The notes under the pieces: model-generated
What the model saw: only the letters and a program-made list of their open reading frames with translations
Told to the model about the DNA's origin: nothing
Databases searched by the model: none
Program-made: the position numbers and the translations under genes
Shown: in pieces, positions 1 to 52,071 of the stretch
How the letters are laid out: each line of letters opens with the position of its first letter
Position numbering within the stretch: the stretch's first letter is position 1
Assembly (NCBI GenBank): GCA_964436275.1
Contig: CAYTBZ010000005.1
Span: 1 to 52,071, forward strand
Reading direction: 5' to 3'
Length of the DNA stretch: 52,071 nucleotides
Source: an uncultured Gammaproteobacteria bacterium
GTDB lineage: Bacteria > Patescibacteriota > Patescibacteriia > UBA2591 > CAYTBZ01

Positions 1-84
1 TGCCGCGGGTGGGACTCGAACCCACAAGGCCTTACGGCCATTGGATTTTAAGTCCAACGTGTATACCAATTCCACCACCGCGGC
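1..84 (-). tRNA. tRNA-Leu(TAA)
   Basis: Reverse complement GCCGCGGTGGTGGAATTGG...TTGGA-CTTAAAA-TCCAA...GGTTCGAGTCCCACCCGCGGCA; long variable arm; the discriminator base sits at the window edge. Confidence 0.95.
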
Positions 85-91
85 TTAAAAT

Positions 92-166
92 TGGAGCGGG
101 AGACGGGAATCGAACCCGCGACCTCTTCCTTGGCAAGGAAGCGTTCTACCACTGAACCACTCCCGC
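92..166 (-). tRNA. tRNA-Gly(GCC)
   Basis: GCGGGAG/CTCCCGC acceptor stem, CTTCC-TTGCCAA-GGAAG anticodon arm, GGTTCGATTCC T-loop, encoded CCA. Confidence 0.96.
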
Positions 167-209
167 TCTCTTAAATGCTCTTATCTTTAGAATATCTTAA
201 AGAAAAAAA

Positions 210-1166
210 TCATTTTTGTAAAGATTTTGGAAATGCTTTTAAGATGGTCTTTCCTTCTTCAGAAAAAACAACCAATTCTACCTCTTTTTCCTTTCTTGCC
301 TTAGATGAATAATTAGCCGTTAATTCGGCAGCCCTTTTTAAAACTAATGAATCTATTTTTTTCCCACGAACTAAAGTAAGTGGGCCAGGCAAACTTTTCA
401 ATTTTAATAAATAATCTCCTTTTCTAAAAAAAGATTTAATTTTTTCATTCTCTTCTTTGTTGCGACCGACAACTATTTTATTTGAATCAAACCAAAAATG
501 ACGACCAACTTTTAGCAATTGAATATCTTCTCCTGAACATTCGGGCCATTTTTGAAAAAGTTCTTTTAATCTTTGACTAAAGCCCGGGTCAGTAAGTAAA
601 CAACCGCCTGCTGGAGTAGGATAATTTTTTAATCCCCACTTTTGAGCAAGTTCTAATTGCGCCTTTCTGCTTCGCCCCTGCAATGCTAATAATTTATCTC
701 GACAGATTTTACCTTGTTTTTCCAGAATAGTCGGTTCAAGCAATTTTGCTGATAATGGCCGAAGAAGATACCCTTCTAAACCTGAGCGTTTTTCTAACAT
801 TCTTAAAATCGATTTGTTTTGAGACATTGGCCTTTCTCCTAAAACTTCTCCTGTTGCCACAAAATCATATTTTTCTTTTTCCATAATCTCTTTTGCCTTT
901 CTTAACATTAATAAATGACAATCAATGCAAGGATTCATATTTTTCCCATATCCCCAGCGGGGATGTTTAACTATTGATAAATGTTCTTGACTAAAATCAA
1001 CTATCTTAAGGCCTAATTTCAGGTCTTTTGCCGACTTTTCTGCTTGTTTCGAATCAAAAAAATAACTTTTAAAAGTTATTAAATCTACTTTAATCCCTTG
1101 TTTTTGGAGTATTTTAACTCCCAAAAGAGAATCTAATCCGCCTGAAAATAAAAACAAACACCGCAT
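210..1166 (-). CDS. PP-loop tRNA thiouridylase-like protein (ThiI/MnmA-related) with C-terminal DUF814/NFACT-R-like domain
   Basis: SGGLDS PP-loop, CIDCH, TGEVLGERPMSQ and GGCLLTDP motifs; C-terminal GRHF...IVVGRN...GP pattern. Confidence 0.75.
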   Translation of the reverse strand: MRCLFLFSGGLDSLLGVKILQKQGIKVDLITFKSYFFDSKQAEKSAKDLKLGLKIVDFSQEHLSIVKHPRWGYGKNMNPCIDCHLLMLRKAKEIMEKEKYDFVATGEVLGERPMSQNKSILRMLEKRSGLEGYLLRPLSAKLLEPTILEKQGKICRDKLLALQGRSRKAQLELAQKWGLKNYPTPAGGCLLTDPGFSQRLKELFQKWPECSGEDIQLLKVGRHFWFDSNKIVVGRNKEENEKIKSFFRKGDYLLKLKSLPGPLTLVRGKKIDSLVLKRAAELTANYSSKARKEKEVELVVFSEEGKTILKAFPKSLQK

Positions 1167-1182
1167 AATTTATTTAATAAAA

Positions 1183-1257
1183 TGGGGTGGGATACGGGAT
1201 TTGAACCCGTCCTAAGGGTTCCACAGACCCTTGTGCTGCCACTACACCAATCCCACC
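1183..1257 (-). tRNA. tRNA-His(GTG)
   Basis: AGGGT-CTGTGGA-ACCCT anticodon arm, encoded G-1, C73 discriminator and CCA. Confidence 0.95.
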
Positions 1258-1260
1258 ATC

Positions 1261-1332
1261 TACCGCGTAGGGGAATCGAACCCCTATTACCAGATTGAAA
1301 GCCTGGTGTCCTAACCATTAGACGAACGCGGC
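1261..1332 (-). tRNA. tRNA-Glu(TTC)
   Basis: CCAGG-CTTTCAA-TCTGG anticodon arm, GGTTCGATTCC T-loop; CCA not encoded. Confidence 0.95.
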
Positions 1333-1363
1333 TCTAAATTTAATTCAAAGGAAATTCTTTTGT

Positions 1364-1410
1364 ATTCTAACCAAAATTACTTCCTTAGTCAATTATCATT
1401 ATGGTATAAT
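1364..1410. promoter_or_regulatory. Divergent sigma70-type promoters (tRNA operon on -, tsaD on +)
   Basis: Minus strand TTGACT (1392-1387)-N17-TAGAAT (1369-1364); plus strand extended -10 TGgTATAAT (1402-1410). Confidence 0.6.
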
Positions 1411-1417
1411 AAATTTA

Positions 1418-2443
1418 ATGATTATTTTAGGCATTGAAACATCTTGCGACGAAACCTCTGCCTCTTTAATTGAAATAAAAAGAGGAGAATTTAAAATTCT
1501 AAAAAACATTGTTGCTTCCCAAATTAAAACTTTTCAAAAATATGGAGGAGTAATTCCAGAATTGTCCGCTCGAGAACATTTAAAAAAAATCATTCCGGTT
1601 ATTAAAAAAGCCCTTCCTTCACAAGGAAAAAAAATTGATTATTTAGCAGTTACCCAAGGACCTGGACTTATGACTTCTCTGTTAATCGGATTAGAAACAG
1701 CCAGAGCCCTGGCTTATCTTTGGAAAATTCCTCTTTTAGGTATCAACCATTTAGAAGGACATATTTATGCCAATTGGTTTAAGAAAAGAAAAATAAATTT
1801 TCCTTTAGTTGCCCTAATTGTTTCTGGGGGTCATACAGAAATTGTTTTAATGAAAGAGCATGGAAAATACAAAAAAATAGGACAAACTTTAGACGACGCT
1901 GCTGGCGAATGCTTTGACAAAGCAGCGAAAATGCTTAACCTCGGCTATCCCGGTGGTCCGATAATTGAGAAATTAGCCCAAAGAGGAAACAATCATTGTT
2001 ATAAATTCCCCCGACCGATGATTAAAAGCAAAGATTTCAATTTTAGTTTTTCTGGACTAAAAACATCGCTCCTTTATTTTCTAAAAAACAATTTTAAGAA
2101 AAAAAATAAACTTGAAAAAGAATTACCCAACATCTGCGCCAGTTTCCAACAAGCAATTATTGATGTCCTTGTTGAAAAAACTCTAAGGGCAGTTCAAAAA
2201 TTCCAAGTTAAAACTCTTTTATTAGCCGGAGGTGTAGCAGCCAATCAAGCATTAAGAAAAAATTTTCAAAATAAAATAGAAAAAAGAGAAATGGAATTAG
2301 AATTCATTTATCCAGATTTAAAATTTTGTACAGATAATGCGGCAATGATTGCTCTAGCCGGATACTTTCACATTTTAAAGAAAAAAATAACGCCTTTAGA
2401 CAAAATAAAAGTTAATCCTCAATTAGAGATAGGTAATGAATAA
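1418..2443 (+). CDS. tsaD: tRNA N6-adenosine threonylcarbamoyltransferase TsaD
   Basis: ILGIETSCDET, NHLEGH, LIVSGGHT, DDAAGECFDK and CTDNAAMI motifs. Confidence 0.97.
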   Translation: MIILGIETSCDETSASLIEIKRGEFKILKNIVASQIKTFQKYGGVIPELSAREHLKKIIPVIKKALPSQGKKIDYLAVTQGPGLMTSLLIGLETARALAYLWKIPLLGINHLEGHIYANWFKKRKINFPLVALIVSGGHTEIVLMKEHGKYKKIGQTLDDAAGECFDKAAKMLNLGYPGGPIIEKLAQRGNNHCYKFPRPMIKSKDFNFSFSGLKTSLLYFLKNNFKKKNKLEKELPNICASFQQAIIDVLVEKTLRAVQKFQVKTLLLAGGVAANQALRKNFQNKIEKREMELEFIYPDLKFCTDNAAMIALAGYFHILKKKITPLDKIKVNPQLEIGNE

Positions 2444-2870
2444 AAAGAAAATAATCACTAAAAACCAAAAACAAACCCTCAATTTAGGGAAAAGTTTTGC
2501 TCAAAGATTGAAAGGAGGAGAAGTTGTTGCTTTATATGGTCAATTAGGAACAGGAAAAACAACTTTTATCAAAGGTATTGGCCAAGGATTAAAAGTAAGA
2601 CAAACGATTACCAGTCCTTCTTTTATTTTAATGAAAATATACCCAATCAGAAAAAAAAGAATTAAATATCTCATCCATTTAGATGCTTATCGGATTAAAA
2701 AAGTTGAAGAACTATCTGATTTAAATGTTTTTGATTATTTTAATCAGCCAGATTCTGTTTGTCTTATTGAATGGGCCGACCGTATAGAAAAAATTTTACC
2801 AAAAGAAAGGATTAATATATATTTTGACTATGGGAAAAAAGAAAATGAAAGAATAATCATTTTCCAATAA
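2436..2870 (+). CDS. tsaE: tRNA threonylcarbamoyladenosine biosynthesis ATPase TsaE
   Basis: LYGQLGTGKTT P-loop, TSPSF, HLDAYR and IEWAD motifs; overlaps the tsaD stop. Confidence 0.96.
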   Translation: MNKKKIITKNQKQTLNLGKSFAQRLKGGEVVALYGQLGTGKTTFIKGIGQGLKVRQTITSPSFILMKIYPIRKKRIKYLIHLDAYRIKKVEELSDLNVFDYFNQPDSVCLIEWADRIEKILPKERINIYFDYGKKENERIIIFQ

Positions 2871-2923
2871 AAACTATTTATTTATCTGTTTAATTTTGCT
2901 AAGATAAAATACTTTAATAAACT

Positions 2924-5314
2924 ATGAGTGAATTAAGTAAAACATATCAAGCAAAAGAAGTTGAAAAAGAAATTTACCAACTTTGGGAAAAGTCGGGCTG
3001 TTTTCATGCGAAAATAAATACAAAGAAAAAACCATTCACAGTAATGATACCCCCGCCTAATATCACTGGCTCTTTACATATGGGTCATGCTTTAAATAAT
3101 ACTATCCAAGATATTCTTGTTCGTTATCATCGGATGAAAGGAGACATTACTCTCTGGTTGCCGGGAATTGATCACGCAGGCATAGCCACACAAAATGTAG
3201 TTGAGAAATTGCTTAGAAAAGAAGGAATAAGCAAAGAACAACTTGGACGAGATAAATTTGTTAAAAGAGTTTGGCAATGGAAAGAAAAATACGGAGAAAT
3301 TATTTTAGAACAATTAAAGAAACTTGGCTGCTCTTGTGATTGGAAACGTCAAAGGTTTACTTTAGATAAAAATTATTCTCAAGCAGTCAAAACTGCCTTC
3401 ATCCACTATTATCAGAAAGGATACCTCTATCGCGGTCCACGAATAGTCAATTGGTGTCCCCGATGTCAAACGGCTATTTCTGATATTGAAGTGAAATATC
3501 AACCAGAAAAAACAAAACTCTATACTTTTAGATATGAAAAAAATTTTCCTTTGGCTATTTCTACTACCAGACCAGAGACAAAATTAGGAGACACGGCTGT
3601 TGCTGTTAATCCTAAAGATAAAAGATATAAAAAATATGTTGGCAAAAAATATTCAGTTAACTTTTTAGGAGTAAAATTAGAAATTAAAATTATTGCTGAT
3701 GAAAAAGTTGACCCTCAATTTGGCACTGGCGCAGTTGGCGTTACCCCGGCTCATAGTCAAATTGACTTTGAACTTGCCCAGAAGCATCATCTTAAAATTA
3801 TCAATGTTATCAATGAACAAGCAAGAATGACTGAAAAAGCCGGCCCTTTTAAAAACCTAACCGTTCAAGAAGCAAGAAAAAAAATTATTGAAGAATTAAA
3901 AAAGAAAAATCTTTTAGAAAAAGTAGAAGATTATGAACATTCTCTTTCGCTTTGTGACCGTTGTGGAACGCCAATTGAACCACTAATCTCTGAACAATGG
4001 TTTGTTAAAATGAAAGATTTGGCTAAACCGGCAATAGAAGTAGTTAAAAAGGGTAAAATAAAATTTATTCCTTCAAGATATAAAAAAATCTATCTTGAAT
4101 GGATGAAGAATATCAAGGACTGGTGTATTTCTCGTCAATTATGGTGGGGGCATCAAATGCCTGTTTATTACTGCGAGAAATGTGATAGAAAACATCAAAA
4201 GCCAATAGTCCAGAAAGAAAAGCCAAAAAAATGTCCTTACTGCGGCTCAGACAAAATTGTCCAAGAAGAAGATGTTTTAGACACTTGGTTCTCTTCTGCT
4301 CTTTGGCCCTTTGCTACTTTGGGTTGGCCCCAAAAAACTAAAGACCTTGCTTATTTTTATCCGACTAGTTTTTTAAGCACTGCTCCAGGCATTATTTATC
4401 TTTGGGTGGCACGAATGATTATTTCTGGTTTAGAGTTTATGAAAAAAATCCCCTTCCCCCTTGTCTATCTCCACGGAACAGTTCTGACTAAGGAAGGGAA
4501 AAGAATGAGTAAATCATTAGGCACAGGAGTTGACCCCTTAAAAATGATAGAGAAATACGGAGCAGACGCCACTCGCTTTGGCATTATTTACCAAGCGCCG
4601 CGTGATTCTCAGGCAATTCGTTTTTCTGAAGAAGCATTAATTTCTAGTCAAAAATTTATTAATAAAATTTGGAATATTGCTCGCTTTATCACTTTAAAAG
4701 AAAAAGAGGGTAGTAAAAAAAAGAAAAGAAAAACTTTGTCTGAAAGATGGATTTTGAGCAGATTAAATAGGTTAATTGAAGATGTTAACCAACAAATAGA
4801 AAGTTTTCATTTCTCTCGGGCTGAACATTTGCTTTATGAATTTATCTGGCATAATTTTGCTGACTGGTATTTAGAAATCTCCAAAACAGAAAAAAATTAT
4901 TCTCTGGTAAAATCTATTTATTTAGAACTGCTTAAACTTCTTCACCCGTTTATCCCTTTTGTTACTGAAGAAATTTATCAAAAAATAAAAGCAAAAGGCA
5001 GAAAGGATATTCTAATGACTTCTCCTTGGCCAAAAGTTAAGAAAAATTTAATTAATAAAAAAGTTGAAGATGAATTTGAACTACTTAAAGAATTCATCAC
5101 TGAAATAAGAAAAACTGCTAAAGAAAAAAAGATAAAACTAAAAGAAGTAAAAACAGTTGAATTAGAAATCAATAAAAAAAGTAAACTTTTCCCCTTAATT
5201 AAAAAGGAATCAACAATTATTGAGGGCTTACTCAAAATTAAATTAAAATTTTCTCCCAATATTCCTTCTCCTTTAACAAAAATAAATAATTTAAAAATAA
5301 ATTTTATTAATTAA
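2924..5314 (+). CDS. valS: Valine--tRNA ligase
   Basis: PPPNITGSLHMGH (HIGH-like), DWCISRQLWWGH, DVLDTWFSS and RMSKS (KMSKS-like) motifs; C-terminal coiled-coil arm shortened. Confidence 0.97.
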   Translation: MSELSKTYQAKEVEKEIYQLWEKSGCFHAKINTKKKPFTVMIPPPNITGSLHMGHALNNTIQDILVRYHRMKGDITLWLPGIDHAGIATQNVVEKLLRKEGISKEQLGRDKFVKRVWQWKEKYGEIILEQLKKLGCSCDWKRQRFTLDKNYSQAVKTAFIHYYQKGYLYRGPRIVNWCPRCQTAISDIEVKYQPEKTKLYTFRYEKNFPLAISTTRPETKLGDTAVAVNPKDKRYKKYVGKKYSVNFLGVKLEIKIIADEKVDPQFGTGAVGVTPAHSQIDFELAQKHHLKIINVINEQARMTEKAGPFKNLTVQEARKKIIEELKKKNLLEKVEDYEHSLSLCDRCGTPIEPLISEQWFVKMKDLAKPAIEVVKKGKIKFIPSRYKKIYLEWMKNIKDWCISRQLWWGHQMPVYYCEKCDRKHQKPIVQKEKPKKCPYCGSDKIVQEEDVLDTWFSSALWPFATLGWPQKTKDLAYFYPTSFLSTAPGIIYLWVARMIISGLEFMKKIPFPLVYLHGTVLTKEGKRMSKSLGTGVDPLKMIEKYGADATRFGIIYQAPRDSQAIRFSEEALISSQKFINKIWNIARFITLKEKEGSKKKKRKTLSERWILSRLNRLIEDVNQQIESFHFSRAEHLLYEFIWHNFADWYLEISKTEKNYSLVKSIYLELLKLLHPFIPFVTEEIYQKIKAKGRKDILMTSPWPKVKKNLINKKVEDEFELLKEFITEIRKTAKEKKIKLKEVKTVELEINKKSKLFPLIKKESTIIEGLLKIKLKFSPNIPSPLTKINNLKINFIN

Positions 5315-5319
5315 ATATT

Positions 5320-6327
5320 ATGATTGACTTTTTTGGTAGAATAAGAAGAGAAGAAGAAAAAATTTTGAATAGTATTAATAGAGAGAAGGGTTATTTAGCC
5401 TATTTACCCGGTCTTTCAGATGAAGAAATAGAAAAATTTAACCGAGAAATAATCAATAGTTGGGAAAGATATCGACCAAATTCAATCAATTTTCAAGATA
5501 TCTATGGAGAAAGGGCAAGAAAAGACCGGGAACAGGTAATCAACTTTGAAAAAAGACCTTCCTTTAAAAAAGAGAAACCTGACGCTGCTTTGGCTTTGGA
5601 ATACATTGTTATGAACGGAATCTATGATTGCAACTGGCTGGGAGAAAACGCTATTGTTACCCCAGCAAGTAGATATGATGACTATTTTAATCAAATTGAT
5701 ATAGTTGTTTCTTTTAACATAGGCGAGAAAAGAAGAAAAATATATTATTTAGGAATTGATATCACCACAGCCAGCAGGAACGAAGAGGTTTTAAAAGAAA
5801 AAATAGAAAATATTGAACAACAATTAAAAGCAAAAAAATTATCTGAGGTAAAATACTTCCAATCAATGGATACTGATGATAAAGAAAGGGGCAGAAGAGA
5901 AATGCCCCGAGTAATTATCTCTGCTAAACCAGAAAAAGTGGGGAAACTGGCTAAATTAGCCCTGGAAAATCGAGGTCGTGGCTTAGCCAATGATGAAATT
6001 AAGTACCAATTCATTTACCAAATAGAAAGACAACTTATGGCTGAGATTAATTATCTTTTAAGAAATAACGGACTTACTAATCAGTGGTTTGAGGATTATC
6101 AATCCCTTAAATTATTTATAAAAAATCATAAAGAAAAGATTAGAAAAGACAAACAGCTTTCAAAAATAATAGAAAGCCATTTTAATGTGCTTAAAATAAT
6201 TGAAAGAAATACACGAAAAGAAAAAGATAAAATTGAAAAATTTGAAAAAAAGAAAGGGCCTCATAACGAGACCCTTAACCCAAACTTTTCTAACTTTTCT
6301 AAAATTTGTTTAAATGTTCTAATTTGA
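5320..6327 (+). CDS. Hypothetical protein, possible PD-(D/E)xK-like fold
   Basis: 335-aa open frame directly after valS; acidic pattern E...YDDYFNQIDIVV...LGIDIT. Confidence 0.6.
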   Translation: MIDFFGRIRREEEKILNSINREKGYLAYLPGLSDEEIEKFNREIINSWERYRPNSINFQDIYGERARKDREQVINFEKRPSFKKEKPDAALALEYIVMNGIYDCNWLGENAIVTPASRYDDYFNQIDIVVSFNIGEKRRKIYYLGIDITTASRNEEVLKEKIENIEQQLKAKKLSEVKYFQSMDTDDKERGRREMPRVIISAKPEKVGKLAKLALENRGRGLANDEIKYQFIYQIERQLMAEINYLLRNNGLTNQWFEDYQSLKLFIKNHKEKIRKDKQLSKIIESHFNVLKIIERNTRKEKDKIEKFEKKKGPHNETLNPNFSNFSKICLNVLI

Positions 6328-6567
6328 ATCTGACTTAAATTTCTCTTCCATTTCTCCAGCGACGTCCTCAAAAAACGGCACTTTTTCTTCTGTCATCTTT
6401 TCTTTGGCTGCTTTAAATACTATTTTTTTATCTCGGCTCTTGCTCTTAATCTTTTGGCAAGCGAGCATTAAATTTTTCGCCTTTACTAATTCACATTTTA
6501 TTTCTTTTCTTCCTTTTCTACCTTTCGGAATGATTACAAAGACAATTTCGTAGGTCTTGAGCGCCAT
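6319..6567 (-). CDS. Small basic hypothetical protein
   Basis: 82 aa; strong AGGAGGG Shine-Dalgarno and a TTGACA promoter upstream support translation. Confidence 0.65.
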   Translation of the reverse strand: MALKTYEIVFVIIPKGRKGRKEIKCELVKAKNLMLACQKIKSKSRDKKIVFKAAKEKMTEEKVPFFEDVAGEMEEKFKSDSN

Positions 6568-6570
6568 TTT

Positions 6571-6621
6571 CCCTCCTTTTTTGGTTTTCTCTTAAATTAG
6601 CACAAAATAAAATTTTGTCAA
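6571..6621 (-). promoter_or_regulatory. Promoter and Shine-Dalgarno of the 82-aa gene
   Basis: TTGACA (6621-6616)-N16-TAATTT preceded by TGC; AGGAGGG (6577-6571). Confidence 0.55.
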
Positions 6622-6626
6622 GGGTT

Positions 6627-8306
6627 TTATTCAGTAACTCGAAAGACCTCCTCAACTGTAGTAATACCATCTATTGCTTTTAATAATCCATCTTGAACCA
6701 TTGATATCATCCCTTGTTTTTTAGCCACTTCTTCCATCTCGTATTCAGAAACATTTTTAGAAAGAATAACCTTCTCTACTTCTTTATTCATCGTCAAAAC
6801 TTCATAAATTCCTATTCTTCCTTTATAACCTAAAAAGTCACATTTTTCGCATCCTTTTCCTTGATAAAATTTTAAATTATTTAAATCTAATTGATAACCA
6901 GAATTCTCCGGAATTTGAGAAAGAATTTTTTTAACTCGGTCCAATTTTTCTTTTTCTAATTTAATTTCCTCTTTACAATTAGGGCAAATTCTTCTGACTA
7001 ATCTCTGCCCAATAACCGCATTTAAAGCCGGAGCAAGTAAAAATGGTTTAACTCCCATTGCTAAAAATCGAGGGATAGCTGCCGGCGCGCTGTTAGTATG
7101 AAGAGTGGAAATCACTAAATGACCGGTTAGAGCAGCATTGATTGCTGTCTCTGCTGTATCTAAATCTCTAATCTCACCAACCATAATTACATCTGGATCT
7201 TGTCTTAAAATAGACCTTAAACCTTTAGCAAAAGTAAATCCTTTTTCTGTATCTATTTGCGACTGATTAATTCCTTCTAAACGATATTCAACCGGGTCTT
7301 CTAAGGTGATAATTTTTACTTCTGGTTTATTCAATTTTTTTAAAATAGCGTATAAAGTTGTCGTTTTACCTGAACCAGTAGGACCAGTAGTAATAATCAT
7401 TCCGTTTGGTCTTTGAATTTCTCTTTTTAATTGCTCAAACGCCCTCCCTCTTAAGCCAAGTTCTTCAAACTCTAAACCAGCAGTAGAAGGCATTAGTAAT
7501 CTTAAAACAATACTTTCGCCATAGTTAGTTGGTAAACAAGAAACACGAACATCAATCTCTTCATTTTTTAAGTAAATAGTGAAACGACCATCTTGGGGCT
7601 TATCACTTACATTAATTAACAACCCAGACAAAAATTTTATTCGCGAAACTAATTTTTTCCATAAATCTTTACTAATATCAGCAACATCGTGAAGAACACC
7701 GTCAATTCTAAATCTTACCTTAATATCTTTTTTTTCTGCTTCTATATGAATATCTGAAGCGCGAGATTTAATTGCTGTAGCAACAATTAAACTGACTAAA
7801 TCTGTAATGGAAACATTGCGAATTTCTTTTGATAAATCTCTAAAGGTTTTAATTTTCTCCTTAAACTTTTCTATATCTTTTTCTGTTATCTTTACCCCTC
7901 TAACTGTTTCCCGAATTTTTGGGAGTCGTTCGTACATTTTTAGGGCACTTTCAAAACTATGTTCAGAAACTAAATAAAGAACGATATGAAGTCCTTGATT
8001 TTTTTTCAATTCTTCAATAAAATTATCTACTTTTTTATCTGGATAATTTACTACACCAATTCTTGCTTCTTTGCCTATTTTTAAAAAACAAATAATTTTT
8101 AGTTCTTCTGCTTTCTTCTTTGGGATAAGATTTAAGGCGTCATCAGAAATAGAAAAACCAAAAAGATTAATGTACTCAAGTCCTAAACTTTGGGCTTTTT
8201 CTTGAGTTAACTTTTCTTTTTCGGCTAATTGTATCTCTTTTAATTTTTCTTTTAGTTTTTCTTCTGGTTTCTCGGCTAATTGGGAAGGAGTAATTTTAGA
8301 AGTCAT
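6627..8306 (-). CDS. Type IV pilus/T2SS assembly ATPase (PilB/GspE family)
   Basis: ASDIHIE, RFRIDGVL, TGPTGSGKTTTLY Walker A, TLEDPVE, LRQDPDVIMVGEIRD and a tetracysteine CPNC...CEKC motif. Confidence 0.95.
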   Translation of the reverse strand: MTSKITPSQLAEKPEEKLKEKLKEIQLAEKEKLTQEKAQSLGLEYINLFGFSISDDALNLIPKKKAEELKIICFLKIGKEARIGVVNYPDKKVDNFIEELKKNQGLHIVLYLVSEHSFESALKMYERLPKIRETVRGVKITEKDIEKFKEKIKTFRDLSKEIRNVSITDLVSLIVATAIKSRASDIHIEAEKKDIKVRFRIDGVLHDVADISKDLWKKLVSRIKFLSGLLINVSDKPQDGRFTIYLKNEEIDVRVSCLPTNYGESIVLRLLMPSTAGLEFEELGLRGRAFEQLKREIQRPNGMIITTGPTGSGKTTTLYAILKKLNKPEVKIITLEDPVEYRLEGINQSQIDTEKGFTFAKGLRSILRQDPDVIMVGEIRDLDTAETAINAALTGHLVISTLHTNSAPAAIPRFLAMGVKPFLLAPALNAVIGQRLVRRICPNCKEEIKLEKEKLDRVKKILSQIPENSGYQLDLNNLKFYQGKGCEKCDFLGYKGRIGIYEVLTMNKEVEKVILSKNVSEYEMEEVAKKQGMISMVQDGLLKAIDGITTVEEVFRVTE

Positions 8307-8316
8307 AAATGTAAAA

Positions 8317-9147
8317 TTAATTTTTCCTTAATAAACCTTTAATTTCAGTTGAAAGTTCTTCTAATGATTGTTTATTTAAACCAGTAATTTTTTGCAACTG
8401 ACGATGAGAAATTTTTAATAAATCTCGACAAAAAATTAAGTTATTTTTAGCCAACTTCTTTTTTACTTTCCGATTAATAGAACCTAAAATAGTTATCGGA
8501 TAAAGCGATTTTTTTTCTAAAAGTTCCCTGATGCTTTCTTTATGGGGATATTTCCAAGAAATCAATTTAATTCCCCGACATTGAGCATATTCTTTGGCTT
8601 CTTTAGAAAAACGTGTATTGCACACTAATACTGCTTTATCAAAATCAAACTGATTTCGGCCTTTTTGAAAACCCTCTTTTAAATCAAGAAAACGGGCATA
8701 AGTATAAAGAACATCTTTTATACCACTATAAATGCCCGGCTGATTGTGGTATTTACATTCAATCATTAAACAATCTTCTTTTTCAGCAATCACATCTACT
8801 TCATGGCTAACACAAGCACCTTGGATAATCTCAGGTAGTTTTGCTTTATAACCATAGACACGGAAAATTTCTTTAACTAATTTCTCAAAAGCAAAACCGG
8901 TTGGTCCTAAATCCATTATCGCTGACTTTAAACTATAACGGGTGGCTGTAACCGGCTCTTCCCTTTTTAAATAACGCAAAATCAATTTTAAAATCTTCCG
9001 AGTAGAGATATTATTGTAACTTACTTTCTCTACTTTTTTAACTACTTCCTCAGCCAAATCTAATGAAGCACCGGCTCTTAAACAAGTTCTTCTTATCTTT
9101 TCCGGTTGAAATTTTTCTCTCTCTCCATTGGCTTTTCTAACCCACAT
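8317..9147 (-). CDS. ATP-cone plus Mrr-like restriction endonuclease domain protein
   Basis: N-terminal VRKANGEREKFQPEKI (ATP-cone pattern); GFAFEKLV...HEVDVIA...IECKYH...NTRFSKEAKEYA (PD-(D/E)xK, Mrr_cat-like). Confidence 0.8.
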   Translation of the reverse strand: MWVRKANGEREKFQPEKIRRTCLRAGASLDLAEEVVKKVEKVSYNNISTRKILKLILRYLKREEPVTATRYSLKSAIMDLGPTGFAFEKLVKEIFRVYGYKAKLPEIIQGACVSHEVDVIAEKEDCLMIECKYHNQPGIYSGIKDVLYTYARFLDLKEGFQKGRNQFDFDKAVLVCNTRFSKEAKEYAQCRGIKLISWKYPHKESIRELLEKKSLYPITILGSINRKVKKKLAKNNLIFCRDLLKISHRQLQKITGLNKQSLEELSTEIKGLLRKN

Positions 9148-9191
9148 ATAATATTATTTCTTTAATATTATCTAATAAAAAGAAAATGAGC

Positions 9192-9221
9192 AAGAAAAGA
9201 GAGCGTCCTAAAACGCTCTCT
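9192..9221 (-). terminator. Intrinsic terminator after the dnaA-orf120 unit
   Basis: AGAGAGCGT (9198-9206)/ACGCTCTCT (9213-9221) stem followed by TTTTCTT on the minus strand. Confidence 0.7.
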
Positions 9222-9228
9222 CAAAAAA

Positions 9229-9591
9229 TTACAATTTTTTTATTTGTTCCAACTTTTCTTCTAAGTAAACAATTTGACTACGGAAAGCCTTTCTTGCTTC
9301 TGGAAACTTGTTTTTAAGCAACTTATGCTTGAAATTGCCTATTCTTCTTTTTATTATTCCTTCTATCTCTTCTTTGACCTTTTCTCTTACTTTTTTATCT
9401 TTTATTTTTCTAACCACTTCTATAGCTTGCCAAAGTTCGTCTGCTTCGGCTAACAAAATAGAAAAACGACTTCCTAATTCTGGACTAATTTTTTTCAAAA
9501 AGGTAGATTCTTTGAAAGCAAGTAGTAAGGCTCCTTTGGAGAGATACTCTCTAATGCGCTTCTCTCTTTCTTCATCAGTTACTCTTAGCAT
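9229..9591 (-). CDS. Hypothetical alpha-helical protein downstream of dnaA
   Basis: 120 aa; AAGGAGGT Shine-Dalgarno before the ATG; terminator follows; preferred over the antisense ORF 9308..9595. Confidence 0.7.
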   Translation of the reverse strand: MLRVTDEEREKRIREYLSKGALLLAFKESTFLKKISPELGSRFSILLAEADELWQAIEVVRKIKDKKVREKVKEEIEGIIKRRIGNFKHKLLKNKFPEARKAFRSQIVYLEEKLEQIKKL

Positions 9592-9617
9592 TTAAACCTC
9601 CTTTTTAAGGTTCAATT

Positions 9618-10988
9618 TTACTTATTATAAATTCTTTCTTTGATTAAGTCAATATCTTCTTTTACTTTTCCTTCTTGTTCCACCATTCTTTTTATTTTAC
9701 GAAAAGCATGAATAGCAGTTGTGTGATCTCGTCCGCCAAATTCTTCACCAATACTAGGATAAGAAGCATCAAGTTCAGTTCTTAAAAGATACATTGCTAC
9801 TTGACGAGGCAAAGCAACTTTCTTCCGACGATTTTTAGAAAGAGTTAAATCATCCCTTTTAAGACCATAATAATTAGCCACTGCTTCAATAACCTGCTTT
9901 GGTGTTACTGATTTCTTTTCTGCTTTGGCTATCAAAGCAGAAAGGACATTTTTAGCTGTTTCTAAAGTGGGTTTCACATCATAAAATTCATGATAAGCAA
10001 TAATTCTATTGAGAGCCCCTTCTAATTCGCGGACATTAGTTTGGATATTGGCAGCAATATATTGAACAATTTCATCATTTAATTCATAATCTCTTTCTTT
10101 TAATTTTGCTTTAAGAATGGCTATTCTTGTTTCCAATTTAGGAGGAGCAATATCAACAATCATTCCCATTTGAAAACGAGATTTTAATCTTTCTTCCAAA
10201 GCAGGGATTGCCTGAGGAGGCCGATCAGAAGTAAGGACAATTTGTCTTTCCCTTTGATGAAGTTCATTGAATGTATGGAAAAATTCTTCTTGCGTCCTCT
10301 CTTTTCCGGAAATAAATTGAATATCATCAATTAAAAGAACATCAATATTGCGATAATTCGCTTTAAAATTATTAATTTTCCCTGTCCTAATCGCTTCAAC
10401 ATACTCATTGGTAAAATTTTCAGCGCTCAAATAAAGAACACGTTTAGAAGGATATTTTTTTACCACCTCATTGCCAATTGCTTGGATAAGATGCGTTTTA
10501 CCTAAACCAACTCCTCCATAAATAAAAAGAGGGTTATATTTTTTACCCAAATTGTTAACTACTCCCAAACAAGCCGCTTGAGCCAATTCATTTCCCTCGC
10601 CAACAACAAAATTTTTAAAAGTATAACGAGGATTTAAGCCAAATTTATTAACTTTTTCCTTAGAAACTATTGGCGTCTTAAATTCTCTTTTTTCTTTTTT
10701 AGAAAAAATATCTTCTAACTTTATCTTTTCTTTTTTTAATTGTACCTTATAACAAACTTTCTTTATTTTATTATCTGTTGCTTCTTTTAAACTATTTAAA
10801 ATTATTTTATGATATTTTTTTTCTAACCAGGCCTGAGTAAAAGCATTGGGAACGGCAATAACTACCTCCTCCTTTTTTTTATCCCAAGAAGAAATAAAAG
10901 TATTTTTAAACCAAGTAGTAAAACTTGCCTTGCTTAATTTTAGTTCTAAATCTGCTAAAACTGTCTGCCAAAGTTCTTCTTTAGTCAT
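9618..10988 (-). CDS. dnaA: Chromosomal replication initiator DnaA
   Basis: LNPRYTF, YNPLFIYGGVGLGKTHL, LLIDDIQF, QEEFFHTFN, NVRELEGAL and GGRDHTT motifs. Confidence 0.98.
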   Translation of the reverse strand: MTKEELWQTVLADLELKLSKASFTTWFKNTFISSWDKKKEEVVIAVPNAFTQAWLEKKYHKIILNSLKEATDNKIKKVCYKVQLKKEKIKLEDIFSKKEKREFKTPIVSKEKVNKFGLNPRYTFKNFVVGEGNELAQAACLGVVNNLGKKYNPLFIYGGVGLGKTHLIQAIGNEVVKKYPSKRVLYLSAENFTNEYVEAIRTGKINNFKANYRNIDVLLIDDIQFISGKERTQEEFFHTFNELHQRERQIVLTSDRPPQAIPALEERLKSRFQMGMIVDIAPPKLETRIAILKAKLKERDYELNDEIVQYIAANIQTNVRELEGALNRIIAYHEFYDVKPTLETAKNVLSALIAKAEKKSVTPKQVIEAVANYYGLKRDDLTLSKNRRKKVALPRQVAMYLLRTELDASYPSIGEEFGGRDHTTAIHAFRKIKRMVEQEGKVKEDIDLIKERIYNK

Positions 10989-11049
10989 TTTATAAAATTA
11001 AAATCTATTATTAATGTTAAAATTTTTGAGATATTTGTAAAGAAAATAA

Positions 11050-11109
11050 AAGTTGATAAATTGTGGATTATTTGTGGATAAAATTAAATAATCAAAAACT
11101 TATCAACTT
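11050..11109. promoter_or_regulatory. DnaA-box cluster (candidate oriC and/or dnaA autoregulatory site)
   Basis: Perfect box TGTGGATAA (11073-11081), one-mismatch box TGTGGATTA (11062-11070), and a 10-bp inverted pair AAGTTGATAA (11050-11059)/TTATCAACTT (11100-11109), next to a very AT-rich tract. Confidence 0.65.
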
Positions 11110-11165
11110 GCCAAAATTAAAAAATTCATTTAAGATTTATTATAATATAAATAATACAATAACTT

Positions 11166-11372
11166 ATGGCTCTACCAACTCAGAAAAGAACAAAAAGTTC
11201 CAAAAAGAAAAGAGGGCTTCATTTGAAATTAGAAAAAATAAATTATATCCTCTGTCCAAAATGTGGCCATCCTGTTCTTCCTCATCATGTTTGCTCTTTC
11301 TGTGGAACCTATGCGGGAAAAGAGATTTTAGAAATCAAGTTTGATAAAAAAATTAAAAAAGAGAAAAAATAA
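11166..11372 (+). CDS. rpmF: 50S ribosomal protein bL32
   Basis: MALPTQKRTKSSKKKR, CPKCGHPVLPHHVCSFCGTY zinc-ribbon motif. Confidence 0.96.
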   Translation: MALPTQKRTKSSKKKRGLHLKLEKINYILCPKCGHPVLPHHVCSFCGTYAGKEILEIKFDKKIKKEKK

Positions 11373-11390
11373 CTTTAAATATTAATCCTT

Positions 11391-11840
11391 ATGGCAAACC
11401 GACATCTTTCTCGAAGTATTGCTATGCAAACTCTTTACCAATGGGATTTCAATGGACAAAAAAATGAGGAAATCCCCAAAATTCTAAATTATCAATTAAA
11501 AGAGTTTGCACCCTCTTTAAAAAGCGACCAATTTGCCAAAAGTCTTATCAAGGGTGTGCTTAAACACTTAAAAGAAATAGATTCTTATATAAAAAAATAC
11601 GCCCCAGAATGGCCAATAGAACAAATTACTATTATTGACCGAAACATTTTAAGGTTAGGCATCTATGAATTAGTTTTCTCTCCAGAAATTCCTCCTAAAG
11701 TAGCCATTAATGAAGCAATTGAGTTAGCCAAAACTTTTGGCGGTCCTTCTTCAGGAAAATTCGTAAATGGAGTTTTAGGGGCAATTTATGAAAAAGAAGG
11801 AATAAAAGAAAAAGAAGAAAAATCAAAGAAAAATAAATAA
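11391..11840 (+). CDS. nusB: Transcription antitermination factor NusB
   Basis: [37 protein letters not shown] and FVNGVLG motifs. Confidence 0.96.
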
Positions 11841-11841
11841 T

Positions 11842-12531
11842 ATGAAAAATTTTTCTCTTTTAGAAAAGAAAATAAAAATAAAGTTTAAAAACAAGGATTT
11901 ACTTAAACAAGCATTTGTCCATCGTTCTTACCTAAACGAGCACCCTGACTTTCCTCTTTCCCATAATGAAAGGTTAGAATTTTTAGGAGATGCTGTTTTA
12001 GAAATAGTTGTTACTGACTATCTTTACCGTCATTACCCCAATCCTGAAGGGGAACTAACTAATTGGCGTGCTAGTTTAGTTAAAGCACAAACTTTATCAA
12101 AAATTGCCTTAGAACTTGGTTTAAATAATTATCTTTACCTTAGTAAAGGAGAGGAAAAAGACCCTCAACCAAAAGCAAGAAAATATATATTAGCCAATTG
12201 TTTAGAAGCGCTTATTGGAGCAATTTACTTAGATAGGGGCTTAAAAACAGCAAAAAAATTTATTGAAAAATATATTTTAAAAGAATTACCTTATATTCTA
12301 GAACATAAACTTTATTTAGACCCAAAAACAAAATTTCAAGAAGCAGCCCAAGAACATCTATCAATTACCCCCAGTTATAAAGTTTTAAAAGAGTGGGGAC
12401 CGGCTCATGCCCGTCGGTTTAAAGTAGGGGTCTTTTTAAATAAAGAAATGGTTGCCTCTGGAGAAGGAACGAGTAAACAAGAAGCAGAAATGGAAGCGAC
12501 TAAAAAAGCCCTAAAAAAGAAAGGATGGTAA
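11842..12531 (+). CDS. rnc: Ribonuclease III
   Basis: NERLEFLGDAVL signature, ANCLEALIGAIYLD, C-terminal dsRBD (DPKTKFQE...GTSKQEAE). Confidence 0.97.
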   Translation: MKNFSLLEKKIKIKFKNKDLLKQAFVHRSYLNEHPDFPLSHNERLEFLGDAVLEIVVTDYLYRHYPNPEGELTNWRASLVKAQTLSKIALELGLNNYLYLSKGEEKDPQPKARKYILANCLEALIGAIYLDRGLKTAKKFIEKYILKELPYILEHKLYLDPKTKFQEAAQEHLSITPSYKVLKEWGPAHARRFKVGVFLNKEMVASGEGTSKQEAEMEATKKALKKKGW

Positions 12532-12540
12532 TTTGAAAAT

Positions 12541-14811
12541 ATGTATCTGGAAAAAATAGAACTATTTGGCTTTAAATCGTTTGCTCAAAAAACTATTTTA
12601 AAATTTACTCCGGAAATTACCTGCATTGTTGGACCTAATGGTTCAGGAAAATCAAATATTGTTGATTCCATTCGCTGGGTCACCGGAGAACAAAGCTTGA
12701 AAATACTCCGAGGAAAAAAATCAGAAGATATTATTTTCTCTGGTTCCAATAAAAAACCTCGGTCAAACTTAGCTGAGGTTTCTTTATATTTAAATAATGA
12801 AGGAAACAAAAAATTAAATGATTATCCTAGCACTATAGTTTTATCTCGCCGTCTATTTAGAAATGGAGAAAATGAATATCTGCTTAATAAACAAAAAGTA
12901 CGACTCCAAGACATTGTTCTTCTTTTAGCACAAATTAATTTGGGACAAAAAAGTTATGGTATTGTCAGTCAAGGAATGACTGATTATATTCTTTTTTGTT
13001 CTCCTAAAGAAAGGAAAAATTTTTTTGATGAGGCAGTAGGTGTAAAACATTACCAAATCAAAAAAGAAAAAGCACTTAATCAATTAAAAAGGGCTTTGGT
13101 AAATCTTAAGCAAGGAGAATTGATGTTGGCAGAAATAAAGCCAAGATTACGCTCTCTTACCCGCCAAGTAAATCGTCTTAAAAGAAGAGAAGAAATTGAA
13201 AAAAATCTAAAAGAATTAGAAAAAAAATATTATGGTTTTTTCTGGAGAAAAGTTGAAAAAGAATATAATAAAGAAAAGGAGAGAGAAAAAGAAATCAATC
13301 AAAAATATCAAAATCAACTTGAAAAGGTAAACAAACTAAAAAAACAATTAAATCAGATAATGTCAGAAGAGGAAAAGGGAGGAGAGTTATCGAATCTTCA
13401 AAACGAATACGAAAAAGTTTTGAAAATAAAAAATGAACTCATATCTCAGCAGGCCTTATTAAGAGGAAAAATTCTTATAGAAAAGGAAAAGTTATCACAG
13501 AGAGAAAAAGAGAAAGAAATAAATTTTAATCAAGATGACTTGAAACGACTCATTAATTTTCTAAAAGAGATTGATTTAGACCAAGAAAAAATAATCGAAA
13601 TCATAGAAAAAACTAACTCAATAAAGGAGTTAAAAGCGATTAAAAATAAAATAGAAAATATCCAAGAAAAAATTCGTAATTTTCTTAGTAAAATCCAAAA
13701 AAATGAATATTCACCAACTTTTGACGATAAAATTTTAAAAAAATTAGAAAAAGAAAATCAAACTATTATTCAAAAATTAGAAAACATTGAAAAAGAAGTT
13801 CAAAAAATCAAAGAAAAAATCAATCAATATACTCAAAGAGAGGCAACAAAGAGGAAACATATATTTGAACTTCAAAAAAATTATCAAAAAGCACAAAATC
13901 TACTCGACATCCTTAATAATGAACTTAATGAAATAAAGATTAATATCAGCAGAATAGAAACAAAAAAAGAGGACCTTAAAAATGAAATTACGAAAAGAAT
14001 AGGAGATATTAATTTAATAAAAGAAACTTCTGAAGAAGAAATCATTCCAGAAGAATTAGAGGAAAAAATAAATAAACTTCGCTATCAAATAGAAATAATT
14101 GGCGGGATAGATCCAGAAACAGTAAAGGAATATGAAGAAACTAAAAGCCGTTTTGATTTTCTCTCTAACCAAATTGATGATTTAAAAAAAACAATAACCT
14201 CACTTAATAAATTAATAAAAGAATTGGACGAAAAAATTAAAAACCAATTTAACCAAGCCCTAAAAGAGATTAATCAGCAGTTTGATAAATATTTTAAACT
14301 TATTTTTGGAGGAGGGAAGGCACAATTAATTTTACGCGAAGAAACTATTGCTCAAAAAGAAAACGATACTAATCTAGATGAAAAAGAAACAAATTTAGAA
14401 AAAGAGGAAACAAAAACACCCTCTTTAGAGATAGCAAAAGACAAAGAAACATTCTCAGGTTTAGAGGTTTCTGCTTCTTTACCTAGAAAAAAAATAAAAA
14501 GCATTCATGCCTTTTCTGGAGGAGAAAAAGCCCTTACTTCCTTGGCTCTTATCTGTTCTATTATTGCTTATAACCCCCCTCCTTTTGTTATTTTAGACGA
14601 AGCTGATGCTGCTCTTGATGAAGCAAATTCTCAAAAATTTGTCTCTATTTTAGAACAACTTTCTCAAAAAACTCAATTTATTATTATTACTCATAATAGA
14701 GTAACTATGGAAAAGGCAAAAATTCTATATGGAGTCACTATGGACGAAGAGGGAACTTCAAAAATTCTCAGTTTAAATTTAGTTGAGGCAGAAAAAGTAG
14801 CCAAAAAATAA
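12541..14811 (+). CDS. smc: SMC-family ATPase (short, no recognisable hinge)
   Basis: GFKSFA, VGPNGSGKSN Walker A, FSGGEKALT signature, ILDEADAALDEAN Walker B/D-loop, IITHN; long coiled coils; follows rnc. Confidence 0.85.
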   Translation: MYLEKIELFGFKSFAQKTILKFTPEITCIVGPNGSGKSNIVDSIRWVTGEQSLKILRGKKSEDIIFSGSNKKPRSNLAEVSLYLNNEGNKKLNDYPSTIVLSRRLFRNGENEYLLNKQKVRLQDIVLLLAQINLGQKSYGIVSQGMTDYILFCSPKERKNFFDEAVGVKHYQIKKEKALNQLKRALVNLKQGELMLAEIKPRLRSLTRQVNRLKRREEIEKNLKELEKKYYGFFWRKVEKEYNKEKEREKEINQKYQNQLEKVNKLKKQLNQIMSEEEKGGELSNLQNEYEKVLKIKNELISQQALLRGKILIEKEKLSQREKEKEINFNQDDLKRLINFLKEIDLDQEKIIEIIEKTNSIKELKAIKNKIENIQEKIRNFLSKIQKNEYSPTFDDKILKKLEKENQTIIQKLENIEKEVQKIKEKINQYTQREATKRKHIFELQKNYQKAQNLLDILNNELNEIKINISRIETKKEDLKNEITKRIGDINLIKETSEEEIIPEELEEKINKLRYQIEIIGGIDPETVKEYEETKSRFDFLSNQIDDLKKTITSLNKLIKELDEKIKNQFNQALKEINQQFDKYFKLIFGGGKAQLILREETIAQKENDTNLDEKETNLEKEETKTPSLEIAKDKETFSGLEVSASLPRKKIKSIHAFSGGEKALTSLALICSIIAYNPPPFVILDEADAALDEANSQKFVSILEQLSQKTQFIIITHNRVTMEKAKILYGVTMDEEGTSKILSLNLVEAEKVAKK

Positions 14812-14822
14812 TTATTTCTTAA

Positions 14823-14859
14823 AAAATTAAAAATCTCTTAAAAAGAGATTTTTAATTTT
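14823..14859. terminator. Bidirectional terminator between smc and galT-like gene
   Basis: Perfect 17-bp inverted repeat AAAATTAAAAATCTCTT/AAGAGATTTTTAATTTT between convergent genes. Confidence 0.65.
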
Positions 14860-14868
14860 GGTTAAAAA

Positions 14869-15777
14869 TTATTTTTCTCCACGATAAAATTTTGCTGCTT
14901 TTTCAGGAGAAATAGGATTAATAATTATTCCTGAACCAATCTCTACTCCTGCCCAAACCGATCCACGAGGAATAATTTTCATATAAAGATGCTGGTCCTC
15001 ATCATTTATAACTTGGTGAAAATAATAATTATAAGGCAAACCCAACTTTCTAACTTTTTTCAAAATTATTTTCAAAATTTTAGCAAAGGATTTAATCTCC
15101 TCTTTATTTAAATTAGAAATATTATCAACATGCCTTATAGGCATAATCCAGACCTCATAATTATGCATTGAAGCATAAGGACAAAAAGCAATTATATGTT
15201 TATCTTTATAAATTAGCCTACTACTTCTACTTTCTTTCTTAATAATATCACAATAAACACAACTTCCGTGTCTTAACATATATTCATGACACTTTTGAGA
15301 TTTATCAAAAACATGAGGAGGAATAAAGTCAGTAGCAAAAATTTGTGAATGAGAATGAGAAATAGAGGCACCAGCCGCTGCTCCACTATTCTTAAAAATC
15401 AAAATATAAGCAATTCTCTTATTCTTAGAAATCTCATAGGTCCTTTGAGCATAAACCTCTAACAATTTCCTAATATGCCTTTCGGGTAAATCCTCCAATT
15501 CTCTAAAATGGTTAGGCGTTTCAATCACTATCTCCTGAAGACCATATGCCTTTGGATTGTTTAAACTAACTGCTGGATAAATATTTTTAATAACTTTAAT
15601 TAGCCAGTTCTTTTCTGAGCCAACAGTAAGAATAGCCTTAACTTTATTCACTTTTTCCGGACAAAAAGCGCAAGGTGTCTTCTCTCCCCAACCTATTTGA
15701 TGAGGTCTCCGCGCTCTTTTAGGCGCAATAATAACATACTTATCTTGAATATAGTCCTTTCTCAATTCTGACATCAT
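14869..15777 (-). CDS. GalT-like (HIT superfamily) nucleotidyltransferase
   Basis: MSELRKD N-terminus, CAFC zinc motif, QEIVIETP, FKNSG...GASISHSHSQ (HxHxQ nucleophile motif), CVYCD. Confidence 0.85.
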   Translation of the reverse strand: MMSELRKDYIQDKYVIIAPKRARRPHQIGWGEKTPCAFCPEKVNKVKAILTVGSEKNWLIKVIKNIYPAVSLNNPKAYGLQEIVIETPNHFRELEDLPERHIRKLLEVYAQRTYEISKNKRIAYILIFKNSGAAAGASISHSHSQIFATDFIPPHVFDKSQKCHEYMLRHGSCVYCDIIKKESRSSRLIYKDKHIIAFCPYASMHNYEVWIMPIRHVDNISNLNKEEIKSFAKILKIILKKVRKLGLPYNYYFHQVINDEDQHLYMKIIPRGSVWAGVEIGSGIIINPISPEKAAKFYRGEK

Positions 15778-15788
15778 AAAGTTATTTA

Positions 15789-17228
15789 TTAATTATTAAA
15801 AAGTTTTTGATAAAGTTCTAAATATTTTTGAGCAGATTTAGACCAAGAAAAATCAGCTTTCATCGCTCTAATTTGCATCTTTTTCCATTTTTCTTTCTCT
15901 TGATAGAAAATTCTTACTGCTTTTTTAAACGACTTTAGAAAATCCTGAGGGTCATAATTTTCAAAAGTAAAACCTGTCTCTCCTTCAATGACTGTATCCT
16001 TTAACCCGCCAGTACTTCTAACCAGAGGTAAAGTCCCATAACGAAAAGCGATTAATTGACAAAGCCCGCAAGGTTCAAAACGAGAAGGCATTAACAAAAG
16101 ATCACTACCAGCATAAATTTTACGCGCTAATTTAGGGTCAAATTTAATTTGGGCAGATACAGAAAAAGGATATTTATCAGCCATTTCTCGAACTAATTTC
16201 TCATATTTTTGACTACCCTTTCCTAATATCACCAACTGAACTTTCTCCCTCATTATCTCATCAATTGCTGAGTAAATCAAGTCAACTCCTTTTTGAAAAG
16301 TTAAACGACCAATAAAACTAAGTAAAAGCATTTCCTTATCTAATGGAAGGCCAACTGTTTCTTGAAGGTCAATTTTGTTTTCTTTTTTTCTTTCTAAATT
16401 TTGCCAAGAATATCTTATTTTTATTTCCTTATCTGTCTGAGGGTTAAAATATTCTTTATCTATCCCATTAAGGATACCGTATAAATCATTTTTTCTCTTT
16501 CTTAGAACATTTTCTAAATTTTTGCCGAATTCTTTAGTTAAAATTTCTTGAGCATAGGTTGGGCTAACTGTATTAATTAAATCAGCATTTAAAATACCTT
16601 GTTGAAGTAAGTTTATATCTTTACCATAAGGGCCAATTGGCTGTTCTTTTAGAGTTGGCCAATCGTTTTCTTCTAATCCTAAAAAAGATAAGATTTCTTT
16701 TGCCCCCCATATTCCTTGATTGGCTAAGTTGTGAATGGTAAGCAATGTTTTTATCTTTTCTTTTCTGATTTTTATTAATAAAGGAATGACTGCTGTATGC
16801 CAATCATGACAATGAAGAATATCTGGTTGCCAATCAATATAAGAAAAAATTTCCAAAACAGCTTGAGAAAAGAAAAGAAATCTCTGTATCTCTCCCAAAG
16901 TATCGCAAAAGGCAGATTTGCTAAAATAAATCCCTCCTTGAGAAAGAAATTTTTTATTTTCCAAAAGATAAACAATAACTTTAGAAGAGGAAATTTCTCC
17001 TTGATAAAGATTGATTTTTTCTCCTGTTGGACTCAACTTTATTGGTATTCCTTTAAATAGCAATTTCGTCTTAAAGCCAGAATCTTTTATTGGTTGATAA
17101 TAGGGGATAGCAATGCGGATATCTTGACCCAATTTCTTTAATTCTTTAGGTAAAGAGCCAACTACATCGCCTAAACCGCCGACTTTGGCTAAAGGTGTAA
17201 GCTCTGAAGCAACAAAAAGTATTTTCAT
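15789..17228 (-). CDS. glgA: Glycogen/starch synthase (GT5), copy 2
   Basis: KVGGLGDV, HCHDWHT, TIHNLANQG, GILNGID, MPSRFEPCGL and TGGLKDTV motifs. Confidence 0.93.
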   Translation of the reverse strand: MKILFVASELTPLAKVGGLGDVVGSLPKELKKLGQDIRIAIPYYQPIKDSGFKTKLLFKGIPIKLSPTGEKINLYQGEISSSKVIVYLLENKKFLSQGGIYFSKSAFCDTLGEIQRFLFFSQAVLEIFSYIDWQPDILHCHDWHTAVIPLLIKIRKEKIKTLLTIHNLANQGIWGAKEILSFLGLEENDWPTLKEQPIGPYGKDINLLQQGILNADLINTVSPTYAQEILTKEFGKNLENVLRKRKNDLYGILNGIDKEYFNPQTDKEIKIRYSWQNLERKKENKIDLQETVGLPLDKEMLLLSFIGRLTFQKGVDLIYSAIDEIMREKVQLVILGKGSQKYEKLVREMADKYPFSVSAQIKFDPKLARKIYAGSDLLLMPSRFEPCGLCQLIAFRYGTLPLVRSTGGLKDTVIEGETGFTFENYDPQDFLKSFKKAVRIFYQEKEKWKKMQIRAMKADFSWSKSAQKYLELYQKLFNN

Positions 17229-17234
17229 TATTAT

Positions 17235-18137
17235 TTATTTAATTCTTAAAAATTTGTTTAATTCTTTAATACTAAAAGGAGGAAATTTTAAATAATCCCA
17301 AGGACTTCTAATAAAAAACCATTTATTAGGAAGTTCCCCGTGAAAATCAGAACCAATAGTAGGGAAAAGATTAAATTTATGGGCTACTTTTTGCCAATAA
17401 ATAATATCTGACCAACGATGATGAGAGGAAAGTACCTCTAAACCATCTAATCCTTTTCTCTTTAATTCTTTGATAACTCCTAAATCTTTCCAGGAAAGTT
17501 GCTGACTAGGATGGGCTAAAACCGCCTTTCCTCCTGCCTGATGAATGATTTTAATTGCCTTTCCTATCCCCACTTCGGCTTCTGGACAAATTAACCGACC
17601 TTTAATAAAAAAATACCGACCAATAACCTCAGTTAAAAGGATTGGTCTTTTTTTAAAATCTCTAACAACCCTTTTAAAATTTTCTTTAATCAGGGCCTCA
17701 GCCAGTTTATCTATACCCACATAAACAGCCGGAGTAGAAAAAACTTTTATTTCATCTATCTTCCACCCCTGCTTTCTTAAAATCTTAATACTCTTTTTTA
17801 TTATTTCTCTTTTTTTATTTTGTAAATCATTAAGGAGTTTATTTAATTTTTTATTTTTCGGATCAAAATTATAACCCAAAAGATGAAGATGGAATTTTTT
17901 GAAGAAAGTATAAATTTCCACTCCGGGAATATTTTTAAGACCAAATTTCTTAGCCCAATAATTCATCTCCTCAACCCCGTCTATTCCATTATGGTCGGTA
18001 AGGGAAATAATTTTTAAGCCCAATTTTTCTGCTTTTTTAGCCAATTCTTTGGGTGAATAAAGGCCATCAGAATAATAGGAATGGAAGTGTAAATCAATTA
18101 ATTTTTCTTTACTCATTTTATCAATTAATTTTACCAA
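17235..18137 (-). CDS. PHP-domain metal-dependent phosphoesterase (TrpH/YciV-like)
   Basis: DLHFHSYYSDG, LTDHN, GVEI, HLLGY, LAHP and GSDFHG motifs. Confidence 0.88.
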   Translation of the reverse strand: MVKLIDKMSKEKLIDLHFHSYYSDGLYSPKELAKKAEKLGLKIISLTDHNGIDGVEEMNYWAKKFGLKNIPGVEIYTFFKKFHLHLLGYNFDPKNKKLNKLLNDLQNKKREIIKKSIKILRKQGWKIDEIKVFSTPAVYVGIDKLAEALIKENFKRVVRDFKKRPILLTEVIGRYFFIKGRLICPEAEVGIGKAIKIIHQAGGKAVLAHPSQQLSWKDLGVIKELKRKGLDGLEVLSSHHRWSDIIYWQKVAHKFNLFPTIGSDFHGELPNKWFFIRSPWDYLKFPPFSIKELNKFLRIK

Positions 18138-19165
18138 TAATCTTGAGAAATTAATTTAAGTTTTTCAATAATTTTTCTTTTAGATTTCTTATTCTTCTCT
18201 AAGAAAATCAGGTTGGCTGTTATTTGAACTAAATTTCTTAAAGCAAAATATCTTATTTTTATTTTATCATCTTGATTGATTCCCTTTTTGAAATAACTAT
18301 CCAAAAACAATTGTTTTGCCTTTTGATAAAATCTTTTATGCTTTTTCCCTAAATAAAAAAGAGACATTGATTTCAATTGAACCAAAAAGCGGGCGATATC
18401 ATCAAAATAATCATAAAGATAGGCATCACTAAAATCAATTATTTTTATTTTTTTACCATTGCGCAAAAAATTTCCTAAATGAATATCTCCATGAGAGATA
18501 CCATATTCTTCAACTTTATCAAATAAATAAAAATTATTTCTTTTTATATAATTCATTCTTTTGAGAACCTTCTTTATAGGTAAAAGACCTGGGCGATAAT
18601 ACTTTTTTAAAAGATACAACCAATGCCGAATTTCTGAATTTTCTACATTTTTTGTTTTCAAAGGAAATTTAGTTTTATTGCTTATTGGCAAATGATGAAT
18701 TTTGTAAAGCAATTTAGCCATTGAGGGAACAAAATTCAAAATTATATCGGTCTCTCTTTTTTCTAAAAGAGTTTGAAAGCTTGTTCCTGGCACATTTTCA
18801 TAAAGAAGCAAATTATATTTTTCTAAATAATCCAATGGCTTAACCAAATATTTTTTAAATCCCTTCTGTCGGAGGTATTTAAGGAAGAGATAATGATTTC
18901 TTGGATTATCAAAAGCGCAATTTTTAGTCCTTTTCAATCTTCCCTGAATCGTCTTCTGGCGTTTTGAAGAATTAAATTTTATTTTTAATTTATACTCTAA
19001 AGATAAACTTTCATAATTAAGAAAATTCTTTCTTAACTTGATTTCAACCTCATCAACGGCTAATGCTTTTGGAAAATATCTCTTAATTCTTGAATTAAAA
19101 AATTTTTTCATAAATAAAGGGTTGAGAATTTGTTGAATTAGTTCTTTCTTTACTTGATTTCTCAT
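18131..19165 (-). CDS. APH/choline-kinase-fold phosphotransferase
   Basis: LLLYENVPG hinge region, HGDIHLGNFL catalytic loop, IIDFSDA metal-binding loop. Confidence 0.85.
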   Translation of the reverse strand: MRNQVKKELIQQILNPLFMKKFFNSRIKRYFPKALAVDEVEIKLRKNFLNYESLSLEYKLKIKFNSSKRQKTIQGRLKRTKNCAFDNPRNHYLFLKYLRQKGFKKYLVKPLDYLEKYNLLLYENVPGTSFQTLLEKRETDIILNFVPSMAKLLYKIHHLPISNKTKFPLKTKNVENSEIRHWLYLLKKYYRPGLLPIKKVLKRMNYIKRNNFYLFDKVEEYGISHGDIHLGNFLRNGKKIKIIDFSDAYLYDYFDDIARFLVQLKSMSLFYLGKKHKRFYQKAKQLFLDSYFKKGINQDDKIKIRYFALRNLVQITANLIFLEKNKKSKRKIIEKLKLISQDYW

Positions 19166-19166
19166 T

Positions 19167-21248
19167 TTATGAGGTTAAGAACCAAATTAATCTTTGAAGT
19201 AAAGCGTCTATTTTAGAAAGAATAATAATTAAAGGTTTTTTAAAATTAAATTTTATTTTCTTCTCTCGAGATAAATTATAGCCAGTAATCTTAAATTTAA
19301 ACAAAACTCCTTCCTTTGAGCAAGGAATTTCTACTTTCAATTGACCTTCCTTATCTTCTTTGAAAAAACGAGGAAGCCAGCCAAGCGTCTGGGAAACAAC
19401 AGCAACTTTTAAATATTTCCCTTTTAATTTATCTCTTTTCTTTAAATAATCCAATACCTTGGCTAATAAACTGTTCTTTTCGAAAATTATTTCTAATTTA
19501 TTTCCTTTTTTTAAGCGATAAGTCAGTTGACCAAAAGAATGTACTTTTTCTTTTTTATCAAACTCTATTTTAGAACAACTATTCCAGCCCTCTCTTAAAT
19601 AAAATTTAATCTCTTTTCCGGGAAACTCTGCTAGATAAAAATTATTATATTTATCCCAAAAAGCCCCTAAAGGATGAGATTGTTTATCTTTTTTGTCAAT
19701 AACTGCTTTAATTTTAGAAAAAAGAGTCAAAAATTGTTCTTCTTGAAATTTATCCTTATTAAAATCCTTAAAATAATTCTCTGCCAAAGGAGAAAATTCA
19801 TCTAAAGAATGCTCCCAAAATGATTTTAAGGAAGGAAGCGTCCTGCTTGCCCTTAAATCATCAATTATATGAAGAACATCATAAATATCAGTTCCTTGTT
19901 TTAACTTTTCTAAAGCATCGCGCCATTTTATCGCTTTTTCAAATTCTAAATTTGCTGCCGCTTTTTTCATCTCATCCTCCAATTCTAAGATAATTAAATT
20001 ATACCATTCTTTAGACACTCTTTCTTTAAAGGGCTTTTTGTTCTCTGTCCCTAATGCCTGACGATAGCGATGCCTAATAATTCCTTTCCTCTGCCAATCA
20101 AAAGCAATAGCCAAAATTTTTTGATAATACTCATTGGCTTTCTCTTTCTCTTTTAAAGAAGCATTAGGTAAAGCATTAACCACTTCTCTCAATTGATAAG
20201 CACCTTGTTCTATCATCTCTAAACTCCACCAAGGTTTTGCTGAAGCCCACCAAAACTGGTCTGATTGAAGCGACTTATCTAAAAGTTCCCTTGCCTTTCC
20301 TAAGGGCTGATTTTCCCTTTCTGCTTTTTCTACTAAATCAATTACAAAATAAGTAAAATCCCATTGAAGTTTATGAGTAGGATTAGAAGGATCCTGCCAA
20401 AGAAGGAAAGGAGAAAAAGTTCCCTGTTTTTTCTCCTTATCTAACCAGAAATCCTGTTCTTCAGACGACCAAGTAGATTCCCGGACTTCAATTTCTTCAT
20501 CAACGCTAAACTCTTCTACTAGTTCAGAAACTAATACATTCTTAAAAGGCGCTTCTTGATAAAGATTAAAAAGAAACTTCTCTAAACCAGGGCGATGGTG
20601 GCCAAAAGTTTCACCATCCATTACTGTCAGAAGATAACGGTTTTTTTTCAATTCTTCCCCTAATTCAGCCAAAAGTGATGCTTTGCTTCGTATTATTGCT
20701 GAAAGAATTAGAACACTAATTCTTTTATCACGAAAGACAATTTTTAAAGAGGGAATATTTTTAATTGAATAAATTTTCTGAAAATCAGGTTTTATTGAAG
20801 AAGCAAATTCTTCAGCCACTATCCACTGAAATCCTAACTGACTGACAAGATTGGCTAATTTGTAACTAAAAGCCAATTCAGGAGAAAAAAATCCTTTTGG
20901 CTGATAATTTTTGCCAAAGTATTTCTGACAAGTTTGATTATGCAAATTAATTTGTCTTTTAATCTCTTTCTCCGGAAGAAGGGGTAAAAAGGGATGATAC
21001 ATTGCGCTACCAGTAAGTTCTATTTGTCCTCTTCTAAGTAAATATCCAATATCATCAATAACATCATCATAGCCATTCTGCTCTAAAAGTTCTAACAATC
21101 CGCCATTAACATTCAAGGTCAATCTTGCTTTTTTGTTCTTTTTAAACCCATCTAAAAGAGGACGATAAGATTCATTAACTATTCTTTCCAAAATATCACT
21201 TTGCTGATTATGTGGTTGATAAATGTGAAGAAAATTCGCCCAACGCAT
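19167..21248 (-). CDS. Glycoside hydrolase family 57 protein with UVR motif and extra C-terminal domain
   Basis: FLHIYQP, ELTGSAMYHPFLPL, FFSPE (nucleophile Glu), MDGETFGHH (acid/base Asp), SDQFWW; ELEDEMKKAAANLEFEKAIKWRD is a UVR-like motif. Confidence 0.85.
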   Translation of the reverse strand: MRWANFLHIYQPHNQQSDILERIVNESYRPLLDGFKKNKKARLTLNVNGGLLELLEQNGYDDVIDDIGYLLRRGQIELTGSAMYHPFLPLLPEKEIKRQINLHNQTCQKYFGKNYQPKGFFSPELAFSYKLANLVSQLGFQWIVAEEFASSIKPDFQKIYSIKNIPSLKIVFRDKRISVLILSAIIRSKASLLAELGEELKKNRYLLTVMDGETFGHHRPGLEKFLFNLYQEAPFKNVLVSELVEEFSVDEEIEVRESTWSSEEQDFWLDKEKKQGTFSPFLLWQDPSNPTHKLQWDFTYFVIDLVEKAERENQPLGKARELLDKSLQSDQFWWASAKPWWSLEMIEQGAYQLREVVNALPNASLKEKEKANEYYQKILAIAFDWQRKGIIRHRYRQALGTENKKPFKERVSKEWYNLIILELEDEMKKAAANLEFEKAIKWRDALEKLKQGTDIYDVLHIIDDLRASRTLPSLKSFWEHSLDEFSPLAENYFKDFNKDKFQEEQFLTLFSKIKAVIDKKDKQSHPLGAFWDKYNNFYLAEFPGKEIKFYLREGWNSCSKIEFDKKEKVHSFGQLTYRLKKGNKLEIIFEKNSLLAKVLDYLKKRDKLKGKYLKVAVVSQTLGWLPRFFKEDKEGQLKVEIPCSKEGVLFKFKITGYNLSREKKIKFNFKKPLIIILSKIDALLQRLIWFLTS

Positions 21249-21252
21249 AGAT

Positions 21253-22446
21253 TTAAAAGAAATACTGATTAACTTTTTTATTTTTTTTATAGACCTGTCT
21301 TATTTTTCTAAATTTTTTTGATTTATCCCATTCTCTCAACAATTCTTTAATTTTATGAGATAAATTTATCACTTTTTTCTTATCTTTTAAAGGGATTGAT
21401 TTTGAACTAAAAACAATTTTTTCTAAACCATTTAAATAATCCTCAACAAAACCCGGATACCACCAAGGCATTGCTGAAGCCCACCAAAAAGGATCACTAT
21501 TAAGATATTTATCTAATTGTTCACGCCCGTTTTTAGAAGGATACTTTTTTATCAATCTCAAAACTAAATAGAGTAACTTCCACAAATAATAATGAATCAT
21601 ATTGCCCGGATAATTCCAAAGAGCATAAGGAATGTTTTCTTCAAGCTCATTCTCTTTTGAAGACCAAGAGGAGGGAAAAGGTTCAATTATTTGAGGTCTT
21701 GATGGTAAAATTTTCAAAAGTTCAGAATAAAATTTTGTCTCTGTTTTCTTGGCTATTCTTTGCCAAACTTTAGCCATTCCTTTATGGTGATGACCTAGAT
21801 TTTCTCCGTCCATAGCCGTCAAAATATATTTTTTACATCTCTTATCTTTACTTACTGAGCGGAAAAATTTTTTTGCTGAATTAAGCCAAGAACTTAAGAA
21901 TAAGTCAGAAAGAAAACGATTTCTAAAAAAAACTTTTAAATTTGTTCCCTTAATTTGATAAAGTTTGTCAAAAGAAACTAAGCCAAACTTTTTTTGATAA
22001 GCAATCTCATCAAGAATAATCCATTGATAGCCCAATTTATCAATTATTTTAGCTAATTTTTGGCTATAAGCCATTTCTGGGGGGAAAAAGCCCCTTGGTT
22101 GATAGATTTTACCAAAATATTTTCGATTAACTAAATAATTGAGTTTAATCTGACGGATAATTTCATCCTCAGGCAATAATGGTAAGAAAGAATGAAATTT
22201 AGCGCTTCCTAATAACTCTATTTGATTCCTTTTGGCCAAAAACCTTATTTTCTGAATTATTCTTTTATATCCGTTTTTTATTAAAAGTTCGGTTAAACTT
22301 CCGCTGATATTAAGAGAAATTTTTATCTGTTTATTATTTTCTAAAATAAAAAAAATTTTTTGATAACTCTCTCTAACTACTTTATCTAAAATCTTCTTTT
22401 TTTGATTTGCTGGCTGATAAATATGTAAAAGATTAGCCCAAACCAT
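21253..22446 (-). CDS. Glycoside hydrolase family 57 protein (short paralog)
   Basis: LLHIYQP, ELLGSAKFHSFLPL, FFPPE, MDGENLGHH and SDPFWW motifs. Confidence 0.85.
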   Translation of the reverse strand: MVWANLLHIYQPANQKKKILDKVVRESYQKIFFILENNKQIKISLNISGSLTELLIKNGYKRIIQKIRFLAKRNQIELLGSAKFHSFLPLLPEDEIIRQIKLNYLVNRKYFGKIYQPRGFFPPEMAYSQKLAKIIDKLGYQWIILDEIAYQKKFGLVSFDKLYQIKGTNLKVFFRNRFLSDLFLSSWLNSAKKFFRSVSKDKRCKKYILTAMDGENLGHHHKGMAKVWQRIAKKTETKFYSELLKILPSRPQIIEPFPSSWSSKENELEENIPYALWNYPGNMIHYYLWKLLYLVLRLIKKYPSKNGREQLDKYLNSDPFWWASAMPWWYPGFVEDYLNGLEKIVFSSKSIPLKDKKKVINLSHKIKELLREWDKSKKFRKIRQVYKKNKKVNQYFF

Positions 22447-22456
22447 TTAATAATAA

Positions 22457-23935
22457 TTAATGCTGATTGTTCTTCATTTTTAAAGCCCGGCGATAAAGAA
22501 GTAAGTATTTTTTAGTAGGTAAATTCCAAGAAAATGACTCCTTCATTGCCTGCCAAGTCAATTTTCCCCAAACTTGAGGATATTTATAAGTTTCCACAGC
22601 CCGAGTAATGGCTACCAAGAGATCAGCTGGTTCATAAGTTTTAAAAACAAATCCATTTCCTCTTCCTGTGCGTGGATTAAAATCAGAAATTGTATCTGAA
22701 AGTCCTCCAGTCTCATGAACAATAGGAATAGAACCGTAACGCAAACTTTTTAATTGTGAAATTCCACAAGGTTCAAAACGAGAAGGCATTAAGTACATAT
22801 CTGAACCAGCAAAAACCTTTCTCTCCATTTCTTCAGAAAAAGGATTAATAAAAGCAATTTTAGAAGGATATTTACGACTTATTTTTTTAAAAAAATCAAC
22901 GTATTCTTTTTGTCCACTGCCAACAATAACTAACTCTAAATTTTGTCTTAAAAGAGGTTTAATTATCTCTTTAATCAATTCAAATCCTTTTTGTTCGGTT
23001 AAACGACTGGTTAAACCAAGAATAGGTATATTTTTATCTACTTCTAAATTTAATTCCTTTTGTAAAGCCAATTTATTCTTTATTTTCTTATCTAAAGAAT
23101 TTTGATCATAATTATAGTAAATATATTTATCAAAAAGGGGATTAAAAACGCTATAATCAATCCCGTTTATTATTCCAAAAACACGTTCCTTTCTTTTGCG
23201 TAAAAGCCCATCTAATTCTTGACCAAATTCTGGGGTAAGAATTTCTTTAGCATGACGTTCAGAAACAGTATTAATAACATCAGCAAAACGAATTCCTCTT
23301 TTCATAAAATTTATTCTTTCAATTTTGTCTTTATCTTGAGGAGGCAAATTTTTTCCGTCGTCCCTTTCCTCTAACGGAATTTTCCACCAACTATGCCCCA
23401 ACTGAAAACTAATGTTATGAATTGTATAAACAATGGCTGTTTGATTAAAAAGAGGATTCTCTTTTTCGTTTAATTTTAGATAATTGGGGATTAGACCTGT
23501 CTGCCAATCATGACAATGAATTATGTTTGGTTCAAAATTCAACAATTTTAATAATTCTATAGAAGCCAAATCAAAGAGCATAAAACGAAGATTATCATTA
23601 GGATATCCATATAACTTGGAATGGCAGCCAAATAATTTATATTGGTCAACAAAATAAACAGGTAAATCTTTGATTAATTCACTTTTAAAAAAACGACAAA
23701 GATATTTTTCTCCAGCAACAGAAAGAGGAATTTCTGAATCAACTAATTCGGCTTTAATTTCGCCTTTATTTATTTTTTCTCGAATAAATCCATATAGAGG
23801 AGTAATAATAATCACTTGGTGACCCAATTTAACTAAATGAGTAGTTAAGGCGCTAACCACATCGGCCAAACCACCAGTTTTAGAAAAAGGGGCTACTTCA
23901 GAAGCAATATGAACAATTTTTAAATGACGAGACAT
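22457..23935 (-). CDS. glgA: Glycogen/starch synthase (GT5), copy 1
   Basis: KTGGLADV, HCHDWQT, TIHNI, GIINGID, MPSRFEPCGI and TGGLSDTI motifs. Confidence 0.93.
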   Translation of the reverse strand: MSRHLKIVHIASEVAPFSKTGGLADVVSALTTHLVKLGHQVIIITPLYGFIREKINKGEIKAELVDSEIPLSVAGEKYLCRFFKSELIKDLPVYFVDQYKLFGCHSKLYGYPNDNLRFMLFDLASIELLKLLNFEPNIIHCHDWQTGLIPNYLKLNEKENPLFNQTAIVYTIHNISFQLGHSWWKIPLEERDDGKNLPPQDKDKIERINFMKRGIRFADVINTVSERHAKEILTPEFGQELDGLLRKRKERVFGIINGIDYSVFNPLFDKYIYYNYDQNSLDKKIKNKLALQKELNLEVDKNIPILGLTSRLTEQKGFELIKEIIKPLLRQNLELVIVGSGQKEYVDFFKKISRKYPSKIAFINPFSEEMERKVFAGSDMYLMPSRFEPCGISQLKSLRYGSIPIVHETGGLSDTISDFNPRTGRGNGFVFKTYEPADLLVAITRAVETYKYPQVWGKLTWQAMKESFSWNLPTKKYLLLYRRALKMKNNQH

Positions 23936-23941
23936 AATAAA

Positions 23942-25051
23942 TTAAATAACTTTTAGAAATCGGCTGCTTAGAATAAACATTGCTTCAGACCAACAAAGAG
24001 GATAAATCCCTTGACGAAAATCATCAAAAATTTGTTCAGGTAAATATCCTTTATATTTATCCGCCTTTCTAACCACCCAAAGGTAATATTTCCAAGCCCT
24101 TTTCTTGTTTCCTCTTAAAACCCAATAAATACTCATCCAAAAATTTAAGGCTGGCCAAGCACCCCCTCCTTCCCAAGCTGAACCCTCACTGTCAAAATAA
24201 TCATACTCATAACGATGAACACCGCCTTTTATTACTATTCTTTTTTCCATCATTTCTATTGTCTTTTTTATTCTCAAATCATCTGCTGGATAAATTTCAA
24301 ATGGCCAAACTAGACCCAAAAGAGAAGCGTCTATATTTTTATCATCTATTCTTCCGTGGTTACGATAAAAATATCCGTCTTTTTCTGAATACGCCTCATC
24401 AATTTTGGAAATCATTTGTAGAGCGGTTTCTTTCCATACTTTTTTAGCAATAATTTCATAGGCACAAAGAAGTCCTCGGGCACAAGCAGCCAAAGAGTAA
24501 GTAAAATTATTTTGCATTGTTGTTGAGGTCTGACGACTTGTTTCTTCCCAAAGGTCAACAGTGTGTCGCAAAAAATATTTTCCTCCCCAAACCTCTACTA
24601 ATCCATTAGCTAACCTTTCTATTAATTCCTGAAATTTAAGAGCCCTTTTTAAATCTTTTTTAAAGTACTTATAATAATGGTGAATAGTATAAAGAGTAAT
24701 ACCCATTTGGTCTGGTTGAAATGCCTTGCCCATACTACCAAATTGTCCGTTGGTAGAATAATTAGCAAAAAGAAGTTTTTCTCTTTTAAAATCACGCGGC
24801 CTTTCTTCTAACCATTTAAAAAATGGTTCCTGAATCTCCATCTTTAAAATCTCTCCGGCTAAACAAGTAAAGCAAGCATCTCTTGGCCAAACCCAGCGGT
24901 AATTAAAGGCCTCACGAGGATAATAAGGTTTATCTGTATTAGCAGCAACAATAGCGCCATTCTCCAAAACACAATCTTTAATTACCTCCTTAGCCCTTTT
25001 AATCATCTTTTTTATTTTTGCTTTTAAGGTAGGAGAAAGTTGATTAAACAT
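23942..25051 (-). CDS. GH15-like glucoamylase/six-hairpin glycosidase
   Basis: YRWVWPRD, DLWEE (general acid region), DASLLGL and YLPEQ (general base region) motifs. Confidence 0.8.
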   Translation of the reverse strand: MFNQLSPTLKAKIKKMIKRAKEVIKDCVLENGAIVAANTDKPYYPREAFNYRWVWPRDACFTCLAGEILKMEIQEPFFKWLEERPRDFKREKLLFANYSTNGQFGSMGKAFQPDQMGITLYTIHHYYKYFKKDLKRALKFQELIERLANGLVEVWGGKYFLRHTVDLWEETSRQTSTTMQNNFTYSLAACARGLLCAYEIIAKKVWKETALQMISKIDEAYSEKDGYFYRNHGRIDDKNIDASLLGLVWPFEIYPADDLRIKKTIEMMEKRIVIKGGVHRYEYDYFDSEGSAWEGGGAWPALNFWMSIYWVLRGNKKRAWKYYLWVVRKADKYKGYLPEQIFDDFRQGIYPLCWSEAMFILSSRFLKVI

Positions 25052-25055
25052 AAAT

Positions 25056-25586
25056 TCATTTAGAATTGATAACTTTTTTATTAAATTTTTCTATTTGAAG
25101 ACAAGTAAGAGCAAGGGCTAAAGCATCAGCCGCATCATCTGGCTGGGGAATTGTCTTAAGTTTCAAAATATTTTTAACCATCTTTTGAATCTGTTTTTTA
25201 TCGGCTTGACCATAACCAGTGATAGCCATTTTTACTTGAAGTGGAGTAAATTCCACAAGAGGAATTTTTTTCTTTATGATTGTATATAAAATAACTCCCC
25301 GCGCCTCGCCAACTTGAATAGCTGTCTTAACATTTCTGGCGAAGAAAATTTTTTCTAAAGCAATTTTTGTTGGTCGGTATTTTTGAATAATTTCGCCCAA
25401 TTTCTGATGTATTTTTTCTAATCTCTTTGCCAAGGATTGACCGGCTTTTGTCCTAATAACTCCGTAGGTTATCAAATGAGGTTCTCTTGATGTTGAAGAA
25501 TGAACTCCTAAGCCAATAAGACCAAAACCAACACTAGCCACGCCCGGATCAATACCAAGGATTATTTCTTTTTTTCTATTCTTCAT
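25056..25586 (-). CDS. ruvC: Holliday junction resolvase RuvC
   Basis: ILGIDPG, IALEKIFF, VGEARGV, TPLQVK, GYGQADKKQ and DDAADALA motifs. Confidence 0.96.
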   Translation of the reverse strand: MKNRKKEIILGIDPGVASVGFGLIGLGVHSSTSREPHLITYGVIRTKAGQSLAKRLEKIHQKLGEIIQKYRPTKIALEKIFFARNVKTAIQVGEARGVILYTIIKKKIPLVEFTPLQVKMAITGYGQADKKQIQKMVKNILKLKTIPQPDDAADALALALTCLQIEKFNKKVINSK

Positions 25587-26301
25587 TGGTATAATAATTA
25601 TCCACTTCCTGACACTCGTCTAATTCTAAATATAACTTTTCCAATTTCTGCTTTACGCCAGCATCTTCTACCTTAACTTTATTCTTGGCTACCATTTCCA
25701 CTTCTGCATAATTAATTGAAAATCCTTCTTGCTCCAATCCCTCTTTAATTTTTTGTAAATTTTCTGGAAGAGTAAAAATAATTATCTCACCGTTTTCTTC
25801 TTTAATATCTTCAGCCCCTAATTCAATGGCTTTTAATTCAATTTTCTCCTTATCTTCAGGTTTACCACTTTCGCTTAAACGAATTACACCTTTTGTTTCA
25901 AACATCCAAAGCACACTCTTGGGCTCACCTAAACGGCCTTGATATTTATTTAAAATATGTTTTAAATTAGCCACTGCCCGGTTTTTGTTATCAGTAAGCA
26001 CTTCAATCACCATTGCTACTCCTCCCGGACCAAATGCCTCATAAACTACTTTTTCAATAGTTGCTCCAGAAAGCTTTCCGGTTCCTCTTTTAATCGCCCG
26101 CTCAATATTTTCTTTAGGCATATTGGCTTGCTTTGCTTTTTCTATGGCTAAACGCAATTTAAAATTAGTTTCCGGATTACCTCCGCCCTGACGAGCAGCC
26201 AAACTAATCGCTCTGGCTAATTTAGTAAAAAGAGCCCCCCTTTTCGCATCAGCCAACCCCTTTGACCTTTTAATTTGTGCCCATTTAGAATGACCAGACA
26301 T
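25576..26301 (-). CDS. yebC: YebC/PmpR family protein
   Basis: MSGHSKWAQIKRSKG, NMPKENIERAI, YEAFGPGGVA and TDNKNRA motifs. Confidence 0.95.
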   Translation of the reverse strand: MSGHSKWAQIKRSKGLADAKRGALFTKLARAISLAARQGGGNPETNFKLRLAIEKAKQANMPKENIERAIKRGTGKLSGATIEKVVYEAFGPGGVAMVIEVLTDNKNRAVANLKHILNKYQGRLGEPKSVLWMFETKGVIRLSESGKPEDKEKIELKAIELGAEDIKEENGEIIIFTLPENLQKIKEGLEQEGFSINYAEVEMVAKNKVKVEDAGVKQKLEKLYLELDECQEVDNYYTNEE

Positions 26302-26327
26302 AATAAAAAATTAAATATTTTCTTTTT

Positions 26328-26405
26328 AATATAGCAAAAAATGACTAACTAAACAAATCAAATCCTTTAGTTTTCCTTGACAAAATAAAAAAAATATGCT
26401 ATTCT
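26328..26405. promoter_or_regulatory. Divergent promoters (yebC operon on -, secreted-protein gene on +)
   Basis: Minus strand TTGTTT (26356-26351)-N17-TATATT (26333-26328) with TG; plus strand TTGACA (26377-26382)-N17-TATTCT (26400-26405) with TG. Confidence 0.6.
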
Positions 26406-26459
26406 TATCTTAAGTGTTCATTGAAAACAAAGGAAACAAACCCCAAAAAGGAGGGAAAG

Positions 26460-27248
26460 ATGAGAAAAATTGTCTTGATCGCCGTTGTTGTCACTGTTCT
26501 CCTGGCTACAGCAGCAGGCCAGATCCGGATAATTGAGAATCATGGAGTAGAAGTTGATGAAAACCTTAATCTTGTTGTGAGAGGAGGCAAATATGCTGTT
26601 TTTCCTTTGGCGCAGAATGTGGATTCTATTAAATTTGAAGTGATGCTTAACGAAGGGGGCTTTGTTGATTTTTACTTTTTTATAAATGAGAAAGGGACTG
26701 GACAAATGTTAAGGTTAGATTCCAGAAATTACCCTTCAGGCTTTGACCCTACGACTAGTTTTAAAAAATGGCGGTATATGCCTGAACCTGGACCTCATAA
26801 TTTGGAACCTGGTATTTTTCATAAAGTAACTATTTGGTTCAGACAAAATACTGGTTATGGTATAACTTCCACTGTTGCTTACGCTCGAATAGACAATGAA
26901 ACAGTAAAACCGATGGTGATTAAAAAAAGAGGGAATTGGGCAGCGATACATGGAGACCACTGGAAAAGTCCCGGAGGAAAATTCAGAAACATTCGATTTT
27001 TCGTTAGTACCCCGGATACCTCTACTCCTCCATCTAATACTTCTGCTGTTCTTGATACTTCTGCTGCCCCAACTCCTGCTCAAGCGGATTCAATAAGTAA
27101 ATCTCCTCCTCAGGTTCAGCAAACTGTTCAGCAAACTATGCTTGAAGGTAAATTCGAAGCGGAGATAGAAATTGCTAGCACTGAAGAAGGAGTAATTCTC
27201 ATAAAGATAAAGGAAATCAAACCAGTAAAAAGCAGCAAGGTAAAATAA
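26460..27248 (+). CDS. Secreted hypothetical protein, beta-rich (possible ConA-like/DUF1080-like) domain plus P/S/T-rich linker
   Basis: Likely start ATG 26460 after AGGAGGG, not TTG 26421; signal peptide MRKIVLIAVVVTVLLATAAG; FRNIRF at the end of the domain; TPDTSTPPSNTSAVLDTSAAPTP linker. Confidence 0.65.
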   Translation: MRKIVLIAVVVTVLLATAAGQIRIIENHGVEVDENLNLVVRGGKYAVFPLAQNVDSIKFEVMLNEGGFVDFYFFINEKGTGQMLRLDSRNYPSGFDPTTSFKKWRYMPEPGPHNLEPGIFHKVTIWFRQNTGYGITSTVAYARIDNETVKPMVIKKRGNWAAIHGDHWKSPGGKFRNIRFFVSTPDTSTPPSNTSAVLDTSAAPTPAQADSISKSPPQVQQTVQQTMLEGKFEAEIEIASTEEGVILIKIKEIKPVKSSKVK

Positions 27249-27261
27249 GCATCAAATAAAC

Positions 27262-27288
27262 AGGAGGTGGTTCTTCCACCTCCTTTTA
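27262..27288 (+). terminator. Intrinsic terminator
   Basis: AGGAGGTGG (27262-27270)/CCACCTCCT (27276-27284) stem followed by a T run. Confidence 0.8.
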
Positions 27289-27342
27289 AATTCTGGACAA
27301 AAAAAAGAAAATTTGTTATTTTAAAATAAATTAAATAAAAAG

Positions 27343-28404
27343 ATGAAAAAAGTATATTTACCTTTAGATAAAATAAGCCATCTTCAAAAATTTGACCAAG
27401 AAAAAATGGCTTTTTTTATTTCTCGTTTTCCCCAAGAACTATCTCACGCTCACCAATTAGCCCAAAAATTAATCTTACCTCTATCTTATAAAAAAACTAA
27501 AAAAATAATTGTCTCAGGAATGGGAGGATCAGCAATAGCCGCTGATTTAATTAAAAATCTTTTTAAGGAGAAGATTAAAATACCATTTTTTATCAACAGA
27601 GATTATCAGTTGCCTCCTTTTGTTGATAAAGATACTTTTTTAATAATGATAAGTTATTCGGGTGAGACAAAAGAAGTGTTAAATTGTTTTAATCAAGGTT
27701 TAAGAAAAAAAGCAAAGATATTCGTTATTAGTTCTAATGGCAAATTACTTAAAAAAGCAAAAGAAAAAAAATTACCTTACTATACAATCAATTTTTCTGC
27801 CCCTCCACGAGTTGCTTTTCCTTATCTTTTCTCGTCTCTTTTAGTTGTTTTAGAAAAATTGAATTTCCTTAAAAAAGATATTTTCAAAAAAGCAATTATT
27901 AAAGAACTTACTGGTTTTAATAAAAACCTACAACCAAAAATAAGACAAAAAGAAAATTTAGCTAAAAAAATTGCTTGGCAAAGTTTTGAGTATGTGCCTC
28001 TTATCATCGGGGCTGAACATTTAATCGGAGTTGCTCAACGATGGAAAACCCAATTCAATGAAAACGCCAAAAACTTAGCCTTTTTTGAAATACTTCCTGA
28101 AGCAAACCATAATTTTATTGAGGGTCTAAAATACCCTCTGGTTAATGAATCTCTTTTTAATTTCATTATTTTAGACAGCCCTTTTTATTCTTCAAAAATT
28201 AAAAAAGCAATTAGTTTTTATAAAGAGGTCTTCAAAAAAAATAATTTAATATACCAAGTAGTAAAAGGAATTAAAAAAGACAAGATTAGTCAAACCCTTT
28301 CTTTAATTATTCTGGGAGATTGGGCAAGTTATTATCTGGCTATTCTTAATGAAATTAATCCGACTCCAGTAAAAATGATTAAACTATTAAAAAGCAGATT
28401 ATAA
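27343..28404 (+). CDS. Bifunctional phosphoglucose/phosphomannose isomerase (archaeal-type SIS)
   Basis: VSGMGGSAI, ISYSGETKE, RWKTQFNENAK, PEANHN and GDWASYYLA motifs. Confidence 0.92.
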   Translation: MKKVYLPLDKISHLQKFDQEKMAFFISRFPQELSHAHQLAQKLILPLSYKKTKKIIVSGMGGSAIAADLIKNLFKEKIKIPFFINRDYQLPPFVDKDTFLIMISYSGETKEVLNCFNQGLRKKAKIFVISSNGKLLKKAKEKKLPYYTINFSAPPRVAFPYLFSSLLVVLEKLNFLKKDIFKKAIIKELTGFNKNLQPKIRQKENLAKKIAWQSFEYVPLIIGAEHLIGVAQRWKTQFNENAKNLAFFEILPEANHNFIEGLKYPLVNESLFNFIILDSPFYSSKIKKAISFYKEVFKKNNLIYQVVKGIKKDKISQTLSLIILGDWASYYLAILNEINPTPVKMIKLLKSRL

Positions 28405-28413
28405 AAATTAAAT

Positions 28414-28448
28414 ATAAATTCTCGCGGCCATGCTTGGCGAGAATTTAT
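28414..28448. repeat. Intergenic palindrome sharing AAATTCTCGC/GCGAGAATTT arms with the tRNA-Ser repeats
   Basis: ATAAATTCTCGC (28414-28425)/GCGAGAATTTAT (28437-28448), a perfect 12-bp inverted repeat. Confidence 0.65.
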
Positions 28449-28455
28449 TAAGAAT

Positions 28456-30159
28456 ATGAAAATTTTTTCTCTACAATTTAAATCAAAAAAAAGAGAAAAT
28501 TTTTCCCTTTATCTTTTAGTTTTTCTTCTATCTCTTCTCTTTTTTGGCTACTTCCAACTAACTCCAACTTTAGCCGACCCTGATTCTTTCTATCACGCTA
28601 AAACAGCACTTCTAATAAAAAATCAGGGGATAATCAAAGAATTTCCTTGGCTTCAATATACAATTTTAAAAGACAATTATATTGACCACCATCTACTTTA
28701 CCATATACTTCTTGTTCCTTTTCTTATCTTTTTTTCTCCCTTAATAGGAATTAAAATCGCTGTCGTAATTTTTAGTAGTTTAAGCGTTCTTTTCTTTTAT
28801 TGGCTATTGAAAAAATTTAAAATCAGCTATCCTTTCCTTTATATCTTTCTCTTACTCACTTCTGCTCCTTGGCTTTTTCGTCTAAATTTAGCCAAAGCCC
28901 AACCCTTGTCTTTAATTATCCTTTTTTTAAGTGTTTATTTTCTTTTTCAAAAAAAATATCTTTACCTATTCCTAATTTCTTTTATTTATGTTTGGACCTA
29001 TAATGGCTGGCCTTTAATAATCATCTGGCTATTTTCTTATCTTTTGGCTTATTTTATCCACCAAATTTATTTCAGCGAAGAAAACTATCTTAAGAAAATT
29101 ACTCATCTTCTTCCTTTTAAGAAAAAAACTAATGGATTGAAAAAAATTGCTTATTATTTTTATAAAACAATCAAAGAGAACAAATATTCTCTTTTGTCTG
29201 TTTTTGGAGGAATTATTGCTGGAATTATTATTAATCCTTATTTCCCTAAAAATTTATTTTTCTATTGGGTCCACATTTTTAAAATTGGCGTAATCAACCA
29301 AGCAGAGAAACTTCATGCTGGAGTAGAGTGGTATCCTTATCCCGGCCGGGAATTTATCTATGGAACCATAACAATTCTTGTCATCTGGATTTTTTCTTTT
29401 ATTTGGTATAGTGAACGTTTTAAAAAGAAATCAGTAAAAACATTATCTCTTGGAATTTTTTCTCTATTTTTCTTCTTATACACTTTAAAATCAAGGAGAA
29501 ATATTGAATATTTTATACCCTTTGCTTTATTATTCACTGCTTTTTCTCTTAAAGATTTTTGGCTATCAGTCAATTGGCTTGAGTTTGGAGAAAAAATAAA
29601 AGAAACTTTCTTTCAAGGTAAAAAACGTTTTCTTTCTTCTTTGCTCGCCACTTATCTTATTCTTTTTTCTCTTTTCTTTGTTGCCAATTATTTTGTTAAG
29701 GGAATTAAAGAAGTAAGAAACGAACTGGCTAATGGATTTCCTCTCACCAAATTTCAAAAATCAGCAGAGTGGCTCGAAAAAAATACTCCCAAACATTCTC
29801 TAATTTTCCACAGTTGTTGGACTGATACTCCTTTTCTTTTCTATTATAATACTCATAATTATTATCTGGTTGGCTTAGACCCTACTTTTATGTATCAATA
29901 CAATAAAGAACTCTTTTGGCAATGGCTAAACATCACCCAGGGAAACCCGCCCTTAACTTACCCCTATTCAGAAAAAATAAAGGAAAATAAAGAAAAATTT
30001 AATTATGATTTAGCAAAAATTATTAAAAAGAACTTCCGTTCTTCATATGTTTTCATCAACAAAGACCACCCAGCAATGAAAGAAAACATAGAAAAAAATA
30101 AAAAATTCAAACTTATTTATCAAGATAAAGAAGCAACCATCTATCAAATAGAAGAATAA
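28456..30159 (+). CDS. Polytopic membrane protein, GT-C-like glycosyltransferase
   Basis: Multiple hydrophobic segments, first-loop DPDSFYH acidic motif, EWYP, RNIEYF and a soluble C-terminal domain. Confidence 0.6.
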   Translation: MKIFSLQFKSKKRENFSLYLLVFLLSLLFFGYFQLTPTLADPDSFYHAKTALLIKNQGIIKEFPWLQYTILKDNYIDHHLLYHILLVPFLIFFSPLIGIKIAVVIFSSLSVLFFYWLLKKFKISYPFLYIFLLLTSAPWLFRLNLAKAQPLSLIILFLSVYFLFQKKYLYLFLISFIYVWTYNGWPLIIIWLFSYLLAYFIHQIYFSEENYLKKITHLLPFKKKTNGLKKIAYYFYKTIKENKYSLLSVFGGIIAGIIINPYFPKNLFFYWVHIFKIGVINQAEKLHAGVEWYPYPGREFIYGTITILVIWIFSFIWYSERFKKKSVKTLSLGIFSLFFFLYTLKSRRNIEYFIPFALLFTAFSLKDFWLSVNWLEFGEKIKETFFQGKKRFLSSLLATYLILFSLFFVANYFVKGIKEVRNELANGFPLTKFQKSAEWLEKNTPKHSLIFHSCWTDTPFLFYYNTHNYYLVGLDPTFMYQYNKELFWQWLNITQGNPPLTYPYSEKIKENKEKFNYDLAKIIKKNFRSSYVFINKDHPAMKENIEKNKKFKLIYQDKEATIYQIEE

Positions 30160-30944
30160 TGGTATTAGATAATCTTAAAAAGAAAAGAAAATTTTTTATT
30201 AATAATTCAATAATTATCATCCTCTTTTGGCTACTTTTTTTATTTGTCAGAATATTTCTTTTTAAAATAGTCAATTTTACCAACTCATCTAAAATTGACC
30301 TTTTTTATGACGAAGGAACTTATCTTTATACATCTAAACTTATCAGTGAAGGATTAGTTCCTTTTAGAGATTTTTTTATCGGTCATATGCCTTTTTATCA
30401 ATACCTCCTTTCATTTTTTTGGAAAATTGGATTTGATTTTGTCACTATTCATTATCTTCATATTTTTCTTTCTTCCTTAGTTATTTTTCCTCTTTTTCTT
30501 TTCAGTAAAAAAATCATTAAAAACAAAATAATTCTTTATTTACCCGTTTTGTTAATAACTTTCAGTCCTCTTTATTTTCTTTTCTCTCTTTTAGTCATTC
30601 TTGATCCAATAATGACATCTTTTCTCGTTTGGGGACTATATTTTTATTTTTTCCCTGAAAATAAACCAAAAAAATTTTTAGCCGGTCTATTTTTTGCTCT
30701 GGCTACTTTAATTAAAATATCGGCTCTCGTTTCCATTTTCTCTCTCCTTCTTGCTGATTTTATTTTTGATAAAAACAAAAAGAAATTTTTTAGCCAAACT
30801 TTTAAAAAGTTTCTTCTTGGATACCTCCTTATAATTATTCCTGTTTTTATTTGGCTTTTTTCTTTTCCTCAGTTTTTCAATAATTTATTCCTTTTCCACC
30901 TTGTTTACCATTATCCCGTAAGTATTTACAAAAAAATTAAATGA
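30159..30944 (+). CDS. ArnT/PMT-like (GT-C) membrane protein, short or truncated
   Basis: YDEGTY first-loop motif, PFRDFF...HMP, LATLIK; only 261 aa. Confidence 0.6.
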   Translation: MVLDNLKKKRKFFINNSIIIILFWLLFLFVRIFLFKIVNFTNSSKIDLFYDEGTYLYTSKLISEGLVPFRDFFIGHMPFYQYLLSFFWKIGFDFVTIHYLHIFLSSLVIFPLFLFSKKIIKNKIILYLPVLLITFSPLYFLFSLLVILDPIMTSFLVWGLYFYFFPENKPKKFLAGLFFALATLIKISALVSIFSLLLADFIFDKNKKKFFSQTFKKFLLGYLLIIIPVFIWLFSFPQFFNNLFLFHLVYHYPVSIYKKIK

Positions 30945-31906
30945 CAAAGAAAAGAAAATACCATTTTTTCTTTTACTTGAGACCTGAAGAAATAATTTCT
31001 TTGTTCTTTTTACTTCTTTTAATTACTATTTTCTTCTATTATCGAGTAAATATCTTTCACTATCACCATCTTCCTATCTATCTCCTTCTTTACGCTGGAC
31101 CAATTATTGCCTTTTACTATCTTTTAAAATATGTCTTTTGTTCCGCTGATAAGAAACTCCATTTTAAATTAGTTGTCAAAAAAATAATAATTTTCTTTCG
31201 CGATTGGATTCCTATAATCTTAGTTATCTTTATTTATAATGCCATTCATGATACTACTCATTTAATCAATTCTAAAGAAATGGATAGTTTATTAATTAAA
31301 ATAGACAAATTTTTATTTTTTGGGCATCACCCTACACTTTTTTTTGAAAAATTAATCAACCCTTATCTTAGTTATTACACCTTCTTTATCTATGATTTTT
31401 ATCTTTGGCTCTATCCTTTGACTTTAACTATCTTTTATCTTAGAAAAAATAAAAAAATATTCCATCAATTAGTTTTAACAATGACCATTGCTCTTTACTT
31501 AGGACTAATTGGTTATTTAATTGTTCCTTGCAAAGGACCAGTATTAGCCCAAAGAAATTTATATTCTTGTGATTTATTCGGCAGACAAGATTTTACTTAT
31601 ACTCATTCTTTAGCCCAATTATATATTTACCAAAGATATGCTTTTCACTGCTTTCCCAGTTTACATACTACTCTATCAACCATCTTTCTTTTCTTTATTT
31701 TACGCTTTTCTTCCTCTAAAATACTCCGCTTACTTTATCTTATTATTGTCCCAAGTATTTGGTTTGCTACTCTTTATCTCCGTTGGCACTATCTTATTGA
31801 TATCATTGCTGGCTTTCTCTTGGCTTACCTCTCTATTTACCTTGGTTTTAAAATTGGCCAATTTTGGCAAAGAAAATCCTTAATAAAAGCCAATGAAAAA
31901 ACTTAG
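30941..31906 (+). CDS. PAP2-superfamily membrane phosphotransferase (AUR1/IPC-synthase-like)
   Basis: LIVPCKGP, HCFPSLHT and LYLRWHYLIDIIAG catalytic motifs on a multi-TM scaffold. Confidence 0.8.
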   Translation: MTKKRKYHFFFYLRPEEIISLFFLLLLITIFFYYRVNIFHYHHLPIYLLLYAGPIIAFYYLLKYVFCSADKKLHFKLVVKKIIIFFRDWIPIILVIFIYNAIHDTTHLINSKEMDSLLIKIDKFLFFGHHPTLFFEKLINPYLSYYTFFIYDFYLWLYPLTLTIFYLRKNKKIFHQLVLTMTIALYLGLIGYLIVPCKGPVLAQRNLYSCDLFGRQDFTYTHSLAQLYIYQRYAFHCFPSLHTTLSTIFLFFILRFSSSKILRLLYLIIVPSIWFATLYLRWHYLIDIIAGFLLAYLSIYLGFKIGQFWQRKSLIKANEKT

Positions 31907-33182
31907 TAAAAAACAAATTATTCTTCTTATCATTCTAATTATTCTTGCTCTAATCCCTCGATTGATCTTAGCCCCCCAACCGGGCCATAAAGGCGATACT
32001 GGCTGTTGGCAAAGGTGGTCATATCTAATTCAAAAAAGGGGACTAACTAATGTTTATGAAGAACATAAAACGCCTGCTATTTTTATTGACCCAAACTATC
32101 TTCCTCCTTATCTCTACATATTGGGTCTGCTCGGTAAAATTTATCAAAAATTCTTCTCTTCTCAATTTCTCTTTGATACTAAAATTCTTTATCTTTTACT
32201 TAAACTACCAGCAATTATTTTTGATCTATTTTTAGGTTTATTAATTTTCTTTTTTCTTTTACCTAGAAAAAAATTTAAAACAGCCTATCTTATATCAGCC
32301 CTTTTTCTTTTAAACCCAGCGATTATCTACGATTCATCCTACTGGGGACAAATAGATTCAATTCATACTTTCTTCATCCTGCTTGCTCTTATTCTCCTTT
32401 ATAAAAACAAATTTTCTTTTTCTTGGATTTTCATTACTTTAGCTTCCTTTTTCAAACTTCAAAGCACTATTCTCATACCTTTCTTCTTAATAATAAATTA
32501 TAAAAAACAAGGAGCAAAAAGAACCATTATTAACCTCTTCATTGCCCTTCTTACTGCTGGCCTTATTTGCTTGCCTTTTCTTGTAAAAGGTAAAATATCT
32601 TATCTCTTAAAAATTATCATTACTGCTCCGGGTAGTTTCCCTGTACTTTCAGCCAATGCCTTTAATTTTTGGTGGCTTTTCCATGGAATCCATCTTTCTT
32701 CTTATTCCTTTTCTCCAATAAGAGATTTTTCCTCTTCTTCTCCTGACCTATTTTCACCTTTCTTTATTGGTTTAATCATTTTTTTGGCAGTTTATTTACT
32801 CATTCTTTTAAACTATCATCTTAAAAAATATCCTCCTGCAATATTTTTTTCTACTGCTGCTTTTCTTATTTTTTCTTTTTTTATGATTCCTACAGAAATG
32901 CACGAACGTTATCTATATCCAGTTCTTCCTATAATTTGCTTAACTCTTTTCCAAAATAAAAAAATGTGGTTAATTTATATTGGTCTTTCTTTCACTCTTT
33001 TGGCTAATCTTTTGGCTGTTTTACCTTTTCTTGATTTGACTAAAAAGATATTTAATTGTTCTTCACTTTCCTCTTGGCCAATTGTTTTCCTTAATATATT
33101 TTTATATTTTTATTTCTTTATTTATTTAATTAAATACAACAAAAATGATGGAAAAAATTCTTATCGTTCTTCCAACTTATAA
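31893..33182 (+). CDS. GT-C membrane glycosyltransferase (mannosyltransferase-like)
   Basis: GDTGCW first loop, NYLPPY, LKLPAI, YWGQIDS, SANAFNFW and MHERYLYP motifs. Confidence 0.72.
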   Translation: MKKLSKKQIILLIILIILALIPRLILAPQPGHKGDTGCWQRWSYLIQKRGLTNVYEEHKTPAIFIDPNYLPPYLYILGLLGKIYQKFFSSQFLFDTKILYLLLKLPAIIFDLFLGLLIFFFLLPRKKFKTAYLISALFLLNPAIIYDSSYWGQIDSIHTFFILLALILLYKNKFSFSWIFITLASFFKLQSTILIPFFLIINYKKQGAKRTIINLFIALLTAGLICLPFLVKGKISYLLKIIITAPGSFPVLSANAFNFWWLFHGIHLSSYSFSPIRDFSSSSPDLFSPFFIGLIIFLAVYLLILLNYHLKKYPPAIFFSTAAFLIFSFFMIPTEMHERYLYPVLPIICLTLFQNKKMWLIYIGLSFTLLANLLAVLPFLDLTKKIFNCSSLSSWPIVFLNIFLYFYFFIYLIKYNKNDGKNSYRSSNL

Positions 33183-33867
33183 TGAAGAGAATATCCTTCA
33201 AAAGAATGTTCTTAAAGTAAGGAAATTCTGCCAAGATAATTTAAGAAACTTTGATTGGCAAATTCTGATTGCTGATAACGGTTCAACAGATAAAACACCT
33301 AAACTTGCTCAAGAACTTAGTCAGGAATATTCAAGAATTGATTATTTTCATACTTCACAAAAAGGACGAGGAGCCGCTTTAAAAATTGCTTGGAATAAAA
33401 ACAATTATTTGGCTGATATTTATCTCTATATGGATATTGATTTAGCCACAGATTTAAATCATCTTCCTCAACTGATTAGATCAATTATTCAAGAAGGATA
33501 TGATTTAACTATTGGTTCACGTCTTCAAAAAGAATCAAAGACAGAAAGATCTTTTTTACGAGAATTTATCTCTCGTTTTTATAATCTACTTCTGAAAATT
33601 TTCTTTGGTCTTAAAATTAAAGATTATCAATGTGGTTTTAAAGCAGTTAATCAAAAAATAGTTGAAAAAATTGTTCCTCTTATTAAAAATAATAACTGGT
33701 TCTTTGATACAGAATTAATTATTCTTAGCCATAAGAATAATTATAAAATTAAAGAAATACCTGTTAAATGGGTAGAGAAAAGGGATAAAAAAAGAAAAAG
33801 CAAGGTCAAAATTATTAAAACTGCTTGGGAAGATATTAAAGGAATTATTAGGTTAAAATTATCTTAA
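33145..33867 (+). CDS. GT2 glycosyltransferase, polyprenyl-phosphate hexose synthase (DPM/DPG synthase)-like
   Basis: VLPTYNEE, ADNGSTD, GRGAA, YMDIDLA (DxD), GSRL, DYQCGFKA and WFFDTEL motifs. Confidence 0.88.
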   Translation: MMEKILIVLPTYNEENILQKNVLKVRKFCQDNLRNFDWQILIADNGSTDKTPKLAQELSQEYSRIDYFHTSQKGRGAALKIAWNKNNYLADIYLYMDIDLATDLNHLPQLIRSIIQEGYDLTIGSRLQKESKTERSFLREFISRFYNLLLKIFFGLKIKDYQCGFKAVNQKIVEKIVPLIKNNNWFFDTELIILSHKNNYKIKEIPVKWVEKRDKKRKSKVKIIKTAWEDIKGIIRLKLS

Positions 33868-33876
33868 TTTTAAATA

Positions 33877-33929
33877 AATAAAATAAATAAAAAACGAGGT
33901 TAAAAACCTCGTTTTTTATTTATTTTATT
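33877..33929. terminator. Bidirectional terminator between GT2 and the pilin array
   Basis: Perfect 24-bp inverted repeat AATAAAATAAATAAAAAACGAGGT/ACCTCGTTTTTTATTTATTTTATT. Confidence 0.8.
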
Positions 33930-33940
33930 CTAATCTAAAT

Positions 33941-34327
33941 TCATTTAGAAACCACTTGAACGCCAACCAAACTAAAAACTAAATGGGCAATTCCATAAGA
34001 AGCAAAAATTATGAACAGACCAATAACTGCATTAGTGATTAAACTTTTTGCTTTTTTAACATTTTCTGGATTTCCACCAGCAGTCATCCAAATTAAACCG
34101 CCATAAATAGTCAAAACTAAAAAAACTAATCCCAAATAACCTAAAACTAAATCAATAATTGTTCCAACAACTCCTATTATATCCCCTTTACCTGTACTAG
34201 CCAGTCCGGCTTTTTTAGCCGCTTTATCTAATCCATAATCTCCAGCCAAAACAAAATTAATCTTTGCTTGGAGAAAAGCAAAAAGTCCAATTACTATAGC
34301 CATAAAAATATCTTTGTTCCTTTTCAT
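33941..34327 (-). CDS. TrbC/VirB2-like pilin
   Basis: GGLIWMTAGGNPENVKKAKSLITNAVIGL two-helix hairpin motif; N-terminal signal-like segment. Confidence 0.85.
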   Translation of the reverse strand: MKRNKDIFMAIVIGLFAFLQAKINFVLAGDYGLDKAAKKAGLASTGKGDIIGVVGTIIDLVLGYLGLVFLVLTIYGGLIWMTAGGNPENVKKAKSLITNAVIGLFIIFASYGIAHLVFSLVGVQVVSK

Positions 34328-34331
34328 TAAC

Positions 34332-34697
34332 TTAACCCTCCCTAGTAGGCATTAGACTAATGACAAAGCGGGCGATTCCCCAAGCAGCCAAAACAATAAT
34401 TAAACCAATTATTCCAGCCGTTAGAGTATGCTTGGCTTTTTTTACTGCATCTTCATTACCACCAGCAGTCATCCAACGAAAACCTCCATAAAGAATAACA
34501 GCTACAGCAATCAACCCTAAAAAGCCCAAAAGCTTATCAATAATTTCTTCTGCTGTGTCCCAGGCATTGATATTACTAGCAACAATATTAGATTCAGGTA
34601 AACGGATATCACCAGCAAAAACAACTGAATTCGTAGTTAAAAAGGGGATGCTTAAAATCAACATCATCAAGAAAAGATAAATTCTCTTCTTCAACAT
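34332..34697 (-). CDS. TrbC/VirB2-like pilin (duplicate A)
   Basis: GGFRWMTAGGNEDAVKKAKHTLTAGIIGL motif; AAGGAGGTG Shine-Dalgarno. Confidence 0.88.
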   Translation of the reverse strand: MLKKRIYLFLMMLILSIPFLTTNSVVFAGDIRLPESNIVASNINAWDTAEEIIDKLLGFLGLIAVAVILYGGFRWMTAGGNEDAVKKAKHTLTAGIIGLIIVLAAWGIARFVISLMPTREG

Positions 34698-35063
34698 AAT
34701 TTCACCTCCTTTCTTTTAAATAAATTATTAGTTTTTACAATTATAACATTTATAAGAAACAAAAGTCAATAATTTACTTTTCCTAAACAACTATGTCGTC
34801 CTAGTAGGCATTAGACTAATGACAAAGCGGGCGATTCCCCAAGCAGCCAAAACAATAATTAAACCAATTATTCCAGCCGTTAGAGTATGCTTGGCTTTTT
34901 TTACTGCATCTTCATTACCACCAGCAGTCATCCAACGAAAACCTCCATAAAGAATAACAACTACAGCAATTAATCCTAAAAAGCCCAAAAGCTTATCAAT
35001 AATTGATTCTGCTGTTTCCCAAGCATTGATATTGCTAGCAACAATATTAGATCCAGGTAAACG
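34341..35063. repeat. 264-bp direct repeat (34341-34604 and 34800-35063) between two pilin genes
   Basis: Manual alignment at offset 459 gives 9 mismatches in 264 bp; the first ~160 bp are identical; the start-codon/SD regions (~34675-34730 and ~35209-35262) are also near-identical. Confidence 0.92.
34740..34769 (-). promoter_or_regulatory. Internal promoter for pilin duplicate A
   Basis: TTGACT (34769-34764)-N18-TATAAT (34745-34740) with extended -10 TG. Confidence 0.6.
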
Positions 35064-35231
35064 AACACTGCCAGCAGTTTCAGTGGTTTCAGGAGTTTCG
35101 GGGCTAGGTCCAGGACCAGGGCCAGGGCTAGGAGGAGGAGCTATCTGAGCAAAAGCGACTGGGGCAATAGTCAAAAGAAGAATGGTTAAGAGTAATAATC
35201 CGGAAAAAAGATAAATTCTCTTCTTCAGCAT
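34791..35231 (-). CDS. TrbC/VirB2-like pilin (duplicate B, Pro/Gly/Thr-rich insertion)
   Basis: Same core as 34332..34697 plus QIAPPPSPGPGPGPSPETPETTETAG; same Shine-Dalgarno. Confidence 0.88.
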   Translation of the reverse strand: MLKKRIYLFSGLLLLTILLLTIAPVAFAQIAPPPSPGPGPGPSPETPETTETAGSVRLPGSNIVASNINAWETAESIIDKLLGFLGLIAVVVILYGGFRWMTAGGNEDAVKKAKHTLTAGIIGLIIVLAAWGIARFVISLMPTRTT

Positions 35232-35258
35232 AATTTCACCTCCTTTCTTAAAAATAAA

Positions 35259-35645
35259 TTATTTTGCTCCAATAGCTTTAAAAATAAAACTTAAAATAGC
35301 ATAACTGCTGAAAATTACTAAAATACCAATACTTGCCCAGACCAAGGTGTCTCTTCCTTTTTTAATGGCTGTAGAACTTCCTCCAGAAGTCATCCAAACT
35401 AAACCACCATAAATAAACATTATTAAAGCAATTGCTCCAATAATCCCTAAAAAAATCTTAATACCCCTACCAATTAAACTAACTGGGTCAGTTTCACTAA
35501 TAGGACTTTCTAAAGTTACTGTGTAGTTGCTGTTCAAATCATCGCTAGCCATCCAAGCGCTGTTTCTTCCGCTAGTTAAAAAGATACTTGCCAGCAGTAA
35601 AAAAACAAAGAAAAATAGAATTATTTTAAATTTTTTTTCTCCCAT
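35259..35645 (-). CDS. TrbC/VirB2-like pilin
   Basis: GGLVWMTSGGSSTAIKKGRDTLVWASIGI motif. Confidence 0.85.
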   Translation of the reverse strand: MGEKKFKIILFFFVFLLLASIFLTSGRNSAWMASDDLNSNYTVTLESPISETDPVSLIGRGIKIFLGIIGAIALIMFIYGGLVWMTSGGSSTAIKKGRDTLVWASIGILVIFSSYAILSFIFKAIGAK

Positions 35646-35655
35646 TTTTTAAAAA

Positions 35656-36348
35656 TTAAGAACCCTCTTCTTCTGGAGAACAAAAATCTACTCTTTTTAT
35701 TGCATTCTTACACTCTTCCTTCTCACTCCTTTCTTCTACCCATCCCCCCTCGCAGAGTGTTCCTGCCTCTCTCATTTGCCTCAAAGTATCCTTACAATTA
35801 GCTTCTGAAAAACGTGCTTCCCCTCCTAAACATTTACACTCTCTACTACAAGAATCGCCATCTTTTACCCGAACCACACAAAATCCATCTTTCTCAACTA
35901 CTTTTGCCTTCTTTTTTAAACGCGTATAACCTGGTTTAATTCCAACTGCTGTTTCAATAAAATAAACAATCAACCAAGCAGTCATTACTATTATAAGCCC
36001 AGTTAAAGTTCCAATCAAGATGTCTTTACCTTTTTTTACCCGGCTCTGACTACCCCCAGAAGTCAAGAACATAAACCCGCCAACAATAAAATAAACTAAA
36101 GCCAAAGCACCAACAATACCTAAAATAATTTTTGAAAGATTGATAAAAAGCAAAAGAAAATCCTCCAAAGTACAATCGCCAGTAGCAGCACAATCAGGAA
36201 CAATCTTCCCTAATCCTGAACTAGCAGCAAAACTAAAAAAGAAAGGAAATAAGAAAAAGAAAGAAAAAAGAGAAAAGAAAAAGAAAGTAAAAAATAATTT
36301 TCTCTTTTTATCTGCTTTAATATGTTTGATTAACTCGTTCCACAGCAT
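35656..36348 (-). CDS. TrbC/VirB2-like pilin with Cys-rich C-terminal extension
   Basis: GGFMFLTSGGSQSRVKKGKDILIGTLTGL core; 8 Cys in the C-terminal tail; start position uncertain. Confidence 0.8.
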   Translation of the reverse strand: MLWNELIKHIKADKKRKLFFTFFFFSLFSFFFLFPFFFSFAASSGLGKIVPDCAATGDCTLEDFLLLFINLSKIILGIVGALALVYFIVGGFMFLTSGGSQSRVKKGKDILIGTLTGLIIVMTAWLIVYFIETAVGIKPGYTRLKKKAKVVEKDGFCVVRVKDGDSCSRECKCLGGEARFSEANCKDTLRQMREAGTLCEGGWVEERSEKEECKNAIKRVDFCSPEEEGS

Positions 36349-37699
36349 AATTTATTGCTTTTTTATAATCCAAAAGGCCTTGATTGACCATTCTAATCAT
36401 TTCCTTAAAAATCTCCTCTACAGCCAAGGGGTCTTTTCCATAATACCAATCTTGAGCAGTTAAAACTTGTTGGGTAAAGGGGGCTAAATCAAAATTTTCT
36501 AATTGAACATCAATCAACTCGCGTAAAGCCGGTGGTTTTTTAGCCGCATCTAAATAGGTCTTAACTTCTTTAGCAGAAGTTGTGGCAAATTGAAGAAAAT
36601 CCCAAGCAGCATCTTTGTTTTGACTATGAGAAGAAACTGTTTCTACCCAATAGCGAGCATAATTTACTTGCTTTAAAGAACCTTCTATCTGAGGCACGGG
36701 AACTACTCCAAAATCAAGTTTTGGCGCTCTTGCTTGGATAATAGGCAAATGATAGGAATAGCCGAAAAAGAAAGCCACTTTTCCATCAATAAAAGCATCT
36801 AAAGAATTAGGCATTTCAGAATTCCAAGTGTAAACTTCTTTGGCTGGATTAGCAAAGTCAGTATAAAAACGCAATGCCTCTACCCCGGGAAAATAACTTT
36901 TATCTGTTTCTAAAGGTTGGTTAAAACTGGCACGCCAATTTTTAATCATTTTTGTGCCGTTTTGCAACATCAATAAAGATAAAATATCAGCAGACCTTTC
37001 AATATTGTCAGCTGTACCCAAAGCAGCACCTGATTGAATAAAATTGCCTTCAGTATCTTGAATAATCAATTTTTTAACATCTTCTTTAAATTCTTCCCAA
37101 TTAGTTGGCGGTTTGGCAATGCCCGCATTATCTAACATATCTCGATTATAATAAAGAGCCAAAGTGTCAATGGCTAAAGGTAAAGCGTAAATTCGATTCA
37201 TCTTGCTTTGTGGATCATACCTAACTACATCATTAAAAACAACATCAACAAATTTTTGACGCAACTCGTCAGGAGTAATGGTGCGCTTTTCCTCAGCAAC
37301 AATTTTGGCTGTTTTTTTCAAAGCATTGCCCGAATATTTGATGTTTACCATTTTAATCTTTGGAGGCAAAGGATAAATAAATTTACTGTATTTTGTTACC
37401 CAATCAGCCGGAATAGAAAAAATGTCCGGACCACGGCCCTCAGCCCAGGCCTCTAAAAGAGTTTGCTCGTATTCTTCATAACGAAGTTTACGACAATTTA
37501 TCGTTATATTTGGATGAAGACGATGATAATCAGCAATAATTTGATTAAGAACATCTGGCGACTCCCAAACACGCCAATAGGTTAAAGTAATTGGTTCAAG
37601 TTTTACTTTTGGTTTACTAGAAAGACAACTAAAACCACTTGTAGAAAGAATTACAATAAGAAAAAGAATAAAAAGTTGATAAATTCTTCCTTTTTTCAT
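36317..37699 (-). CDS. Extracellular solute-binding lipoprotein (sugar-binding family 1-like)
   Basis: Lipobox-like LSTSGFSC, GPDIF, YALPLAIDTLALYYNRDML, PPTNWEEF, AWDFLQF. Confidence 0.85.
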   Translation of the reverse strand: MKKGRIYQLFILFLIVILSTSGFSCLSSKPKVKLEPITLTYWRVWESPDVLNQIIADYHRLHPNITINCRKLRYEEYEQTLLEAWAEGRGPDIFSIPADWVTKYSKFIYPLPPKIKMVNIKYSGNALKKTAKIVAEEKRTITPDELRQKFVDVVFNDVVRYDPQSKMNRIYALPLAIDTLALYYNRDMLDNAGIAKPPTNWEEFKEDVKKLIIQDTEGNFIQSGAALGTADNIERSADILSLLMLQNGTKMIKNWRASFNQPLETDKSYFPGVEALRFYTDFANPAKEVYTWNSEMPNSLDAFIDGKVAFFFGYSYHLPIIQARAPKLDFGVVPVPQIEGSLKQVNYARYWVETVSSHSQNKDAAWDFLQFATTSAKEVKTYLDAAKKPPALRELIDVQLENFDLAPFTQQVLTAQDWYYGKDPLAVEEIFKEMIRMVNQGLLDYKKAINYAVERVNQTY

Positions 37700-38562
37700 A
37701 TCTTCAAATTTTTAAGATAATTTTTGAATTCTTCTTTAAACTTTTCTCTCTCTAAAGCAAAATCAACAATTGCCTTTAAAAATTCTAACTTATTACCACA
37801 ATCATAGTATCTACCTTGATATTGATAAGCATAAAAATCCCTTTGAGTTAAAAGTAGATCCACTGCATCAGCTAACCAAAGCTCCCCTCCTTTACCAATT
37901 TCTGTTTTCTTTACTGCTTCAAAAATATCTGGAGTAAAAATATAACGACCAGCAACAGCTAAATTAGAAGGCGCATCTTTAGGTAAGGGTTTCTCCACAA
38001 TATCTTTTACTTTATAAACTCTATCTTCCACTTTTTCTCCGTCAATCACTCCGTAACGATGGACTTTTTCTTTAGCGACTTGAGTAACTCCAATAACCGG
38101 ACTTTGATATTTATAAAATACTTCCATCATCTGTTTGGTTGCTGGAACTTCCCCTTTGATTAAATCGTCGCCAAAAGCAAAAACAAAGGGTTCTGAGCCA
38201 ATTAACTTTTCTACATTAAGAACCGGTGTAGCATTTCCATAAGGACCTTTCTGCCGAAGATAAACAAAATAAGCCATCTCTGAAAGATGACGGATTTCTT
38301 CTAATTCCTTTATTTTATTATTTCTTTCTAAATGAACTTCTAAGGACTTATTTTGGTCAAAATGATCTTCAATCGCTCTTTTGCCTTGCCCAGTGACTAA
38401 AATAATCTCCTCAATGCCTGAGTCAACCATTTCCTCTACAATATACTGAATGACCGGCTTGTCAATAATGGCCAGCATTTCCTTTGGCTGGGCTTTGGTT
38501 GCTGGTAGAAAACGGGTACCAAAGCCAGCTACTGGAATCACAGCTTTTTTTATTTTTTTCAT
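37696..38562 (-). CDS. galU: UTP--glucose-1-phosphate uridylyltransferase
   Basis: KAVIPVAGFGTRFLPATKAQPKEML, FGDD, RYGV, VEKP, GRYI and YDCG motifs. Confidence 0.93.
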   Translation of the reverse strand: MKKIKKAVIPVAGFGTRFLPATKAQPKEMLAIIDKPVIQYIVEEMVDSGIEEIILVTGQGKRAIEDHFDQNKSLEVHLERNNKIKELEEIRHLSEMAYFVYLRQKGPYGNATPVLNVEKLIGSEPFVFAFGDDLIKGEVPATKQMMEVFYKYQSPVIGVTQVAKEKVHRYGVIDGEKVEDRVYKVKDIVEKPLPKDAPSNLAVAGRYIFTPDIFEAVKKTEIGKGGELWLADAVDLLLTQRDFYAYQYQGRYYDCGNKLEFLKAIVDFALEREKFKEEFKNYLKNLKI

Positions 38563-38742
38563 AAGCGTCTTTTGTTTTTATTTTACAATAAAAATAAAAA
38601 AAATAAAAGAAGAAGTTAAAATAATTTCTTCTTTTTGTTTTTTAGATATTTGTTTTTGAATATAATCACTAATCAAAAAATATAAGGTGAATAGGCAAGG
38701 CCAGCAAAACAAATCCATTTTACAATATAGGATTGCTTTAAT

Positions 38743-39217
38743 AGAAAATTCTCGCTTTGTGTTTCCTGATTGTTTTTTCCTTACCCCAAATTACCAACTA
38801 CAAATTACCAATTACTGCAAATTTGAGCGTTAGCGAAAATTTGCTGGCAAACTAATTTTGTAATTTGTGTGAGTAATTTGTAATTTGGGAGCAAATTTTC
38901 ATAGAATGAAAATTTGCTGGCGGTGGGAGGAGGATTCGCCCCGCCTTTGGCGGGGCGTCCTGTCGAATGACAGGACGAACCTATTTCAGTTGTAATTTGT
39001 GTGTGTAATTTGTAGTTTGGGCAGAAAATTCTCGCTTTGTGTTTCTTGATTGTTTTCTTCTTACCCAAATTACAAATTACCAATTACTAATTACTGAAAA
39101 TTCGAGCGAAGCGAGAATTTTCTGGCAAACTTAATTTTGTAATTTGTGTGAGTAATTTGTAATTTGGGAGCAAATTTTCATAGAATGAAAATTTGCTGGC
39201 GGTGGGAGGAGGATTCG
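38743..39217. repeat. Tandem ~195-bp units (38743-38938 and 39023-39217) containing the tRNA-Ser 3' end plus downstream sequence
   Basis: 86 bp identical at 38853-38938 and 39132-39217; the remainder is similar; internal inverted repeats and AATTTGT/ACAAATT heptamer runs. Confidence 0.92.
38918..38982 (-). pseudogene. tRNA-Ser 3' fragment with T-loop interrupted by two palindromes
   Basis: Minus strand AGGTT-CG-[TCCTGTCATTCGACAGGA]-CG-[CCCCGCCAAAGGCGGGG]-CG-AATCCTCCTCCCACCGCCA, compared with AGGTTCGAATCCTCCTCCCACCGCCA in the intact tRNA. Confidence 0.8.
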
Positions 39218-39289
39218 AACCTCCGGTCCCGCCAAAGGCGGGACAGCGCTTTTCGAGAGCGCCCCGTTCAACCACTCCGGCATCCCACC
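39197..39289 (-). tRNA. tRNA-Ser(CGA)
   Basis: GCGCT-CTCGAAA-AGCGC anticodon arm, long variable arm GTCCCGCC-TTT-GGCGGGAC, T-loop GGTTCGAATCC, encoded CCA. Confidence 0.95.
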
Positions 39290-39299
39290 TAAAAGTCCT

Positions 39300-40529
39300 T
39301 TAAATTTTTAAATTAATCAAACCAATAATAAGCCAAAAAAGCAAAGATAAATCATTTTTAAAGTAAGGAACATCAACCAAACCATGAAAAATAATAATAA
39401 GCAAAGCCAATAAACAGGAGAGAGCAAGAAAATTATTTTTAACGATTAATTTCTTTTTTACCTCTTTAAATGATTTTAGGAGCAATAAAAGAAAAGTCAA
39501 CAAACCAAAAAGCCCTAATTCTGACCAAAAATTAAGAAAGATATTATGAGGGTATAAAAAAATCTCAATATACTTTGCCTGATGGTAAGGTACAATTTTC
39601 TTTTGATAGCCAGCTAAACCAGCACCAAAAAGCCAATTATCTTTAAGCATCTGCCAACTTTCTTGCCAAAGAGTAAGGCGAACCTTAACTGACCAATCTT
39701 GACCATTAAATTTATTAATTAAATATTCGCGAAATAGAGGGATAGTAGTAAAAAGAATGATTAAAATTAAAATGATTAAAATCGTCTTTAGGCGATACTT
39801 TTTAAAACTCAGGCCAAAAACAAAAAGAGATAGAACTAAGGCGGCTATTGCTCCTTCTGAACGAGCAAAAACAATGGCTAAAAAAGAGAAAAATAAAACT
39901 ATTAGATAAAAAAACTTCTTTTTCTCCCAACCTCCCTTAAAAATCCTTCCTAGCAACAATCCTATTATTGGCCCAAGGTAAAGCGCTAAAGCATTAGGGT
40001 AAGGAAAAACACCAGTTACCCGTCGACCCTCTCCTTTAAACCAGTATTGATAAGGAACCAACCAGCCAGTAAATTTTTGATAAAAAGCAATTAAAGAAAC
40101 TATTAAAGCACCAGCGCCTAAAGCGGTCAAAACTAATTCTAAATCTTTTTTATCTTTAATTTCATTAATAAAAACGAAAAAGAAAAGCACTGGCTCCAAG
40201 AAATAGGCCTTCCAAATACCCAAAGCAGAAATTTTATTAGGAGAGACAATAACGGCTAATGAAGCGACAGCTAACCAAAGGAAAATCAAATATCTGAACT
40301 TTCCTAAATAAACCTTTTCTCCACTGAAAATTCTTTTTAAAAACCAAACAAGAAAAAGAATAATTATCATCAGCTCCAAGAGGGTAAAAGGAATGAAAAA
40401 AACTTTAAAACGTAGAAGATAACTGGGTAATGCGAAAAGGATAAAAGCTAAAGCAAAATCTAATCTTTTTATACTTAAAGCAGTGAAAAGCAAAGCAAAA
40501 ATGAAAATAAGAAAATAATAAGTATTCAT
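39300..40529 (-). CDS. O-antigen ligase/Wzy-family membrane protein
   Basis: RVTGVFPYPNALA, ARSEGA, VRLTLWQ, GAGLAGY and YPHNIFLNFWSELGLFG motifs. Confidence 0.88.
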   Translation of the reverse strand: MNTYYFLIFIFALLFTALSIKRLDFALAFILFALPSYLLRFKVFFIPFTLLELMIIILFLVWFLKRIFSGEKVYLGKFRYLIFLWLAVASLAVIVSPNKISALGIWKAYFLEPVLFFFVFINEIKDKKDLELVLTALGAGALIVSLIAFYQKFTGWLVPYQYWFKGEGRRVTGVFPYPNALALYLGPIIGLLLGRIFKGGWEKKKFFYLIVLFFSFLAIVFARSEGAIAALVLSLFVFGLSFKKYRLKTILIILILIILFTTIPLFREYLINKFNGQDWSVKVRLTLWQESWQMLKDNWLFGAGLAGYQKKIVPYHQAKYIEIFLYPHNIFLNFWSELGLFGLLTFLLLLLKSFKEVKKKLIVKNNFLALSCLLALLIIIFHGLVDVPYFKNDLSLLFWLIIGLINLKI

Positions 40530-41947
40530 TTTGTTCGAATAAGTTGCTTAATAAATTCTGCTGAATATCCGCCAATTAAGTAAAGGGTTAAAAAATAAAT
40601 TATGGTTCCTAAAAAAAATAAAATGAAAAAATTTTTTAGAGGAAACATAATTAAAAAGAAAGCCATTACTCCGGCTGAAAAAAGTGATTTAAGAAAACTA
40701 TCTGGTTTTAATTTAATTTTCAACATTCTTAACAAAAAAATTCCACTTAAACAAGTAATTAAAAATTCAGTTAAAACAGTCATAATAGCAGCGCCAAAAT
40801 ATGAATAACGAGGGATTAAAATAAGATAGCCGACTAAACCAACAATAAAAGTCAAAATATAATATTTCATCATCATTTTCTGCTGTCGCAGGGCTATCAT
40901 TGCTTGGCTAAACAATTGCCCAAGAAAAAGAAAAGCAACAGCAAAAATTAAAATTTGAAAAACATCTCCTGATTGAGTAAATTGATTACCAGCAATTAAA
41001 AGCATAATTTTTTTAGCTAAAATATAACCTCCGAAAACTAAAGGAATGACAACGATAATCAAAGAATCAAAACTCTTTTGTAGAACAGATTTAAAATAAG
41101 ATAAATCATTTTTTGCCCAACTTTGATTTAAAAGAGGAGCAATTAAGCCAATAAAAAGCATTGGAAAAGAATTAAGAACTTCTACTAAGCGATAACTAGC
41201 ACCATAAATGCCTACTTCGCTCTGACTCCGAAACAAAGAAAGTAAAACAGTATCAATTTTAAAATAAAAAGCGCTAAAAATAATAGAAAGACCAATAGGC
41301 CAACTTCTTTTTAAAATTATTCTCCAAAGATTTAAGTCAAAAGCCGGTCTTATTTTTAAAAATTTCTTTGTTGAAAAAAGAACTAATAGAAAGTTCAAAA
41401 AACTAGAAAAAACCAAAGCAAATAAAATAAAGAAAAAATTTAATTTTAAAATAACAGCCAAAACAATTAAAACAAGATTAACAAATTTACCCATAAAATC
41501 AGCCAGAACGACATTGAACATATTTAATCTCTTTTGAAAACTGGCAACTAAAATTTGATTTAAAGAAACAAAAACAATAGTTAAAGAGGTAAGGCAAATC
41601 CCTATTTTTATAGTCAAAGAATAAGTGGGAATAAAAAAACCTACCAAACAGGCAATAAATAAAAAGAAAGAGAGAGAAACCAAACGCAAGGTCAAAGCAT
41701 TACTAACAATTTTATCCTCATCAATCTCTGGTTGATTGATAAGTTGAACAACGATATTATAGATACCTAAATCAGCAATGATGCCAAACAGTTGGAGAAA
41801 GGCAATTATAGTAGTATATTGACCATAGCCATTCTTTCCTAAATAACGAGTTAATAAGGCAATGCTAAAAAAACCAATAAGCAATCCTAGAACCTTTCCA
41901 ATCAACTGAAGAATGGTATTATAAGCAATTTTCTCTTTTAGAACCAT
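40526..41947 (-). CDS. Wzx-type oligosaccharide flippase
   Basis: Many TM segments; TRYLGKNGYGQY, IDTVLLS...EVGIYG, LIPRYSYFGAA motifs. Confidence 0.88.
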   Translation of the reverse strand: MVLKEKIAYNTILQLIGKVLGLLIGFFSIALLTRYLGKNGYGQYTTIIAFLQLFGIIADLGIYNIVVQLINQPEIDEDKIVSNALTLRLVSLSFFLFIACLVGFFIPTYSLTIKIGICLTSLTIVFVSLNQILVASFQKRLNMFNVVLADFMGKFVNLVLIVLAVILKLNFFFILFALVFSSFLNFLLVLFSTKKFLKIRPAFDLNLWRIILKRSWPIGLSIIFSAFYFKIDTVLLSLFRSQSEVGIYGASYRLVEVLNSFPMLFIGLIAPLLNQSWAKNDLSYFKSVLQKSFDSLIIVVIPLVFGGYILAKKIMLLIAGNQFTQSGDVFQILIFAVAFLFLGQLFSQAMIALRQQKMMMKYYILTFIVGLVGYLILIPRYSYFGAAIMTVLTEFLITCLSGIFLLRMLKIKLKPDSFLKSLFSAGVMAFFLIMFPLKNFFILFFLGTIIYFLTLYLIGGYSAEFIKQLIRTK

Positions 41948-41991
41948 ATTTTTTATAGATTATCATTTTAAGAATAAGAGGACAATAAATC

Positions 41992-42020
41992 TTGCCTAAA
42001 AAATCTAAAAATGATACAAT
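41992..42020 (+). promoter_or_regulatory. rpsO promoter
   Basis: TTGCCT (41992-41997)-N17-TACAAT (42015-42020) with extended TG. Confidence 0.6.
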
Positions 42021-42061
42021 AGAATCAATTATTTTAAGAAATAATAATTTTCAACCAATTT

Positions 42062-42328
42062 ATGTTAGAAAAGAAAATTAAAGAAAAAATCATTAAAGAA
42101 TTTGCTACACACAAAAACGATACTGGATCACCTCAAGTCCAAATTGCCCTCCTTACTGAGGAAATAAAACAACTAACCCGTCACCTTCAGGAACACAAGC
42201 ATGATTTTTCCTCCCGAAGAGGACTTTTAAGAAAAATTGGCCAGCGTCGGAGATTACTTAAATATCTTCAACTAGAACAGCCAAGCGCTTATAAAAAATT
42301 AATTGAAAAATTAAAGTTAAAAAAATAG
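42062..42328 (+). CDS. rpsO: 30S ribosomal protein uS15
   Basis: [25 protein letters not shown] and RRRLLKYL motifs. Confidence 0.97.
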
Positions 42329-42334
42329 TATTTT

Positions 42335-42862
42335 ATGATTAAACATCCAGACCAACGAGTAGGAGTGTTTGTCGATGTTCAAAATATGTACCACTCGGCA
42401 AAGAATTTGTATAAAGCAAAGGTAAATTTTGGTAAAATTTTAGAAATTGCTGTATCAGGAAGAAAACTAATTCGGGCTATTGCTTATGTTATTCGCTCTC
42501 AATCAAAAGAAGAGGAAGGTTTTTTTGAAGCATTAGATAAGCAAGGATTTGAAATAAAACTAAAAGACCTCCAGATCTTTTATGGAGGGATGAAAAAGGG
42601 CGATTGGGATGTAGGAATGGCAGTTGACGCTATTACTTTAGCACCAAGTTTAGACGTTATTGTTTTAGTGACTGGAGATGGAGATTTTGTTCCCTTAGTT
42701 AAATACCTCCGATATCATGGAAAACAAGTAGAGATAATCGCCTTTGGACAAACCACTTCTTCTAAATTAAGGGAAACAGCAGATACTTTTACCGACTTAA
42801 GTGAGAATAAAAGAAAATTTCTCATTAAAGAAAGTCCTATCAAAAGAAAAAAAGTAAGATAA
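42335..42862 (+). CDS. NYN domain protein (LabA/DUF88, PIN-like fold)
   Basis: VFVDVQNMY, KGDWDVGMAVD and LVTGDGDFVPLV acidic motifs. Confidence 0.92.
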   Translation: MIKHPDQRVGVFVDVQNMYHSAKNLYKAKVNFGKILEIAVSGRKLIRAIAYVIRSQSKEEEGFFEALDKQGFEIKLKDLQIFYGGMKKGDWDVGMAVDAITLAPSLDVIVLVTGDGDFVPLVKYLRYHGKQVEIIAFGQTTSSKLRETADTFTDLSENKRKFLIKESPIKRKKVR

Positions 42863-42880
42863 TTTAATTATTAAATAAAG

Positions 42881-42944
42881 GCAATCACCGGCAGACAGGT
42901 AGGCAATGAATTTTTTCATGGCCTAAAGCCTGCCGAGTGATTGC
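42881..42944 (+). promoter_or_regulatory. Long stem-loop in the pnp leader
   Basis: Nested pairings GCAATCAC/GTGATTGC, CGGCAG/CTGCCG, TAGGC/GCCTA and ATGAA/TTCAT. Confidence 0.65.
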
Positions 42945-42963
42945 TAAAGGATTTCAGAACAAT

Positions 42964-45168
42964 ATGAAAGAAGAAAAATTTGAAATTGAGTGGGGAGGAA
43001 GAAAATTAATAGTTACTATCGGAAAATTTGCTAACCAAGCCAACGGAAGTTGCACTCTTCAATACGGCAATACGCTTGTTTTAGCCACTAGCGTAATGAG
43101 TAAAGAACCAAGGGAAGGAGTTAATTTCCTTCCTCTTTTAGTTGATTATGAAGAAAGATTTTATGCTGCCGGAAAAATAAAAGGGTCACGTTGGATAAAA
43201 AGAGAAGGTCGTCCTTCAGATGAAGCTATTATTACTGCACGTTCTATTGACCGGGCAATAAGACCTTTATTTAACGAGAATATTAGAAATGATATCCAAG
43301 TCATTCTTACTGTCTTTTCTTTTGACCAAAAAAATGATCCTGATTGTCTTTCTCTGATAGCCGCTTCTATTGCTCTTTCTATCTCTGATATACCTTGGGA
43401 TGGACCAATTGCTGCCGCTAGAATAGGAATGATTAATGGAGAATGGGTCCTTAACCCTACTTATGAAGCCAGAGAAAAATCAGATTTTGAACTTATTGTT
43501 GCTGGAACAGGAAATAGAGTAGTTATGTTAGAAGGTGGAGCAAAAGAAGTTCCTGAAGAAATTATTCTTGGAGCAGTTAAATATGGTCAAAAGCACCTAA
43601 ACAAAATAGTTAATTTTATTAAAGAAATTCAGAAAAAAATTAACCCTTCTAAAAATCTCTCAGTTCTAGAAGATAAAAAAACGCCAGAAAAAGAAGAATT
43701 AGAAAAAAAAGTCAAAGATTATTTAGAAAAAACCATTCCAAAAATTCTTTTTGACTCTCCTAAAAAAACAAAAAAAGAAAGAAAAGAGACAATTAACTTA
43801 TTGAAAGAAAAACTTGATAACTATTTAGAAAATGAAGGCGTAGGAAAAGACAAACGCGCCTCTGCTTCGGAATTAGTAGAAAAAATAGTGAAAGAAAAAG
43901 TTTCCCAATTTATTTTAGACAAAGAAATTAGAGTAGATGGAAGAAAATTAGATGAAATAAGACCAATTAGTATAGAAGTTGGCCTTCTTCCTCATAATCA
44001 CGGTTCAGCAATGTTCAAAAGAGGGGATACTCAAATTCTTTCCATTGTTACTTTAGGCGCACCGGGAGAAGAACAATACTTAGAAACAATGGAAAAAACA
44101 GGCAAAAAAAGATATTTTCATCATTATAACTTTCCTCCTTTCAGTGTCGGAGAAGTTGGTCCAATTAAAGCGCCGGGAAGGAGAGAAATTGGTCACGGCG
44201 CTTTAGCTGAAAGGGCTGTTCTCCCTCTAATTCCAGAAAAAGAAAAATTTCCTTATACAATTAGAGTTGTTTCTGAAGTACTTGAATCAAATGGTTCGTC
44301 ATCAATGGGTTCGGTTTGCGCTTCTTCAATGTCTTTGATGGATGCTGGTGTTCCTATAAAAAAACAGGTTGCCGGTATAGCTATGGGTTTAGTTTCTGAA
44401 GAAAAAGACGGAGAAATTACAAGATACAAAATCCTTACTGATATCCAGGACTTAGAGGACTCAAAAGGAGGAATGGACTTTAAAATCGCCGGGACAAAAG
44501 ACGGCATTACTGCTATCCAGATGGATACAAAAACAAAAGGGTTAACTCAAAAAATTGTTGAAGAAACACTCTATTTAGCCAAAAAGGCACGGATGCAAAT
44601 TTTAGAAAAAATGAATCAAGTTATTGCTACACCTCGACCCAAAGTATCGCCTTATGCGCCTAAAATTATCACTTTTAAAATCAATCCAGAAAAAATCAGA
44701 GATGTTATTGGACCAAGCGGAAAAGTAATCAATGAAATCATTGCTCAAACCGGAGTGACTATTGAAATAGAAGAAAGCGGAGATGTCTATATTGCCTCAG
44801 ATAATGAGGAATCTTTAGAAAAGGCAAAAGAATGGATAAAAAATATTACTCGAGAAGTAAAAGTTGGTGAAGTTTTTCAAGGAAAAGTAACCAGAATTTT
44901 AGATTTCGGCGCTTTTGTTGAAATATTACCTCACCAAGAAGGATTAGTTCATATCTCTGAATTAGCACCTTTCCGAGTAAAAAAAGTAGAAGATATTGTT
45001 AAAGTAGGAGATATTATTCCAGTTAAAGTCATCAATATTGATGAACAAGGAAGGATTAACCTCTCCCTAAAAGCCACACAACACCATCAATTTAGACAAA
45101 AAGATAAAACCCGACCTCGTCACCATTCCAAATTTCCAAAGAAAAAACCTTTTTACAGGAAAAAATAA
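42964..45168 (+). CDS. pnp: Polyribonucleotide nucleotidyltransferase (PNPase)
   Basis: RSIDRAIRPLF, RREIGHGALAERA, SNGSSSMGSVC, DFKIAGT, KH and S1 domains; ATG 42964 preferred over GTG 42937, which lies inside the leader hairpin. Confidence 0.97.
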   Translation: MKEEKFEIEWGGRKLIVTIGKFANQANGSCTLQYGNTLVLATSVMSKEPREGVNFLPLLVDYEERFYAAGKIKGSRWIKREGRPSDEAIITARSIDRAIRPLFNENIRNDIQVILTVFSFDQKNDPDCLSLIAASIALSISDIPWDGPIAAARIGMINGEWVLNPTYEAREKSDFELIVAGTGNRVVMLEGGAKEVPEEIILGAVKYGQKHLNKIVNFIKEIQKKINPSKNLSVLEDKKTPEKEELEKKVKDYLEKTIPKILFDSPKKTKKERKETINLLKEKLDNYLENEGVGKDKRASASELVEKIVKEKVSQFILDKEIRVDGRKLDEIRPISIEVGLLPHNHGSAMFKRGDTQILSIVTLGAPGEEQYLETMEKTGKKRYFHHYNFPPFSVGEVGPIKAPGRREIGHGALAERAVLPLIPEKEKFPYTIRVVSEVLESNGSSSMGSVCASSMSLMDAGVPIKKQVAGIAMGLVSEEKDGEITRYKILTDIQDLEDSKGGMDFKIAGTKDGITAIQMDTKTKGLTQKIVEETLYLAKKARMQILEKMNQVIATPRPKVSPYAPKIITFKINPEKIRDVIGPSGKVINEIIAQTGVTIEIEESGDVYIASDNEESLEKAKEWIKNITREVKVGEVFQGKVTRILDFGAFVEILPHQEGLVHISELAPFRVKKVEDIVKVGDIIPVKVINIDEQGRINLSLKATQHHQFRQKDKTRPRHHSKFPKKKPFYRKK

Positions 45169-45182
45169 AGACGAAATTATAT

Positions 45183-46814
45183 ATGAAGATAAAAAAAGAT
45201 AACTATTTTGTCATTCTTCTTTTTTTTATTGTCATTGCTCTTCTATTAAAAGTTTATTTCTTACAAAAAGAAAAAAATAAATTATCTCTCTTTCTGCCCC
45301 AAGAAACTGCTTTTGCTTTTCAGTTGAATGAAAACACAAAAATAAAAGAAAATATCTTCTCACATCTTTTTACCAAAAAAGAAAAAAATTATTCTTGGAA
45401 AAATTGGTTGAATGAAAATCCTCATCGTTTGGAAATTATTGATTATCTCTCAAAAAAATTCTCTTTTACCCTCCTACCATTCGTTATTAAATCACCCAAT
45501 CAATTATTCTCACTAATCAACGACAAGATAATTGTTATTGGCTTAAAAGAAGAAGAGAGAATAAATTTAGCCTTTATCTCTTCTCCTTCTTTTAAAAATA
45601 GAAATTTATTTCTAAAAAGAGTAAAACATTTCCCTCAAGAGAAAGTGCCTATTTCTTTAGATGTTCATCTTTATAAGGTCTTTATCCCTCAAACTTCCTC
45701 CTTTTTTTATTACACTTTTTTAAAAAATAAAATAATTTTCGCTTCTCAGATAAAAACAATAGAAAAAATTGTTCTAATCCAAAACAAAGGATATCAAAAC
45801 AGAATTATTAACCAAGGAGGAGAGATAGAAAGATTTGACGAGAACAAACCGGTCAATCTTAAACAAAATACTTTTTTAAAGGGTTTTATTAAGACAGAAA
45901 AGATAGAATTACCTTTTACTTCCATTAAAAGAAAAAAAACATTAAAAGATATTACTAACGAAAAGAAAATTTATTTCTTTGGAGAATTGCTACCTGAAAA
46001 AAAGGAAATCTCTTTAAATTTTTACACTCCTCAAAATAATCTTCTATTCCAAAACAAAAAAGAAAAAACTTTCATAAAATCCCAAAATGAAATTTTTCAA
46101 CAACTTTCTCTTGGTAATAGTTACGTATTTGCTTTAGAAGAAAATAATCTTAAAAATAAAATAAACTATTTCCAAAAAAAGATAAAAGAAATTCTTCCTG
46201 AAGGTCTTACTCTAGAAAAGACAAAAATAGAAGAAATAGAAAAAAAATATCAAATTAATTTTGACAAAGAAATTCTTCCTTTTCTTAACCAAGGCCTCTA
46301 TTTAATCATTACCCCTAAAGATAAATCTTTCAATTTCAAAAACTCTTCTTTAAAACAATTTTTTCAAAACAATGAATTCGCCTTGGTAATCCAAATAAAC
46401 AAAGAAGAAAACTCTTCTAGTTTAGAAAAAATAGAAAAAATATTAGCCAAAATCCTTGCCTATCAATTCCCATCTCTTCAGAAAAAAATACTCCCTGACC
46501 AAACTGAAATTAAAGAAATTATTGCTGAACCGGAAAAATTTCAAGCAAAGCCCCTTAAATCAAACAAACTTTTAAAATACATTCAAACCCCTACCTTTAC
46601 TCTTTATTTAAGCCAAAAAAAGGACAGATTAATTTTAGCTAATTCACTTGATTATCTTAAAAAAATTAGTAACTGCCCCATAGAAAAAAGTTATATCAAT
46701 AAAGAATATATTGTGTTTTCCTTTCCTCATAGCCAAATTTCTCCATTTAAAAAAATATTCCTTTTTAATTATTGGTTGAAACAAGGATTTTTTACTAAAA
46801 TAATCTTTCAATAA
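45183..46814 (+). CDS. Hypothetical protein with N-terminal membrane anchor
   Basis: 543-aa ORF with a single N-terminal hydrophobic segment; no catalytic motif recognised. Confidence 0.6.
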   Translation: MKIKKDNYFVILLFFIVIALLLKVYFLQKEKNKLSLFLPQETAFAFQLNENTKIKENIFSHLFTKKEKNYSWKNWLNENPHRLEIIDYLSKKFSFTLLPFVIKSPNQLFSLINDKIIVIGLKEEERINLAFISSPSFKNRNLFLKRVKHFPQEKVPISLDVHLYKVFIPQTSSFFYYTFLKNKIIFASQIKTIEKIVLIQNKGYQNRIINQGGEIERFDENKPVNLKQNTFLKGFIKTEKIELPFTSIKRKKTLKDITNEKKIYFFGELLPEKKEISLNFYTPQNNLLFQNKKEKTFIKSQNEIFQQLSLGNSYVFALEENNLKNKINYFQKKIKEILPEGLTLEKTKIEEIEKKYQINFDKEILPFLNQGLYLIITPKDKSFNFKNSSLKQFFQNNEFALVIQINKEENSSSLEKIEKILAKILAYQFPSLQKKILPDQTEIKEIIAEPEKFQAKPLKSNKLLKYIQTPTFTLYLSQKKDRLILANSLDYLKKISNCPIEKSYINKEYIVFSFPHSQISPFKKIFLFNYWLKQGFFTKIIFQ

Positions 46815-46849
46815 TTTATACAATTAATTGTATAATTAATTGTATAAAT
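46814..46849. repeat. AT-rich nested palindrome
   Basis: 16-bp perfect inverted repeat ATTTATACAATTAATT-gtat-AATTAATTGTATAAAT, containing a 20-bp perfect palindrome (46816-46835). Confidence 0.75.
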
Positions 46850-46885
46850 TCAAATAAACAATATCTAAGAGACCCTTATTATTTA

Positions 46886-46913
46886 TTGACAAAACCCCTA
46901 AAATTTTTATAAT
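46886..46913 (+). promoter_or_regulatory. Promoter of dksA-lspA-comM
   Basis: TTGACA (46886-46891)-N16-TATAAT (46908-46913). Confidence 0.7.
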
Positions 46914-46937
46914 AAAATTGTTATTTTTCTTTATTTT

Positions 46938-47318
46938 ATGTTAGATAAAAAATTCATCAAACAAAGGAAAAATCAACTTTTAAAAGAGAAAAAACGAATA
47001 GAAAAAGAATTAAAAGAAGTCGCTAAAAAGAAAAAGGACTCTCAAAAGTATGAAGCGATTTTTGTTGATATTGGCGACAAAAAAGATGAAAGCGCTACTG
47101 AAGTAACTCTTTATAGTGAATATATAACTTTAAAAGAAGAATTAGAAAAAAATTTAGCCGCCATAATCAAGGCCTTAAATAAAATTGAACAAGGGACTTA
47201 CGGTATTTGTGAAATTTGTGGGCAAGAAATTGAAACTAAACGGCTTGAAGCATTTCCTGAAGCAACCCTTTGTATCAAATGTAAAGAAAAAAAAGAAAAA
47301 GGTTTAATCAGACAATAA
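46938..47318 (+). CDS. TraR/DksA C4-type zinc finger protein
   Basis: Coiled coil with GDKKDESA tip, then ALNKIEQGTYGICEICGQEI...RLEAFPEATLCIKC. Confidence 0.9.
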   Translation: MLDKKFIKQRKNQLLKEKKRIEKELKEVAKKKKDSQKYEAIFVDIGDKKDESATEVTLYSEYITLKEELEKNLAAIIKALNKIEQGTYGICEICGQEIETKRLEAFPEATLCIKCKEKKEKGLIRQ

Positions 47319-47322
47319 ATCA

Positions 47323-47742
47323 TTGATGAAAACCAAAGTAAGAATTATTCTTATCAACTTTTTTACTTGTCTAATTTTTTTTATTGACCGGCTAAGTAAA
47401 ATAATTGCTAAGAATAAAGGGATAATTTTTCAAAATAAAAACATTGCTCTAAACATACACTTACCTTCAAATATTCTTTTCCCAGTTATTTTTTTTATTT
47501 TAACCTTCCTTATTTTTCTCTTAGTTAAATCGTATCAAAAAAAGAAAATTTTTTTTATTTTTTCTCTAAATTTAATCATTCTAGGCGCTTTTAGCAATCT
47601 GCTTGACAGATTGTTTTTTGGTTATGTCATTGACTTCATAAAAATTCCTGTTTTCAGCATTTTTAATCTTGCTGATGTTATGATAATCAGCGGAGCAAGT
47701 TTATCTTTAATAAAATTAATTACCAAAGAAAATGCTGGCTAA
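47323..47742 (+). CDS. lspA: Lipoprotein signal peptidase (signal peptidase II)
   Basis: IDRLSK, GAFSNLLDRL, GYVIDFI and FNLADV motifs with both catalytic Asp. Confidence 0.85.
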   Translation: MMKTKVRIILINFFTCLIFFIDRLSKIIAKNKGIIFQNKNIALNIHLPSNILFPVIFFILTFLIFLLVKSYQKKKIFFIFSLNLIILGAFSNLLDRLFFGYVIDFIKIPVFSIFNLADVMIISGASLSLIKLITKENAG

Positions 47743-49273
47743 AATACTTTCCTGCGCTATCTTAGGATTAGAATCTCAATTAGTTGAGGTAGAAGTGGAT
47801 ATTTCTTCGGGATTTCCTTGTTTTAATATCGTTGGCTTGCCTGATAAAGCAGTTGAGGAAGCAAAAGAGAGAATAAAATCAGCTTTTAAAAATTCTGGAC
47901 TCAAATTTCCTAATCGACAAAGAGTTATCATTAATCTTGCTCCTGCTGACCTTAAGAAAGAAGGGCCATCATATGATTTACCAATGGCTATAGGCATTTT
48001 AGTCGCATCAGGAAAAATAAATATAGAAAAGTTAAATTTAAATAAAAGCATTTTTGTCGGTGAACTCGCTTTAAACGGCGATTTACGTTATACAAAGGGA
48101 ATCTTGTCTATTGCTCTTTTTGCCCAGCAAAGACAAATGGACTCTCTTTATCTCCCAAAACCAAATTTGAAAGAGGCAGAATTAATAAAAGAATTAAAAA
48201 TATATCCTTTAGAGTCATTCCAACAATTAGTAAAACATTTAAATGGAGAAGAAAGAATAACCCCTAGTTTAAGTCAAGGAGTAAAAATAGACCAAGATGA
48301 AGAATCTTTTAAAATAGATATGGCTTTTATTAAGGGGCAAAATCAAGCAAAAAGAGCCCTAGAAATTGCCGCCAGCGGTGGACATAATCTTTTAATGACC
48401 GGACCACCAGGCACAGGAAAAACTCTTTTAGCCCGGGCTGTTCCTTCTATTCTACCGCCTATGACTGAAAAGGAAATTTTAGAGGTAACCAAAATTTACA
48501 GCGTAGCCGGTCTTCTTTCAGAAAAAAACCCTTTGGTTTCCCAAAGGCCTTTCCGCTCCCCTCATCATACTAGTTCAGGAATTGCTTTAGTCGGCGGAGG
48601 CCAAATTCCTCGACCCGGAGAAGTCACTTTGGCTCATCGTGGCGTTCTTTTTTTAGATGAACTTCCTCAATTTCCCCGAAACAATTTAGAAAATTTAAGA
48701 CAACCCTTGGAAGACGGAGTTATTACTATTTCCCGTGCCCAGATGAGTTATACTTTCCCGGCTAAATTTATTTTAATTGCTGCTCAAAACCCCTGCCCTT
48801 GCGGCTATTATGGTGACCCAGAAATAAAATGTACTTGCTCTCCTAGCCAAATTTTAAGATACCGTCAAAAAATCTCTGGACCAATTTTAGATAGAATTGA
48901 CCTTCATGTAGATGTTCCTCGATTAAATTTTAAAGAATTATCTCAAGAAAAAATCAACGAATCATCAAAACAAATAAGAGAAAGAGTAAAAAGAGCAAGA
49001 GAGATTCAAAAAGAAAGATTTAAAGATAAAAACATTCTAACAAATGCTGAAATGGGTATAAAAGAAATAAAAGAATTTTGTCCAATTAATTCTCAGGCGC
49101 AACAATTACTTCGTCAAGCAATTGAACAAATGCACCTTTCAGCACGTGCTTATCATCGTCTTTTAAAAGTAAGCAGAACTATTGCTGATTTAGAAGGAGA
49201 AAAAGAAATAAAAACAGAGCATCTTGCTGAAGCCCTGCAATACCGACAAAAATTAGAAGAAGAAAATTTTTAG
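47732..49273 (+). CDS. comM: YifB/ComM Mg-chelatase-like AAA+ ATPase
   Basis: IVGLPDKAVEEAKER, NLAPADLKKEG, GPPGTGKT, PFRSPHH, LAHRGVLFLDE, NPCPCG and LSARAYHRLLKVSRTIADL motifs. Confidence 0.93.
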   Translation: MLAKILSCAILGLESQLVEVEVDISSGFPCFNIVGLPDKAVEEAKERIKSAFKNSGLKFPNRQRVIINLAPADLKKEGPSYDLPMAIGILVASGKINIEKLNLNKSIFVGELALNGDLRYTKGILSIALFAQQRQMDSLYLPKPNLKEAELIKELKIYPLESFQQLVKHLNGEERITPSLSQGVKIDQDEESFKIDMAFIKGQNQAKRALEIAASGGHNLLMTGPPGTGKTLLARAVPSILPPMTEKEILEVTKIYSVAGLLSEKNPLVSQRPFRSPHHTSSGIALVGGGQIPRPGEVTLAHRGVLFLDELPQFPRNNLENLRQPLEDGVITISRAQMSYTFPAKFILIAAQNPCPCGYYGDPEIKCTCSPSQILRYRQKISGPILDRIDLHVDVPRLNFKELSQEKINESSKQIRERVKRAREIQKERFKDKNILTNAEMGIKEIKEFCPINSQAQQLLRQAIEQMHLSARAYHRLLKVSRTIADLEGEKEIKTEHLAEALQYRQKLEEENF

Positions 49274-50577
49274 TAAATATATCCAATAATACGACGATCA
49301 CTTTGTCTCAAAGTACGACGAGTAATTACTCCTAAGCCGCGGTGATTCATTTCAGAAAAAGTAACTGTATTCTTGCCAACTTTTTCCACATAAGCAACAT
49401 GCCCATACCAACTTTCTCTTAAAACAATAATCGCTCCTACTCTTGGTTTACGACCAATTTGATAACCATAGCGTTGAGCATTAACTAACCAATATTTAGC
49501 ATGTCCTCCCCAAGGGACATATCTTTTTTGAGCCACATACCAAGTACATTGCCCCCAAGGAAAACGATGACCACCTTTTTTCTTTGAAGGAGAATAAAAA
49601 ATCTTTCTGATATAACCAAGAACTGAAGAAGAACGAGAAGAATAATGAGGCATTGTTCCACCAGGAATAAAAAGAGTTGTCCCTATTTTTATTTTTGAAG
49701 CGTCGGCTAAATCATTCGCCTGAATAATTTTCTCTGTCTTTACTTGATATTGCTTAGCAATTTTTTCTAAAGTTTCACCTCTTTTTACCTTATGAATTAA
49801 ACCGTCTTCCGGAAGAATAACTAATTTTTGACCTGGCCGAATGATTGAACGAGAACTTAATTTATTCGCCCAAAGAATGGTCTTAGTGCTTAAACCAAAC
49901 TTCTTGGCAATACTACTTACCGTATCTCCGCTTTTTACTCTATAATAAACAATTTCTGTCCTTGGTGGCGGAGAAGTAAAAAGAATGTTTGGTTGAACAA
50001 TTGCTCCCTTTTCCTGAACTATGAAGGAACCACCTCCATTTTCATTAAGAGAATTATCTTTGTCGAAATTACTTAAACCTGTTTTATCAACCTTATTAAA
50101 AAAGGGAATAATGTCCTCTTGAATGACTTCTTCCCGACCAAAAATATTAGTAAAAATTGTTTTTTTGATGAATAAATTCTGTCCCTGATCTTTAGCCCAG
50201 ATATTATTTACAGCAACAAATAAAGTAAAGAAAATAATCAAAAAATGAACTTTTGTCCGACTAAAGATTAAATAAATCAATTTTTTATGAAAACTTTCTA
50301 AATTTTTATTATATTTTTGGAAAAACTCCTTTTGATAATGTTCCAATAGTAATTTTTTAAAAAACAGATAAATTTTATAAAAGAAGAAAATCAGTCCTTC
50401 TAAGAAAACAGAGTAAATAAATTTAAATATCCGGAAAATTAGAAGTATAAAAAAATAAAAAATTCTTTTCAAAAAAATAAGAAAAGCAATAAACTTCAAT
50501 CCAATAAAAATGATTAACTTTTCTTTTAGCTTACGAATAAGCTTATTTCCTTCGGATATTAGAGAGTTTAGAATCAC
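49270..50577 (-). CDS. LysM-LysM-CHAP peptidoglycan hydrolase
   Basis: YRVKSGDTVSSIA and HKVKRGETLEKIA LysM repeats; WGQCTWYV (Cys) and YGHVAYVE (His) CHAP motifs; N-terminal hydrophobic segments; start uncertain. Confidence 0.88.
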   Translation of the reverse strand: MILNSLISEGNKLIRKLKEKLIIFIGLKFIAFLIFLKRIFYFFILLIFRIFKFIYSVFLEGLIFFFYKIYLFFKKLLLEHYQKEFFQKYNKNLESFHKKLIYLIFSRTKVHFLIIFFTLFVAVNNIWAKDQGQNLFIKKTIFTNIFGREEVIQEDIIPFFNKVDKTGLSNFDKDNSLNENGGGSFIVQEKGAIVQPNILFTSPPPRTEIVYYRVKSGDTVSSIAKKFGLSTKTILWANKLSSRSIIRPGQKLVILPEDGLIHKVKRGETLEKIAKQYQVKTEKIIQANDLADASKIKIGTTLFIPGGTMPHYSSRSSSVLGYIRKIFYSPSKKKGGHRFPWGQCTWYVAQKRYVPWGGHAKYWLVNAQRYGYQIGRKPRVGAIIVLRESWYGHVAYVEKVGKNTVTFSEMNHRGLGVITRRTLRQSDRRIIGYIY

Positions 50578-50720
50578 ATTAAGATTCTAAACTGATCTAA
50601 ATCCTTAAACTTTAATCTTAACAAAACTTATTCTAACAAAAAAGTAAAATATGTCAAGAAGACTTGCTTTATTCAAATTAGTGTCGTAAAATAAGTTGGA
50701 GCAAGTTTTAATTTTCAATA

Positions 50721-51650
50721 ATGAAAAAAATTCAAAAATTAATACAAGAGTTTTTAGAATATTTAGAAATAGAAAAAAATAGAAGCAGAGCTACTATTAG
50801 AAATTATCAATTTTATTTAGAAAGATTTGTCAATTGGGCTAAAATAACTGCTCCAGAGAAAATTAACTTAGAATTAGTCAGAAAATATCGCCTTTGGTTA
50901 AATCGTCTTAAGGTAAAAAAAGACCAAACACTTAAAAAAAGCACTCAGAATTATCATCTAATAGCGCTGCGCTCCTTTTTAAAATATCTTAGCAAAAGAG
51001 ATATAGAAAGTTTGGCTCCAGAAAAAATAGAATTAGCTAAAATGCCTGAGCGTTCGGTAGAATTCTTAGAAGGAAAAGACCTAGAAAACTTATTAAACGC
51101 TCCCTTAAAAACTGAAGAGCCAGAAATTATAAAAATGAGAGATAAGGCAATTTTAGAACTTTTCTTTTCAACTGGCTTACGGGTTTCCGAACTTTGCCAA
51201 TTGACTAAAGAGCAAGTAAATTTAAAAAAGGATGAATTTACTGTAAGAGGAAAGGGAGATAAACCAAGAATTGTTTTTCTTTCCAATCAAGCAAAATTCT
51301 GGTTAAAAAAATATTTAGATTTACGAGAAGATATTGAGCCGTTTCTCTTTATCCGCCATGACCGCGCTGCTTTAAGAAATAAATCTTTGCTAAAATCTAA
51401 TCTAACTCCCCGGTCTGTACAAAGAATTATTAAAAAATATGCTAAAATAGCCGGCATACCCAAAAAAATTACCCCTCACACCTTAAGACATAGTTTTGCT
51501 ACTGACCTATTAAATAATGGAGCGGACATTCGCTCTGTTCAAGCCCTTTTAGGTCATTCTTCCATCACCACAACTCAAATTTATACTCACATAACTGATA
51601 AAAAATTAAAAGAAATTTACCAGACCTATCATAATAAAAGAAAAAAATAA
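50721..51650 (+). CDS. Tyrosine recombinase XerC/XerD family
   Basis: RDKAILELFFSTGLRVSEL, VRGKGDKPRIV, HTLRHSFATDLL, LLGHSSITTTQIYTH catalytic residues. Confidence 0.93.
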   Translation: MKKIQKLIQEFLEYLEIEKNRSRATIRNYQFYLERFVNWAKITAPEKINLELVRKYRLWLNRLKVKKDQTLKKSTQNYHLIALRSFLKYLSKRDIESLAPEKIELAKMPERSVEFLEGKDLENLLNAPLKTEEPEIIKMRDKAILELFFSTGLRVSELCQLTKEQVNLKKDEFTVRGKGDKPRIVFLSNQAKFWLKKYLDLREDIEPFLFIRHDRAALRNKSLLKSNLTPRSVQRIIKKYAKIAGIPKKITPHTLRHSFATDLLNNGADIRSVQALLGHSSITTTQIYTHITDKKLKEIYQTYHNKRKK

Positions 51651-51722
51651 GCCCTCGTAGTTCAATGGATAGAACAGGGGACTCCTAAGCCTCTGATGCA
51701 GGTTCGATTCCTGCCGAGGGCA
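51651..51722 (+). tRNA. tRNA-Arg(CCT)
   Basis: GCCCTCG/CGAGGGC acceptor stem, CT-CCT-AA loop, GGTTCGATTCC T-loop; CCA not encoded. Confidence 0.92.
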
Positions 51723-51747
51723 CTAAAAAATTCTCCTTATATTATTA

Positions 51748-51818
51748 GGGCTTATAGTACAATGGCAGTACGCCGCATTCGCATTGCGGAGATGCGGGTT
51801 CGATTCCCGCTAAGTCCA
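51748..51818 (+). tRNA. tRNA-Ala(CGC)
   Basis: GGGCTTA/TAAGTCC acceptor stem with the G3:U70 Ala identity pair; CCGCA-TTCGCAT-TGCGG anticodon arm. Confidence 0.92.
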
Positions 51819-51826
51819 TTTAATTA

Positions 51827-51855
51827 TTGACAAAAATAGAGACAAAGGATATTTT
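51827..51855 (+). promoter_or_regulatory. Promoter of tRNA-Ala(GGC)
   Basis: TTGACA (51827-51832)-N17-TATTTT (51850-51855). Confidence 0.6.
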
Positions 51856-51864
51856 AAAAATCAA

Positions 51865-51941
51865 GGGGATATAGCTCAGTTGGTTAGAGCGTCTGCATGG
51901 CATGCAGAAGGTCGTGGGTTCGAGTCCCACTATCTCCACCA
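51865..51941 (+). tRNA. tRNA-Ala(GGC)
   Basis: GGGGATA/TATCTCC acceptor stem with G3:U70, TCTGC-ATGGCAT-GCAGA anticodon arm, encoded CCA. Confidence 0.96.
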
Positions 51942-51962
51942 TTCTAATTAAACAAATTATTT

Positions 51963-51993
51963 AAAAAACAGCAGATTCTGCCCTGCTGTTTTT
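51963..51993 (+). terminator. Intrinsic terminator after the tRNAs
   Basis: AAAAACAGCAG/CTGCTGTTTTT stem-loop. Confidence 0.75.
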
Positions 51994-52071
51994 AGTATTT
52001 ACCTAATTAGGAATGACAAACTAAATCAGCTCAAACTTTCACCATCATTTTACTAAATTCGACATCTTTGG

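What the first reader, a model, noticed from the sequence alone, without database searches (positions are those of the whole stretch)
14869..25051. Eight-gene alpha-glucan operon lacking the canonical glgC/glgB/glgP set
Seen: co-oriented, tightly packed GH15 - GlgA1 - GH57a - GH57b(UVR fusion) - APH kinase - PHP phosphoesterase - GlgA2 - GalT-like, closed by a bidirectional terminator. The window has no ADP-glucose pyrophosphorylase, GH13 branching/debranching enzyme or glycogen phosphorylase. Known: GH57 includes branching enzymes, amylopullulanases and 4-alpha-glucanotransferases; GH15 are exo-glucoamylases; GT5 extend alpha-1,4-glucan. Inference: a self-contained non-canonical glycogen cycle with its own donor supply and a phospho-switch. 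This is the best candidate here for an under-described system.
Basis: partly seen in the sequence, partly recalled or inferred. Interest (0 to 1): 0.75.

Follow-up and report, generated by a model that had tools for sequence, protein, structure and literature searches.

The report
Modular alpha-glucan gene cluster of CPR bacteria
The eight genes are real. They are one lineage's version of a storage-sugar (glycogen-like) gene cluster found across the ultra-small Patescibacteria, and it carries an uncharacterised kinase family and an ADP-glucose-phosphorylase-like enzyme whose roles are unknown.

Summary
Eight tightly packed minus-strand genes (GH15, GlgA1, GH57a, GH57b with a UVR motif, APH kinase, PHP, GlgA2, GalT-like) end at a 17-bp AT-rich hairpin.

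The transcription unit probably starts further upstream, at yebC-ruvC, because GH15 begins 4 nt after ruvC.

About 110 related Patescibacteria loci show a modular cluster rather than a fixed eight-gene operon:
- The core is GlgA1-(GH57a)-GH57b.
- The window's APH kinase family directly follows GH57b in 35 of 36 cases, and in all 8 informative kinase-anchored look-ups.
- The kinase's partner varies: PHP, a second active APH, a fused APH, or nothing. One lineage has an unrelated APH plus a histidine phosphatase in the same slot.
- GlgA2 is followed by the GalT-like gene in 21 of 24 cases.
- GH15 is only occasionally present.

The GalT-like protein is closest to Arabidopsis ADP-glucose phosphorylase. 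Both GH57 proteins keep their catalytic Glu and Asp but belong to uncharacterised subfamilies that resemble a 4-alpha-glucanotransferase more than a branching enzyme.

The window does encode GalU and a PGI. "Own donor supply" and "phospho-switch" are therefore not shown. Donor supply through this enzyme would be thermodynamically uphill.

The core operon was mentioned in passing for a WWE3 genome in 2013. I found no earlier description of the kinase and phosphatase module.

The parts
25576..26301 (-). yebC (YebC/PmpR family). First gene of the co-directional array and the likely start of the transcription unit.
   Evidence: NF001030, 285 bits. It overlaps ruvC by 11 nt. The order YebC-RuvC-(GH15)-GlgA1 recurs in L009, L010, L030, L032, L039, L040, L044, L054, L060, L098 and L116.
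25056..25586 (-). ruvC. It ends 4 nt before GH15, which leaves no room for a separate promoter.
   Evidence: PF02075, E 7e-50. Coordinates.
23942..25051 (-). GH15 catalytic-domain-only protein (369 aa). Predicted exo-acting glucoamylase-like hydrolase; an accessory module.
   Evidence: PF00723, and TIGR01577 E 2.5e-32 covering profile positions 258-608 only. The DLWEE and LPEQ motifs are visible in the translation. It is present in only 6 loci of the survey (L009, L014, L029, L057, L060 and the window).
22457..23935 (-). GlgA1, a bacterial ADP-glucose-type GT5 glycogen/starch synthase. Part of the universal core.
   Evidence: TIGR02095, 507 bits. Best PDB match is E. coli GS 2QZS, E 2e-76. A GlgA lies directly upstream of GH57b, or upstream of an intervening GH57a, in 72 of 76 loci.
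21253..22446 (-). GH57a (397 aa), a catalytically intact GH57 paralogue of unknown specificity.
   Evidence: PF03065, E 1.6e-35. E124, D213, E215 and H219-H220 are invariant in 14 orthologues. Best PDB match is the T. litoralis 4-alpha-glucanotransferase, N-terminal region only.
19167..21248 (-). GH57b (693 aa), the signature protein of the cluster. It comprises a GH57 barrel, a helical region with a UVR motif (nt 19896-19991) and a lineage-specific C-terminal beta-rich extension (about nt 19170-19751).
   Evidence: PF03065 and PF02151. More than 2000 homologues, nearly all from Patescibacteria. E124 and D211 are invariant and align with TLGT E123 and D214. AF2 model pLDDT 87; best Foldseek hit 1K1X, E 3e-17 at 19% identity.
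18131..19165 (-). APH-fold kinase (344 aa), member of a small uncharacterised family dedicated to this genomic slot.
   Evidence: PF01636. H225, D227, N232 and D244 are invariant. AF2 model pLDDT 96. It shows only generic APH, choline-kinase and RiPP-kinase similarity. It directly follows GH57b in 35 of 36 cases and in all 8 informative kinase-anchored contigs.
17235..18137 (-). PHP-family metal-dependent phosphoesterase (TrpH/YciV type). It is one of several alternative partners of the kinase. The TTG start is uncertain; an in-frame ATG lies 7 codons downstream.
   Evidence: PF02811. NF041577 (pAp phosphatase) scores 133 bits and RNase RNM 122 bits, both far below their cut-offs. The HxH, E, H, H and DxH motifs are visible in the translation. 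All 13 PHP genes in the surveyed loci directly follow an APH gene.
15789..17228 (-). GlgA2, a second bacterial ADP-glucose-type GT5 synthase and an ancient paralogue of GlgA1.
   Evidence: TIGR02095, 542 bits. Best PDB matches are E. coli and A. tumefaciens GS. Upstream and downstream GlgAs in other lineages consistently best-match GlgA1 and GlgA2 respectively.
14869..15777 (-). Class I GalT/HIT nucleotidyltransferase, closest to ADP-glucose phosphorylase.
   Evidence: 1Z84 (At5g18200) E 2e-45; P. aerophilum GalT E 1e-39; E. coli GalT E 1.6e-18. The HSHSQ and CxxC motifs are conserved. It directly follows a GlgA in 21 of 24 cases.
14823..14859 (.). Perfect 17-bp AT-rich hairpin between the convergent smc and GalT-like genes; a putative bidirectional terminator.
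   Evidence: folding energy -15.3 and -17.1 kcal/mol, z-scores -5.8 and -6.3. The consensus scan missed it.
27343..28404 (+). Bifunctional phosphoglucose/phosphomannose isomerase, divergent from the yebC side. A conserved neighbour of the cluster.
   Evidence: TIGR02128, 249 bits. A PGI lies divergent from YebC in L009, L010, L030, L032, L039, L040, L060 and L098.
37696..38562 (-). GalU (UTP-glucose-1-phosphate uridylyltransferase). It supplies UDP-glucose from outside the cluster.
   Evidence: TIGR01099, 350 bits against a cut-off of 326.8.

Best explanation
The region is one lineage's build of a modular, Patescibacteria-wide gene cluster for making and remobilising an intracellular alpha-1,4-glucan.

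Shown by homology:
- Two ancient GT5 paralogues (GlgA1, GlgA2) of the bacterial ADP-glucose type elongate the chains.
- Two catalytically intact GH57 paralogues belong to uncharacterised subfamilies. Their Glu-Asp spacing and best structural match are those of a 4-alpha-glucanotransferase, not of the known GH57 branching enzymes.
- A minimal GH15 has its glucoamylase catalytic motifs intact.

Inferred:
- The GH57 pair rearranges or trims chains (disproportionation, possibly branching).
- GH15 releases glucose during mobilisation.
- The GalT-like HIT enzyme, fixed directly after GlgA2, interconverts NDP-glucose (most likely ADP-glucose) and glucose-1-phosphate through a covalent His-NMP intermediate.
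- GlgA plus an ADP-glucose phosphorylase sums to the glycogen phosphorylase reaction. I therefore favour this pair acting as a near-equilibrium link between the glucan and the G1P pool, which under normal Pi/G1P runs towards phosphorolysis. I do not favour it as the donor-supply step.
- Net synthesis more likely draws on NDP-glucose made elsewhere. GalU is in the window; a GlgC elsewhere in the genome is not excluded.
- The APH kinase belongs to a small family found essentially only directly after GH57b. It is most likely a small-molecule (carbohydrate or oligosaccharide hydroxyl) kinase working with GH57b.
- PHP is one of several interchangeable partners of the kinase, not a fixed off-switch.
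- The array is probably transcribed from upstream of yebC.
For: - Domain identities.
- Tight packing and the ruvC-GH15 gap of 4 nt.
- Full colinear copy at 32-60% identity in L009. Partial or variant copies in L001, L003, L010 and L029-L032.
- Survey of 109 distinct loci: GlgA is upstream of GH57b in 72 of 76; APH directly follows GH57b in 35 of 36; PHP directly follows APH in 13 of 13; GalT-like directly follows GlgA in 21 of 24.
- Kinase-anchored look-ups reaching relatives at E about 4e-6 all land in the same slot.
- GH57 catalytic residues are invariant and align to TLGT E123 and D214. Foldseek best hit is TLGT.
- The GalT-like protein is closest to At5g18200, which acts as an ADP-Glc phosphorylase (PMC6329318). 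HxHxQ is invariant in 20 cluster GalT-likes.
- In 5 loci with only GlgA-GH57b, a GT35 phosphorylase sits in the cluster. None of these 5 has a GalT-like gene or a second GlgA, while 18 other loci have the GalT-like gene.
- GalU and PGI are in the window.
- In Sulfolobus, GH57 amyA and glgA are needed for glycogen synthesis and GH15 gaa for its degradation (PMC8158581).
Against: - No biochemical data exist for any protein of this cluster.
- The GalT-like protein is almost as close to a bona fide archaeal GalT (6K5Z) as to the ADP-Glc phosphorylase, so its nucleotide specificity is open.
- The Keq of the ADP-Glc phosphorylase (about 5-40 towards G1P) is recalled from McCoy et al. 2006. It could not be re-read here.
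- The complementary distribution of GlgP against GlgA2-GalT rests on 5 against 18 loci (hypergeometric p about 0.05) and is not corrected for phylogeny.
- Loci anchored on GH57b are biased towards showing its neighbours.
- The kinase substrate is not indicated by sequence or fold.
- Genome-wide presence of glgC, glgB, glgP and pgm is unknown.
- No transcript data are available.
Confidence: 0.55

Rival explanations
1. One reading: a self-contained, GlgC-independent synthesis route. The APH enzyme is an anomeric glucokinase (glucose + ATP -> G1P + ADP). The GalT-like enzyme runs in reverse (ADP + G1P -> ADP-Glc + Pi). GlgA1 and GlgA2 polymerise, a GH57 branches, GH15 recycles glucose, and PHP switches the system off.
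For: - No GlgC was found in the window, in its flanks or in 1.29 Mb of related loci.
- Both GlgAs are of the ADP-Glc type.
- The GalT-like protein is closest to an ADP-Glc phosphorylase.
- APH and GalT-like genes are adjacent in L001.
- An APH-type anomeric kinase paired with a GalT is a known design in the bifidobacterial GNB/LNB pathway (bioRxiv 10.64898/2026.09.13.751320).
- The kinase would deliver both substrates (G1P and ADP) of the reverse reaction.
Against: - The reverse reaction is uphill (Keq recalled as about 1/5 to 1/40).
- GlgA plus this enzyme has the same overall equilibrium as phosphorylase, so it needs Pi/G1P below about 3.6.
- GlgA2-GalT occurs without any kinase in 11 of 42 complete loci, including all WWE3-type loci.
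- The kinase is not specifically similar to NahK or maltokinase.
- The kinase's partner is often a second kinase rather than a phosphatase.
- GalU is present.
Confidence: 0.2
2. A GlgE-like pathway built on GH57. The APH kinase(s) make maltose-1-phosphate or maltooligosaccharide-1-phosphate. GH57b, a retaining transferase-type enzyme, uses this as donor to extend the glucan, releasing Pi. GH57a branches.
For: - Kinase-GH57b adjacency is nearly absolute and tightly spaced, which suggests successive steps.
- Maltokinase also has an APH-like fold (my own knowledge).
- GH57b resembles a glucanotransferase.
- Tandem or fused active kinases are common.
Against: - GH57b occurs without the kinase in 50 of 78 loci with downstream sequence.
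- The kinase shows no specific similarity to maltokinase.
- Two bona fide GlgAs already account for elongation.
- No GH57 enzyme is known to use a glycosyl-phosphate donor.
Confidence: 0.1
3. Reversible glucan phosphorylation, analogous to plant GWD/PWD with SEX4/LSF2. The kinase(s) phosphorylate glucan hydroxyls to loosen a poorly branched, semi-crystalline glucan. PHP or the histidine phosphatase removes the phosphate during degradation.
For: - The cluster has no canonical branching enzyme.
- APH enzymes typically phosphorylate sugar hydroxyls.
- A kinase plus phosphatase pair recurs with non-homologous phosphatases: PHP in the window lineage and His_Phos_1 in L011, L012 and L025.
- Two-kinase variants recall the GWD and PWD pair.
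Against: - Many clusters have kinase(s) without any phosphatase.
- No carbohydrate-binding module was detected in the kinase.
- The CPR3-type kinase belongs to a different APH lineage, so the parallel may be coincidental.
- No APH-fold glucan kinase is known.
Confidence: 0.1
4. A protein phospho-switch. The APH-fold kinase phosphorylates GlgA or GH57b (perhaps docking on the UVR hairpin), and PHP or the histidine phosphatase reverses it, as in eukaryotic glycogen synthase control.
For: - The best Foldseek hit of the kinase is a peptide (RiPP) kinase, TvaE.
- The PHP and His_Phos families both include protein phosphatases (my own knowledge).
- UVR motifs mediate protein-protein contacts.
Against: - Profile matches are dominated by small-molecule kinases.
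- The PHP is of the TrpH/YciV type, not the CpsB type.
- The UVR motif is conserved in the many GH57b proteins that have no kinase next to them.
Confidence: 0.08
5. PHP (like yebC and ruvC) is an unrelated housekeeping gene, such as a pAp phosphatase or RNase AM, that merely sits inside the array.
For: - Its best family matches are pAp phosphatase and RNase RNM.
- It is absent from most clusters.
- yebC and ruvC show that unrelated genes do share this array.
Against: - All 13 PHP genes seen lie directly after the kinase, in lineages whose kinases are only 27-32% identical.
- PHP overlaps the kinase gene here by 7 nt.
- A PHP-anchored test could not be run.
Confidence: 0.15

Closest known systems
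Glycogen operon noted in the WWE3 RAAC2 genome (Kantor et al. 2013, mBio, PMC3812714)
   Same: It has the same core: a predicted GalT, two glycogen synthases, an alpha-amylase-like (GH57) gene and a GH57 gene in one operon. My WWE3 loci L013-L023 show GlgA1-GH57-GH57b-GlgA2-GalT.
   Different: It was only mentioned in one sentence and never characterised. The WWE3 version lacks the APH kinase, PHP and (mostly) GH15. Its GH57b lacks the C-terminal extension, and its GalT-like protein is only 27-32% identical (HPHSQ instead of HSHSQ).
Crenarchaeal glg cluster (Sulfolobus acidocaldarius glgX-gaa-glgC / amyA-glgA; PMC8158581)
   Same: It combines a GH15 glucoamylase, a GT5 GlgA and a GH57 'amylase', with no GH13 branching enzyme. 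Genetics there show that the GH57 and GlgA are needed for synthesis and the GH15 for degradation.
   Different: Sulfolobus has a GlgC-like nucleotidyltransferase and GlgX in the cluster, and GlgP elsewhere. It has no GalT-like gene, no kinase, no phosphatase and only one GlgA. The CPR GlgAs are of the bacterial type, not the archaeal type.
Classical bacterial GlgC-GlgA-GlgB-GlgX-GlgP pathway (E. coli glgBXCAP)
   Same: It uses a GT5 ADP-glucose-type glycogen synthase. E. coli GS is the best PDB match for both GlgAs.
   Different: No homologue of GlgC, GH13 GlgB, GlgX or GlgP is in the window, and none lies next to GalT-containing clusters. GH57 proteins and the GalT-like enzyme take their positions.
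Arabidopsis At5g18200 ADP-glucose phosphorylase (PDB 1Z84/2H39)
   Same: It gives a full-length match at E 2e-45. The HSHSQ nucleophile motif is identical and the CxxC zinc site is conserved.
   Different: Identity is only moderate. An archaeal enzyme with true GalT activity (6K5Z) is nearly as close. The plant enzyme is not linked to a glycogen synthase gene, and its physiological role is itself unclear.
GlgE pathway (TreS-Mak, GlgM, GlgE, GlgB) of actinobacteria
   Same: It combines a kinase of APH-like fold with a retaining glycoside-hydrolase-family transferase and a GlgA-like glycosyltransferase in alpha-glucan synthesis.
   Different: There is no GH13_3 GlgE and no TreS. The kinase is not specifically related to maltokinase, and the glycosyltransferases are GT5, not GT4.
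Bifidobacterial GNB/LNB pathway (NahK + GalT2)
   Same: An APH-fold anomeric sugar kinase is encoded next to a GalT-type nucleotidyltransferase. In L001 the APH and GalT-like genes are adjacent.
   Different: That GalT is class II and acts on UDP-sugars and N-acetylhexosamine 1-phosphates. No glucan synthase or GH57 is involved.
Plant reversible starch phosphorylation (GWD/PWD dikinases, SEX4/LSF2 phosphatases)
   Same: Kinase(s) and phosphatase are dedicated to alpha-glucan turnover. Two kinases occur in some variants.
   Different: The protein families are entirely different. No evidence here shows that the glucan itself is the substrate.

Membership tests
GH57 glycoside hydrolase family (GH57a and GH57b) | Pfam GH57 domain with a catalytic nucleophile Glu (CSR3) and an acid/base Asp (CSR4) | tested here: met
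   PF03065, E 1.6e-35 and 5.6e-34. E124 and D211 (GH57b) and E124 and D213 (GH57a) are invariant across orthologues. They align to TLGT E123 and D214.
GH57 glycogen branching enzymes (TK1436 / TT1467 type) | Full-length similarity to characterised GH57 branching enzymes, with a long insertion between nucleophile and acid/base (about 170 residues) and the DUF1957-type C-terminal domain | tested here: not met
   The NCBIfam branching-enzyme models score 20-31 bits against cut-offs of 920-1000, and only over about 60 residues. The Glu-Asp spacing is 87-89 residues. Foldseek ranks TLGT first and the branching enzymes next, at 16% identity. Branching activity is not excluded, only membership.
Bacterial ADP-glucose-type glycogen synthase (GT5 GlgA) | Score above cut-off on TIGR02095; KxGGL motif; full-length match to E. 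coli and A. tumefaciens GS | tested here: met
   507 and 542 bits against a cut-off of 328. KTGGL and KVGGL are visible. 2QZS and 3D1J match at E 2e-76 and 9e-82. Donor specificity itself was not testable.
ADP-glucose phosphorylase / class I GalT branch of the HIT superfamily | HxHxQ motif with a nucleophilic second His, a Zn site, and a two-HIT-lobe fold | tested here: met
   HSHSQ and CxxC are conserved. H141, H143 and Q145 are invariant in 21 sequences. The match to 1Z84 is full length, E 2e-45.
ADP-glucose phosphorylase / class I GalT branch of the HIT superfamily | Adenine (ADP-Glc) rather than uracil (UDP-Glc) specificity, with phosphate as acceptor | not testable with these tools
   The protein is almost equally similar to At5g18200 (158 bits) and to P. 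aerophilum GalT (140 bits). An enzyme assay is needed.
Classical GlgC/GlgB/GlgP glycogen operon | ADP-glucose pyrophosphorylase, GH13 branching enzyme and GT35 phosphorylase encoded with glgA | tested here: not met
   phmmer with E. coli GlgC, GlgB, GlgX and GlgP against all ORFs of the window and 1.29 Mb of loci gave no hit in the window. Only GalU-like hits appeared for GlgC. GT35 appeared only in 10 loci that lack GalT. The whole genome was not available.
Maltokinase (Mak/Pep2) or N-acetylhexosamine 1-kinase (NahK) anomeric sugar kinases | Specific sequence or structure similarity beyond the generic APH fold | tested here: not met
   Neither appears among the top 50 Foldseek hits or the top 60 profile hits. 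The best hits are the ACAD11 kinase domain, APH(2''), choline kinase and a RiPP kinase. This lowers the case for membership but does not exclude an analogous activity.
APH / eukaryotic-like kinase fold, catalytically active | HxDxxxxN catalytic loop and a downstream metal-binding Asp | tested here: met
   H225, D227, N232 and D244 are invariant in 40 sequences. The motif is kept in 34 of 35 family members in the loci and in most second (APHb) copies. AF2 pLDDT is 96.
PHP phosphoesterase, TrpH/YciV (COG0613) type | PHP metal-binding motifs and a score above an equivalog cut-off | tested here: inconclusive
   PF02811 is above its cut-off. The HxH, E, H, H and DxH motifs are present by eye. NF041577 scores 133 against 400 and RNase RNM 122 against 375, both far below cut-off. 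The superfamily is assigned; the substrate is not.
GH15 glucoamylase/glucodextranase | (alpha/alpha)6 catalytic domain with general acid and base Glu, plus the N-terminal beta-sandwich domain of prokaryotic members | tested here: inconclusive
   The catalytic domain matches (PF00723; TIGR01577 positions 258-608 of 616), and DLWEE and LPEQ are present. The N-terminal domain is absent: the protein is 369 aa against about 600 or more.
Crenarchaeal-type glg cluster | GH15, GlgA and GH57 encoded together | tested here: met
   against PMC8158581. The GlgC-like and GlgX components of that cluster are absent here.

The most novel reading that the evidence does not exclude
CPR bacteria may run alpha-glucan turnover with two devices that have not been described.

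1. GlgA2 plus the GalT-like enzyme may form an ADP-cycling, two-enzyme equivalent of glycogen phosphorylase: glucan + ADP -> ADP-Glc, then ADP-Glc + Pi -> ADP + G1P. This would replace GT35 phosphorylase and save ATP in energy-poor fermenters. GlgA1 would synthesise from a different donor pool.

2. A dedicated APH kinase family may supply GH57b with a phosphorylated sugar or glucan substrate. It could be a glycosyl-phosphate donor, as in the GlgE pathway, or a phospho-glucan. Interchangeable partners (a second kinase, PHP or a histidine phosphatase) would tune that step.
Probability: 0.2. Interest if true: 0.85.

Novelty: new variant of a known kind. Interest (0 to 1): 0.6.

Why it matters
Patescibacteria make up a large share of bacterial diversity, have minimal metabolism and are mostly uncultured. 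How they store and recover carbon is largely unknown.

This cluster is widespread among them: GH57b alone has more than 2000 homologues. It contains three protein families with no characterised member: the GH57b-UVR proteins, GH57a and the GH57b-linked kinase. It also contains a GalT / ADP-glucose-phosphorylase homologue fixed next to a glycogen synthase.

If the GalT-like enzyme links ADP-glucose to glucose-1-phosphate in either direction, that would be a GlgC- or GlgP-independent step of glycogen metabolism. A 2024 comprehensive review of prokaryotic alpha-glucan enzymes does not mention such a step (PMC11046441). It would also suggest a physiological role for the plant enzyme, whose function is unclear.

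The proteins are small and soluble, so direct assays are feasible.

Tried and rejected
Steps that failed or could not be run:
- The consensus terminator scan found no site in the spacer. I replaced it with direct folding.
I redid it with database homologues.
- A metagenome scan with the kinase alignment failed because no stretch was conserved enough. I anchored the scan on GH57b instead.
A PHP-anchored or GalT-anchored context test could therefore not be made.
- McCoy et al. 2006 is not held. The Keq values are from memory.
- No RNA runs hold the sequence. Only hydrothermal-vent DNA metagenomes do.

Ideas considered and rejected:
- The kinase is a maltokinase or NahK: no specific similarity.
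- Either GH57 is a canonical branching enzyme.
- The donor nucleotide of GlgA1 and GlgA2 can be told apart from the residue at E. coli Tyr355: both have Phe.
- The CPR3-type kinase is an orthologue of the window kinase: only the catalytic loop aligns.
- The long C-terminal extension of GH57b tracks the presence of the kinase or PHP: it does not.
- The eight genes form an indivisible unit: only L009 and L060 carry the full set.

Full report
**1. What is in the window**

Ten minus-strand ORFs run without a usable gap from 26301 down to 14869: yebC, ruvC, then the eight genes of the finding. Gaps between the eight are 1 to 11 nt, and APH and PHP overlap by 7 nt. GH15 starts 4 nt after ruvC, and ruvC overlaps yebC by 11 nt.

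- A GH15 catalytic domain of only 369 aa. TIGR01577 aligns to profile positions 258-608.
- Two GT5 synthases above the TIGR02095 cut-off (507 and 542 bits against 328).
- Two GH57 proteins. The second carries a UVR motif at residues 420-451.
- An APH-fold kinase, a PHP phosphoesterase and a class I GalT/HIT protein.

The 57-nt spacer to the convergent smc gene holds a perfect 17-bp AT-rich hairpin with A and T runs on either side. Its folding energy is -15 to -17 kcal/mol and its z-score about -6 on both strands. The consensus scan missed it because it requires three G-C pairs.

The observation therefore stands, with the correction that the transcription unit most likely begins at yebC.

**2. 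Rest of the window**

I annotated all larger ORFs. Five tandem T4SS-pilin-like genes, the low G+C content and the gene content point to a Patescibacteria (CPR) genome. The sequence occurs in hydrothermal-vent metagenomes.

No GlgC, GH13 enzyme or GT35 phosphorylase is in the window. phmmer with the E. coli GlgC, GlgB, GlgX and GlgP proteins found nothing there. About 20 kb of further flank from the same contigs adds none.

The window does encode a bona fide GalU (TIGR01099, 350 bits against a cut-off of 326.8; 37696-38562) and a bifunctional PGI/PMI (27343-28404) divergent from the yebC side. UDP-glucose can therefore be made, and "self-contained" is not accurate. The remainder of the genome could not be read with these tools.

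**3. Conservation and modularity**

I collected related loci from three sources:
- The kinase's only close homologue (43% identity). Its contig carries GlgA-GH57-GH57b(UVR)-APH-GalT between entirely different neighbours, without GH15, PHP or a second GlgA.
- A GH57b-anchored scan of species-representative genomes, which gave 24 CPR loci.
- A profile-anchored metagenome scan, which gave 80 more.

I called ORFs and labelled them with HMMs built from the window proteins.

L009 and L060 reproduce the whole array, and L009 adds the convergent smc: PGI <| YebC-RuvC-GH15-GlgA1-GH57a-GH57b-APH-PHP-GlgA2-GalT |< SMC. L009 does so at 32-60% identity to the window proteins.

Across 109 distinct loci:
- A GlgA lies upstream of GH57b, directly or with GH57a between them, in 72 of 76 loci with enough sequence.
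- Directly downstream of GH57b (70 loci with at least 2.5 kb) lie the window-type APH (27), GlgA2 (14), GT4 genes (4) or unrelated genes (24).
- 35 of 36 window-family APH genes directly follow GH57b.
- All 13 PHP genes directly follow an APH gene.
- 21 of 24 GalT-like genes directly follow a GlgA.

WWE3-type loci read GlgA1-GH57-GH57b-GlgA2-GalT with no kinase. This is the operon that Kantor et al. mentioned in one sentence in 2013 (PMC3812714).

The cluster is therefore a core (GlgA1, an optional GH57a, GH57b) plus optional modules.

**4. The kinase module**

An exhaustive HMMER search found only 256 representative clusters at E below 1e-3, and 16 below 1e-30. The family is small.

The loci above were anchored on GH57b, so I also looked up contigs starting from kinase relatives at decreasing similarity, down to E about 4e-6. 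In all 8 contigs with any upstream sequence, a GH57(UVR) gene lies directly upstream. A ninth contig was too short to tell.

What follows the kinase varies:
- PHP (window, L003, L009, L010, L029 and others).
- A second APH paralogue (L027, L032, L107, L110, L115).
- A fused double APH of about 650-700 aa (L030, and many representatives).
- GlgA2 directly (L044, L046, L067, L116 and others).
- The GalT-like gene directly (L001).

Both kinase copies usually keep the HxDxxxxN loop and the metal-binding Asp.

In CPR3-type loci (L011, L012, L025) the same slot holds an APH kinase of a different lineage, of which only the catalytic loop aligns. It is followed by a histidine-phosphatase-superfamily protein. 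A kinase plus phosphatase pair has therefore arisen at this position at least twice, from non-homologous parts. A phosphatase is nonetheless not obligatory.

The AF2 model of the kinase is confident (pLDDT 96). It matches only generic APH, choline-kinase and RiPP-kinase folds, with TM about 0.6 and 9-19% identity. Profile hits are led by the ACAD11 kinase domain and APH(2''). Maltokinase and NahK are not among the top hits.

I conclude that it is an active small-molecule-type kinase functionally tied to GH57b. Its substrate is unknown.

**5. The GH57 pair**

GH57b has more than 2000 homologues at E below 1e-10, almost all from Patescibacteria. They are annotated as "UvrB/UvrC motif-containing protein", "hypothetical" or "polysaccharide deacetylase family".

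- E124 (PELA) and D211 (MDxETFGHHR) are invariant. They align with the nucleophile and acid/base residues (E123 and D214) of the Thermococcus litoralis 4-alpha-glucanotransferase.
- The 87-residue spacing matches that enzyme, not the roughly 170 residues of the GH57 branching enzymes.
- The AF2 model (pLDDT 87) is closest to TLGT (E 3e-17, 19% identity). Branching enzymes and amylopullulanases follow at 13-18% identity.
- GH57a orthologues also keep the Glu and the Asp.

Both are thus catalytically competent members of uncharacterised GH57 subfamilies. Branching is possible but unsupported, so it is an assumption that the product is glycogen rather than a less branched glucan.

The UVR hairpin is conserved in the whole GH57b family. 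The beta-rich C-terminal extension (residues about 500-693) is lineage-specific and does not track the kinase.

**6. The GalT-like enzyme and the donor question**

Its best solved relative is Arabidopsis At5g18200 (E 2e-45, full length). P. aerophilum GalT follows (E 1e-39) and E. coli GalT lies far behind (E 1.6e-18).

At5g18200 lacks GalT activity and acts as an ADP-glucose phosphorylase (McCoy et al. 2006, as cited in PMC6329318).

The HSHSQ nucleophile motif and the CxxC zinc site are conserved. HxHxQ is invariant in all 20 cluster GalT-likes, and the WWE3 type reads HPHSQ. Nucleotide specificity cannot be read from sequence.

Both GlgAs are of the bacterial ADP-glucose type, so an enzyme that handles ADP-glucose next to GlgA2 makes sense.

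The direction matters. From memory of McCoy et al. (not re-readable here), Keq is about 5 without Mg and about 40 with Mg, towards ADP + G1P. By simple addition, GlgA plus this enzyme equals the glycogen phosphorylase reaction, which favours synthesis only when Pi/G1P is below roughly 3.6.

I therefore rate "own donor supply" as unlikely. I favour a reversible glucan-to-G1P link that normally runs towards phosphorolysis.

There is weak comparative support. Among 42 loci with at least 4 kb upstream and 5 kb downstream, 18 carry the GalT-like gene (17 of them with two GlgAs). Five carry a GT35 phosphorylase next to a lone GlgA-GH57b, and these two sets do not overlap. The hypergeometric p is about 0.05 and is not corrected for phylogeny. 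Three further loci have GH77 after GlgA2 instead (L027, L107, L110).

**7. GH15 and PHP**

GH15 shows the DLWEE and LPEQ catalytic motifs but lacks the N-terminal domain of prokaryotic GH15 enzymes. It is present in only six surveyed loci. By analogy with Sulfolobus gaa (PMC8158581) it probably releases glucose during mobilisation.

PHP has all the PHP metal-binding motifs and resembles TrpH/YciV-type enzymes, but scores far below any equivalog cut-off. Its strict position after the kinase argues for a role in the cluster. A PHP-anchored test was not possible.

**8. Comparison and novelty**

The nearest described thing is the WWE3 operon noted in 2013. The nearest characterised system is the crenarchaeal GH15/GlgA/GH57 cluster.

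The differences are:
- the second GlgA with the GalT-like enzyme;
- the dedicated kinase family with variable partners;
- the absence of GlgC, GlgX and GH13 enzymes.

Full-text searches found no other paper that combines these genes. A 2024 comprehensive review of prokaryotic alpha-glucan enzymes mentions neither CPR nor ADP-glucose phosphorylase.

I rate this a new variant of a known kind. It is of moderate to high interest, because several steps are directly testable with soluble recombinant proteins.

**9. Limits**

- All functional statements rest on homology and gene context.
- Loci are partly biased by their anchor.
- Counts are not corrected for phylogeny.
- No transcript data exist.
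- The genome-wide complement of glycogen genes is unknown.

Noticed in passing
window 33941-36348 (- strand): Five tandem small genes each carry a T4SS_pilin domain (PF18895), next to a sugar-type ABC substrate-binding protein (36317-37699) and GalU (37696-38562). The pilin array is typical of CPR cell-surface or type IV systems.
   Followed up: partly
L080:4516-6921 and L078:1648-3966: The GT35 alpha-glucan phosphorylase-like protein next to GlgA-GH57b is fused to an N-terminal HAD/eukaryotic-type phosphomannomutase domain (PF03332, PF08282). This would join phosphorolysis and G1P-to-G6P conversion in one polypeptide.
   Followed up: partly
L011:6321-7903, L012:12971-14593, L025 (equivalent position): CPR3-type clusters carry an APH kinase of a different lineage plus a His_Phos_1 phosphatase in the same slot as the window's APH-PHP pair. 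Two GT4 glycosyltransferases and a third GH57 lie upstream of them.
   Followed up: partly
L030:7541-9505, and many representatives of about 650-700 aa: The two tandem APH kinases of the cluster occur as a single fused protein in some lineages. This suggests that the two kinases act together.
   Followed up: partly
window 50721-51941, and window 1-1332: A tyrosine recombinase/integrase sits directly before three tRNA genes (Arg, Ala, Ala), and four more tRNA genes lie at the other end of the window. In the relative L001 the glucan cluster sits right after the LysM-CHAP gene, where the window has this integrase. The cluster has therefore moved between genomic sites.
   Followed up: no
window 26421-27284: A 275-aa ORF (TTG start, + strand) with no Pfam match lies between yebC and PGI. 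It is followed by a strong GC-rich 9-bp hairpin (27262-27284) that scores as a terminator on both strands. Relatives have PGI directly divergent from yebC.
   Followed up: no
window 8317-9147 (- strand): One protein combines an ATP-cone, an Mrr-type restriction endonuclease domain and an AF1548-like C-terminal domain. It lies next to a T2SSE/PilB-type ATPase and near dnaA (9618-10988).
   Followed up: no
P0185: A GH57b homologue 55% identical to the window protein is deposited as Candidatus Aenigmarchaeota (DPANN archaeon). This reflects either a mis-binned CPR contig or transfer between the two ultra-small groups.
   Followed up: no
L027:4384-4887: In the variant that has GH77 instead of the GalT-like gene after GlgA2, a small stand-alone HIT protein (167 aa) lies directly upstream of GlgA1 (the gene called immediately before it).
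   Followed up: no
L004-L008, L033, L034, L036: Kuenenbacteria-type GH57b proteins (706-718 aa) have the longest C-terminal extension, but are followed by unrelated genes. They often lack an adjacent GlgA. In L005 and L036 a GalU-like gene lies nearby, and in L036 a GlgA lies on the opposite strand.
   Followed up: no

What the first reader, a model, noticed from the sequence alone, without database searches (positions are those of the whole stretch)
14869..15777. GalT-like enzyme may replace GlgC as the nucleotide-sugar supplier
Seen: an HxHxQ nucleotidyl-transfer motif (HSHSQ) directly downstream of glgA2, with no galK or galE in the window. Known: GalT-family enzymes use a covalent His-NMP intermediate, and the Arabidopsis GalT-like protein At5g18200 acts as an ADP-glucose phosphorylase. 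Inference: it interconverts ADP-glucose, glucose-1-phosphate and ADP/Pi, or exchanges with UDP-glucose from GalU (37696..38562), feeding the synthases without PPi-releasing GlgC.
Basis: partly seen in the sequence, partly recalled or inferred. Interest (0 to 1): 0.6.

Follow-up and report, generated by a model that had tools for sequence, protein, structure and literature searches.

The report
ADP-glucose-phosphorylase-like partner of glycogen synthase
The gene labelled "GalT-like" in this tiny Patescibacteria genome is real and is most likely not a galactose enzyme but a relative of plant ADP-glucose phosphorylase tied to one of the two glycogen synthases; comparison across genomes does not support the idea that it stands in for the missing ADP-glucose-making enzyme GlgC.

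Summary
Observation confirmed. Window 14869-15777 (minus strand) encodes a 302-aa HIT/GalT-branch enzyme with an intact HSHSQ motif and Zn site, 11 nt behind glgA2. It is the last gene of a conserved alpha-glucan operon.

The best solved relative is Arabidopsis ADP-glucose phosphorylase, full length. No galK, glgC or GT35 phosphorylase was found in this 658-kb, 100%-complete genome.

The "replaces GlgC" reading does not gain support:
- glgC was found in 0 of 301 sampled Patescibacteria, whether or not they carry this gene.
- 28 of 59 GlgA-bearing genomes have neither gene.
- Outside the phylum the family coexists with canonical glgC in at least 16 of 46 genomes, once directly adjacent.
- Equilibrium favours ADP-glucose breakdown.

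New here:
- The partner is specifically the GlgA2 paralogue (17 of 18 adjacent or fused cases).
- GlgA-GalT-like fusion proteins recur in about 17 clusters, and GH57 fusions also exist.

Most likely the enzyme interconverts ADP-glucose + Pi and ADP + glucose-1-P beside GlgA2. Together they form an ADP-cycling loop whose net reaction equals glucan phosphorylase. Direction and nucleotide specificity are untested.

This scan has flagged the same gene pair on many other genomes.

The parts
14869..15777 (-). GalT-like / ADP-glucose-phosphorylase-like HIT enzyme, 302 aa (P0001)
   Evidence: ORF. Pfam and NCBIfam hits. PDB 1Z84 E=2e-45 over the full length. The family profile scores 298 bits on 1Z84, 206 on Pyrobaculum GalT and 159 on E. 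coli GalT.
15343..15357 (-). HSHSQ (H141-S-H143-S-Q145), the HxHxQ nucleotidyl-transfer motif
   Evidence: Translation check. H141, H143 and Q145 are invariant in a 35-sequence family alignment. The motif aligns to HSHSQ of At5g18200.
15661..15672 (-). CAFC (C36, C39), the Cys pair of the structural Zn site; H90 (15508-15510) and H141 complete it
   Evidence: The Cys pair is lost in several GlgA2-linked relatives.
15789..17228 (-). glgA2, GT5 glycogen synthase paralogue that is the specific partner of the GalT-like gene
   Evidence: TIGR02095 541 bits. Placed on the GlgA2 side of the GlgA tree; 17 of 18 GalT-adjacent or fused GlgAs fall there. K15, D21, an aromatic residue at E. coli position 355 and EPCG are kept.
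14829..14853 (.). AT-rich hairpin (11-nt arms, 3-nt loop) between the convergent smc and GalT-like genes; a possible bidirectional terminator
   Evidence: Sequence read. It does not meet the G+C criterion of the terminator scan.
17235..25051 (-). Upstream genes of the same operon: PHP phosphoesterase (17235-18137), APH-fold kinase (18131-19165), GH57+UVR (19167-21248), GH57 (21253-22446), glgA1 (22457-23935), GH15-like (23942-25051)
   Evidence: The same order recurs in related contigs.
37696..38562 (-). galU, UTP--glucose-1-phosphate uridylyltransferase; with RmlA on contig C8 it is one of only two NDP-sugar pyrophosphorylases in the genome
   Evidence: TIGR01099 350 bits against a cut-off of 326.8. 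Genome-wide PF00483 search. RmlA and RmlD identified.

Best explanation
The gene encodes an NDP-glucose:phosphate nucleotidyltransferase of the At5g18200 type, most likely ADP-glucose phosphorylase (EC 2.7.7.36). Through a covalent His143-AMP intermediate it interconverts ADP-glucose + Pi and ADP + glucose-1-phosphate.

It works as a unit with the GlgA2 paralogue of glycogen synthase, and in some relatives the two are one polypeptide. This genome has no GlgC, so GlgA2 and this enzyme are the only recognisable proteins that could make or use ADP-glucose. Together they would form a closed loop in which ADP is recycled. The net reaction is glucan(n) + Glc-1-P <-> glucan(n+1) + Pi, which is the reaction of glucan phosphorylase, an enzyme the genome also lacks.

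The direction would be set by the Glc-1-P/Pi ratio. Under ordinary ratios it runs towards Glc-1-P (mobilisation). It is therefore not an energy-driven substitute for GlgC. GlgA1, and possibly GlgA2, may instead draw on UDP-glucose from GalU.

Shown: gene, motifs, homology, operon, fusions, gene absences. Inferred: substrate (ADP- versus other NDP-glucose), the coupling, and the direction.
For: Enzyme class:
- Full-length match to At5g18200 (E=2e-45).
- The family profile favours it by about 90 bits over the nearest true GalT.
- All catalytic and Zn residues are present, and H141/H143/Q145 are invariant.

Not a Leloir enzyme:
- galK is absent here and present in only 2 of 301 phylum genomes. 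One of those has a separate classical galT-galK pair.

Coupling to GlgA2:
- The gap to glgA2 is 11 nt.
- The order GlgA2 then GalT-like recurs in three contigs of 64-70% identical homologues, in 19 of 31 sampled genomes holding both genes, and in 14 of 34 further Patescibacteria contigs.
- 17 of 18 adjacent or fused GlgAs lie on the GlgA2 side of a well supported split (SH-aLRT 99).
- An 827-aa GlgA-GalT-like fusion exists in a WWE3 genome. About 17 distinct fusion clusters and several GH57-GalT-like fusions exist in public data.
- Adjacency to GlgA occurs in all three deep clades of the family.

Closed loop:
- No GlgC, GT35, GlgB or GlgX was found by HMM or by tblastn.
- GlgA2 keeps the canonical KxGGL Lys, Asp21 and the aromatic residue at the adenine-stacking position in 37-38 of 38 sequences; GlgA1 often does not.
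- Among GlgA-bearing Patescibacteria, GT35 phosphorylase is found in 2 of 31 genomes with the GalT-like gene and in 12 of 28 without it. It is found in 3 of 37 genomes with GlgA2 and in 11 of 22 with GlgA1 only.
- The plant enzyme has a Km of about 7 uM for ADP-glucose (PMC4136846), which suits an enzyme working at the very low ADP-glucose level a reversed synthase would give.
Against: - No assay exists. The second-closest solved relative (Pyrobaculum, 6K5Z) is deposited as a genuine GalT, so homology alone does not fix the substrate.
- The link to glgA is not obligatory. 113 of 242 GlgA-negative Patescibacteria also carry a homologue, some closer to this protein (42-65% identity) than many GlgA2-linked ones. 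There it often sits beside GT4 or GT28 glycosyltransferases.
- 13 of 37 GlgA2 genomes lack the gene.
- The complementarity with GT35 rests on about four lineages (families f9, f30, f67 against f38) and is not significant when counted by family.
- Outside the phylum, 28 of 46 genomes with a homologue also have GT35.
- Three sampled genomes (G078, G122, G264) have only GlgA2-type synthases. GlgA2 must therefore be able to build glucan, which speaks against a purely degradative module.
- That bacterial GT5 synthases reverse at a useful rate is assumed, not shown.
Confidence: 0.45

Rival explanations
1. One reading: the enzyme runs in the synthetic direction (ADP + Glc-1-P -> ADP-glucose + Pi). 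It is the cell's supplier of ADP-glucose for GlgA1 and GlgA2 in place of the PPi-releasing GlgC.
For: - The genome has no GlgC or other recognisable ADP-glucose source.
- The enzyme sits directly behind, and in relatives is fused to, a canonical-looking ADP-glucose-type synthase.
- Three sampled genomes have GlgA2-type synthases only, plus the GalT-like gene.
- In GlgA-less genomes it neighbours other NDP-sugar-using GT-B glycosyltransferases, as a donor-regenerating enzyme would.
- PMM/PGM and PGI are present to provide Glc-1-P.
Against: - There is no complementarity with glgC. It was found in 0 of 301 Patescibacteria whether or not the gene is present, and 28 of 59 GlgA-bearing genomes have neither.
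- Canonical GlgC coexists with the family in at least 16 of 46 genomes of other phyla, next to it in L152 and in the same cluster in L153.
- The net reaction Glc-1-P + glucan -> glucan + Pi is the reverse of phosphorolysis. At usual Pi/Glc-1-P ratios it is unfavourable. The Keq of the plant enzyme is about 5-40 towards ADP + Glc-1-P (my recollection of McCoy 2006; textbook values for phosphorylase).
- GT5 synthases that use UDP-glucose without GlgC are documented (Pseudomonas, PMC8084333; Aeromonas, PMC3341381). GalU-like genes are present in 44 of 59 GlgA-bearing genomes, including this one.
Confidence: 0.2
2. The enzyme is a one-way drain or salvage enzyme for NDP-glucose, independent of a reversed GlgA. 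It would clear ADP-glucose or UDP-glucose as a brake on glucan synthesis, or split nucleotide sugars scavenged from a host cell, recovering Glc-1-P and a nucleoside diphosphate without loss of the phosphoanhydride bond.
For: - This is the direction reported for the plant enzyme, which has a low Km (PMC4136846).
- The family coexists with GlgC, GlgA and GT35 in many non-Patescibacteria, where a regulatory drain is the simplest role.
- Patescibacteria are nucleotide scavengers with small genomes (general knowledge).
- The gene occurs in 113 GlgA-negative genomes.
Against: - This cell has no known ADP-glucose source to drain.
- A drain acting on UDP-glucose would run a futile cycle with GalU.
- No nucleotide-sugar importer has been identified.
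- It does not explain why the partner is specifically GlgA2, or why the two are fused.
Confidence: 0.15
3. The enzyme is a true hexose-1-phosphate uridylyltransferase. It would use UDP-glucose from GalU and a sugar-1-phosphate (galactose-1-P or another, perhaps made by the operon's APH-fold kinase) to give a different UDP-sugar plus Glc-1-P.
For: - NCBIfam galT_1 scores 104.2 against a cut-off of 102.1.
- The second-best solved relative is deposited as a functional GalT (6K5Z).
- An APH-fold anomeric kinase followed by a GalT-type enzyme is the logic of the bifidobacterial GNB/LNB pathway (bioRxiv 10.64898/2026.09.13.751320; the kinase part is my own knowledge).
- GalU is in the genome, together with a GalE-like SDR.
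Against: - No galK is found here, and it is found in only 2 of 301 phylum genomes.
- The galT_1 match covers only residues 76-263, and PRK11720 scores 121 against 448.
- The family profile prefers At5g18200 by about 90 bits.
- Fusion to glycogen synthase and to GH57 points to glucose chemistry.
- The kinase has no detectable likeness to known sugar-1-kinases.
Confidence: 0.1

Closest known systems
Arabidopsis thaliana At5g18200, ADP-glucose phosphorylase (EC 2.7.7.36; PDB 1Z84, 1ZWJ, 2H39)
   Same: Full-length homology (E=2e-45; profile 298 bits). Identical GAS-SHSHSQ active-site block. Same CxxC + His + His Zn site and the same two-half HIT architecture.
   Different: This protein is bacterial and about 45 residues shorter. 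It is embedded in a glycogen operon, paired or fused with a glycogen synthase, and sits in a cell with no ADP-glucose pyrophosphorylase. Its activity is untested. The physiological role of the plant enzyme is itself unclear.
Pyrobaculum aerophilum GalT (PDB 6K5Z, 6K9Z)
   Same: Second-best solved relative, full length (E=1e-39). Similar short N-terminus. HxHxQ motif (HPHSQ).
   Different: Deposited as a working Gal-1-P uridylyltransferase. It scores about 90 bits lower with the family profile. No galactose pathway accompanies the gene studied here.
Leloir GalT of E. coli and human (PDB 1HXP, 5IN3)
   Same: Same superfamily branch, a covalent His-NMP ping-pong mechanism, and a Zn site.
   Different: Only a partial and much weaker match (E=1.6e-18, residues 76-263). 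No galK partner. Different operon context.
GlgC, ADP-glucose pyrophosphorylase
   Same: Both link Glc-1-P and ADP-glucose and sit in glg operons.
   Different: Unrelated fold (NTP_transferase + LbH). GlgC uses ATP and releases PPi, which drives synthesis. The two genes coexist in many genomes and are even adjacent.
Alpha-glucan phosphorylase GlgP/MalP (GT35)
   Same: The proposed net reaction of GlgA2 plus this enzyme equals that of GT35. GT35 is missing here, and it is rarer in Patescibacteria that have GlgA2 or the GalT-like gene.
   Different: No homology. The proposed route uses two enzymes and a nucleotide carrier instead of one PLP enzyme. The complementarity is weak and does not hold outside the phylum.
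GlgC-independent GT5 glycogen synthases that use UDP-glucose (Pseudomonas aeruginosa PA2165; Aeromonas hydrophila GlgA)
   Same: Precedent that a bacterial GT5 GlgA in a genome without an ADP-glucose-forming GlgC can be fed by UDP-glucose (PMC8084333; PMC3341381).
   Different: Those systems have no GalT-like partner. Donor preference of the two GlgAs here is unknown.

Membership tests
ADP-glucose phosphorylase (At5g18200 type), class I GalT branch of the HIT superfamily | Full-length sequence likeness, closer to At5g18200 than to characterised GalTs | tested here: met
   Single protein: 1Z84 158 bits, 6K5Z 140, 1HXQ 70. Profile of 35 relatives: 298, 206 and 159 bits.
ADP-glucose phosphorylase (At5g18200 type), class I GalT branch of the HIT superfamily | HxHxQ motif with the nucleophilic second histidine | tested here: met
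   H141-S-H143-S-Q145. The three residues are invariant in 35 sequences.
ADP-glucose phosphorylase (At5g18200 type), class I GalT branch of the HIT superfamily | Structural Zn site (Cys-x-x-Cys plus two His) | tested here: met
   C36, C39, H90 and H141 align to the plant enzyme's CPFC, SPVH and HSHSQ. The Cys pair is absent in several GlgA2-linked relatives.
ADP-glucose phosphorylase (At5g18200 type), class I GalT branch of the HIT superfamily | Catalyses ADP-glucose + Pi -> ADP + Glc-1-P and lacks GalT activity | not testable with these tools
   This needs an enzyme assay. I could not derive residues that set adenine versus uracil preference, because the structural paper is not held.
Leloir galactose-1-phosphate uridylyltransferase (EC 2.7.7.12) | Passes curated equivalog models | tested here: inconclusive
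   TIGR00209 scores 104.2 against a cut-off of 102.1, but over residues 76-263 only. PRK11720 scores 121 against 448.
Leloir galactose-1-phosphate uridylyltransferase (EC 2.7.7.12) | Accompanied by galactokinase (and GalE) in the genome | tested here: not met
   galK none in a 100%-complete genome. In the phylum sample it is found in 2 of 301 genomes against 144 of 301 for this gene. The GalE-like SDR scores 208 against 262 bits.
Functional replacement of GlgC | Phyletic complementarity: present where glgC is absent, absent where glgC is present | tested here: not met
   glgC 0 of 301 regardless of this gene. 28 of 59 GlgA-bearing genomes lack both. At least 16 of 46 genomes of other phyla have both, adjacent in L152.
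Functional equivalent of GT35 glucan phosphorylase (together with GlgA2) | Phyletic complementarity with GT35 among glucan-making genomes | tested here: inconclusive
   GT35 in 2 of 31 against 12 of 28 GlgA-bearing genomes (naive p = 0.0016), but this rests on about four lineages. 28 of 46 non-Patescibacteria have both.
Obligate functional partner of GT5 glycogen synthase (Rosetta-stone pair) | Recurrent gene fusion and conserved adjacency with one orthologous group | tested here: met
   827-aa fusion. About 17 fusion clusters. 17 of 18 adjacent or fused partners are GlgA2-type. The pairing is not universal: 113 GlgA-negative genomes carry the gene.

The most novel reading that the evidence does not exclude
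GlgA2 and the GalT-like enzyme, separate here and one polypeptide in some relatives, form a two-enzyme, ADP-cycling glucan phosphorylase. GlgA2 runs backwards to make ADP-glucose from glucan + ADP. The HIT enzyme splits it with Pi to Glc-1-P and returns the ADP. The same near-equilibrium module can store glucose from Glc-1-P without spending ATP when sugar phosphates are high. This would give energy-poor, GlgC- and GlgP-less Patescibacteria a reversible, cost-free glycogen buffer, and it would give ADP-glucose phosphorylase its first clear physiological role.
Probability: 0.3. Interest if true: 0.75.

Novelty: new variant of a known kind. Interest (0 to 1): 0.55.

Why it matters
ADP-glucose phosphorylase has been known since the 1960s and was solved structurally in 2006, but it has no agreed physiological role. 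I found no paper on a bacterial one: 47 papers hold the term, nearly all of them plant papers, and one uses it as a misnomer for GlgC. Nothing links it to Patescibacteria glycogen genes.

The enzyme here is the fixed partner, and elsewhere the fusion partner, of one glycogen-synthase paralogue, in a phylum in which none of 301 sampled genomes has GlgC. That makes the question directly testable with three recombinant proteins or one natural fusion protein. The answer would show how a large part of bacterial diversity builds or mobilises glycogen without the textbook GlgC step, and whether glycogen synthases are used in reverse in vivo. It would also correct a widespread "galactose-1-phosphate uridylyltransferase" or "DUF4931" annotation.

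Tried and rejected
- Complex prediction on GlgA2 + GalT-like (alignments A2, A1) gave no verdict (score 0.00). This is no evidence either way.
- The look-up of sequencing runs listed no RNA holder. Expression and co-transcription could not be checked, and read laying was not used.
- A search for longer (fused) relatives with P0001 itself found none. The fusions appeared only with the fused protein's own GalT part as query.
- McCoy et al. 2006 could not be read. The Keq values are therefore from memory, and I could not map the adenine-binding residues. The position equivalent to E. coli Asn77 is invariant (N65), but the following Asp78 is missing in both the plant phosphorylase and the Pyrobaculum GalT, so it does not discriminate.
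- The idea that the roughly 590-aa ORFs beside GlgA2 in GalT-less genomes might be divergent GT35 phosphorylases was rejected. They are tandem APH-fold kinases.
- The APH-fold kinase showed no usable match to maltokinase or other sugar-1-kinases in the PDB (best E=0.027, amicoumacin kinase).
- The promoter scan between glgA2 and the gene gave no more sites than shuffles, and the terminator scan found nothing by its G+C rule.
- GalE as evidence for a Leloir route was rejected. The best SDR is below cut-off, and the other SDRs belong to an rml cluster.
- Structure prediction and fold search were not run, because the sequence match to solved structures is already full length.

Full report
**The observation**

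Window 14869..15777 is an ORF on the minus strand (302 aa, P0001). HSHSQ is residues 141-145 (nt 15343-15357) and a CAFC pair is residues 36-39.

The motif is part of a full-length homology:
- Pfam GalP_UDP_transf, DUF4931_N and HIT.
- A phmmer match to Arabidopsis At5g18200 (PDB 1Z84) at E=2e-45 over residues 3-299. It shares the GAS-SHSHSQ block and all four Zn ligands (C36, C39, H90, H141).
- Next come Pyrobaculum GalT (6K5Z, 1e-39) and, far weaker and partial, E. coli GalT (1.6e-18).

A profile of 35 relatives widens the gap: 298 bits (At5g18200), 206 (Pyrobaculum) and 159 (E. coli). R24, N65, E82, R112, N130, H141, H143 and Q145 are among the columns invariant in that alignment.

**Surroundings**

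The gene starts 11 nt after the stop of glgA2 (15789..17228). It is the last gene of a tight minus-strand operon:
- GH15-like
- GlgA1
- GH57
- GH57+UVR
- APH-fold kinase
- PHP phosphoesterase
- GlgA2
- GalT-like

. An AT-rich hairpin (14829-14853) separates it from the convergent smc gene. GalU lies at 37696..38562 (350 bits against a cut-off of 326.8).

**The genome**

The genome is a 658-kb, 22-contig, 100%-complete Patescibacteria assembly.

It contains no:
- GlgC. The only NTP_transferase genes are GalU and an RmlA next to RmlD.
- galK.
- GT35 phosphorylase.
- GH13 GlgB or GlgX.
- Second GalT-family gene.

It does contain a PMM/PGM, a PGI/PMI and a sub-threshold GalE-like SDR.

**Is it a Leloir enzyme?**

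I searched a sample of 301 Patescibacteria genomes, each at least 80% complete. The GalT-like gene is found in 144 (E<=1e-10). galK is found in 2, and one of those has a separate classical galT-galK pair. A galactose role is therefore very unlikely.

**Does it replace GlgC?**

- glgC was found in none of the 301 genomes, while GT5 glgA is found in 59. Of those 59, 31 have the GalT-like gene and 28 do not. The absence of GlgC is a trait of all 301 sampled genomes and is unrelated to this gene. Half of the glucan makers manage with neither.
- A GalU-like gene (E<=1e-50) is present in 44 of the 59. GT5 synthases that use UDP-glucose in the absence of an ADP-glucose-forming GlgC are documented (PMC8084333; PMC3341381).
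- Outside the phylum, I looked at 46 genomes that carry a 33-40% identical homologue: Planctomycetota, Anaerolineales, Bathyarchaeia and others. At least 16 have a canonical GlgC (390-514 bits). The two genes are adjacent in an Atribacter contig and share a cluster in a Eubacteriales contig.
- Chemistry adds two points. A His-NMP enzyme transfers the nucleotidyl group, so UDP-glucose cannot be converted to ADP-glucose except via free Glc-1-P. The equilibrium of the plant enzyme lies towards ADP + Glc-1-P, with Keq about 5 and about 40 with Mg. That figure is my recollection of McCoy et al. 2006, which is not held here. The Km of about 7 uM for ADP-glucose is quoted in PMC4136846.
- Coupled to a synthase, the net reaction is the reverse of glucan phosphorolysis. 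At ordinary Pi/Glc-1-P ratios that is unfavourable (textbook thermodynamics, own knowledge).

**What it is tied to**

- In three contigs with 64-70% identical homologues, the gene again follows a GT5 synthase at the end of the same operon.
- Of the 31 sampled genomes with both genes, 19 have them adjacent and 2 have them within 6 kb.
- 14 of 34 further Patescibacteria contigs show GlgA2 then GalT-like.
- A maximum-likelihood tree of 90 GlgA sequences separates a GlgA1 clade (52 rows, SH-aLRT 99) from the rest. 17 of the 18 GlgAs that are adjacent or fused to the GalT-like gene are on the GlgA2 side.
- In a WWE3 genome, one 827-aa ORF joins GlgA2 to the GalT-like domain through a low-complexity linker.
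- A database search found about 17 distinct fusion clusters (656-921 aa, 33-100% identical in the GalT part). It also found GH57-GalT-like fusions.
- Adjacency to GlgA occurs in all three deep clades of the family. One clade is 13 of 13 GlgA2-linked.
- GlgA2 keeps Lys15 and Asp21 (E. coli numbering) in all 38 sequences and an aromatic residue at position 355 in 37 of 38. GlgA1 keeps them in only 24, 18 and 22 of 52. That position 355 stacks on adenine is my recollection.

**Limits of that tie**

- 113 of 242 GlgA-negative genomes also have the gene. Some of these copies are closer to P0001 than many GlgA2-linked ones.
- In those genomes it sits next to GT4 or GT28 glycosyltransferases in 8 of about 18 loci examined.
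- 13 of 37 GlgA2 genomes lack it.

**Mechanism proposed**

Suppose the enzyme acts on ADP-glucose and GlgA2 is an ADP-glucose-type synthase. In a cell without GlgC, these two are then the only proteins that can make or consume ADP-glucose. Together they amount to glucan(n) + Glc-1-P <-> glucan(n+1) + Pi with ADP recycled, which is a phosphorylase equivalent.

Some support for a mobilising role comes from GT35. It is found in 2 of 31 GlgA-bearing genomes with the GalT-like gene against 12 of 28 without. It is found in 3 of 37 genomes with GlgA2 against 11 of 22 with GlgA1 only.

I tested this idea further and it weakened:
- The trend rests on about four lineages.
- 28 of 46 non-Patescibacteria have both genes.
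- Three genomes have only GlgA2-type synthases, so GlgA2 must also synthesise.

I therefore commit to the enzyme class and to the coupling with GlgA2. I rate the reversible, phosphorylase-equivalent loop as the most likely working model (0.45) and net supply in place of GlgC at 0.2.

**Context and caveats**

- This scan has already flagged the same pair on many other genomes. Earlier follow-ups also concluded that it does not replace GlgC and that fusions exist. I reached both points with my own searches.
- One genome of the 301 (G150) is unpublished. It contributes one count to the GalT-like and GalU tallies, and no claim depends on it.
- No RNA data were available.

Noticed in passing
window 17235-19165; L075 6086-7670 (G183); L073 6555-8177 (G129): The APH-fold kinase in the operon is followed by a phosphatase of a different fold in different lineages: PHP here, and a histidine-phosphatase (His_Phos_1, 188 aa) in family f22. 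Replacement by an unrelated fold at the same position suggests a conserved kinase/phosphatase cycle on an unknown glucan or sugar substrate.
   Followed up: partly
L042 7162-8931 (G001), L038 8458-10278 (G102), L049 6754-8514 (G222): In genomes that have GlgA1 + GlgA2 but no GalT-like gene, a 586-606-aa protein made of two tandem APH/kinase-like domains lies between GH57 and GlgA2.
   Followed up: partly
GlgA1 sequences of loci L027-L088 (alignment made): GlgA1 often lacks the KxGGL lysine (K in 24 of 52; otherwise S, N or T) and Asp21. The loss is commoner in genomes that also have GlgA2 (22 of 33 lack K) than in GlgA1-only genomes (6 of 19). This hints at a changed donor or role for GlgA1. 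In this window both GlgAs keep K15.
   Followed up: partly
P0139, P0142, P0143, P0144: Proteins of 575-880 aa fuse a GH57 domain to a GalT-like domain. This is a second kind of fusion tying the family to alpha-glucan enzymes. In Planctomycetota the two are adjacent genes (L155, L158, L163, L168, L169).
   Followed up: no
L032 (G083:C7 38656-40594): One of the larger Patescibacteria genomes (1.6 Mb) has a classical-type galT (it matches P0001 only over residues 76-263) directly followed by galK (381 bits). A true Leloir pair therefore exists in the phylum and looks different from the gene studied here.
   Followed up: partly
L090, L091, L093, L094, L097, L098, L109, L110 and L100: Contigs with 52-64% identical homologues and the typical Patescibacteria glucan operon carry record titles such as 'uncultured Gammaproteobacteria bacterium' or 'Pirellulales bacterium'. 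This is probably mislabelling or bin contamination, not horizontal spread.
   Followed up: no
L152 4926-7300; L153 7119-12600: In an Atribacter contig the GalT-like gene is immediately followed by a canonical glgC. In a Eubacteriales contig, GH57 x3, glgC, GalT-like and glgA form one cluster. Running both enzymes together would amount to ATP + Pi -> ADP + PPi, a cycle that would need regulation or may have a use of its own.
   Followed up: no
window 14700-17400: Near-identical DNA is held by contigs of at least 14 public runs from some 10 or more studies, mostly labelled hydrothermal vent or sediment metagenomes. The organism seems widespread in that habitat. I did not lay the reads.
   Followed up: no
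window 12541-14811: The SMC gene convergent with the GalT-like gene is only 756 aa, with two separate matches to the 1181-position SMC model. It is much shorter than usual bacterial SMC.
   Followed up: no

What the first reader, a model, noticed from the sequence alone, without database searches (positions are those of the whole stretch)
19167..19990. GH57 fused to a UVR coiled-coil and a CBM48-like tail
Seen: after the catalytic domain comes ELEDEMKKAAANLEFEKAIKWRDALEKL (about 19903-19990), a close match to the UvrB/UvrC (UVR) motif. A further ~170-aa beta-rich tail starts HPLGAFWDKYNNFYLAEF, which resembles the PLGAxWDGxGVNF start of GlgX/isoamylase CBM48 domains. The adjacent paralog lacks both. 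Known: UVR motifs mediate protein-protein contacts in UvrB/UvrC, ClpC and McsA. Inference: a scaffold or proteolysis-adaptor module on a glucan enzyme.
Basis: partly seen in the sequence, partly recalled or inferred. Interest (0 to 1): 0.65.

Follow-up and report, generated by a model that had tools for sequence, protein, structure and literature searches.

The report
GH57 enzyme with UVR hairpin and tail
A starch/glycogen-type enzyme of an ultra-small (Patescibacteria) bacterium really carries a DNA-repair-type "UVR" helical hairpin, plus an extra 200-residue tail that is a new, lineage-restricted domain and cannot be shown to be the known glycogen-binding module CBM48.

Summary
The gene at 19167-21248 (- strand, 693 aa) is a GH57 alpha-glucan enzyme with both catalytic residues. 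It sits in a conserved Patescibacteria storage-glucan operon.

**UVR motif: genuine.**
- It scores 36-40 bits against Pfam UVR (cut-off 21.5).
- AlphaFold2 predicts a helical hairpin.
- It is 54% identical to the C-terminal UVR of a bona fide UvrB from the same phylum.
- It is the most conserved segment of the protein.

**No UVR partner in this genome.** The 658-kb genome has no other UVR motif and no UvrB. Its only Hsp100 is ClpB. A Uvr- or ClpC/McsA-type partner is therefore excluded, and self-pairing or docking to a non-UVR partner is the likeliest role.

**Tail (aa 494-693): real and confidently folded (pLDDT 92).**
- It consists of a helix, eleven strands with one inserted helix, and an amphipathic C-terminal helix.
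- It was gained once and occurs only in this order (30 of 55 genomes; 0 of 400 elsewhere in the phylum).
- It has no Pfam or PDB sequence match and no significant Foldseek match.
- The "PLGA...NF" resemblance to GlgX is at chance level.
- Only weak, non-significant hints point to a CBM48-like beta-sandwich.

**Verdict:** This is a new variant of a known kind, of moderate interest.

The parts
19167..21248 (-). Whole gene 'GH57b': 693-aa GH57-UVR-tail protein (stop codon included)
   Evidence: ORF list and translation. More than 2000 homologues, mostly carrying GH57+UVR.
20469..21248 (-). GH57 catalytic barrel region (aa 1-260). Nucleophile Glu124 is at 20877-20879 and acid/base Asp211 at 20616-20618.
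   Evidence: Pfam PF03065 at aa 12-251, E 5.6e-34. A profile alignment to T. litoralis 4-alpha-glucanotransferase 1K1W puts its E123 and D214 on the invariant E124 and D211. Foldseek best hit is 1k1x, E 8.7e-18.
20049..20381 (-). Helical domain following the barrel (aa 290-400), including the CSR-5-like motif SDQFWWASAKPWWSLE
   Evidence: AF2 helices H290-311, H318-326, H343-359, H365-387 and H390-398. Invariant W333, W334, W340 and W341.
19899..20012 (-). UVR helical hairpin (aa 413-450; the Pfam match covers aa 420-451 = 19896-19991)
   Evidence: PF02151 at 35.9-40.4 bits against a cut-off of 21.5. AF2 helices H413-432 and H436-450. 54% identity over 35 aa to the UVR of a verified UvrB from the same phylum. 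Highest regional conservation, 0.83.
19770..19895 (-). Conserved post-UVR segment (aa 452-493, GTDIYDVLHIIDDLRASRTLPSLKSFWEH...). It is present in both the short and long classes and contains a low-confidence loop (aa 463-472) with invariant residues.
   Evidence: Invariant D454, D457, H460, L465, R469, P472, K475 and S486 across 44 sequences. pLDDT below 50 for aa 463-472. Regional conservation 0.78.
19692..19757 (-). Long linker helix opening the lineage-specific tail (aa 498-519)
   Evidence: AF2 H498-519 in the full-length model and H5-26 in the tail model.
19284..19676 (-). Beta-rich core of the tail (aa 525-655): seven strands, one helix (aa 594-605), four strands. It is an unclassified domain.
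   Evidence: AF2 pLDDT 91.6 and pTM 0.80. No Pfam hit. No PDB sequence hit. No significant Foldseek hit. Invariant P526, G528, P543, I547, Q574, Y577, W624 and F629.
19173..19241 (-). C-terminal amphipathic helix (aa 670-692), present only in the ~700-aa subset of the long class
   Evidence: AF2 H670-692. Hydrophobic moment 0.45-0.49 with mean hydrophobicity 0.13-0.30. The alignment shows it in P0003, P0004, P0006, P0016, P0017, P0019, P0035 and P0045.
21253..22446 (-). Adjacent paralog 'GH57a' (397 aa), GH57 only, with no UVR and no tail
   Evidence: Pfam. 41% identity over 391 aa, ending at query aa 387. The same pair is adjacent in distant relatives.

Best explanation
GH57b is a cytoplasmic, catalytically competent GH57 alpha-glucan enzyme. 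Its nucleophile is Glu124 and its acid/base is Asp211. Its closest solved relatives are 4-alpha-glucanotransferase, branching enzymes and amylopullulanase. It works in a conserved Patescibacteria storage-glucan operon: GH15, GlgA, GH57a, GH57b, APH-fold kinase, PHP phosphoesterase, GlgA, GalT-like enzyme. Three C-terminal additions sit on the GH57 core.

1. **UVR helix-turn-helix hairpin.** It is homologous to the C-terminal domain of UvrB and was probably captured from it within the phylum. The UvrB C-terminal domain is known to pair with itself and with the homologous UvrC domain (established knowledge). By analogy I infer that this hairpin pairs two GH57b molecules, or docks GH57b on a non-UVR partner such as GH57a or GlgA. 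No other UVR motif exists in this genome, so a heterotypic UVR-UVR contact is excluded here.
2. **A 40-residue post-UVR segment.** It is nearly as conserved as the hairpin and contains an invariant but predicted-flexible loop. It is inferred to be a second contact element.
3. **A ~200-residue tail.** It was gained once at the base of this order. It consists of a linker helix, a compact beta-rich domain with no detectable relatives and, in some members, an amphipathic terminal helix. Given its position on a glucan enzyme, its beta-rich build and its invariant loop tryptophans (W555, W624), the likeliest role is an accessory binding module for the glucan particle. Binding of a protein partner is less likely.

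**Shown:** domain identities, fold predictions, conservation, distribution and the absence of partners. **Inferred:** oligomerisation/docking and glucan binding.
For: **UVR**
- Pfam 35.9-40.4 bits against a cut-off of 21.5.
- Predicted hairpin H413-432 and H436-450.
- 54% identity over 35 aa (E 8e-12) to the UVR of a verified UvrB that scores 983 bits.
- Most conserved region of the protein, 0.83 against 0.75 for the catalytic barrel.
- Invariant E437, A439, K441, W442, R443, D444, A445, K448 and L449 in 44 sequences.

**No heterotypic UVR partner in this genome**
- This is the only UVR match in the 658-kb genome, which is estimated 100% complete.
- There is no UvrB.
- The only Hsp100 is ClpB, at 1296 bits.

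**GH57 core**
- Pfam E 5.6e-34.
- The catalytic residues align to TLGT E123 and D214.
- Foldseek matches 1k1x at E 8.7e-18, followed by branching enzymes and amylopullulanases.

**Operon context**
- Pfam hits for the neighbouring genes.
- Conserved GlgA-GH57a-GH57b synteny in distant relatives.
- No GlgB, GlgX or GlgP, and no CBM48, in the genome.

**Tail**
- Confident model, pLDDT 91.6.
- Column identity 44% with 9 invariant residues.
- All 55 long-class proteins form one clade on a tree of the shared region, support 0.996.
- Present in 30 of 55 genomes of the order, always inside 609-726-aa frames (the one 198-aa frame lies at a contig end), and in 0 of 400 other genomes of the phylum.
- No stand-alone homologues among 1.84 billion representative proteins.
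- No paralog in the genome.
Against: - Neither an oligomeric state nor a partner was tested. Only monomer models were available. The full-length pTM of 0.66 leaves the inter-domain geometry open.
- The hairpin could be a purely intramolecular brace of the GH57 helical domain.
- Glucan binding by the tail rests on analogy only. No known CBM family matches, and no coordinates were available to check whether the invariant aromatic residues are exposed.
- Some relatives in other orders do well without the tail, so it is not essential to the enzyme's core job.
- The enzyme's reaction (transfer, branching or hydrolysis) is unknown.
Confidence: 0.6

Rival explanations
1. The tail is a highly diverged CBM48 (E-set) glycogen-binding module. 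It would tether the enzyme to glycogen in a genome that otherwise has no CBM48.
For: - Among the non-significant Foldseek hits, those with the highest probability (0.69-0.80; 80-85 columns; rmsd 4.1-4.4) are CBM48-bearing proteins: 3vgd TreZ, 8bf3, 8bbp and 6rzn (66 columns for 6ne9).
- hhalign against a 5-sequence CBM48 alignment places tail aa 614-655 (KVAVV..GW..FFK..LKVEIP..FKFKI) on the CBM48 core (V.V..F..W....W..iP..G..YKY), with E 0.011.
- Other low-ranking hits are beta-sandwich accessory domains of carbohydrate enzymes.
- The genome has no CBM48 of its own.
Against: - None of 30 tails hits the CBM_48 Pfam model at E<=10.
- The HPLG motif alone gives probability 0.1% against GlgX.
- There is no Foldseek hit at E<=1e-3 despite a pLDDT-92 model.
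- The core has 11 strands plus a 12-residue helix in 130 aa. This is larger than the 83-position CBM_48 Pfam model and than a typical all-beta CBM48 of about 85-100 aa (my own knowledge).
Confidence: 0.2
2. The UVR-like hairpin is only an intramolecular structural brace of the GH57 helical domain and has no role in contacts between proteins.
For: - It directly follows the helical domain and is predicted with fair confidence in a monomer model (pLDDT 72-88).
- Foldseek alignments to GH57 branching enzymes span about 530 columns. This may cover the region where those enzymes have their own C-terminal helices.
Against: - It is clearly homologous to UvrB's pairing domain.
- It is more conserved than the active-site barrel on nearly every position, not just on one buried face.
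- The paralog GH57a folds without it.
Confidence: 0.15
3. The UVR motif marks GH57b for, or links it to, a Clp-type proteolysis or adaptor system (ClpC/McsA-like), or to the UvrB/UvrC repair proteins.
For: - UVR motifs occur in UvrB, UvrC, ClpC and McsA (established knowledge).
- The genome has ClpP, 58% identical to E. coli ClpP.
- Many other genomes of the phylum have UvrB with a very similar UVR.
Against: - In this 100%-complete genome the GH57b hairpin is the only UVR match.
- The best UvrB-model hit is this same hairpin.
- The sole Hsp100 is ClpB.
- Only weak ClpX-like hits were found.
Confidence: 0.04

Closest known systems
Thermococcus litoralis 4-alpha-glucanotransferase (GH57; PDB 1K1W/1K1X) and other solved GH57 enzymes (branching enzymes 3N8T, 5WU7, 1UFA; amylopullulanases 7E1Y, 9JLR; AmyC 2B5D)
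   Same: The catalytic (beta/alpha)7 barrel plus helical domain are shared. The nucleophile Glu and acid/base Asp are conserved.
   Different: Identity is only 13-19%. The NCBIfam branching-enzyme models match just about 60 residues. None of these enzymes was seen to carry a UVR hairpin. TLGT's C-terminal beta domain is not matched by the tail.
C-terminal UVR domain of UvrB (Pfam PF02151), which pairs with UvrC and with itself
   Same: The sequence motif (EMKKAA.NLEFE.A...RD....L) is 54% identical to that of a UvrB from the same phylum. A helical hairpin is predicted.
   Different: It is attached to a glucan enzyme. It is followed by a further conserved segment instead of ending the protein. 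It carries a family-specific invariant Trp (W442). The host genome has no UvrB and no other UVR.
CBM48 glycogen-binding modules (GlgX, GlgB, TreZ, AMPK-beta type; Pfam PF02922)
   Same: It is a beta-rich accessory module on an alpha-glucan enzyme. There are weak local structural and profile hints.
   Different: No significant sequence, profile or fold match was found. The tail is C-terminal rather than N-terminal. It is larger and contains an inserted helix plus flanking helices.
Short-class GH57-UVR proteins of other Patescibacteria (~500 aa; named 'UvrB/UvrC motif-containing protein' by NCBI's pipeline)
   Same: The same family, the same UVR and post-UVR segment, and the same GlgA-GH57a-GH57b synteny.
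   Different: They end 2-23 residues after the post-UVR segment. The protein studied here belongs to the single clade that added the 160-250-aa tail.

Membership tests
GH57 glycoside hydrolase family | Match to the family profile above the curated threshold | tested here: met
   PF03065 at 118.2 bits against a cut-off of 21.2.
GH57 glycoside hydrolase family | Catalytic Glu nucleophile (CSR-3) and Asp proton donor (CSR-4) | tested here: met
   E124 and D211 align with TLGT E123 and D214 and are invariant in 44 homologues.
GH57 glycoside hydrolase family | (beta/alpha)7 barrel followed by a helical bundle | tested here: met
   The AF2 model (pLDDT 86) matches GH57 structures at E 9e-18 to 1e-9. 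This rests on a prediction, not an experiment.
GH57 glycoside hydrolase family | Alpha-glucan-active retaining enzyme activity | not testable with these tools
   Needs an enzyme assay.
UVR motif (PF02151, UvrB/UvrC type) | Match to the family profile above the curated threshold | tested here: met
   35.9, 38.2 and 40.4 bits against a cut-off of 21.5.
UVR motif (PF02151, UvrB/UvrC type) | Helix-turn-helix hairpin of about 35-50 residues | tested here: met
   AF2 helices H413-432 and H436-450. This is predicted only.
UVR motif (PF02151, UvrB/UvrC type) | Direct similarity to the motif of a bona fide UvrB | tested here: met
   54% identity over 35 aa, E 8e-12, to the C-terminus of a 711-aa UvrB that scores 983 bits against a cut-off of 743.
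UVR motif (PF02151, UvrB/UvrC type) | Mediates protein-protein pairing | not testable with these tools
   No multimer prediction or experiment was available.
CBM48 (PF02922) | Match to the family profile | tested here: not met
   No CBM_48 hit for the tail or for any of 30 homologous tails at E<=10. The six-frame genome search was also negative.
CBM48 (PF02922) | Profile-profile similarity to real CBM48 sequences | tested here: inconclusive
   hhalign gives probability 0.1% against GlgX. It gives probability 3.7% and E 0.011 against a 5-sequence alignment, on a different part of the tail.
CBM48 (PF02922) | E-set/Ig-like beta-sandwich fold | tested here: inconclusive
   No Foldseek hit at E<=1e-3. 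Local matches of 66-85 columns to CBM48-bearing proteins have E 0.36-0.57 and probability 0.7-0.8.
CBM48 (PF02922) | Binds glycogen or malto-oligosaccharides | not testable with these tools
   Needs a binding assay.
NHL-repeat beta-propeller | Several tandem blades matching the NHL profile | tested here: not met
   The tail profile hits NHL proteins only through their many repeats, over tail positions 26-65. No NHL Pfam hit appears in 30 tails. There is a single motif and no internal repeat.
ClpC/McsA-type UVR adaptor system | Presence of a UVR-bearing ClpC or McsA partner in the genome | tested here: not met
   The only UVR in the genome is GH57b. The only Hsp100 is ClpB, at 1296 bits against a cut-off of 1232.

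The most novel reading that the evidence does not exclude
The order-specific tail founds a new family of alpha-glucan-binding modules (a new CBM). Together with the UvrB-derived hairpin and the invariant flexible post-UVR loop, it assembles a Patescibacteria-specific glucan-building complex (GlgA, GH57a, GH57b) on the storage granule. This complex would stand in for the missing GH13 branching and debranching enzymes.
Probability: 0.2. Interest if true: 0.6.

Novelty: new variant of a known kind. Interest (0 to 1): 0.4.

Why it matters
- **Storage-glucan metabolism in Patescibacteria.** These bacteria have minimal genomes, yet many keep this glucan operon. The genome studied here has no GlgB, GlgX or GlgP and no clear GlgC, only a weak hit. 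The two GH57 paralogs must therefore carry the chain-remodelling steps.
- **Domain capture.** A DNA-repair pairing hairpin that is more conserved than the active site suggests that assembly matters for this enzyme. It is also a clean example of domain capture from UvrB.
- **Lineage-specific innovation.** The tail is a confidently folded domain with no detectable relatives, gained once in one order. If it binds glucan it would define a new CBM family. If it binds a protein it would point to a lineage-specific complex.
- **Testability.** Both questions can be answered with recombinant protein.
- **Limits on novelty.** The GH57-UVR architecture is already visible in automatic annotations and recurs in many genomes. 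Only the tail analysis and the partner exclusion are new here.

Tried and rejected
- **Family searches on the tail.** Pfam and NCBIfam on the tail alone and on 30 homologous tails gave no consistent family.
- **PDB sequence search.** A search with the tail profile at E<=10 returned nothing.
- **Fold searches.** Foldseek of the tail model against PDB and BFVD gave no hit at E<=1e-3.
- **The GlgX 'PLGA' lead.** Only 16 columns align, at probability 0.1%. I rejected it as evidence.
- **Real CBM48 profile.** I built one from E. coli GlgX and GlgB plus three Patescibacteria sequences. The result was 3.7% probability.
- **NHL-repeat reading.** Matches to NHL proteins are summed weak hits to one 40-aa motif. 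I rejected membership.
- **Internal duplication of the tail.** No signal.
- **Paralog or stand-alone tail genes.** None in the genome or in 1.84 billion representative proteins.
- **TLGT-type C-terminal beta domain.** The second HMM stretch scored -2.9 bits, and the fold search did not find it.
- **Literature.** No paper describing a GH57-UVR fusion was found.
- **L023.** This locus, a presumed UvrB locus of another genome, showed no long ORF. L024 was used instead.
Full report
**What is there.**
- The finding lies in the ORF 19167-21248 on the minus strand, which encodes 693 aa.
- Pfam finds GH57 at aa 12-251 (E 5.6e-34) and the UvrB/UvrC 'UVR' motif at aa 420-451. The UVR match has E 5.8e-9 and 35.9 bits against a gathering score of 21.5.
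- NCBIfam's UvrB and UvrC models match the same 30-50 residues and nothing else.
- A six-frame search of the whole genome places the UVR match at window 19896-19991 with 40.4 bits.
- The upstream neighbour (21253-22446, 397 aa) is a paralog. It is 41% identical over 391 aa, stops at the equivalent of aa 387, and has neither UVR nor tail.

**The enzyme core.**
- A profile of 44 homologues matches T. litoralis 4-alpha-glucanotransferase best among solved structures (E 2.4e-14).
- In that alignment the TLGT nucleophile E123 and acid/base D214 fall on E124 (GFFSPELAF) and D211 (VMDGETFGHH). Both are invariant in the family.
- The AlphaFold2 model (pLDDT 86.3, pTM 0.66) matches GH57 structures only: 1k1x at E 8.7e-18, then branching enzymes, amylopullulanases and AmyC.
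- Identity to all of them is 13-19%, and the NCBIfam branching-enzyme models match only about 60 residues. This is therefore an uncharacterised GH57 lineage, and its reaction cannot be named from these data.

**Context.**
- The gene sits in a tightly packed minus-strand operon: GH15-like (23942-25051), GlgA (22457-23935), GH57a, GH57b, APH-fold kinase (18131-19165), PHP phosphoesterase (17235-18137), a second GlgA (15789-17228) and a GalT/HIT-like enzyme (14869-15777).
- GlgA-GH57a-GH57b is also adjacent in distant relatives. It is followed there by APH+PHP or by a second GlgA.
- The genome (658 kb, 22 contigs, estimated 100% complete) has no CBM48.
- tblastn with the E. coli proteins finds no GlgB, GlgX or GlgP, two GlgA, and only a weak nucleotidyltransferase hit for GlgC.

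**The UVR hairpin.**
- AlphaFold2 predicts two helices, 413-432 and 436-450, joined by a short turn.
- In 44 homologues, E437, A439, K441, W442, R443, D444, A445, K448 and L449 are invariant.
- Among 35 long-class sequences this is the most conserved region: 0.83 mean majority-residue frequency, against 0.75 for the catalytic barrel.
- A 98-residue query covering the hairpin and the next 43 residues was searched in 401 genomes of the phylum, with two outcomes.
  - GH57b-type genes were found in roughly two dozen genomes, in 494-529-aa frames.
  - About forty weaker hits covered only the hairpin, in 650-730-aa frames.
- One of the weaker hits was checked. It is a bona fide UvrB (983 bits against a cut-off of 743). 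Its C-terminal UVR is 54% identical to the GH57b hairpin over 35 residues, E 8e-12.
- The motif is therefore a true homologue of the UvrB pairing domain, most simply explained by domain capture.

**Who could it pair with?**
- In this genome the hairpin is the only UVR match.
- The best hit of the UvrB model is this same hairpin, so UvrB is absent.
- The only Hsp100-type ATPase is ClpB, at 1296 bits against a cut-off of 1232.
- ClpP is present, with only weak ClpX-like hits.
- A UVR-UVR contact with UvrB, UvrC, ClpC or McsA is therefore excluded here.
- What remains is self-pairing, docking to a non-UVR partner, or a purely intramolecular role. The UvrB domain is known to pair with itself (established knowledge).
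- I favour pairing or docking for three reasons. Conservation covers almost every position. The paralog folds without the hairpin. The following segment (aa 452-493) is nearly as conserved (0.78) yet contains a low-confidence loop (aa 463-472) with invariant L465, R469 and P472.
- This step is inference.

**The tail: extent, fold and origin.**
- Homologues fall into a short class (~465-570 aa, ending 2-23 residues after the post-UVR segment) and a long class (642-742 aa).
- The extra 160-250 residues align well, with 44% column identity and 9 invariant residues.
- They fold confidently (pLDDT 91.6, pTM 0.80) in this order: a 22-residue helix, seven strands, a 12-residue helix, four strands, and in this protein a 23-residue amphipathic terminal helix.
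- On a tree of the shared region (aa 1-493; 120 sequences), all 55 long-class proteins form one clade with support 0.996. The only intruder is a probably truncated 573-aa sequence.
- In whole genomes the tail occurs in 30 of 55 genomes of the same order (16 of 34 genera). It always lies inside a 609-726-aa frame, apart from one 198-aa frame at a contig end.
- It occurs in none of 400 other genomes sampled across the phylum.
- Of 32 genomes in the order that have GH57b at all, only two, from one genus, have the short form.
- A profile search of 1.84 billion representative proteins found only this family: 4 representatives below 1e-30, with the short ones looking like fragments.
- The genome holds no paralog of the tail.

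**Is the tail a CBM48?**
- No CBM_48 hit was found for this tail or any of 30 homologous tails, even at E<=10.
- The tail profile has no PDB sequence hit.
- The same stretch is what draws NHL-repeat proteins into the profile search through summed weak repeat hits. It is a generic beta-hairpin motif, not a family signature.
- Against a small real CBM48 alignment (E. coli GlgX and GlgB plus three Patescibacteria sequences), hhalign aligns a different part. Tail aa 614-655 is placed on the CBM48 core, at 3.7% probability and E 0.011.
- Foldseek of the tail model finds nothing at E<=1e-3 in PDB or BFVD.
- Among the non-significant hits, those with the highest probability (0.69-0.80, 66-85 columns, E 0.36-0.57) are CBM48-bearing proteins. 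Many others are beta-sandwich accessory domains of carbohydrate enzymes.
- Taken together, membership in CBM48 is not supported. A distant beta-sandwich relationship and a glucan-binding role remain possible (about 20% for CBM48 descent). I could not trim the model or inspect coordinates to settle the topology.

**Comparison with the known, and novelty.**
- The GH57+UVR architecture is common in Patescibacteria. More than 2000 clusters were found. NCBI's pipeline names them 'UvrB/UvrC motif-containing protein'.
- Earlier notes of this scan report the architecture in dozens of genomes. These are leads, not evidence.
- I found no paper that describes it. The GH57 in-silico survey PMC6037648 and the alpha-glucan review PMC11046441 do not mention UVR.
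- Three results are new here.
  - A UVR partner is excluded in a UvrB-less genome.
  - The hairpin is directly homologous to a UvrB UVR from the same phylum.
  - The tail is a single-origin, order-restricted domain without detectable relatives.
- This makes the gene a new variant of a known kind and moderately interesting. Its function awaits simple biochemical tests.

Noticed in passing
window 19833-19862 (aa 463-472 of GH57b): This loop is predicted disordered (pLDDT below 50). It is nonetheless flanked and filled by invariant residues (L465, R469, P472, K475) in both the short and long classes. It looks like a short linear docking motif or a segment that orders on binding.
   Followed up: partly
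window 19584-19703 (tail positions 26-65, HPLGAFWDKYNNFYLAEFPGKEIKFYL...GW): The tail profile pulls in dozens of NHL-repeat beta-propeller proteins through this one 40-residue motif. Whole-protein E-values go down to 1e-18, but only by summing up to 11 repeats. There is a single copy here and no NHL Pfam hit.
   Followed up: yes
window 19173-19241: An amphipathic C-terminal helix (consensus ..ILGKLD.LIKK.IW..RG, hydrophobic moment about 0.45) occurs only in the ~700-aa subset of the long class. That subset is not a single clade on the midpoint-rooted tree. The helix may be ancestral and later lost, and could be a granule- or membrane-seeking element.
   Followed up: partly
whole genome G000 (22 contigs, 658 kb): No UvrB is present. 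The only UVR motif in the genome is the one in GH57b, so nucleotide-excision repair seems absent, although many other genomes of the phylum have UvrB. ClpB and ClpP are present, with only weak ClpX-like hits.
   Followed up: partly
window 14869-25051: An eight-gene glucan operon with near-zero spacing. GH57a stops 4 nt before GH57b starts. The APH kinase ATG lies 1 nt after the GH57b stop codon. The PHP start overlaps the APH end by 7 nt. The genome has no GlgB, GlgX or GlgP and only a weak GlgC-like hit on contig C8.
   Followed up: partly
window 20235-20261 (aa 330-338, SDQFWWASA): The CSR-5-like motif ends in two tryptophans. PMC6037648 describes this as the amylopullulanase-type signature of GH57. 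I compared it only by eye, and it is not a specificity call.
   Followed up: no
L014 (G413:C1) and G449:C3:5891-6388: Two relatives have one in-frame TAA inside the GH57b-tail frame. This could be a pseudogene, a sequencing error or recoding. It was not examined.
   Followed up: no
phylum sample: CBM48 is rare in this phylum: 3 of 151 genomes, all in one family-level group. Most Patescibacteria with this operon therefore lack GH13-type branching and debranching enzymes.
   Followed up: partly

What the first reader, a model, noticed from the sequence alone, without database searches (positions are those of the whole stretch)
34332..35262. Duplicated pilins: constant ends, swapped variable middle
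Seen: the two genes share a near-identical SD/start block and a 264-bp 3' block (9 mismatches, all in its N-terminal part, ~160 bp identical). The segment between (rest of the signal peptide and mature N-terminus) is unrelated, with a PPPSPGPGPGPSPETPETTET insert in one copy. The last codons differ and give copy A an SD for the next pilin, and copy A has its own TG-TATAAT promoter. Known: Neisseria pilE/pilS variation swaps variable cassettes between conserved flanks. Inference: recent duplication with gene conversion, allowing surface-tip switching or independent expression of two variants.
Basis: partly seen in the sequence, partly recalled or inferred. Interest (0 to 1): 0.65.

Follow-up and report, generated by a model that had tools for sequence, protein, structure and literature searches.

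The report
Duplicated pilin genes homogenised by recombination
Two neighbouring genes for secretion-system pilus subunits in an ultra-small (Patescibacteria) bacterium are an old duplicate pair whose membrane-core halves are repeatedly copied onto each other, while their signal peptides and a short proline-rich surface tag stay different; it is a real, clean example of a process already known for such gene arrays.

Summary
Two adjacent minus-strand genes, 35231-34791 (146 aa) and 34697-34332 (121 aa), share a 58-bp ribosome-site/start block and a 276-bp 3' block. All 14 differences in that block lie in its first 117 bp, and the last 160 bp are identical.

Both are VirB2-like T4SS pilins (Pfam PF18895), not type IV pilus pilins. 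They are members 3 and 4 of a five-gene array in a 658-kb Patescibacteria genome.

The "unrelated middle" is a same-length but saturated signal peptide (dS about 1.4). One copy also has a 75-nt Pro/Gly/Thr/Glu insert right after the predicted cleavage site.

Contigs from related strains show concerted evolution. In the core, both copies of a genome share substitutions that are absent from both copies of other strains. The signal peptides group by type across all strains. The duplication is therefore old and the homogenisation recent.

The insert is polymorphic, with two sequence forms and none. Hybrid, collapsed and expanded arrays appear on single short contigs, which is suggestive only.

There are no silent cassettes and no evidence of programmed pilE/pilS-like switching.

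Closest precedents are the published Patescibacteria VirB2 arrays and concerted evolution of Bartonella trwL. Interest is moderate.

The parts
34791..35231 (-). Upstream copy: 146-aa VirB2-like pre-pilin with the A-type signal peptide (MLKKRIYLFSGLLLLTILLLTIAPVAFA|Q), a Pro-rich linker and a two-helix core
   Evidence: ORF; PF18895 E=2.7e-11; alignment
34332..34697 (-).
   Evidence: ORF; PF18895 E=2.8e-11; AF2 model has a signal helix at 3-24 and a hairpin H45-77/H82-115 with pLDDT above 90
34341..34500 (-). 160-nt segment identical to 34800-34959. It covers the end of TM1, the loop, TM2 and the tail, and is the most recent conversion tract
   Evidence: X1 unitig 34341-34500 at 2x depth; dS=0 over 39 synonymous sites
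34800..34959 (-). Partner of the identical 160-nt segment, in the upstream copy
34501..34616 (-). 5' part of the shared block (mature N-terminus and start of TM1), with 14 differences from 34960-35075. Across strains it is a patchwork of concerted, orthologous and swapped sites
   Evidence: dS 0.27, dN 0.10
35073..35147 (-). 75-nt low-complexity insert (QIAPPPSPGPGPGPSPETPETTETA) directly after the predicted signal-peptidase site. It is polymorphic among strains: linker 1, linker 2 (MAAPG[P/L]ETETETETPEVETET) or absent
   Evidence: a linker-less allele is also seen as an X2 unitig joint 34608/35146
35148..35231 (-). A-type signal peptide region (28 codons)
   Evidence: Groups with A-type signals of all strains, 79-82 of 84 nt identical; tree split 100/100
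34614..34697 (-). B-type signal peptide region (28 codons)
   Evidence: 58 of 84 nt identical to the A-type; groups with B-type signals of all strains; dS 1.44 against the A-type
34672..34729 (-). 58-bp SD/start block (3 mismatches against 35206-35263). It contains the strong RBS AGAAAGGAGGTGAAATTATG and codons 1-9
   Evidence: the same RBS core occurs on other probably highly expressed genes
35206..35263 (-). SD/start block of the upstream copy, 27 nt after the stop of the preceding pilin gene
34698..34790 (-). Spacer I between the copies. It carries a sigma-70-like promoter, TTGACT-18-TATAAT with TG (34769-34740). Its first bases are homologous to the region just downstream of the second copy, which marks the duplication junction
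   Evidence: the TGTTATAAT motif is conserved in all related contigs
34335..34343 (-). Last codons AGG GAG GGT of the downstream copy, which form the Shine-Dalgarno sequence for the next pilin gene
33941..34327 (-). Fifth array member, a 128-aa pilin
   Evidence: PF18895 E=2.6e-8
35259..35645 (-). Second array member, a 128-aa pilin
   Evidence: PF18895 E=4.1e-8
35656..36348 (-). First array member, a 230-aa pilin with a Cys-rich C-terminal extension
   Evidence: PF18895 E=4e-11
33880..33926 (.). Bidirectional terminator-like hairpin closing the array

Best explanation
The two genes are paralogous VirB2-like (PF18895) pilin genes, members 3 and 4 of a five-gene pilin array in a Patescibacteria genome.

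A tandem duplication of a unit of about 460 bp happened before the sampled strains and lineages diverged. The unit ran from about 37 nt upstream of the start codon to about 20 nt past the stop.

Since then, homologous (RecA-type) recombination between the copies has repeatedly overwritten the 3' two-thirds of one copy with the other. This recombination was gene conversion, probably with some unequal crossing-over. As a result the membrane hairpin core is identical within a genome but differs between genomes.

Conversion tracts end near the signal-peptide/mature junction. There, homology is broken by the saturated signal-peptide sequence and by the 75-nt low-complexity insert.

The outcome is two pre-pilins with different signal peptides and different transcription inputs. 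The upstream copy is read with the preceding genes and the downstream copy has its own promoter. After signal-peptidase cleavage they would give the same core subunit in two forms. One is bare. The other carries a 25-residue Pro/Gly/Thr/Glu-rich N-terminal extension on the extracytoplasmic side.

Shown: the mosaic, the concerted evolution, the linker polymorphism, the promoter motif and the family assignment.

Inferred: the cleavage sites, the topology (N-terminus and C-terminus out, basic loop in), co-assembly of both forms, and any adaptive role of the extension.
For: 1. Identity profile. There are 14 differences in the first 117 nt of the shared block and none in the last 160 nt (P=4.5e-5).

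2. dS gradient between the copies. It is 1.44 in the signal region, 0.27 at the mature N-terminus and 0 in the 3' core over 39 synonymous sites. Orthologous flanking pilin genes differ between strains by dS 0.08-0.09. The core identity is therefore younger than the strain splits and the signal divergence is far older.

3. Quartet site patterns. In the signal region 21-27 sites support orthology and 0-2 support within-genome identity. In the core 0-2 support orthology and 5-25 support within-genome or within-lineage identity.

4. Contigs that carry both copies. On L046 both 3' ends carry the same derived states (GLVIV, VIDLL; ACTGGTCTGATTAGG at the variable sites). Both window copies and both L039 copies carry ACTAGTCCAGATAGG.

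5. Trees. The signal region splits A-type from B-type at 100/100. The core groups lineage-II copies regardless of signal type at 100/100.

6. RecA is present in the genome.

7. The tandem is real in the source sample and in three independent assemblies.

8. Family and fold. PF18895 hits lie above the cut-off. The hydropathy profile and the AF2 model show a signal helix plus a helical hairpin.

9. The spacer promoter is conserved in all related contigs.
Against: - All comparative data come from short metagenomic contigs of 0.5-2 kb. The repeats are longer than or close to the assemblers' k, so some mosaics could be chimeras. This applies to L044 (single hybrid copy) and L040 (2.5x coverage, join through a 41-nt repeat).
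- Exchange between strains could contribute to the patchwork in the 5' part of the core.
- No RNA data exist for the locus, so separate expression is untested.
- No solved structure or fold match confirms the VirB2 relationship.
- The array is not next to the genome's VirB4-like gene, so a role in a T4SS pilus is inferred from the family only.
Confidence: 0.8

Rival explanations
1. This is a programmed, high-frequency antigenic-variation system of the Neisseria pilE/pilS kind. Variable cassettes would be moved between conserved flanks to switch the displayed pilin within a clonal population.
For: - Conserved blocks flank a variable segment.
- L040 and L042 differ almost only by a replaced segment of about 107 nt at the same array position. 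The flanks agree at 66 of 67 nt upstream, and only 4 differences follow in about 535 nt downstream.
- The linker is present or absent at the same position in L045 against L042 and L043.
Against: - Both copies are complete genes with a start codon and a strong RBS.
- The genome has no further partial or silent copies. The only other hits are 70% and 76% identical functional modules.
- Recombination here mainly homogenises the constant core rather than diversifying the variable part.
- No variant joints were found in the source run or in ten other runs, apart from alleles of other lineages.
- The proteins are not type IV pilus pilins.
- The L040 evidence rests on one low-coverage contig.
Confidence: 0.07
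2. The duplication is very recent. The 5' part then diverged quickly, through positive selection or relaxed constraint on the signal peptide and N-terminus, with no recombination between the copies.
For: - The identity profile alone is compatible with this reading.
- Signal peptides evolve fast.
Against: - dS of 1.44 in the signal region against 0 in the core cannot come from one duplication date.
- Both signal types are conserved (75-82 of 84 nt) in lineages whose cores differ by 8-9%.
- Five or more substitutions are shared by both copies in one strain and by neither copy in another.
Confidence: 0.04
3. This is an assembly artefact. Two strain alleles of a single pilin gene would have been stitched in tandem, or bubble-popping would have made two similar copies look identical.
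For: - The genome comes from a metagenome with several co-occurring strains, since variant unitigs appear in X2-X13.
Against: - The X1 repeat unitig has twice the flanking depth, with no alternative branch.
- A unique unitig bridges copy 2, the spacer and the copy-1 tail.
- The same tandem appears in MEGAHIT and JGI assemblies of other samples.
- The spacer carries a conserved promoter.
Confidence: 0.03
4. The nucleotide identity of the 160-nt segment is kept by selection on the DNA or RNA itself, for example an embedded RNA element, an antisense ORF or extreme codon preference. Recombination would play no part.
For: - A 43-aa antisense ORF is duplicated with the segment, at 34360-34491 and 34819-34950.
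Against: - Strains differ at 5-14 positions within this segment, while both copies of each strain stay identical. The sequence is therefore free to change, but changes in both copies together.
Confidence: 0.02

Closest known systems
VirB2-like pilin arrays of Patescibacteria (Pfam PF18895/PF04956; Microb Genom 2025, PMC12102498; essential pilin series in Southlakia epibionticum, Cell 2023, PMC10633639)
   Same: - Same protein family, with hits above the Pfam cut-off.
- Same phylum-level host.
- Tandem array of small pilin genes.
- The genome also has a monoderm-type VirB4-like ATPase and pilin-domain fusion proteins elsewhere.
   Different: - The survey reports a mean within-array identity of 25% and a maximum of 54%. 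This pair is 90% identical over the aligned 96 residues, with 160 nt identical.
- The survey does not describe concerted evolution or strain-level mosaics.
- The array here is on a different contig from virB4.
Tandem trwL (virB2 homologue) and trwJ paralogues of the Bartonella Trw T4SS (Nystedt et al. 2008, Mol Biol Evol 25:287, as cited in PMC2883598)
   Same: - Tandemly amplified T4SS pilin genes.
- Evolution combines concerted evolution (recombination among copies) with diversification of surface-exposed parts.
- Copy number varies between species.
- The copies are thought to be co-expressed.
   Different: - Different pilin subfamily and a diderm pathogen of mammals.
- Here there are only two (perhaps up to three) near-identical copies.
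- The variable element here is a cleaved signal peptide plus a short N-terminal low-complexity linker.
- No host or receptor is known.
Neisseria pilE/pilS pilin antigenic variation
   Same: - Non-reciprocal recombination between pilin-related repeats that share conserved segments flanking variable ones.
   Different: - Type IV pilus pilin against VirB2-type T4SS pilin.
- Neisseria has one expression locus plus many silent, promoterless partial cassettes. Here there are two complete expressed-type genes and no silent copies.
- The Neisseria system diversifies the variable part, whereas recombination here mainly homogenises the constant part.
Concerted evolution of duplicated bacterial genes by gene conversion (for example tufA/tufB and rRNA operons; general knowledge)
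   Same: - Paralogues are identical within a genome but diverge between genomes.
- The process depends on RecA.
- Tract ends lie where homology stops.
   Different: - Those cases homogenise whole genes. Here a sharp boundary leaves an ancient, paralogue-specific 5' module.

Membership tests
PF18895 T4SS_pilin (VirB2-like pilins of Patescibacteria) | Match to the Pfam model above its gathering score | tested here: met
   43.8 bits for both copies against a cut-off of 26.6, E about 3e-11. All five array genes match. Close homologues also carry precomputed PF04956 TrbC hits.
PF18895 T4SS_pilin (VirB2-like pilins of Patescibacteria) | Small protein with an N-terminal Sec-type signal peptide followed by two hydrophobic helices joined by a short basic loop | tested here: met
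   The hydropathy profile shows three hydrophobic stretches. The AF2 model has H3-24, a disordered 25-44, and a hairpin H45-77/H82-115 with pLDDT above 90. The AFA|Q and VFA|G sites follow the -3,-1 rule. Cleavage itself was not tested.
PF18895 T4SS_pilin (VirB2-like pilins of Patescibacteria) | Encoded in a genome, and ideally a locus, that has the T4SS machinery (VirB4 and others) | tested here: inconclusive
   No PF03135 hit was found. A 630-aa P-loop_TraG/AAA_10/DUF87 ATPase lies at C4:48492-50384, beside two pilin-domain proteins. It is on another contig, and nothing T4SS-like flanks the array in the window.
PF18895 T4SS_pilin (VirB2-like pilins of Patescibacteria) | Structural similarity to solved VirB2, TraA or TrbC pilins | tested here: inconclusive
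   A profile search of PDB sequences gave 0 hits at E<=10. Foldseek against the PDB gave only non-specific helical hairpins with E>=1.
PF18895 T4SS_pilin (VirB2-like pilins of Patescibacteria) | Polymerises into an extracellular pilus | not testable with these tools
   Needs microscopy or biochemistry.
pilE/pilS-type pilin antigenic variation | Type IV pilus pilin with a class III (prepilin peptidase) signal, G|F/M-x-x-x-E | tested here: not met
   The signals are 28 residues long and end in AFA or VFA. There is no G|FTLIE motif. A true prepilin-like start, MRMKKKGFTLIELLVV, occurs elsewhere at C12:~1658.
pilE/pilS-type pilin antigenic variation | One expressed gene plus silent, promoterless or 5'-truncated donor cassettes | tested here: not met
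   Both copies have an ATG, a strong RBS and full length. A genome-wide blastn finds no further copy above 76% identity.
pilE/pilS-type pilin antigenic variation | Variable segments exchanged between conserved flanks within a population | tested here: inconclusive
   L040 against L042 shows a replaced segment of about 107 nt between near-identical flanks. The linker is present or absent at one position. These come from different samples, L040 is a 2.5x contig, and no minority joints were seen in 12 runs.
Concertedly evolving tandem T4SS pilin paralogues (Bartonella trwL type) | Tandem duplication of a virB2-family gene | tested here: met
Concertedly evolving tandem T4SS pilin paralogues (Bartonella trwL type) | Over part of the gene, paralogues within a genome are more alike than orthologues between genomes | tested here: met
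   3' core: 160 of 160 nt identical within each genome, against 155 of 160 and 146-147 of 160 between lineages. In the quartets, 5-25 sites are concerted against 0-2 orthologous. The two partition trees are incongruent.
Concertedly evolving tandem T4SS pilin paralogues (Bartonella trwL type) | Copy-number variation among strains | tested here: inconclusive
   L044 is a single hybrid copy lying between the neighbouring pilin genes. L045 has two different spacers, which implies at least 3 copies. The sister lineage (L047, L102) has one copy. Each case rests on one short contig.
Concertedly evolving tandem T4SS pilin paralogues (Bartonella trwL type) | Diversifying selection on exposed parts | tested here: inconclusive
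   At the mature N-terminus dN/dS is about 0.36 (8 non-synonymous and 6 synonymous changes), which is too few sites to judge. The linker is hypervariable. A Cys-rich insert sits at the same site in the sister lineage.

The most novel reading that the evidence does not exclude
The conserved start block and the homogenised hairpin core may act as recombination handles. These would let Patescibacteria reassort N-terminal display modules among pilin-array members and among strains. The modules are the signal-peptide type and the Pro/Thr-rich or Cys-rich inserts placed right after the cleavage site.

This would amount to a population-level diversity mechanism for the surface of an essential host-interaction filament, a CPR counterpart of the Bartonella Trw pilin variation.

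The Ser/Thr/Pro-rich linker could also be a target for O-glycosylation. Candidate enzymes are the adjacent GT2 and GT-C-like enzymes and the Wzy_C (PglL/PilO-family-like) enzyme.
Probability: 0.22. Interest if true: 0.6.

Novelty: new member of a known kind. Interest (0 to 1): 0.38.

Why it matters
VirB2-like pilin arrays are a hallmark of Patescibacteria. In the one genetically tractable species the pilin series is essential for epibiotic growth (PMC10633639). How these arrays evolve is not described. The 2025 survey saw only diverged members, with at most 54% identity (PMC12102498).

This locus gives a strain-resolved picture. The membrane core is kept identical by recombination. The signal peptide and a short extracytoplasmic tag remain copy-specific and polymorphic.

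Two things follow if this is general, and unchecked notes from other genomes in this scan suggest it may be. First, the variable N-terminal site is where host- or phage-facing variation is generated. Second, identity-based clustering of these pilins would mislead orthology assignment.

The mechanism itself is textbook and is not a new kind of system.

Tried and rejected
- VirB4 via PF03135: no hit. A VirB4-like ATPase was found only with AAA_10 and P-loop_TraG, on contig C4.
- PDB sequence profile search: 0 hits.
- Foldseek of the AF2 model against the PDB: only generic helical hairpins with E>=1. Neither supports nor refutes a VirB2 fold.
- RNA-seq runs holding the stretch: none listed, so expression is untested.
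Instead, 12 runs were laid on the window to look for the 534-nt skip expected of a collapsed allele, and none was found. The joints that were found (X2 34608/35146; X9 and X13 34324/34776) are alleles of the other lineage: the linker-less A-signal form, and the last copy joined to the next pilin.
- GTDB relatives: the closest hit outside the own genome is only 43-47% identical, so species representatives give no orthologue comparison.
- The P0001 contig (99% identical) is withheld.
- Conversion with the dispersed third module, at the N-terminus of the 1835-aa protein on C7: about 70% nt identity and a longest identical run of 16-19 nt, so no recent exchange.
- A second near-identical-looking pair in another Patescibacteria array (L100, P0025 and P0023) has uniform 71% nt identity. 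It is an ordinary older duplicate, not a mosaic.
- Invertible-promoter idea: only a weak AT-rich inverted repeat (19 nt, 79% complementary) surrounds the spacer promoter. Rejected as chance.
Full report
**1. What is there**

The window is the whole contig C5 of a 658-kb, 22-contig, 32% G+C genome rated 100% complete. The nearest named protein hits are Patescibacteria: Magasanikbacteria, Buchananbacteria and Falkowbacteria. The runs that hold the stretch are hydrothermal-vent and sediment metagenomes.

On the minus strand, five consecutive small genes all match Pfam PF18895 (T4SS_pilin) above its cut-off:

| Coordinates | Length |
|---|---|
| 36348-35656 | 230 aa |
| 35645-35259 | 128 aa |
| 35231-34791 | 146 aa |
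| 34697-34332 | 121 aa |
| 34327-33941 | 128 aa |

The array ends in a terminator-like hairpin at 33880-33926. The finding concerns members 3 and 4. I call them the upstream copy (146 aa) and the downstream copy (121 aa).

**2. The observation**

It is exact.
- The copies share a 58-bp block around the ribosome-binding site and the first nine codons, with 3 mismatches.
- They share a 276-bp 3' block with 14 differences, all within its first 117 bp.
- The last 160 bp are identical, and the last two sense codons differ.
- A 160-nt identical run given 14 differences in 276 sites has P=4.5e-5. For third codon positions alone P=0.006.
- The downstream copy ends in AGG GAG GGT TAA, which is the Shine-Dalgarno for the fifth pilin gene.
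- The 93-nt spacer holds TTGACT-18-TATAAT with a TG extension (34769-34740). It is the best promoter-like match in 2.7 kb.

One statement needs correcting. The middle is not unrelated. Both signal peptides are 28 codons long, and codons 10-28 are 33 of 57 nt identical against 28% expected by chance. The upstream copy then has a 75-nt insert directly after the predicted signal-peptidase site. Compare AFA|QIAPPPSPGPGPGPSPETPETTETA-GSVRLPGSN with VFA|GDIRLPESN.

After cleavage the two mature proteins would differ only by the 25-residue linker, six substitutions and the last two residues.

**3. Not an artefact**

- In run X1, which holds 99% of the stretch's k-mers, the k-mer unitigs break exactly at the repeat.
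- One 160-bp unitig (34341-34500) has depth 19, against 7.3-10.9 in the flanks.
- A unique unitig (34471-34829) joins the downstream copy's 5' part, the spacer and the upstream copy's distinct tail.
- Contigs from other samples and assemblers carry the same tandem: L039 (1583 bp, 94.5% identical), L041 and the JGI contig L046 (97%).

**4. What the proteins are**

They are VirB2/TrbC-type T4SS pilin-like proteins, not type IV pilus pilins.
- They have a Sec-type signal, a short unstructured segment and a helical hairpin with a basic loop (RWMTAGGNEDAVKKAKH).
- A genuine prepilin-type start (…KKGFTLIELLVV) exists elsewhere in the genome.
- The fold could not be tied to solved VirB2 or TraA structures, because hairpins give only non-specific matches. 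Membership therefore rests on the HMM and the architecture.
- The genome has eight PF18895 modules.
- A VirB4-like ATPase (P-loop_TraG/AAA_10/DUF87) lies on contig C4, next to two larger pilin-domain proteins. One of these is fused to NlpC/P60.
- A 1835-aa protein on C7 has an N-terminus that is a complete pilin module very like this pair.
- All 40 order-level relatives searched have several such genes, typically a 3-5 gene array plus giant fusions.

Such arrays are published. PMC12102498 reports 441 arrays of 2-11 genes, with mean identity 25% and a maximum of 54%. PMC10633639 reports that the pilin series is essential in Southlakia.

**5. How the mosaic arose**

Close homologues from public assemblies fall into two groups.
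- A-signal forms: P0002 and P0003 carry a different linker, MAAPG[P/L]ETETETETPEVETET. P0004 has no linker.
- B-signal forms: P0005, P0006 and P0007.

Their contigs allow paralogue-by-strain comparison.

In the 3' core, both copies of a genome are identical while genomes differ. The window and L039 have ACTAGTCCAGATAGG at the variable sites. L041, L046 and L044 have ACTGGTCTGATTAGG. On L046 both copies' 3' ends lie on one contig.

Quartet counts:

| Region | Sites supporting orthology | Sites supporting within-genome identity |
|---|---|---|
| Signal region | 21-27 | 0-2 |
| Core | 0-2 | 5-25 |

Maximum-likelihood trees are incongruent. The signal region splits A-type from B-type at 100/100. 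The core groups the second lineage's A- and B-signal copies together at 100/100.

Synonymous divergence between the two window copies:

| Region | dS |
|---|---|
| Signal region | 1.44 |
| Mature N-terminus | 0.27 |
| 3' core (39 synonymous sites) | 0 |
| Orthologous flanking pilin genes between strains | 0.08-0.09 |

The duplication therefore predates the sampled lineages. The core has been homogenised since the strains split. The 5' part of the core is a patchwork of short tracts, and some sites are even swapped between copies in different strains. RecA is present.

This is concerted evolution by gene conversion, possibly with unequal crossing-over. Its boundary lies where homology is interrupted by the saturated signal sequence and the insert.

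A more distant lineage has a single copy with an A-like signal and no linker (L047). That form is probably ancestral.

**6. Population variants**

Robust:
- The linker is polymorphic. Linker 1 occurs in the window and in L045's second gene. Linker 2 occurs in L039 and L041. The linker is absent in L042 and L043, which come from two assemblies, and in an X2 unitig joint.
- In a sister lineage, two alleles of the single-copy gene differ by a Cys-rich insert at the same place (L102 and L103). The site just after the signal peptide is therefore an insertion hot spot.

Suggestive only, because each rests on one short contig:
- L044 is a single hybrid copy. It lies directly between the two neighbouring pilin genes, and its crossover falls inside the 58-bp start block.
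- L045 shows a B-signal copy followed by a second type of spacer and then an A-signal+linker copy. This implies at least three copies.
- L040 and L042 differ by one base in the 67 nt upstream and by only 4 bases in about 535 nt downstream. In between, a segment of about 107 nt covering the signal h-region and the first mature codons is replaced.
- L040 is a 2.5x contig whose upstream join crosses a 41-nt repeat, so a chimera cannot be excluded.
- No collapsed-allele joint was seen in 12 runs.

**7. Mechanism and function**

Shown:
- An old tandem duplicate pair with recent, recurrent homogenisation of the hairpin core.
- Paralogue-specific signal peptides.
- A hypervariable low-complexity N-terminal extension in one copy.
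- A conserved promoter for the downstream copy.

Inferred:
- SPase I cleavage at AFA|Q and VFA|G.
- A topology with both termini outside and the basic loop in the cytoplasm, by the positive-inside rule. This agrees with the fact that other family members carry their ectodomains after the second helix.
- Production of two interchangeable subunits, bare and tagged, under partly separate control.

Whether the tag affects host binding, phage or immune-like recognition, or glycosylation is unknown.

The pilE/pilS model is not supported. The pilin family is different, there are no silent cassettes, and recombination mostly erases differences rather than creating them.

**8. Comparison and novelty**

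The closest mechanistic precedent is the Bartonella Trw system. Its tandem trwL (VirB2) and trwJ copies show concerted evolution together with diversification (Nystedt et al. 2008, cited in PMC2883598). PMC12102498 already draws the Bartonella/Anaplasma analogy for Patescibacteria arrays.

This locus adds strain-resolved evidence of concerted evolution in a Patescibacteria pilin array. The pair lies far above the reported 54% maximum identity.

Earlier unchecked notes of this scan report conversion-homogenised PF18895 hairpins in several other CPR genomes. The phenomenon is therefore probably general. I did not test those cases.

Verdict: a new member of a known kind, of moderate interest.

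Noticed in passing
G000:C7:22037-27544 (locus L099 538-6045, minus strand): A 1835-aa protein begins with a complete pilin module: a signal peptide, then NLPNSNIVASNINAWETAEKIIDKFLGFLGLIAVV… and a hairpin. The module is about 70% nt identical to the pair. It is followed by about 1700 residues of Cys-rich, adhesin-like ectodomain. There is no recent conversion with the pair (longest identical run 16-19 nt).
   Followed up: partly
G000:C4:47783-56057 (locus L098): This is the probable T4SS core locus. It holds a 630-aa VirB4-like ATPase (P-loop_TraG/AAA_10/DUF87), a 524-aa pilin-domain protein and a 443-aa pilin-domain protein fused to an NlpC/P60 hydrolase. Several other proteins there have no Pfam match.
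   Followed up: partly
window 30941-33867 and 39300-40529; L100 1-641: Glycosylation genes surround the pilin array. A GT2 (DPM-synthase-like), a PIG-U-like/GT-C-like membrane protein and a PAP2 enzyme converge on it. A Wzy_C protein, from the family that includes the PglL/PilO pilin O-oligosaccharyltransferases, lies 3 kb upstream. An unrelated Patescibacteria pilin array (L100) sits next to an MptA_B/PMT_2 GT-C enzyme. The Ser/Thr/Pro-rich linker of the upstream copy could be an O-glycosylation target. This is speculative.
   Followed up: partly
window 34703-34722 and 35237-35256; G000 C6:22155, C12:1658, C14:2639: The RBS core AGAAAGGAGGTGAAA(T/A/C)(T)ATG of the pair recurs on a few other genes. 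These include a type IV prepilin-like gene (MRMKKKGFTLIELLVV) and an HU-like gene. It is fully complementary to the 16S rRNA 3' end seen at C14:1210, so part of the shared '5' block' is simply an optimal RBS.
   Followed up: partly
L102 188-637 against L103 107-454: In a sister lineage with a single-copy gene, two alleles have nearly identical cores. They differ by a 30-residue Cys-rich insert (NEACTDDTDCEDAPTCNVEECACLGGVCKK) right after the signal peptide. L102 also has an inverted repeat of about 80 nt upstream (88-169).
   Followed up: partly
L042 447-908: The homologue of the fifth pilin gene on JGI contig L042 departs from all others after …GGNPENV and continues as unrelated sequence. This is either a chimeric contig or a disrupted gene.
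   Followed up: no
window 34375-34776 in run X8: A B-signal variant unitig about 90% identical to the window has depth 44. The flanking pilin genes of the same strain have depth 15-20. Another unitig diverges completely upstream of the RBS (loose end at 34720). This may reflect extra copies or several strains.
   Followed up: no
window 34718-34736 / 34761-34779: An imperfect AT-rich inverted repeat (19 nt, 79% complementary, 24 nt apart) brackets the spacer promoter. It is probably chance.
   Followed up: no
L100 2531-5935: Another Patescibacteria contig (89 kb, 43% G+C) has a seven-gene pilin array. Its first two genes (P0025 and P0023) are uniformly 71% nt identical and about 80% identical by eye at the protein level (not computed), which would exceed the published 54% maximum. 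They show no mosaic pattern.
   Followed up: yes
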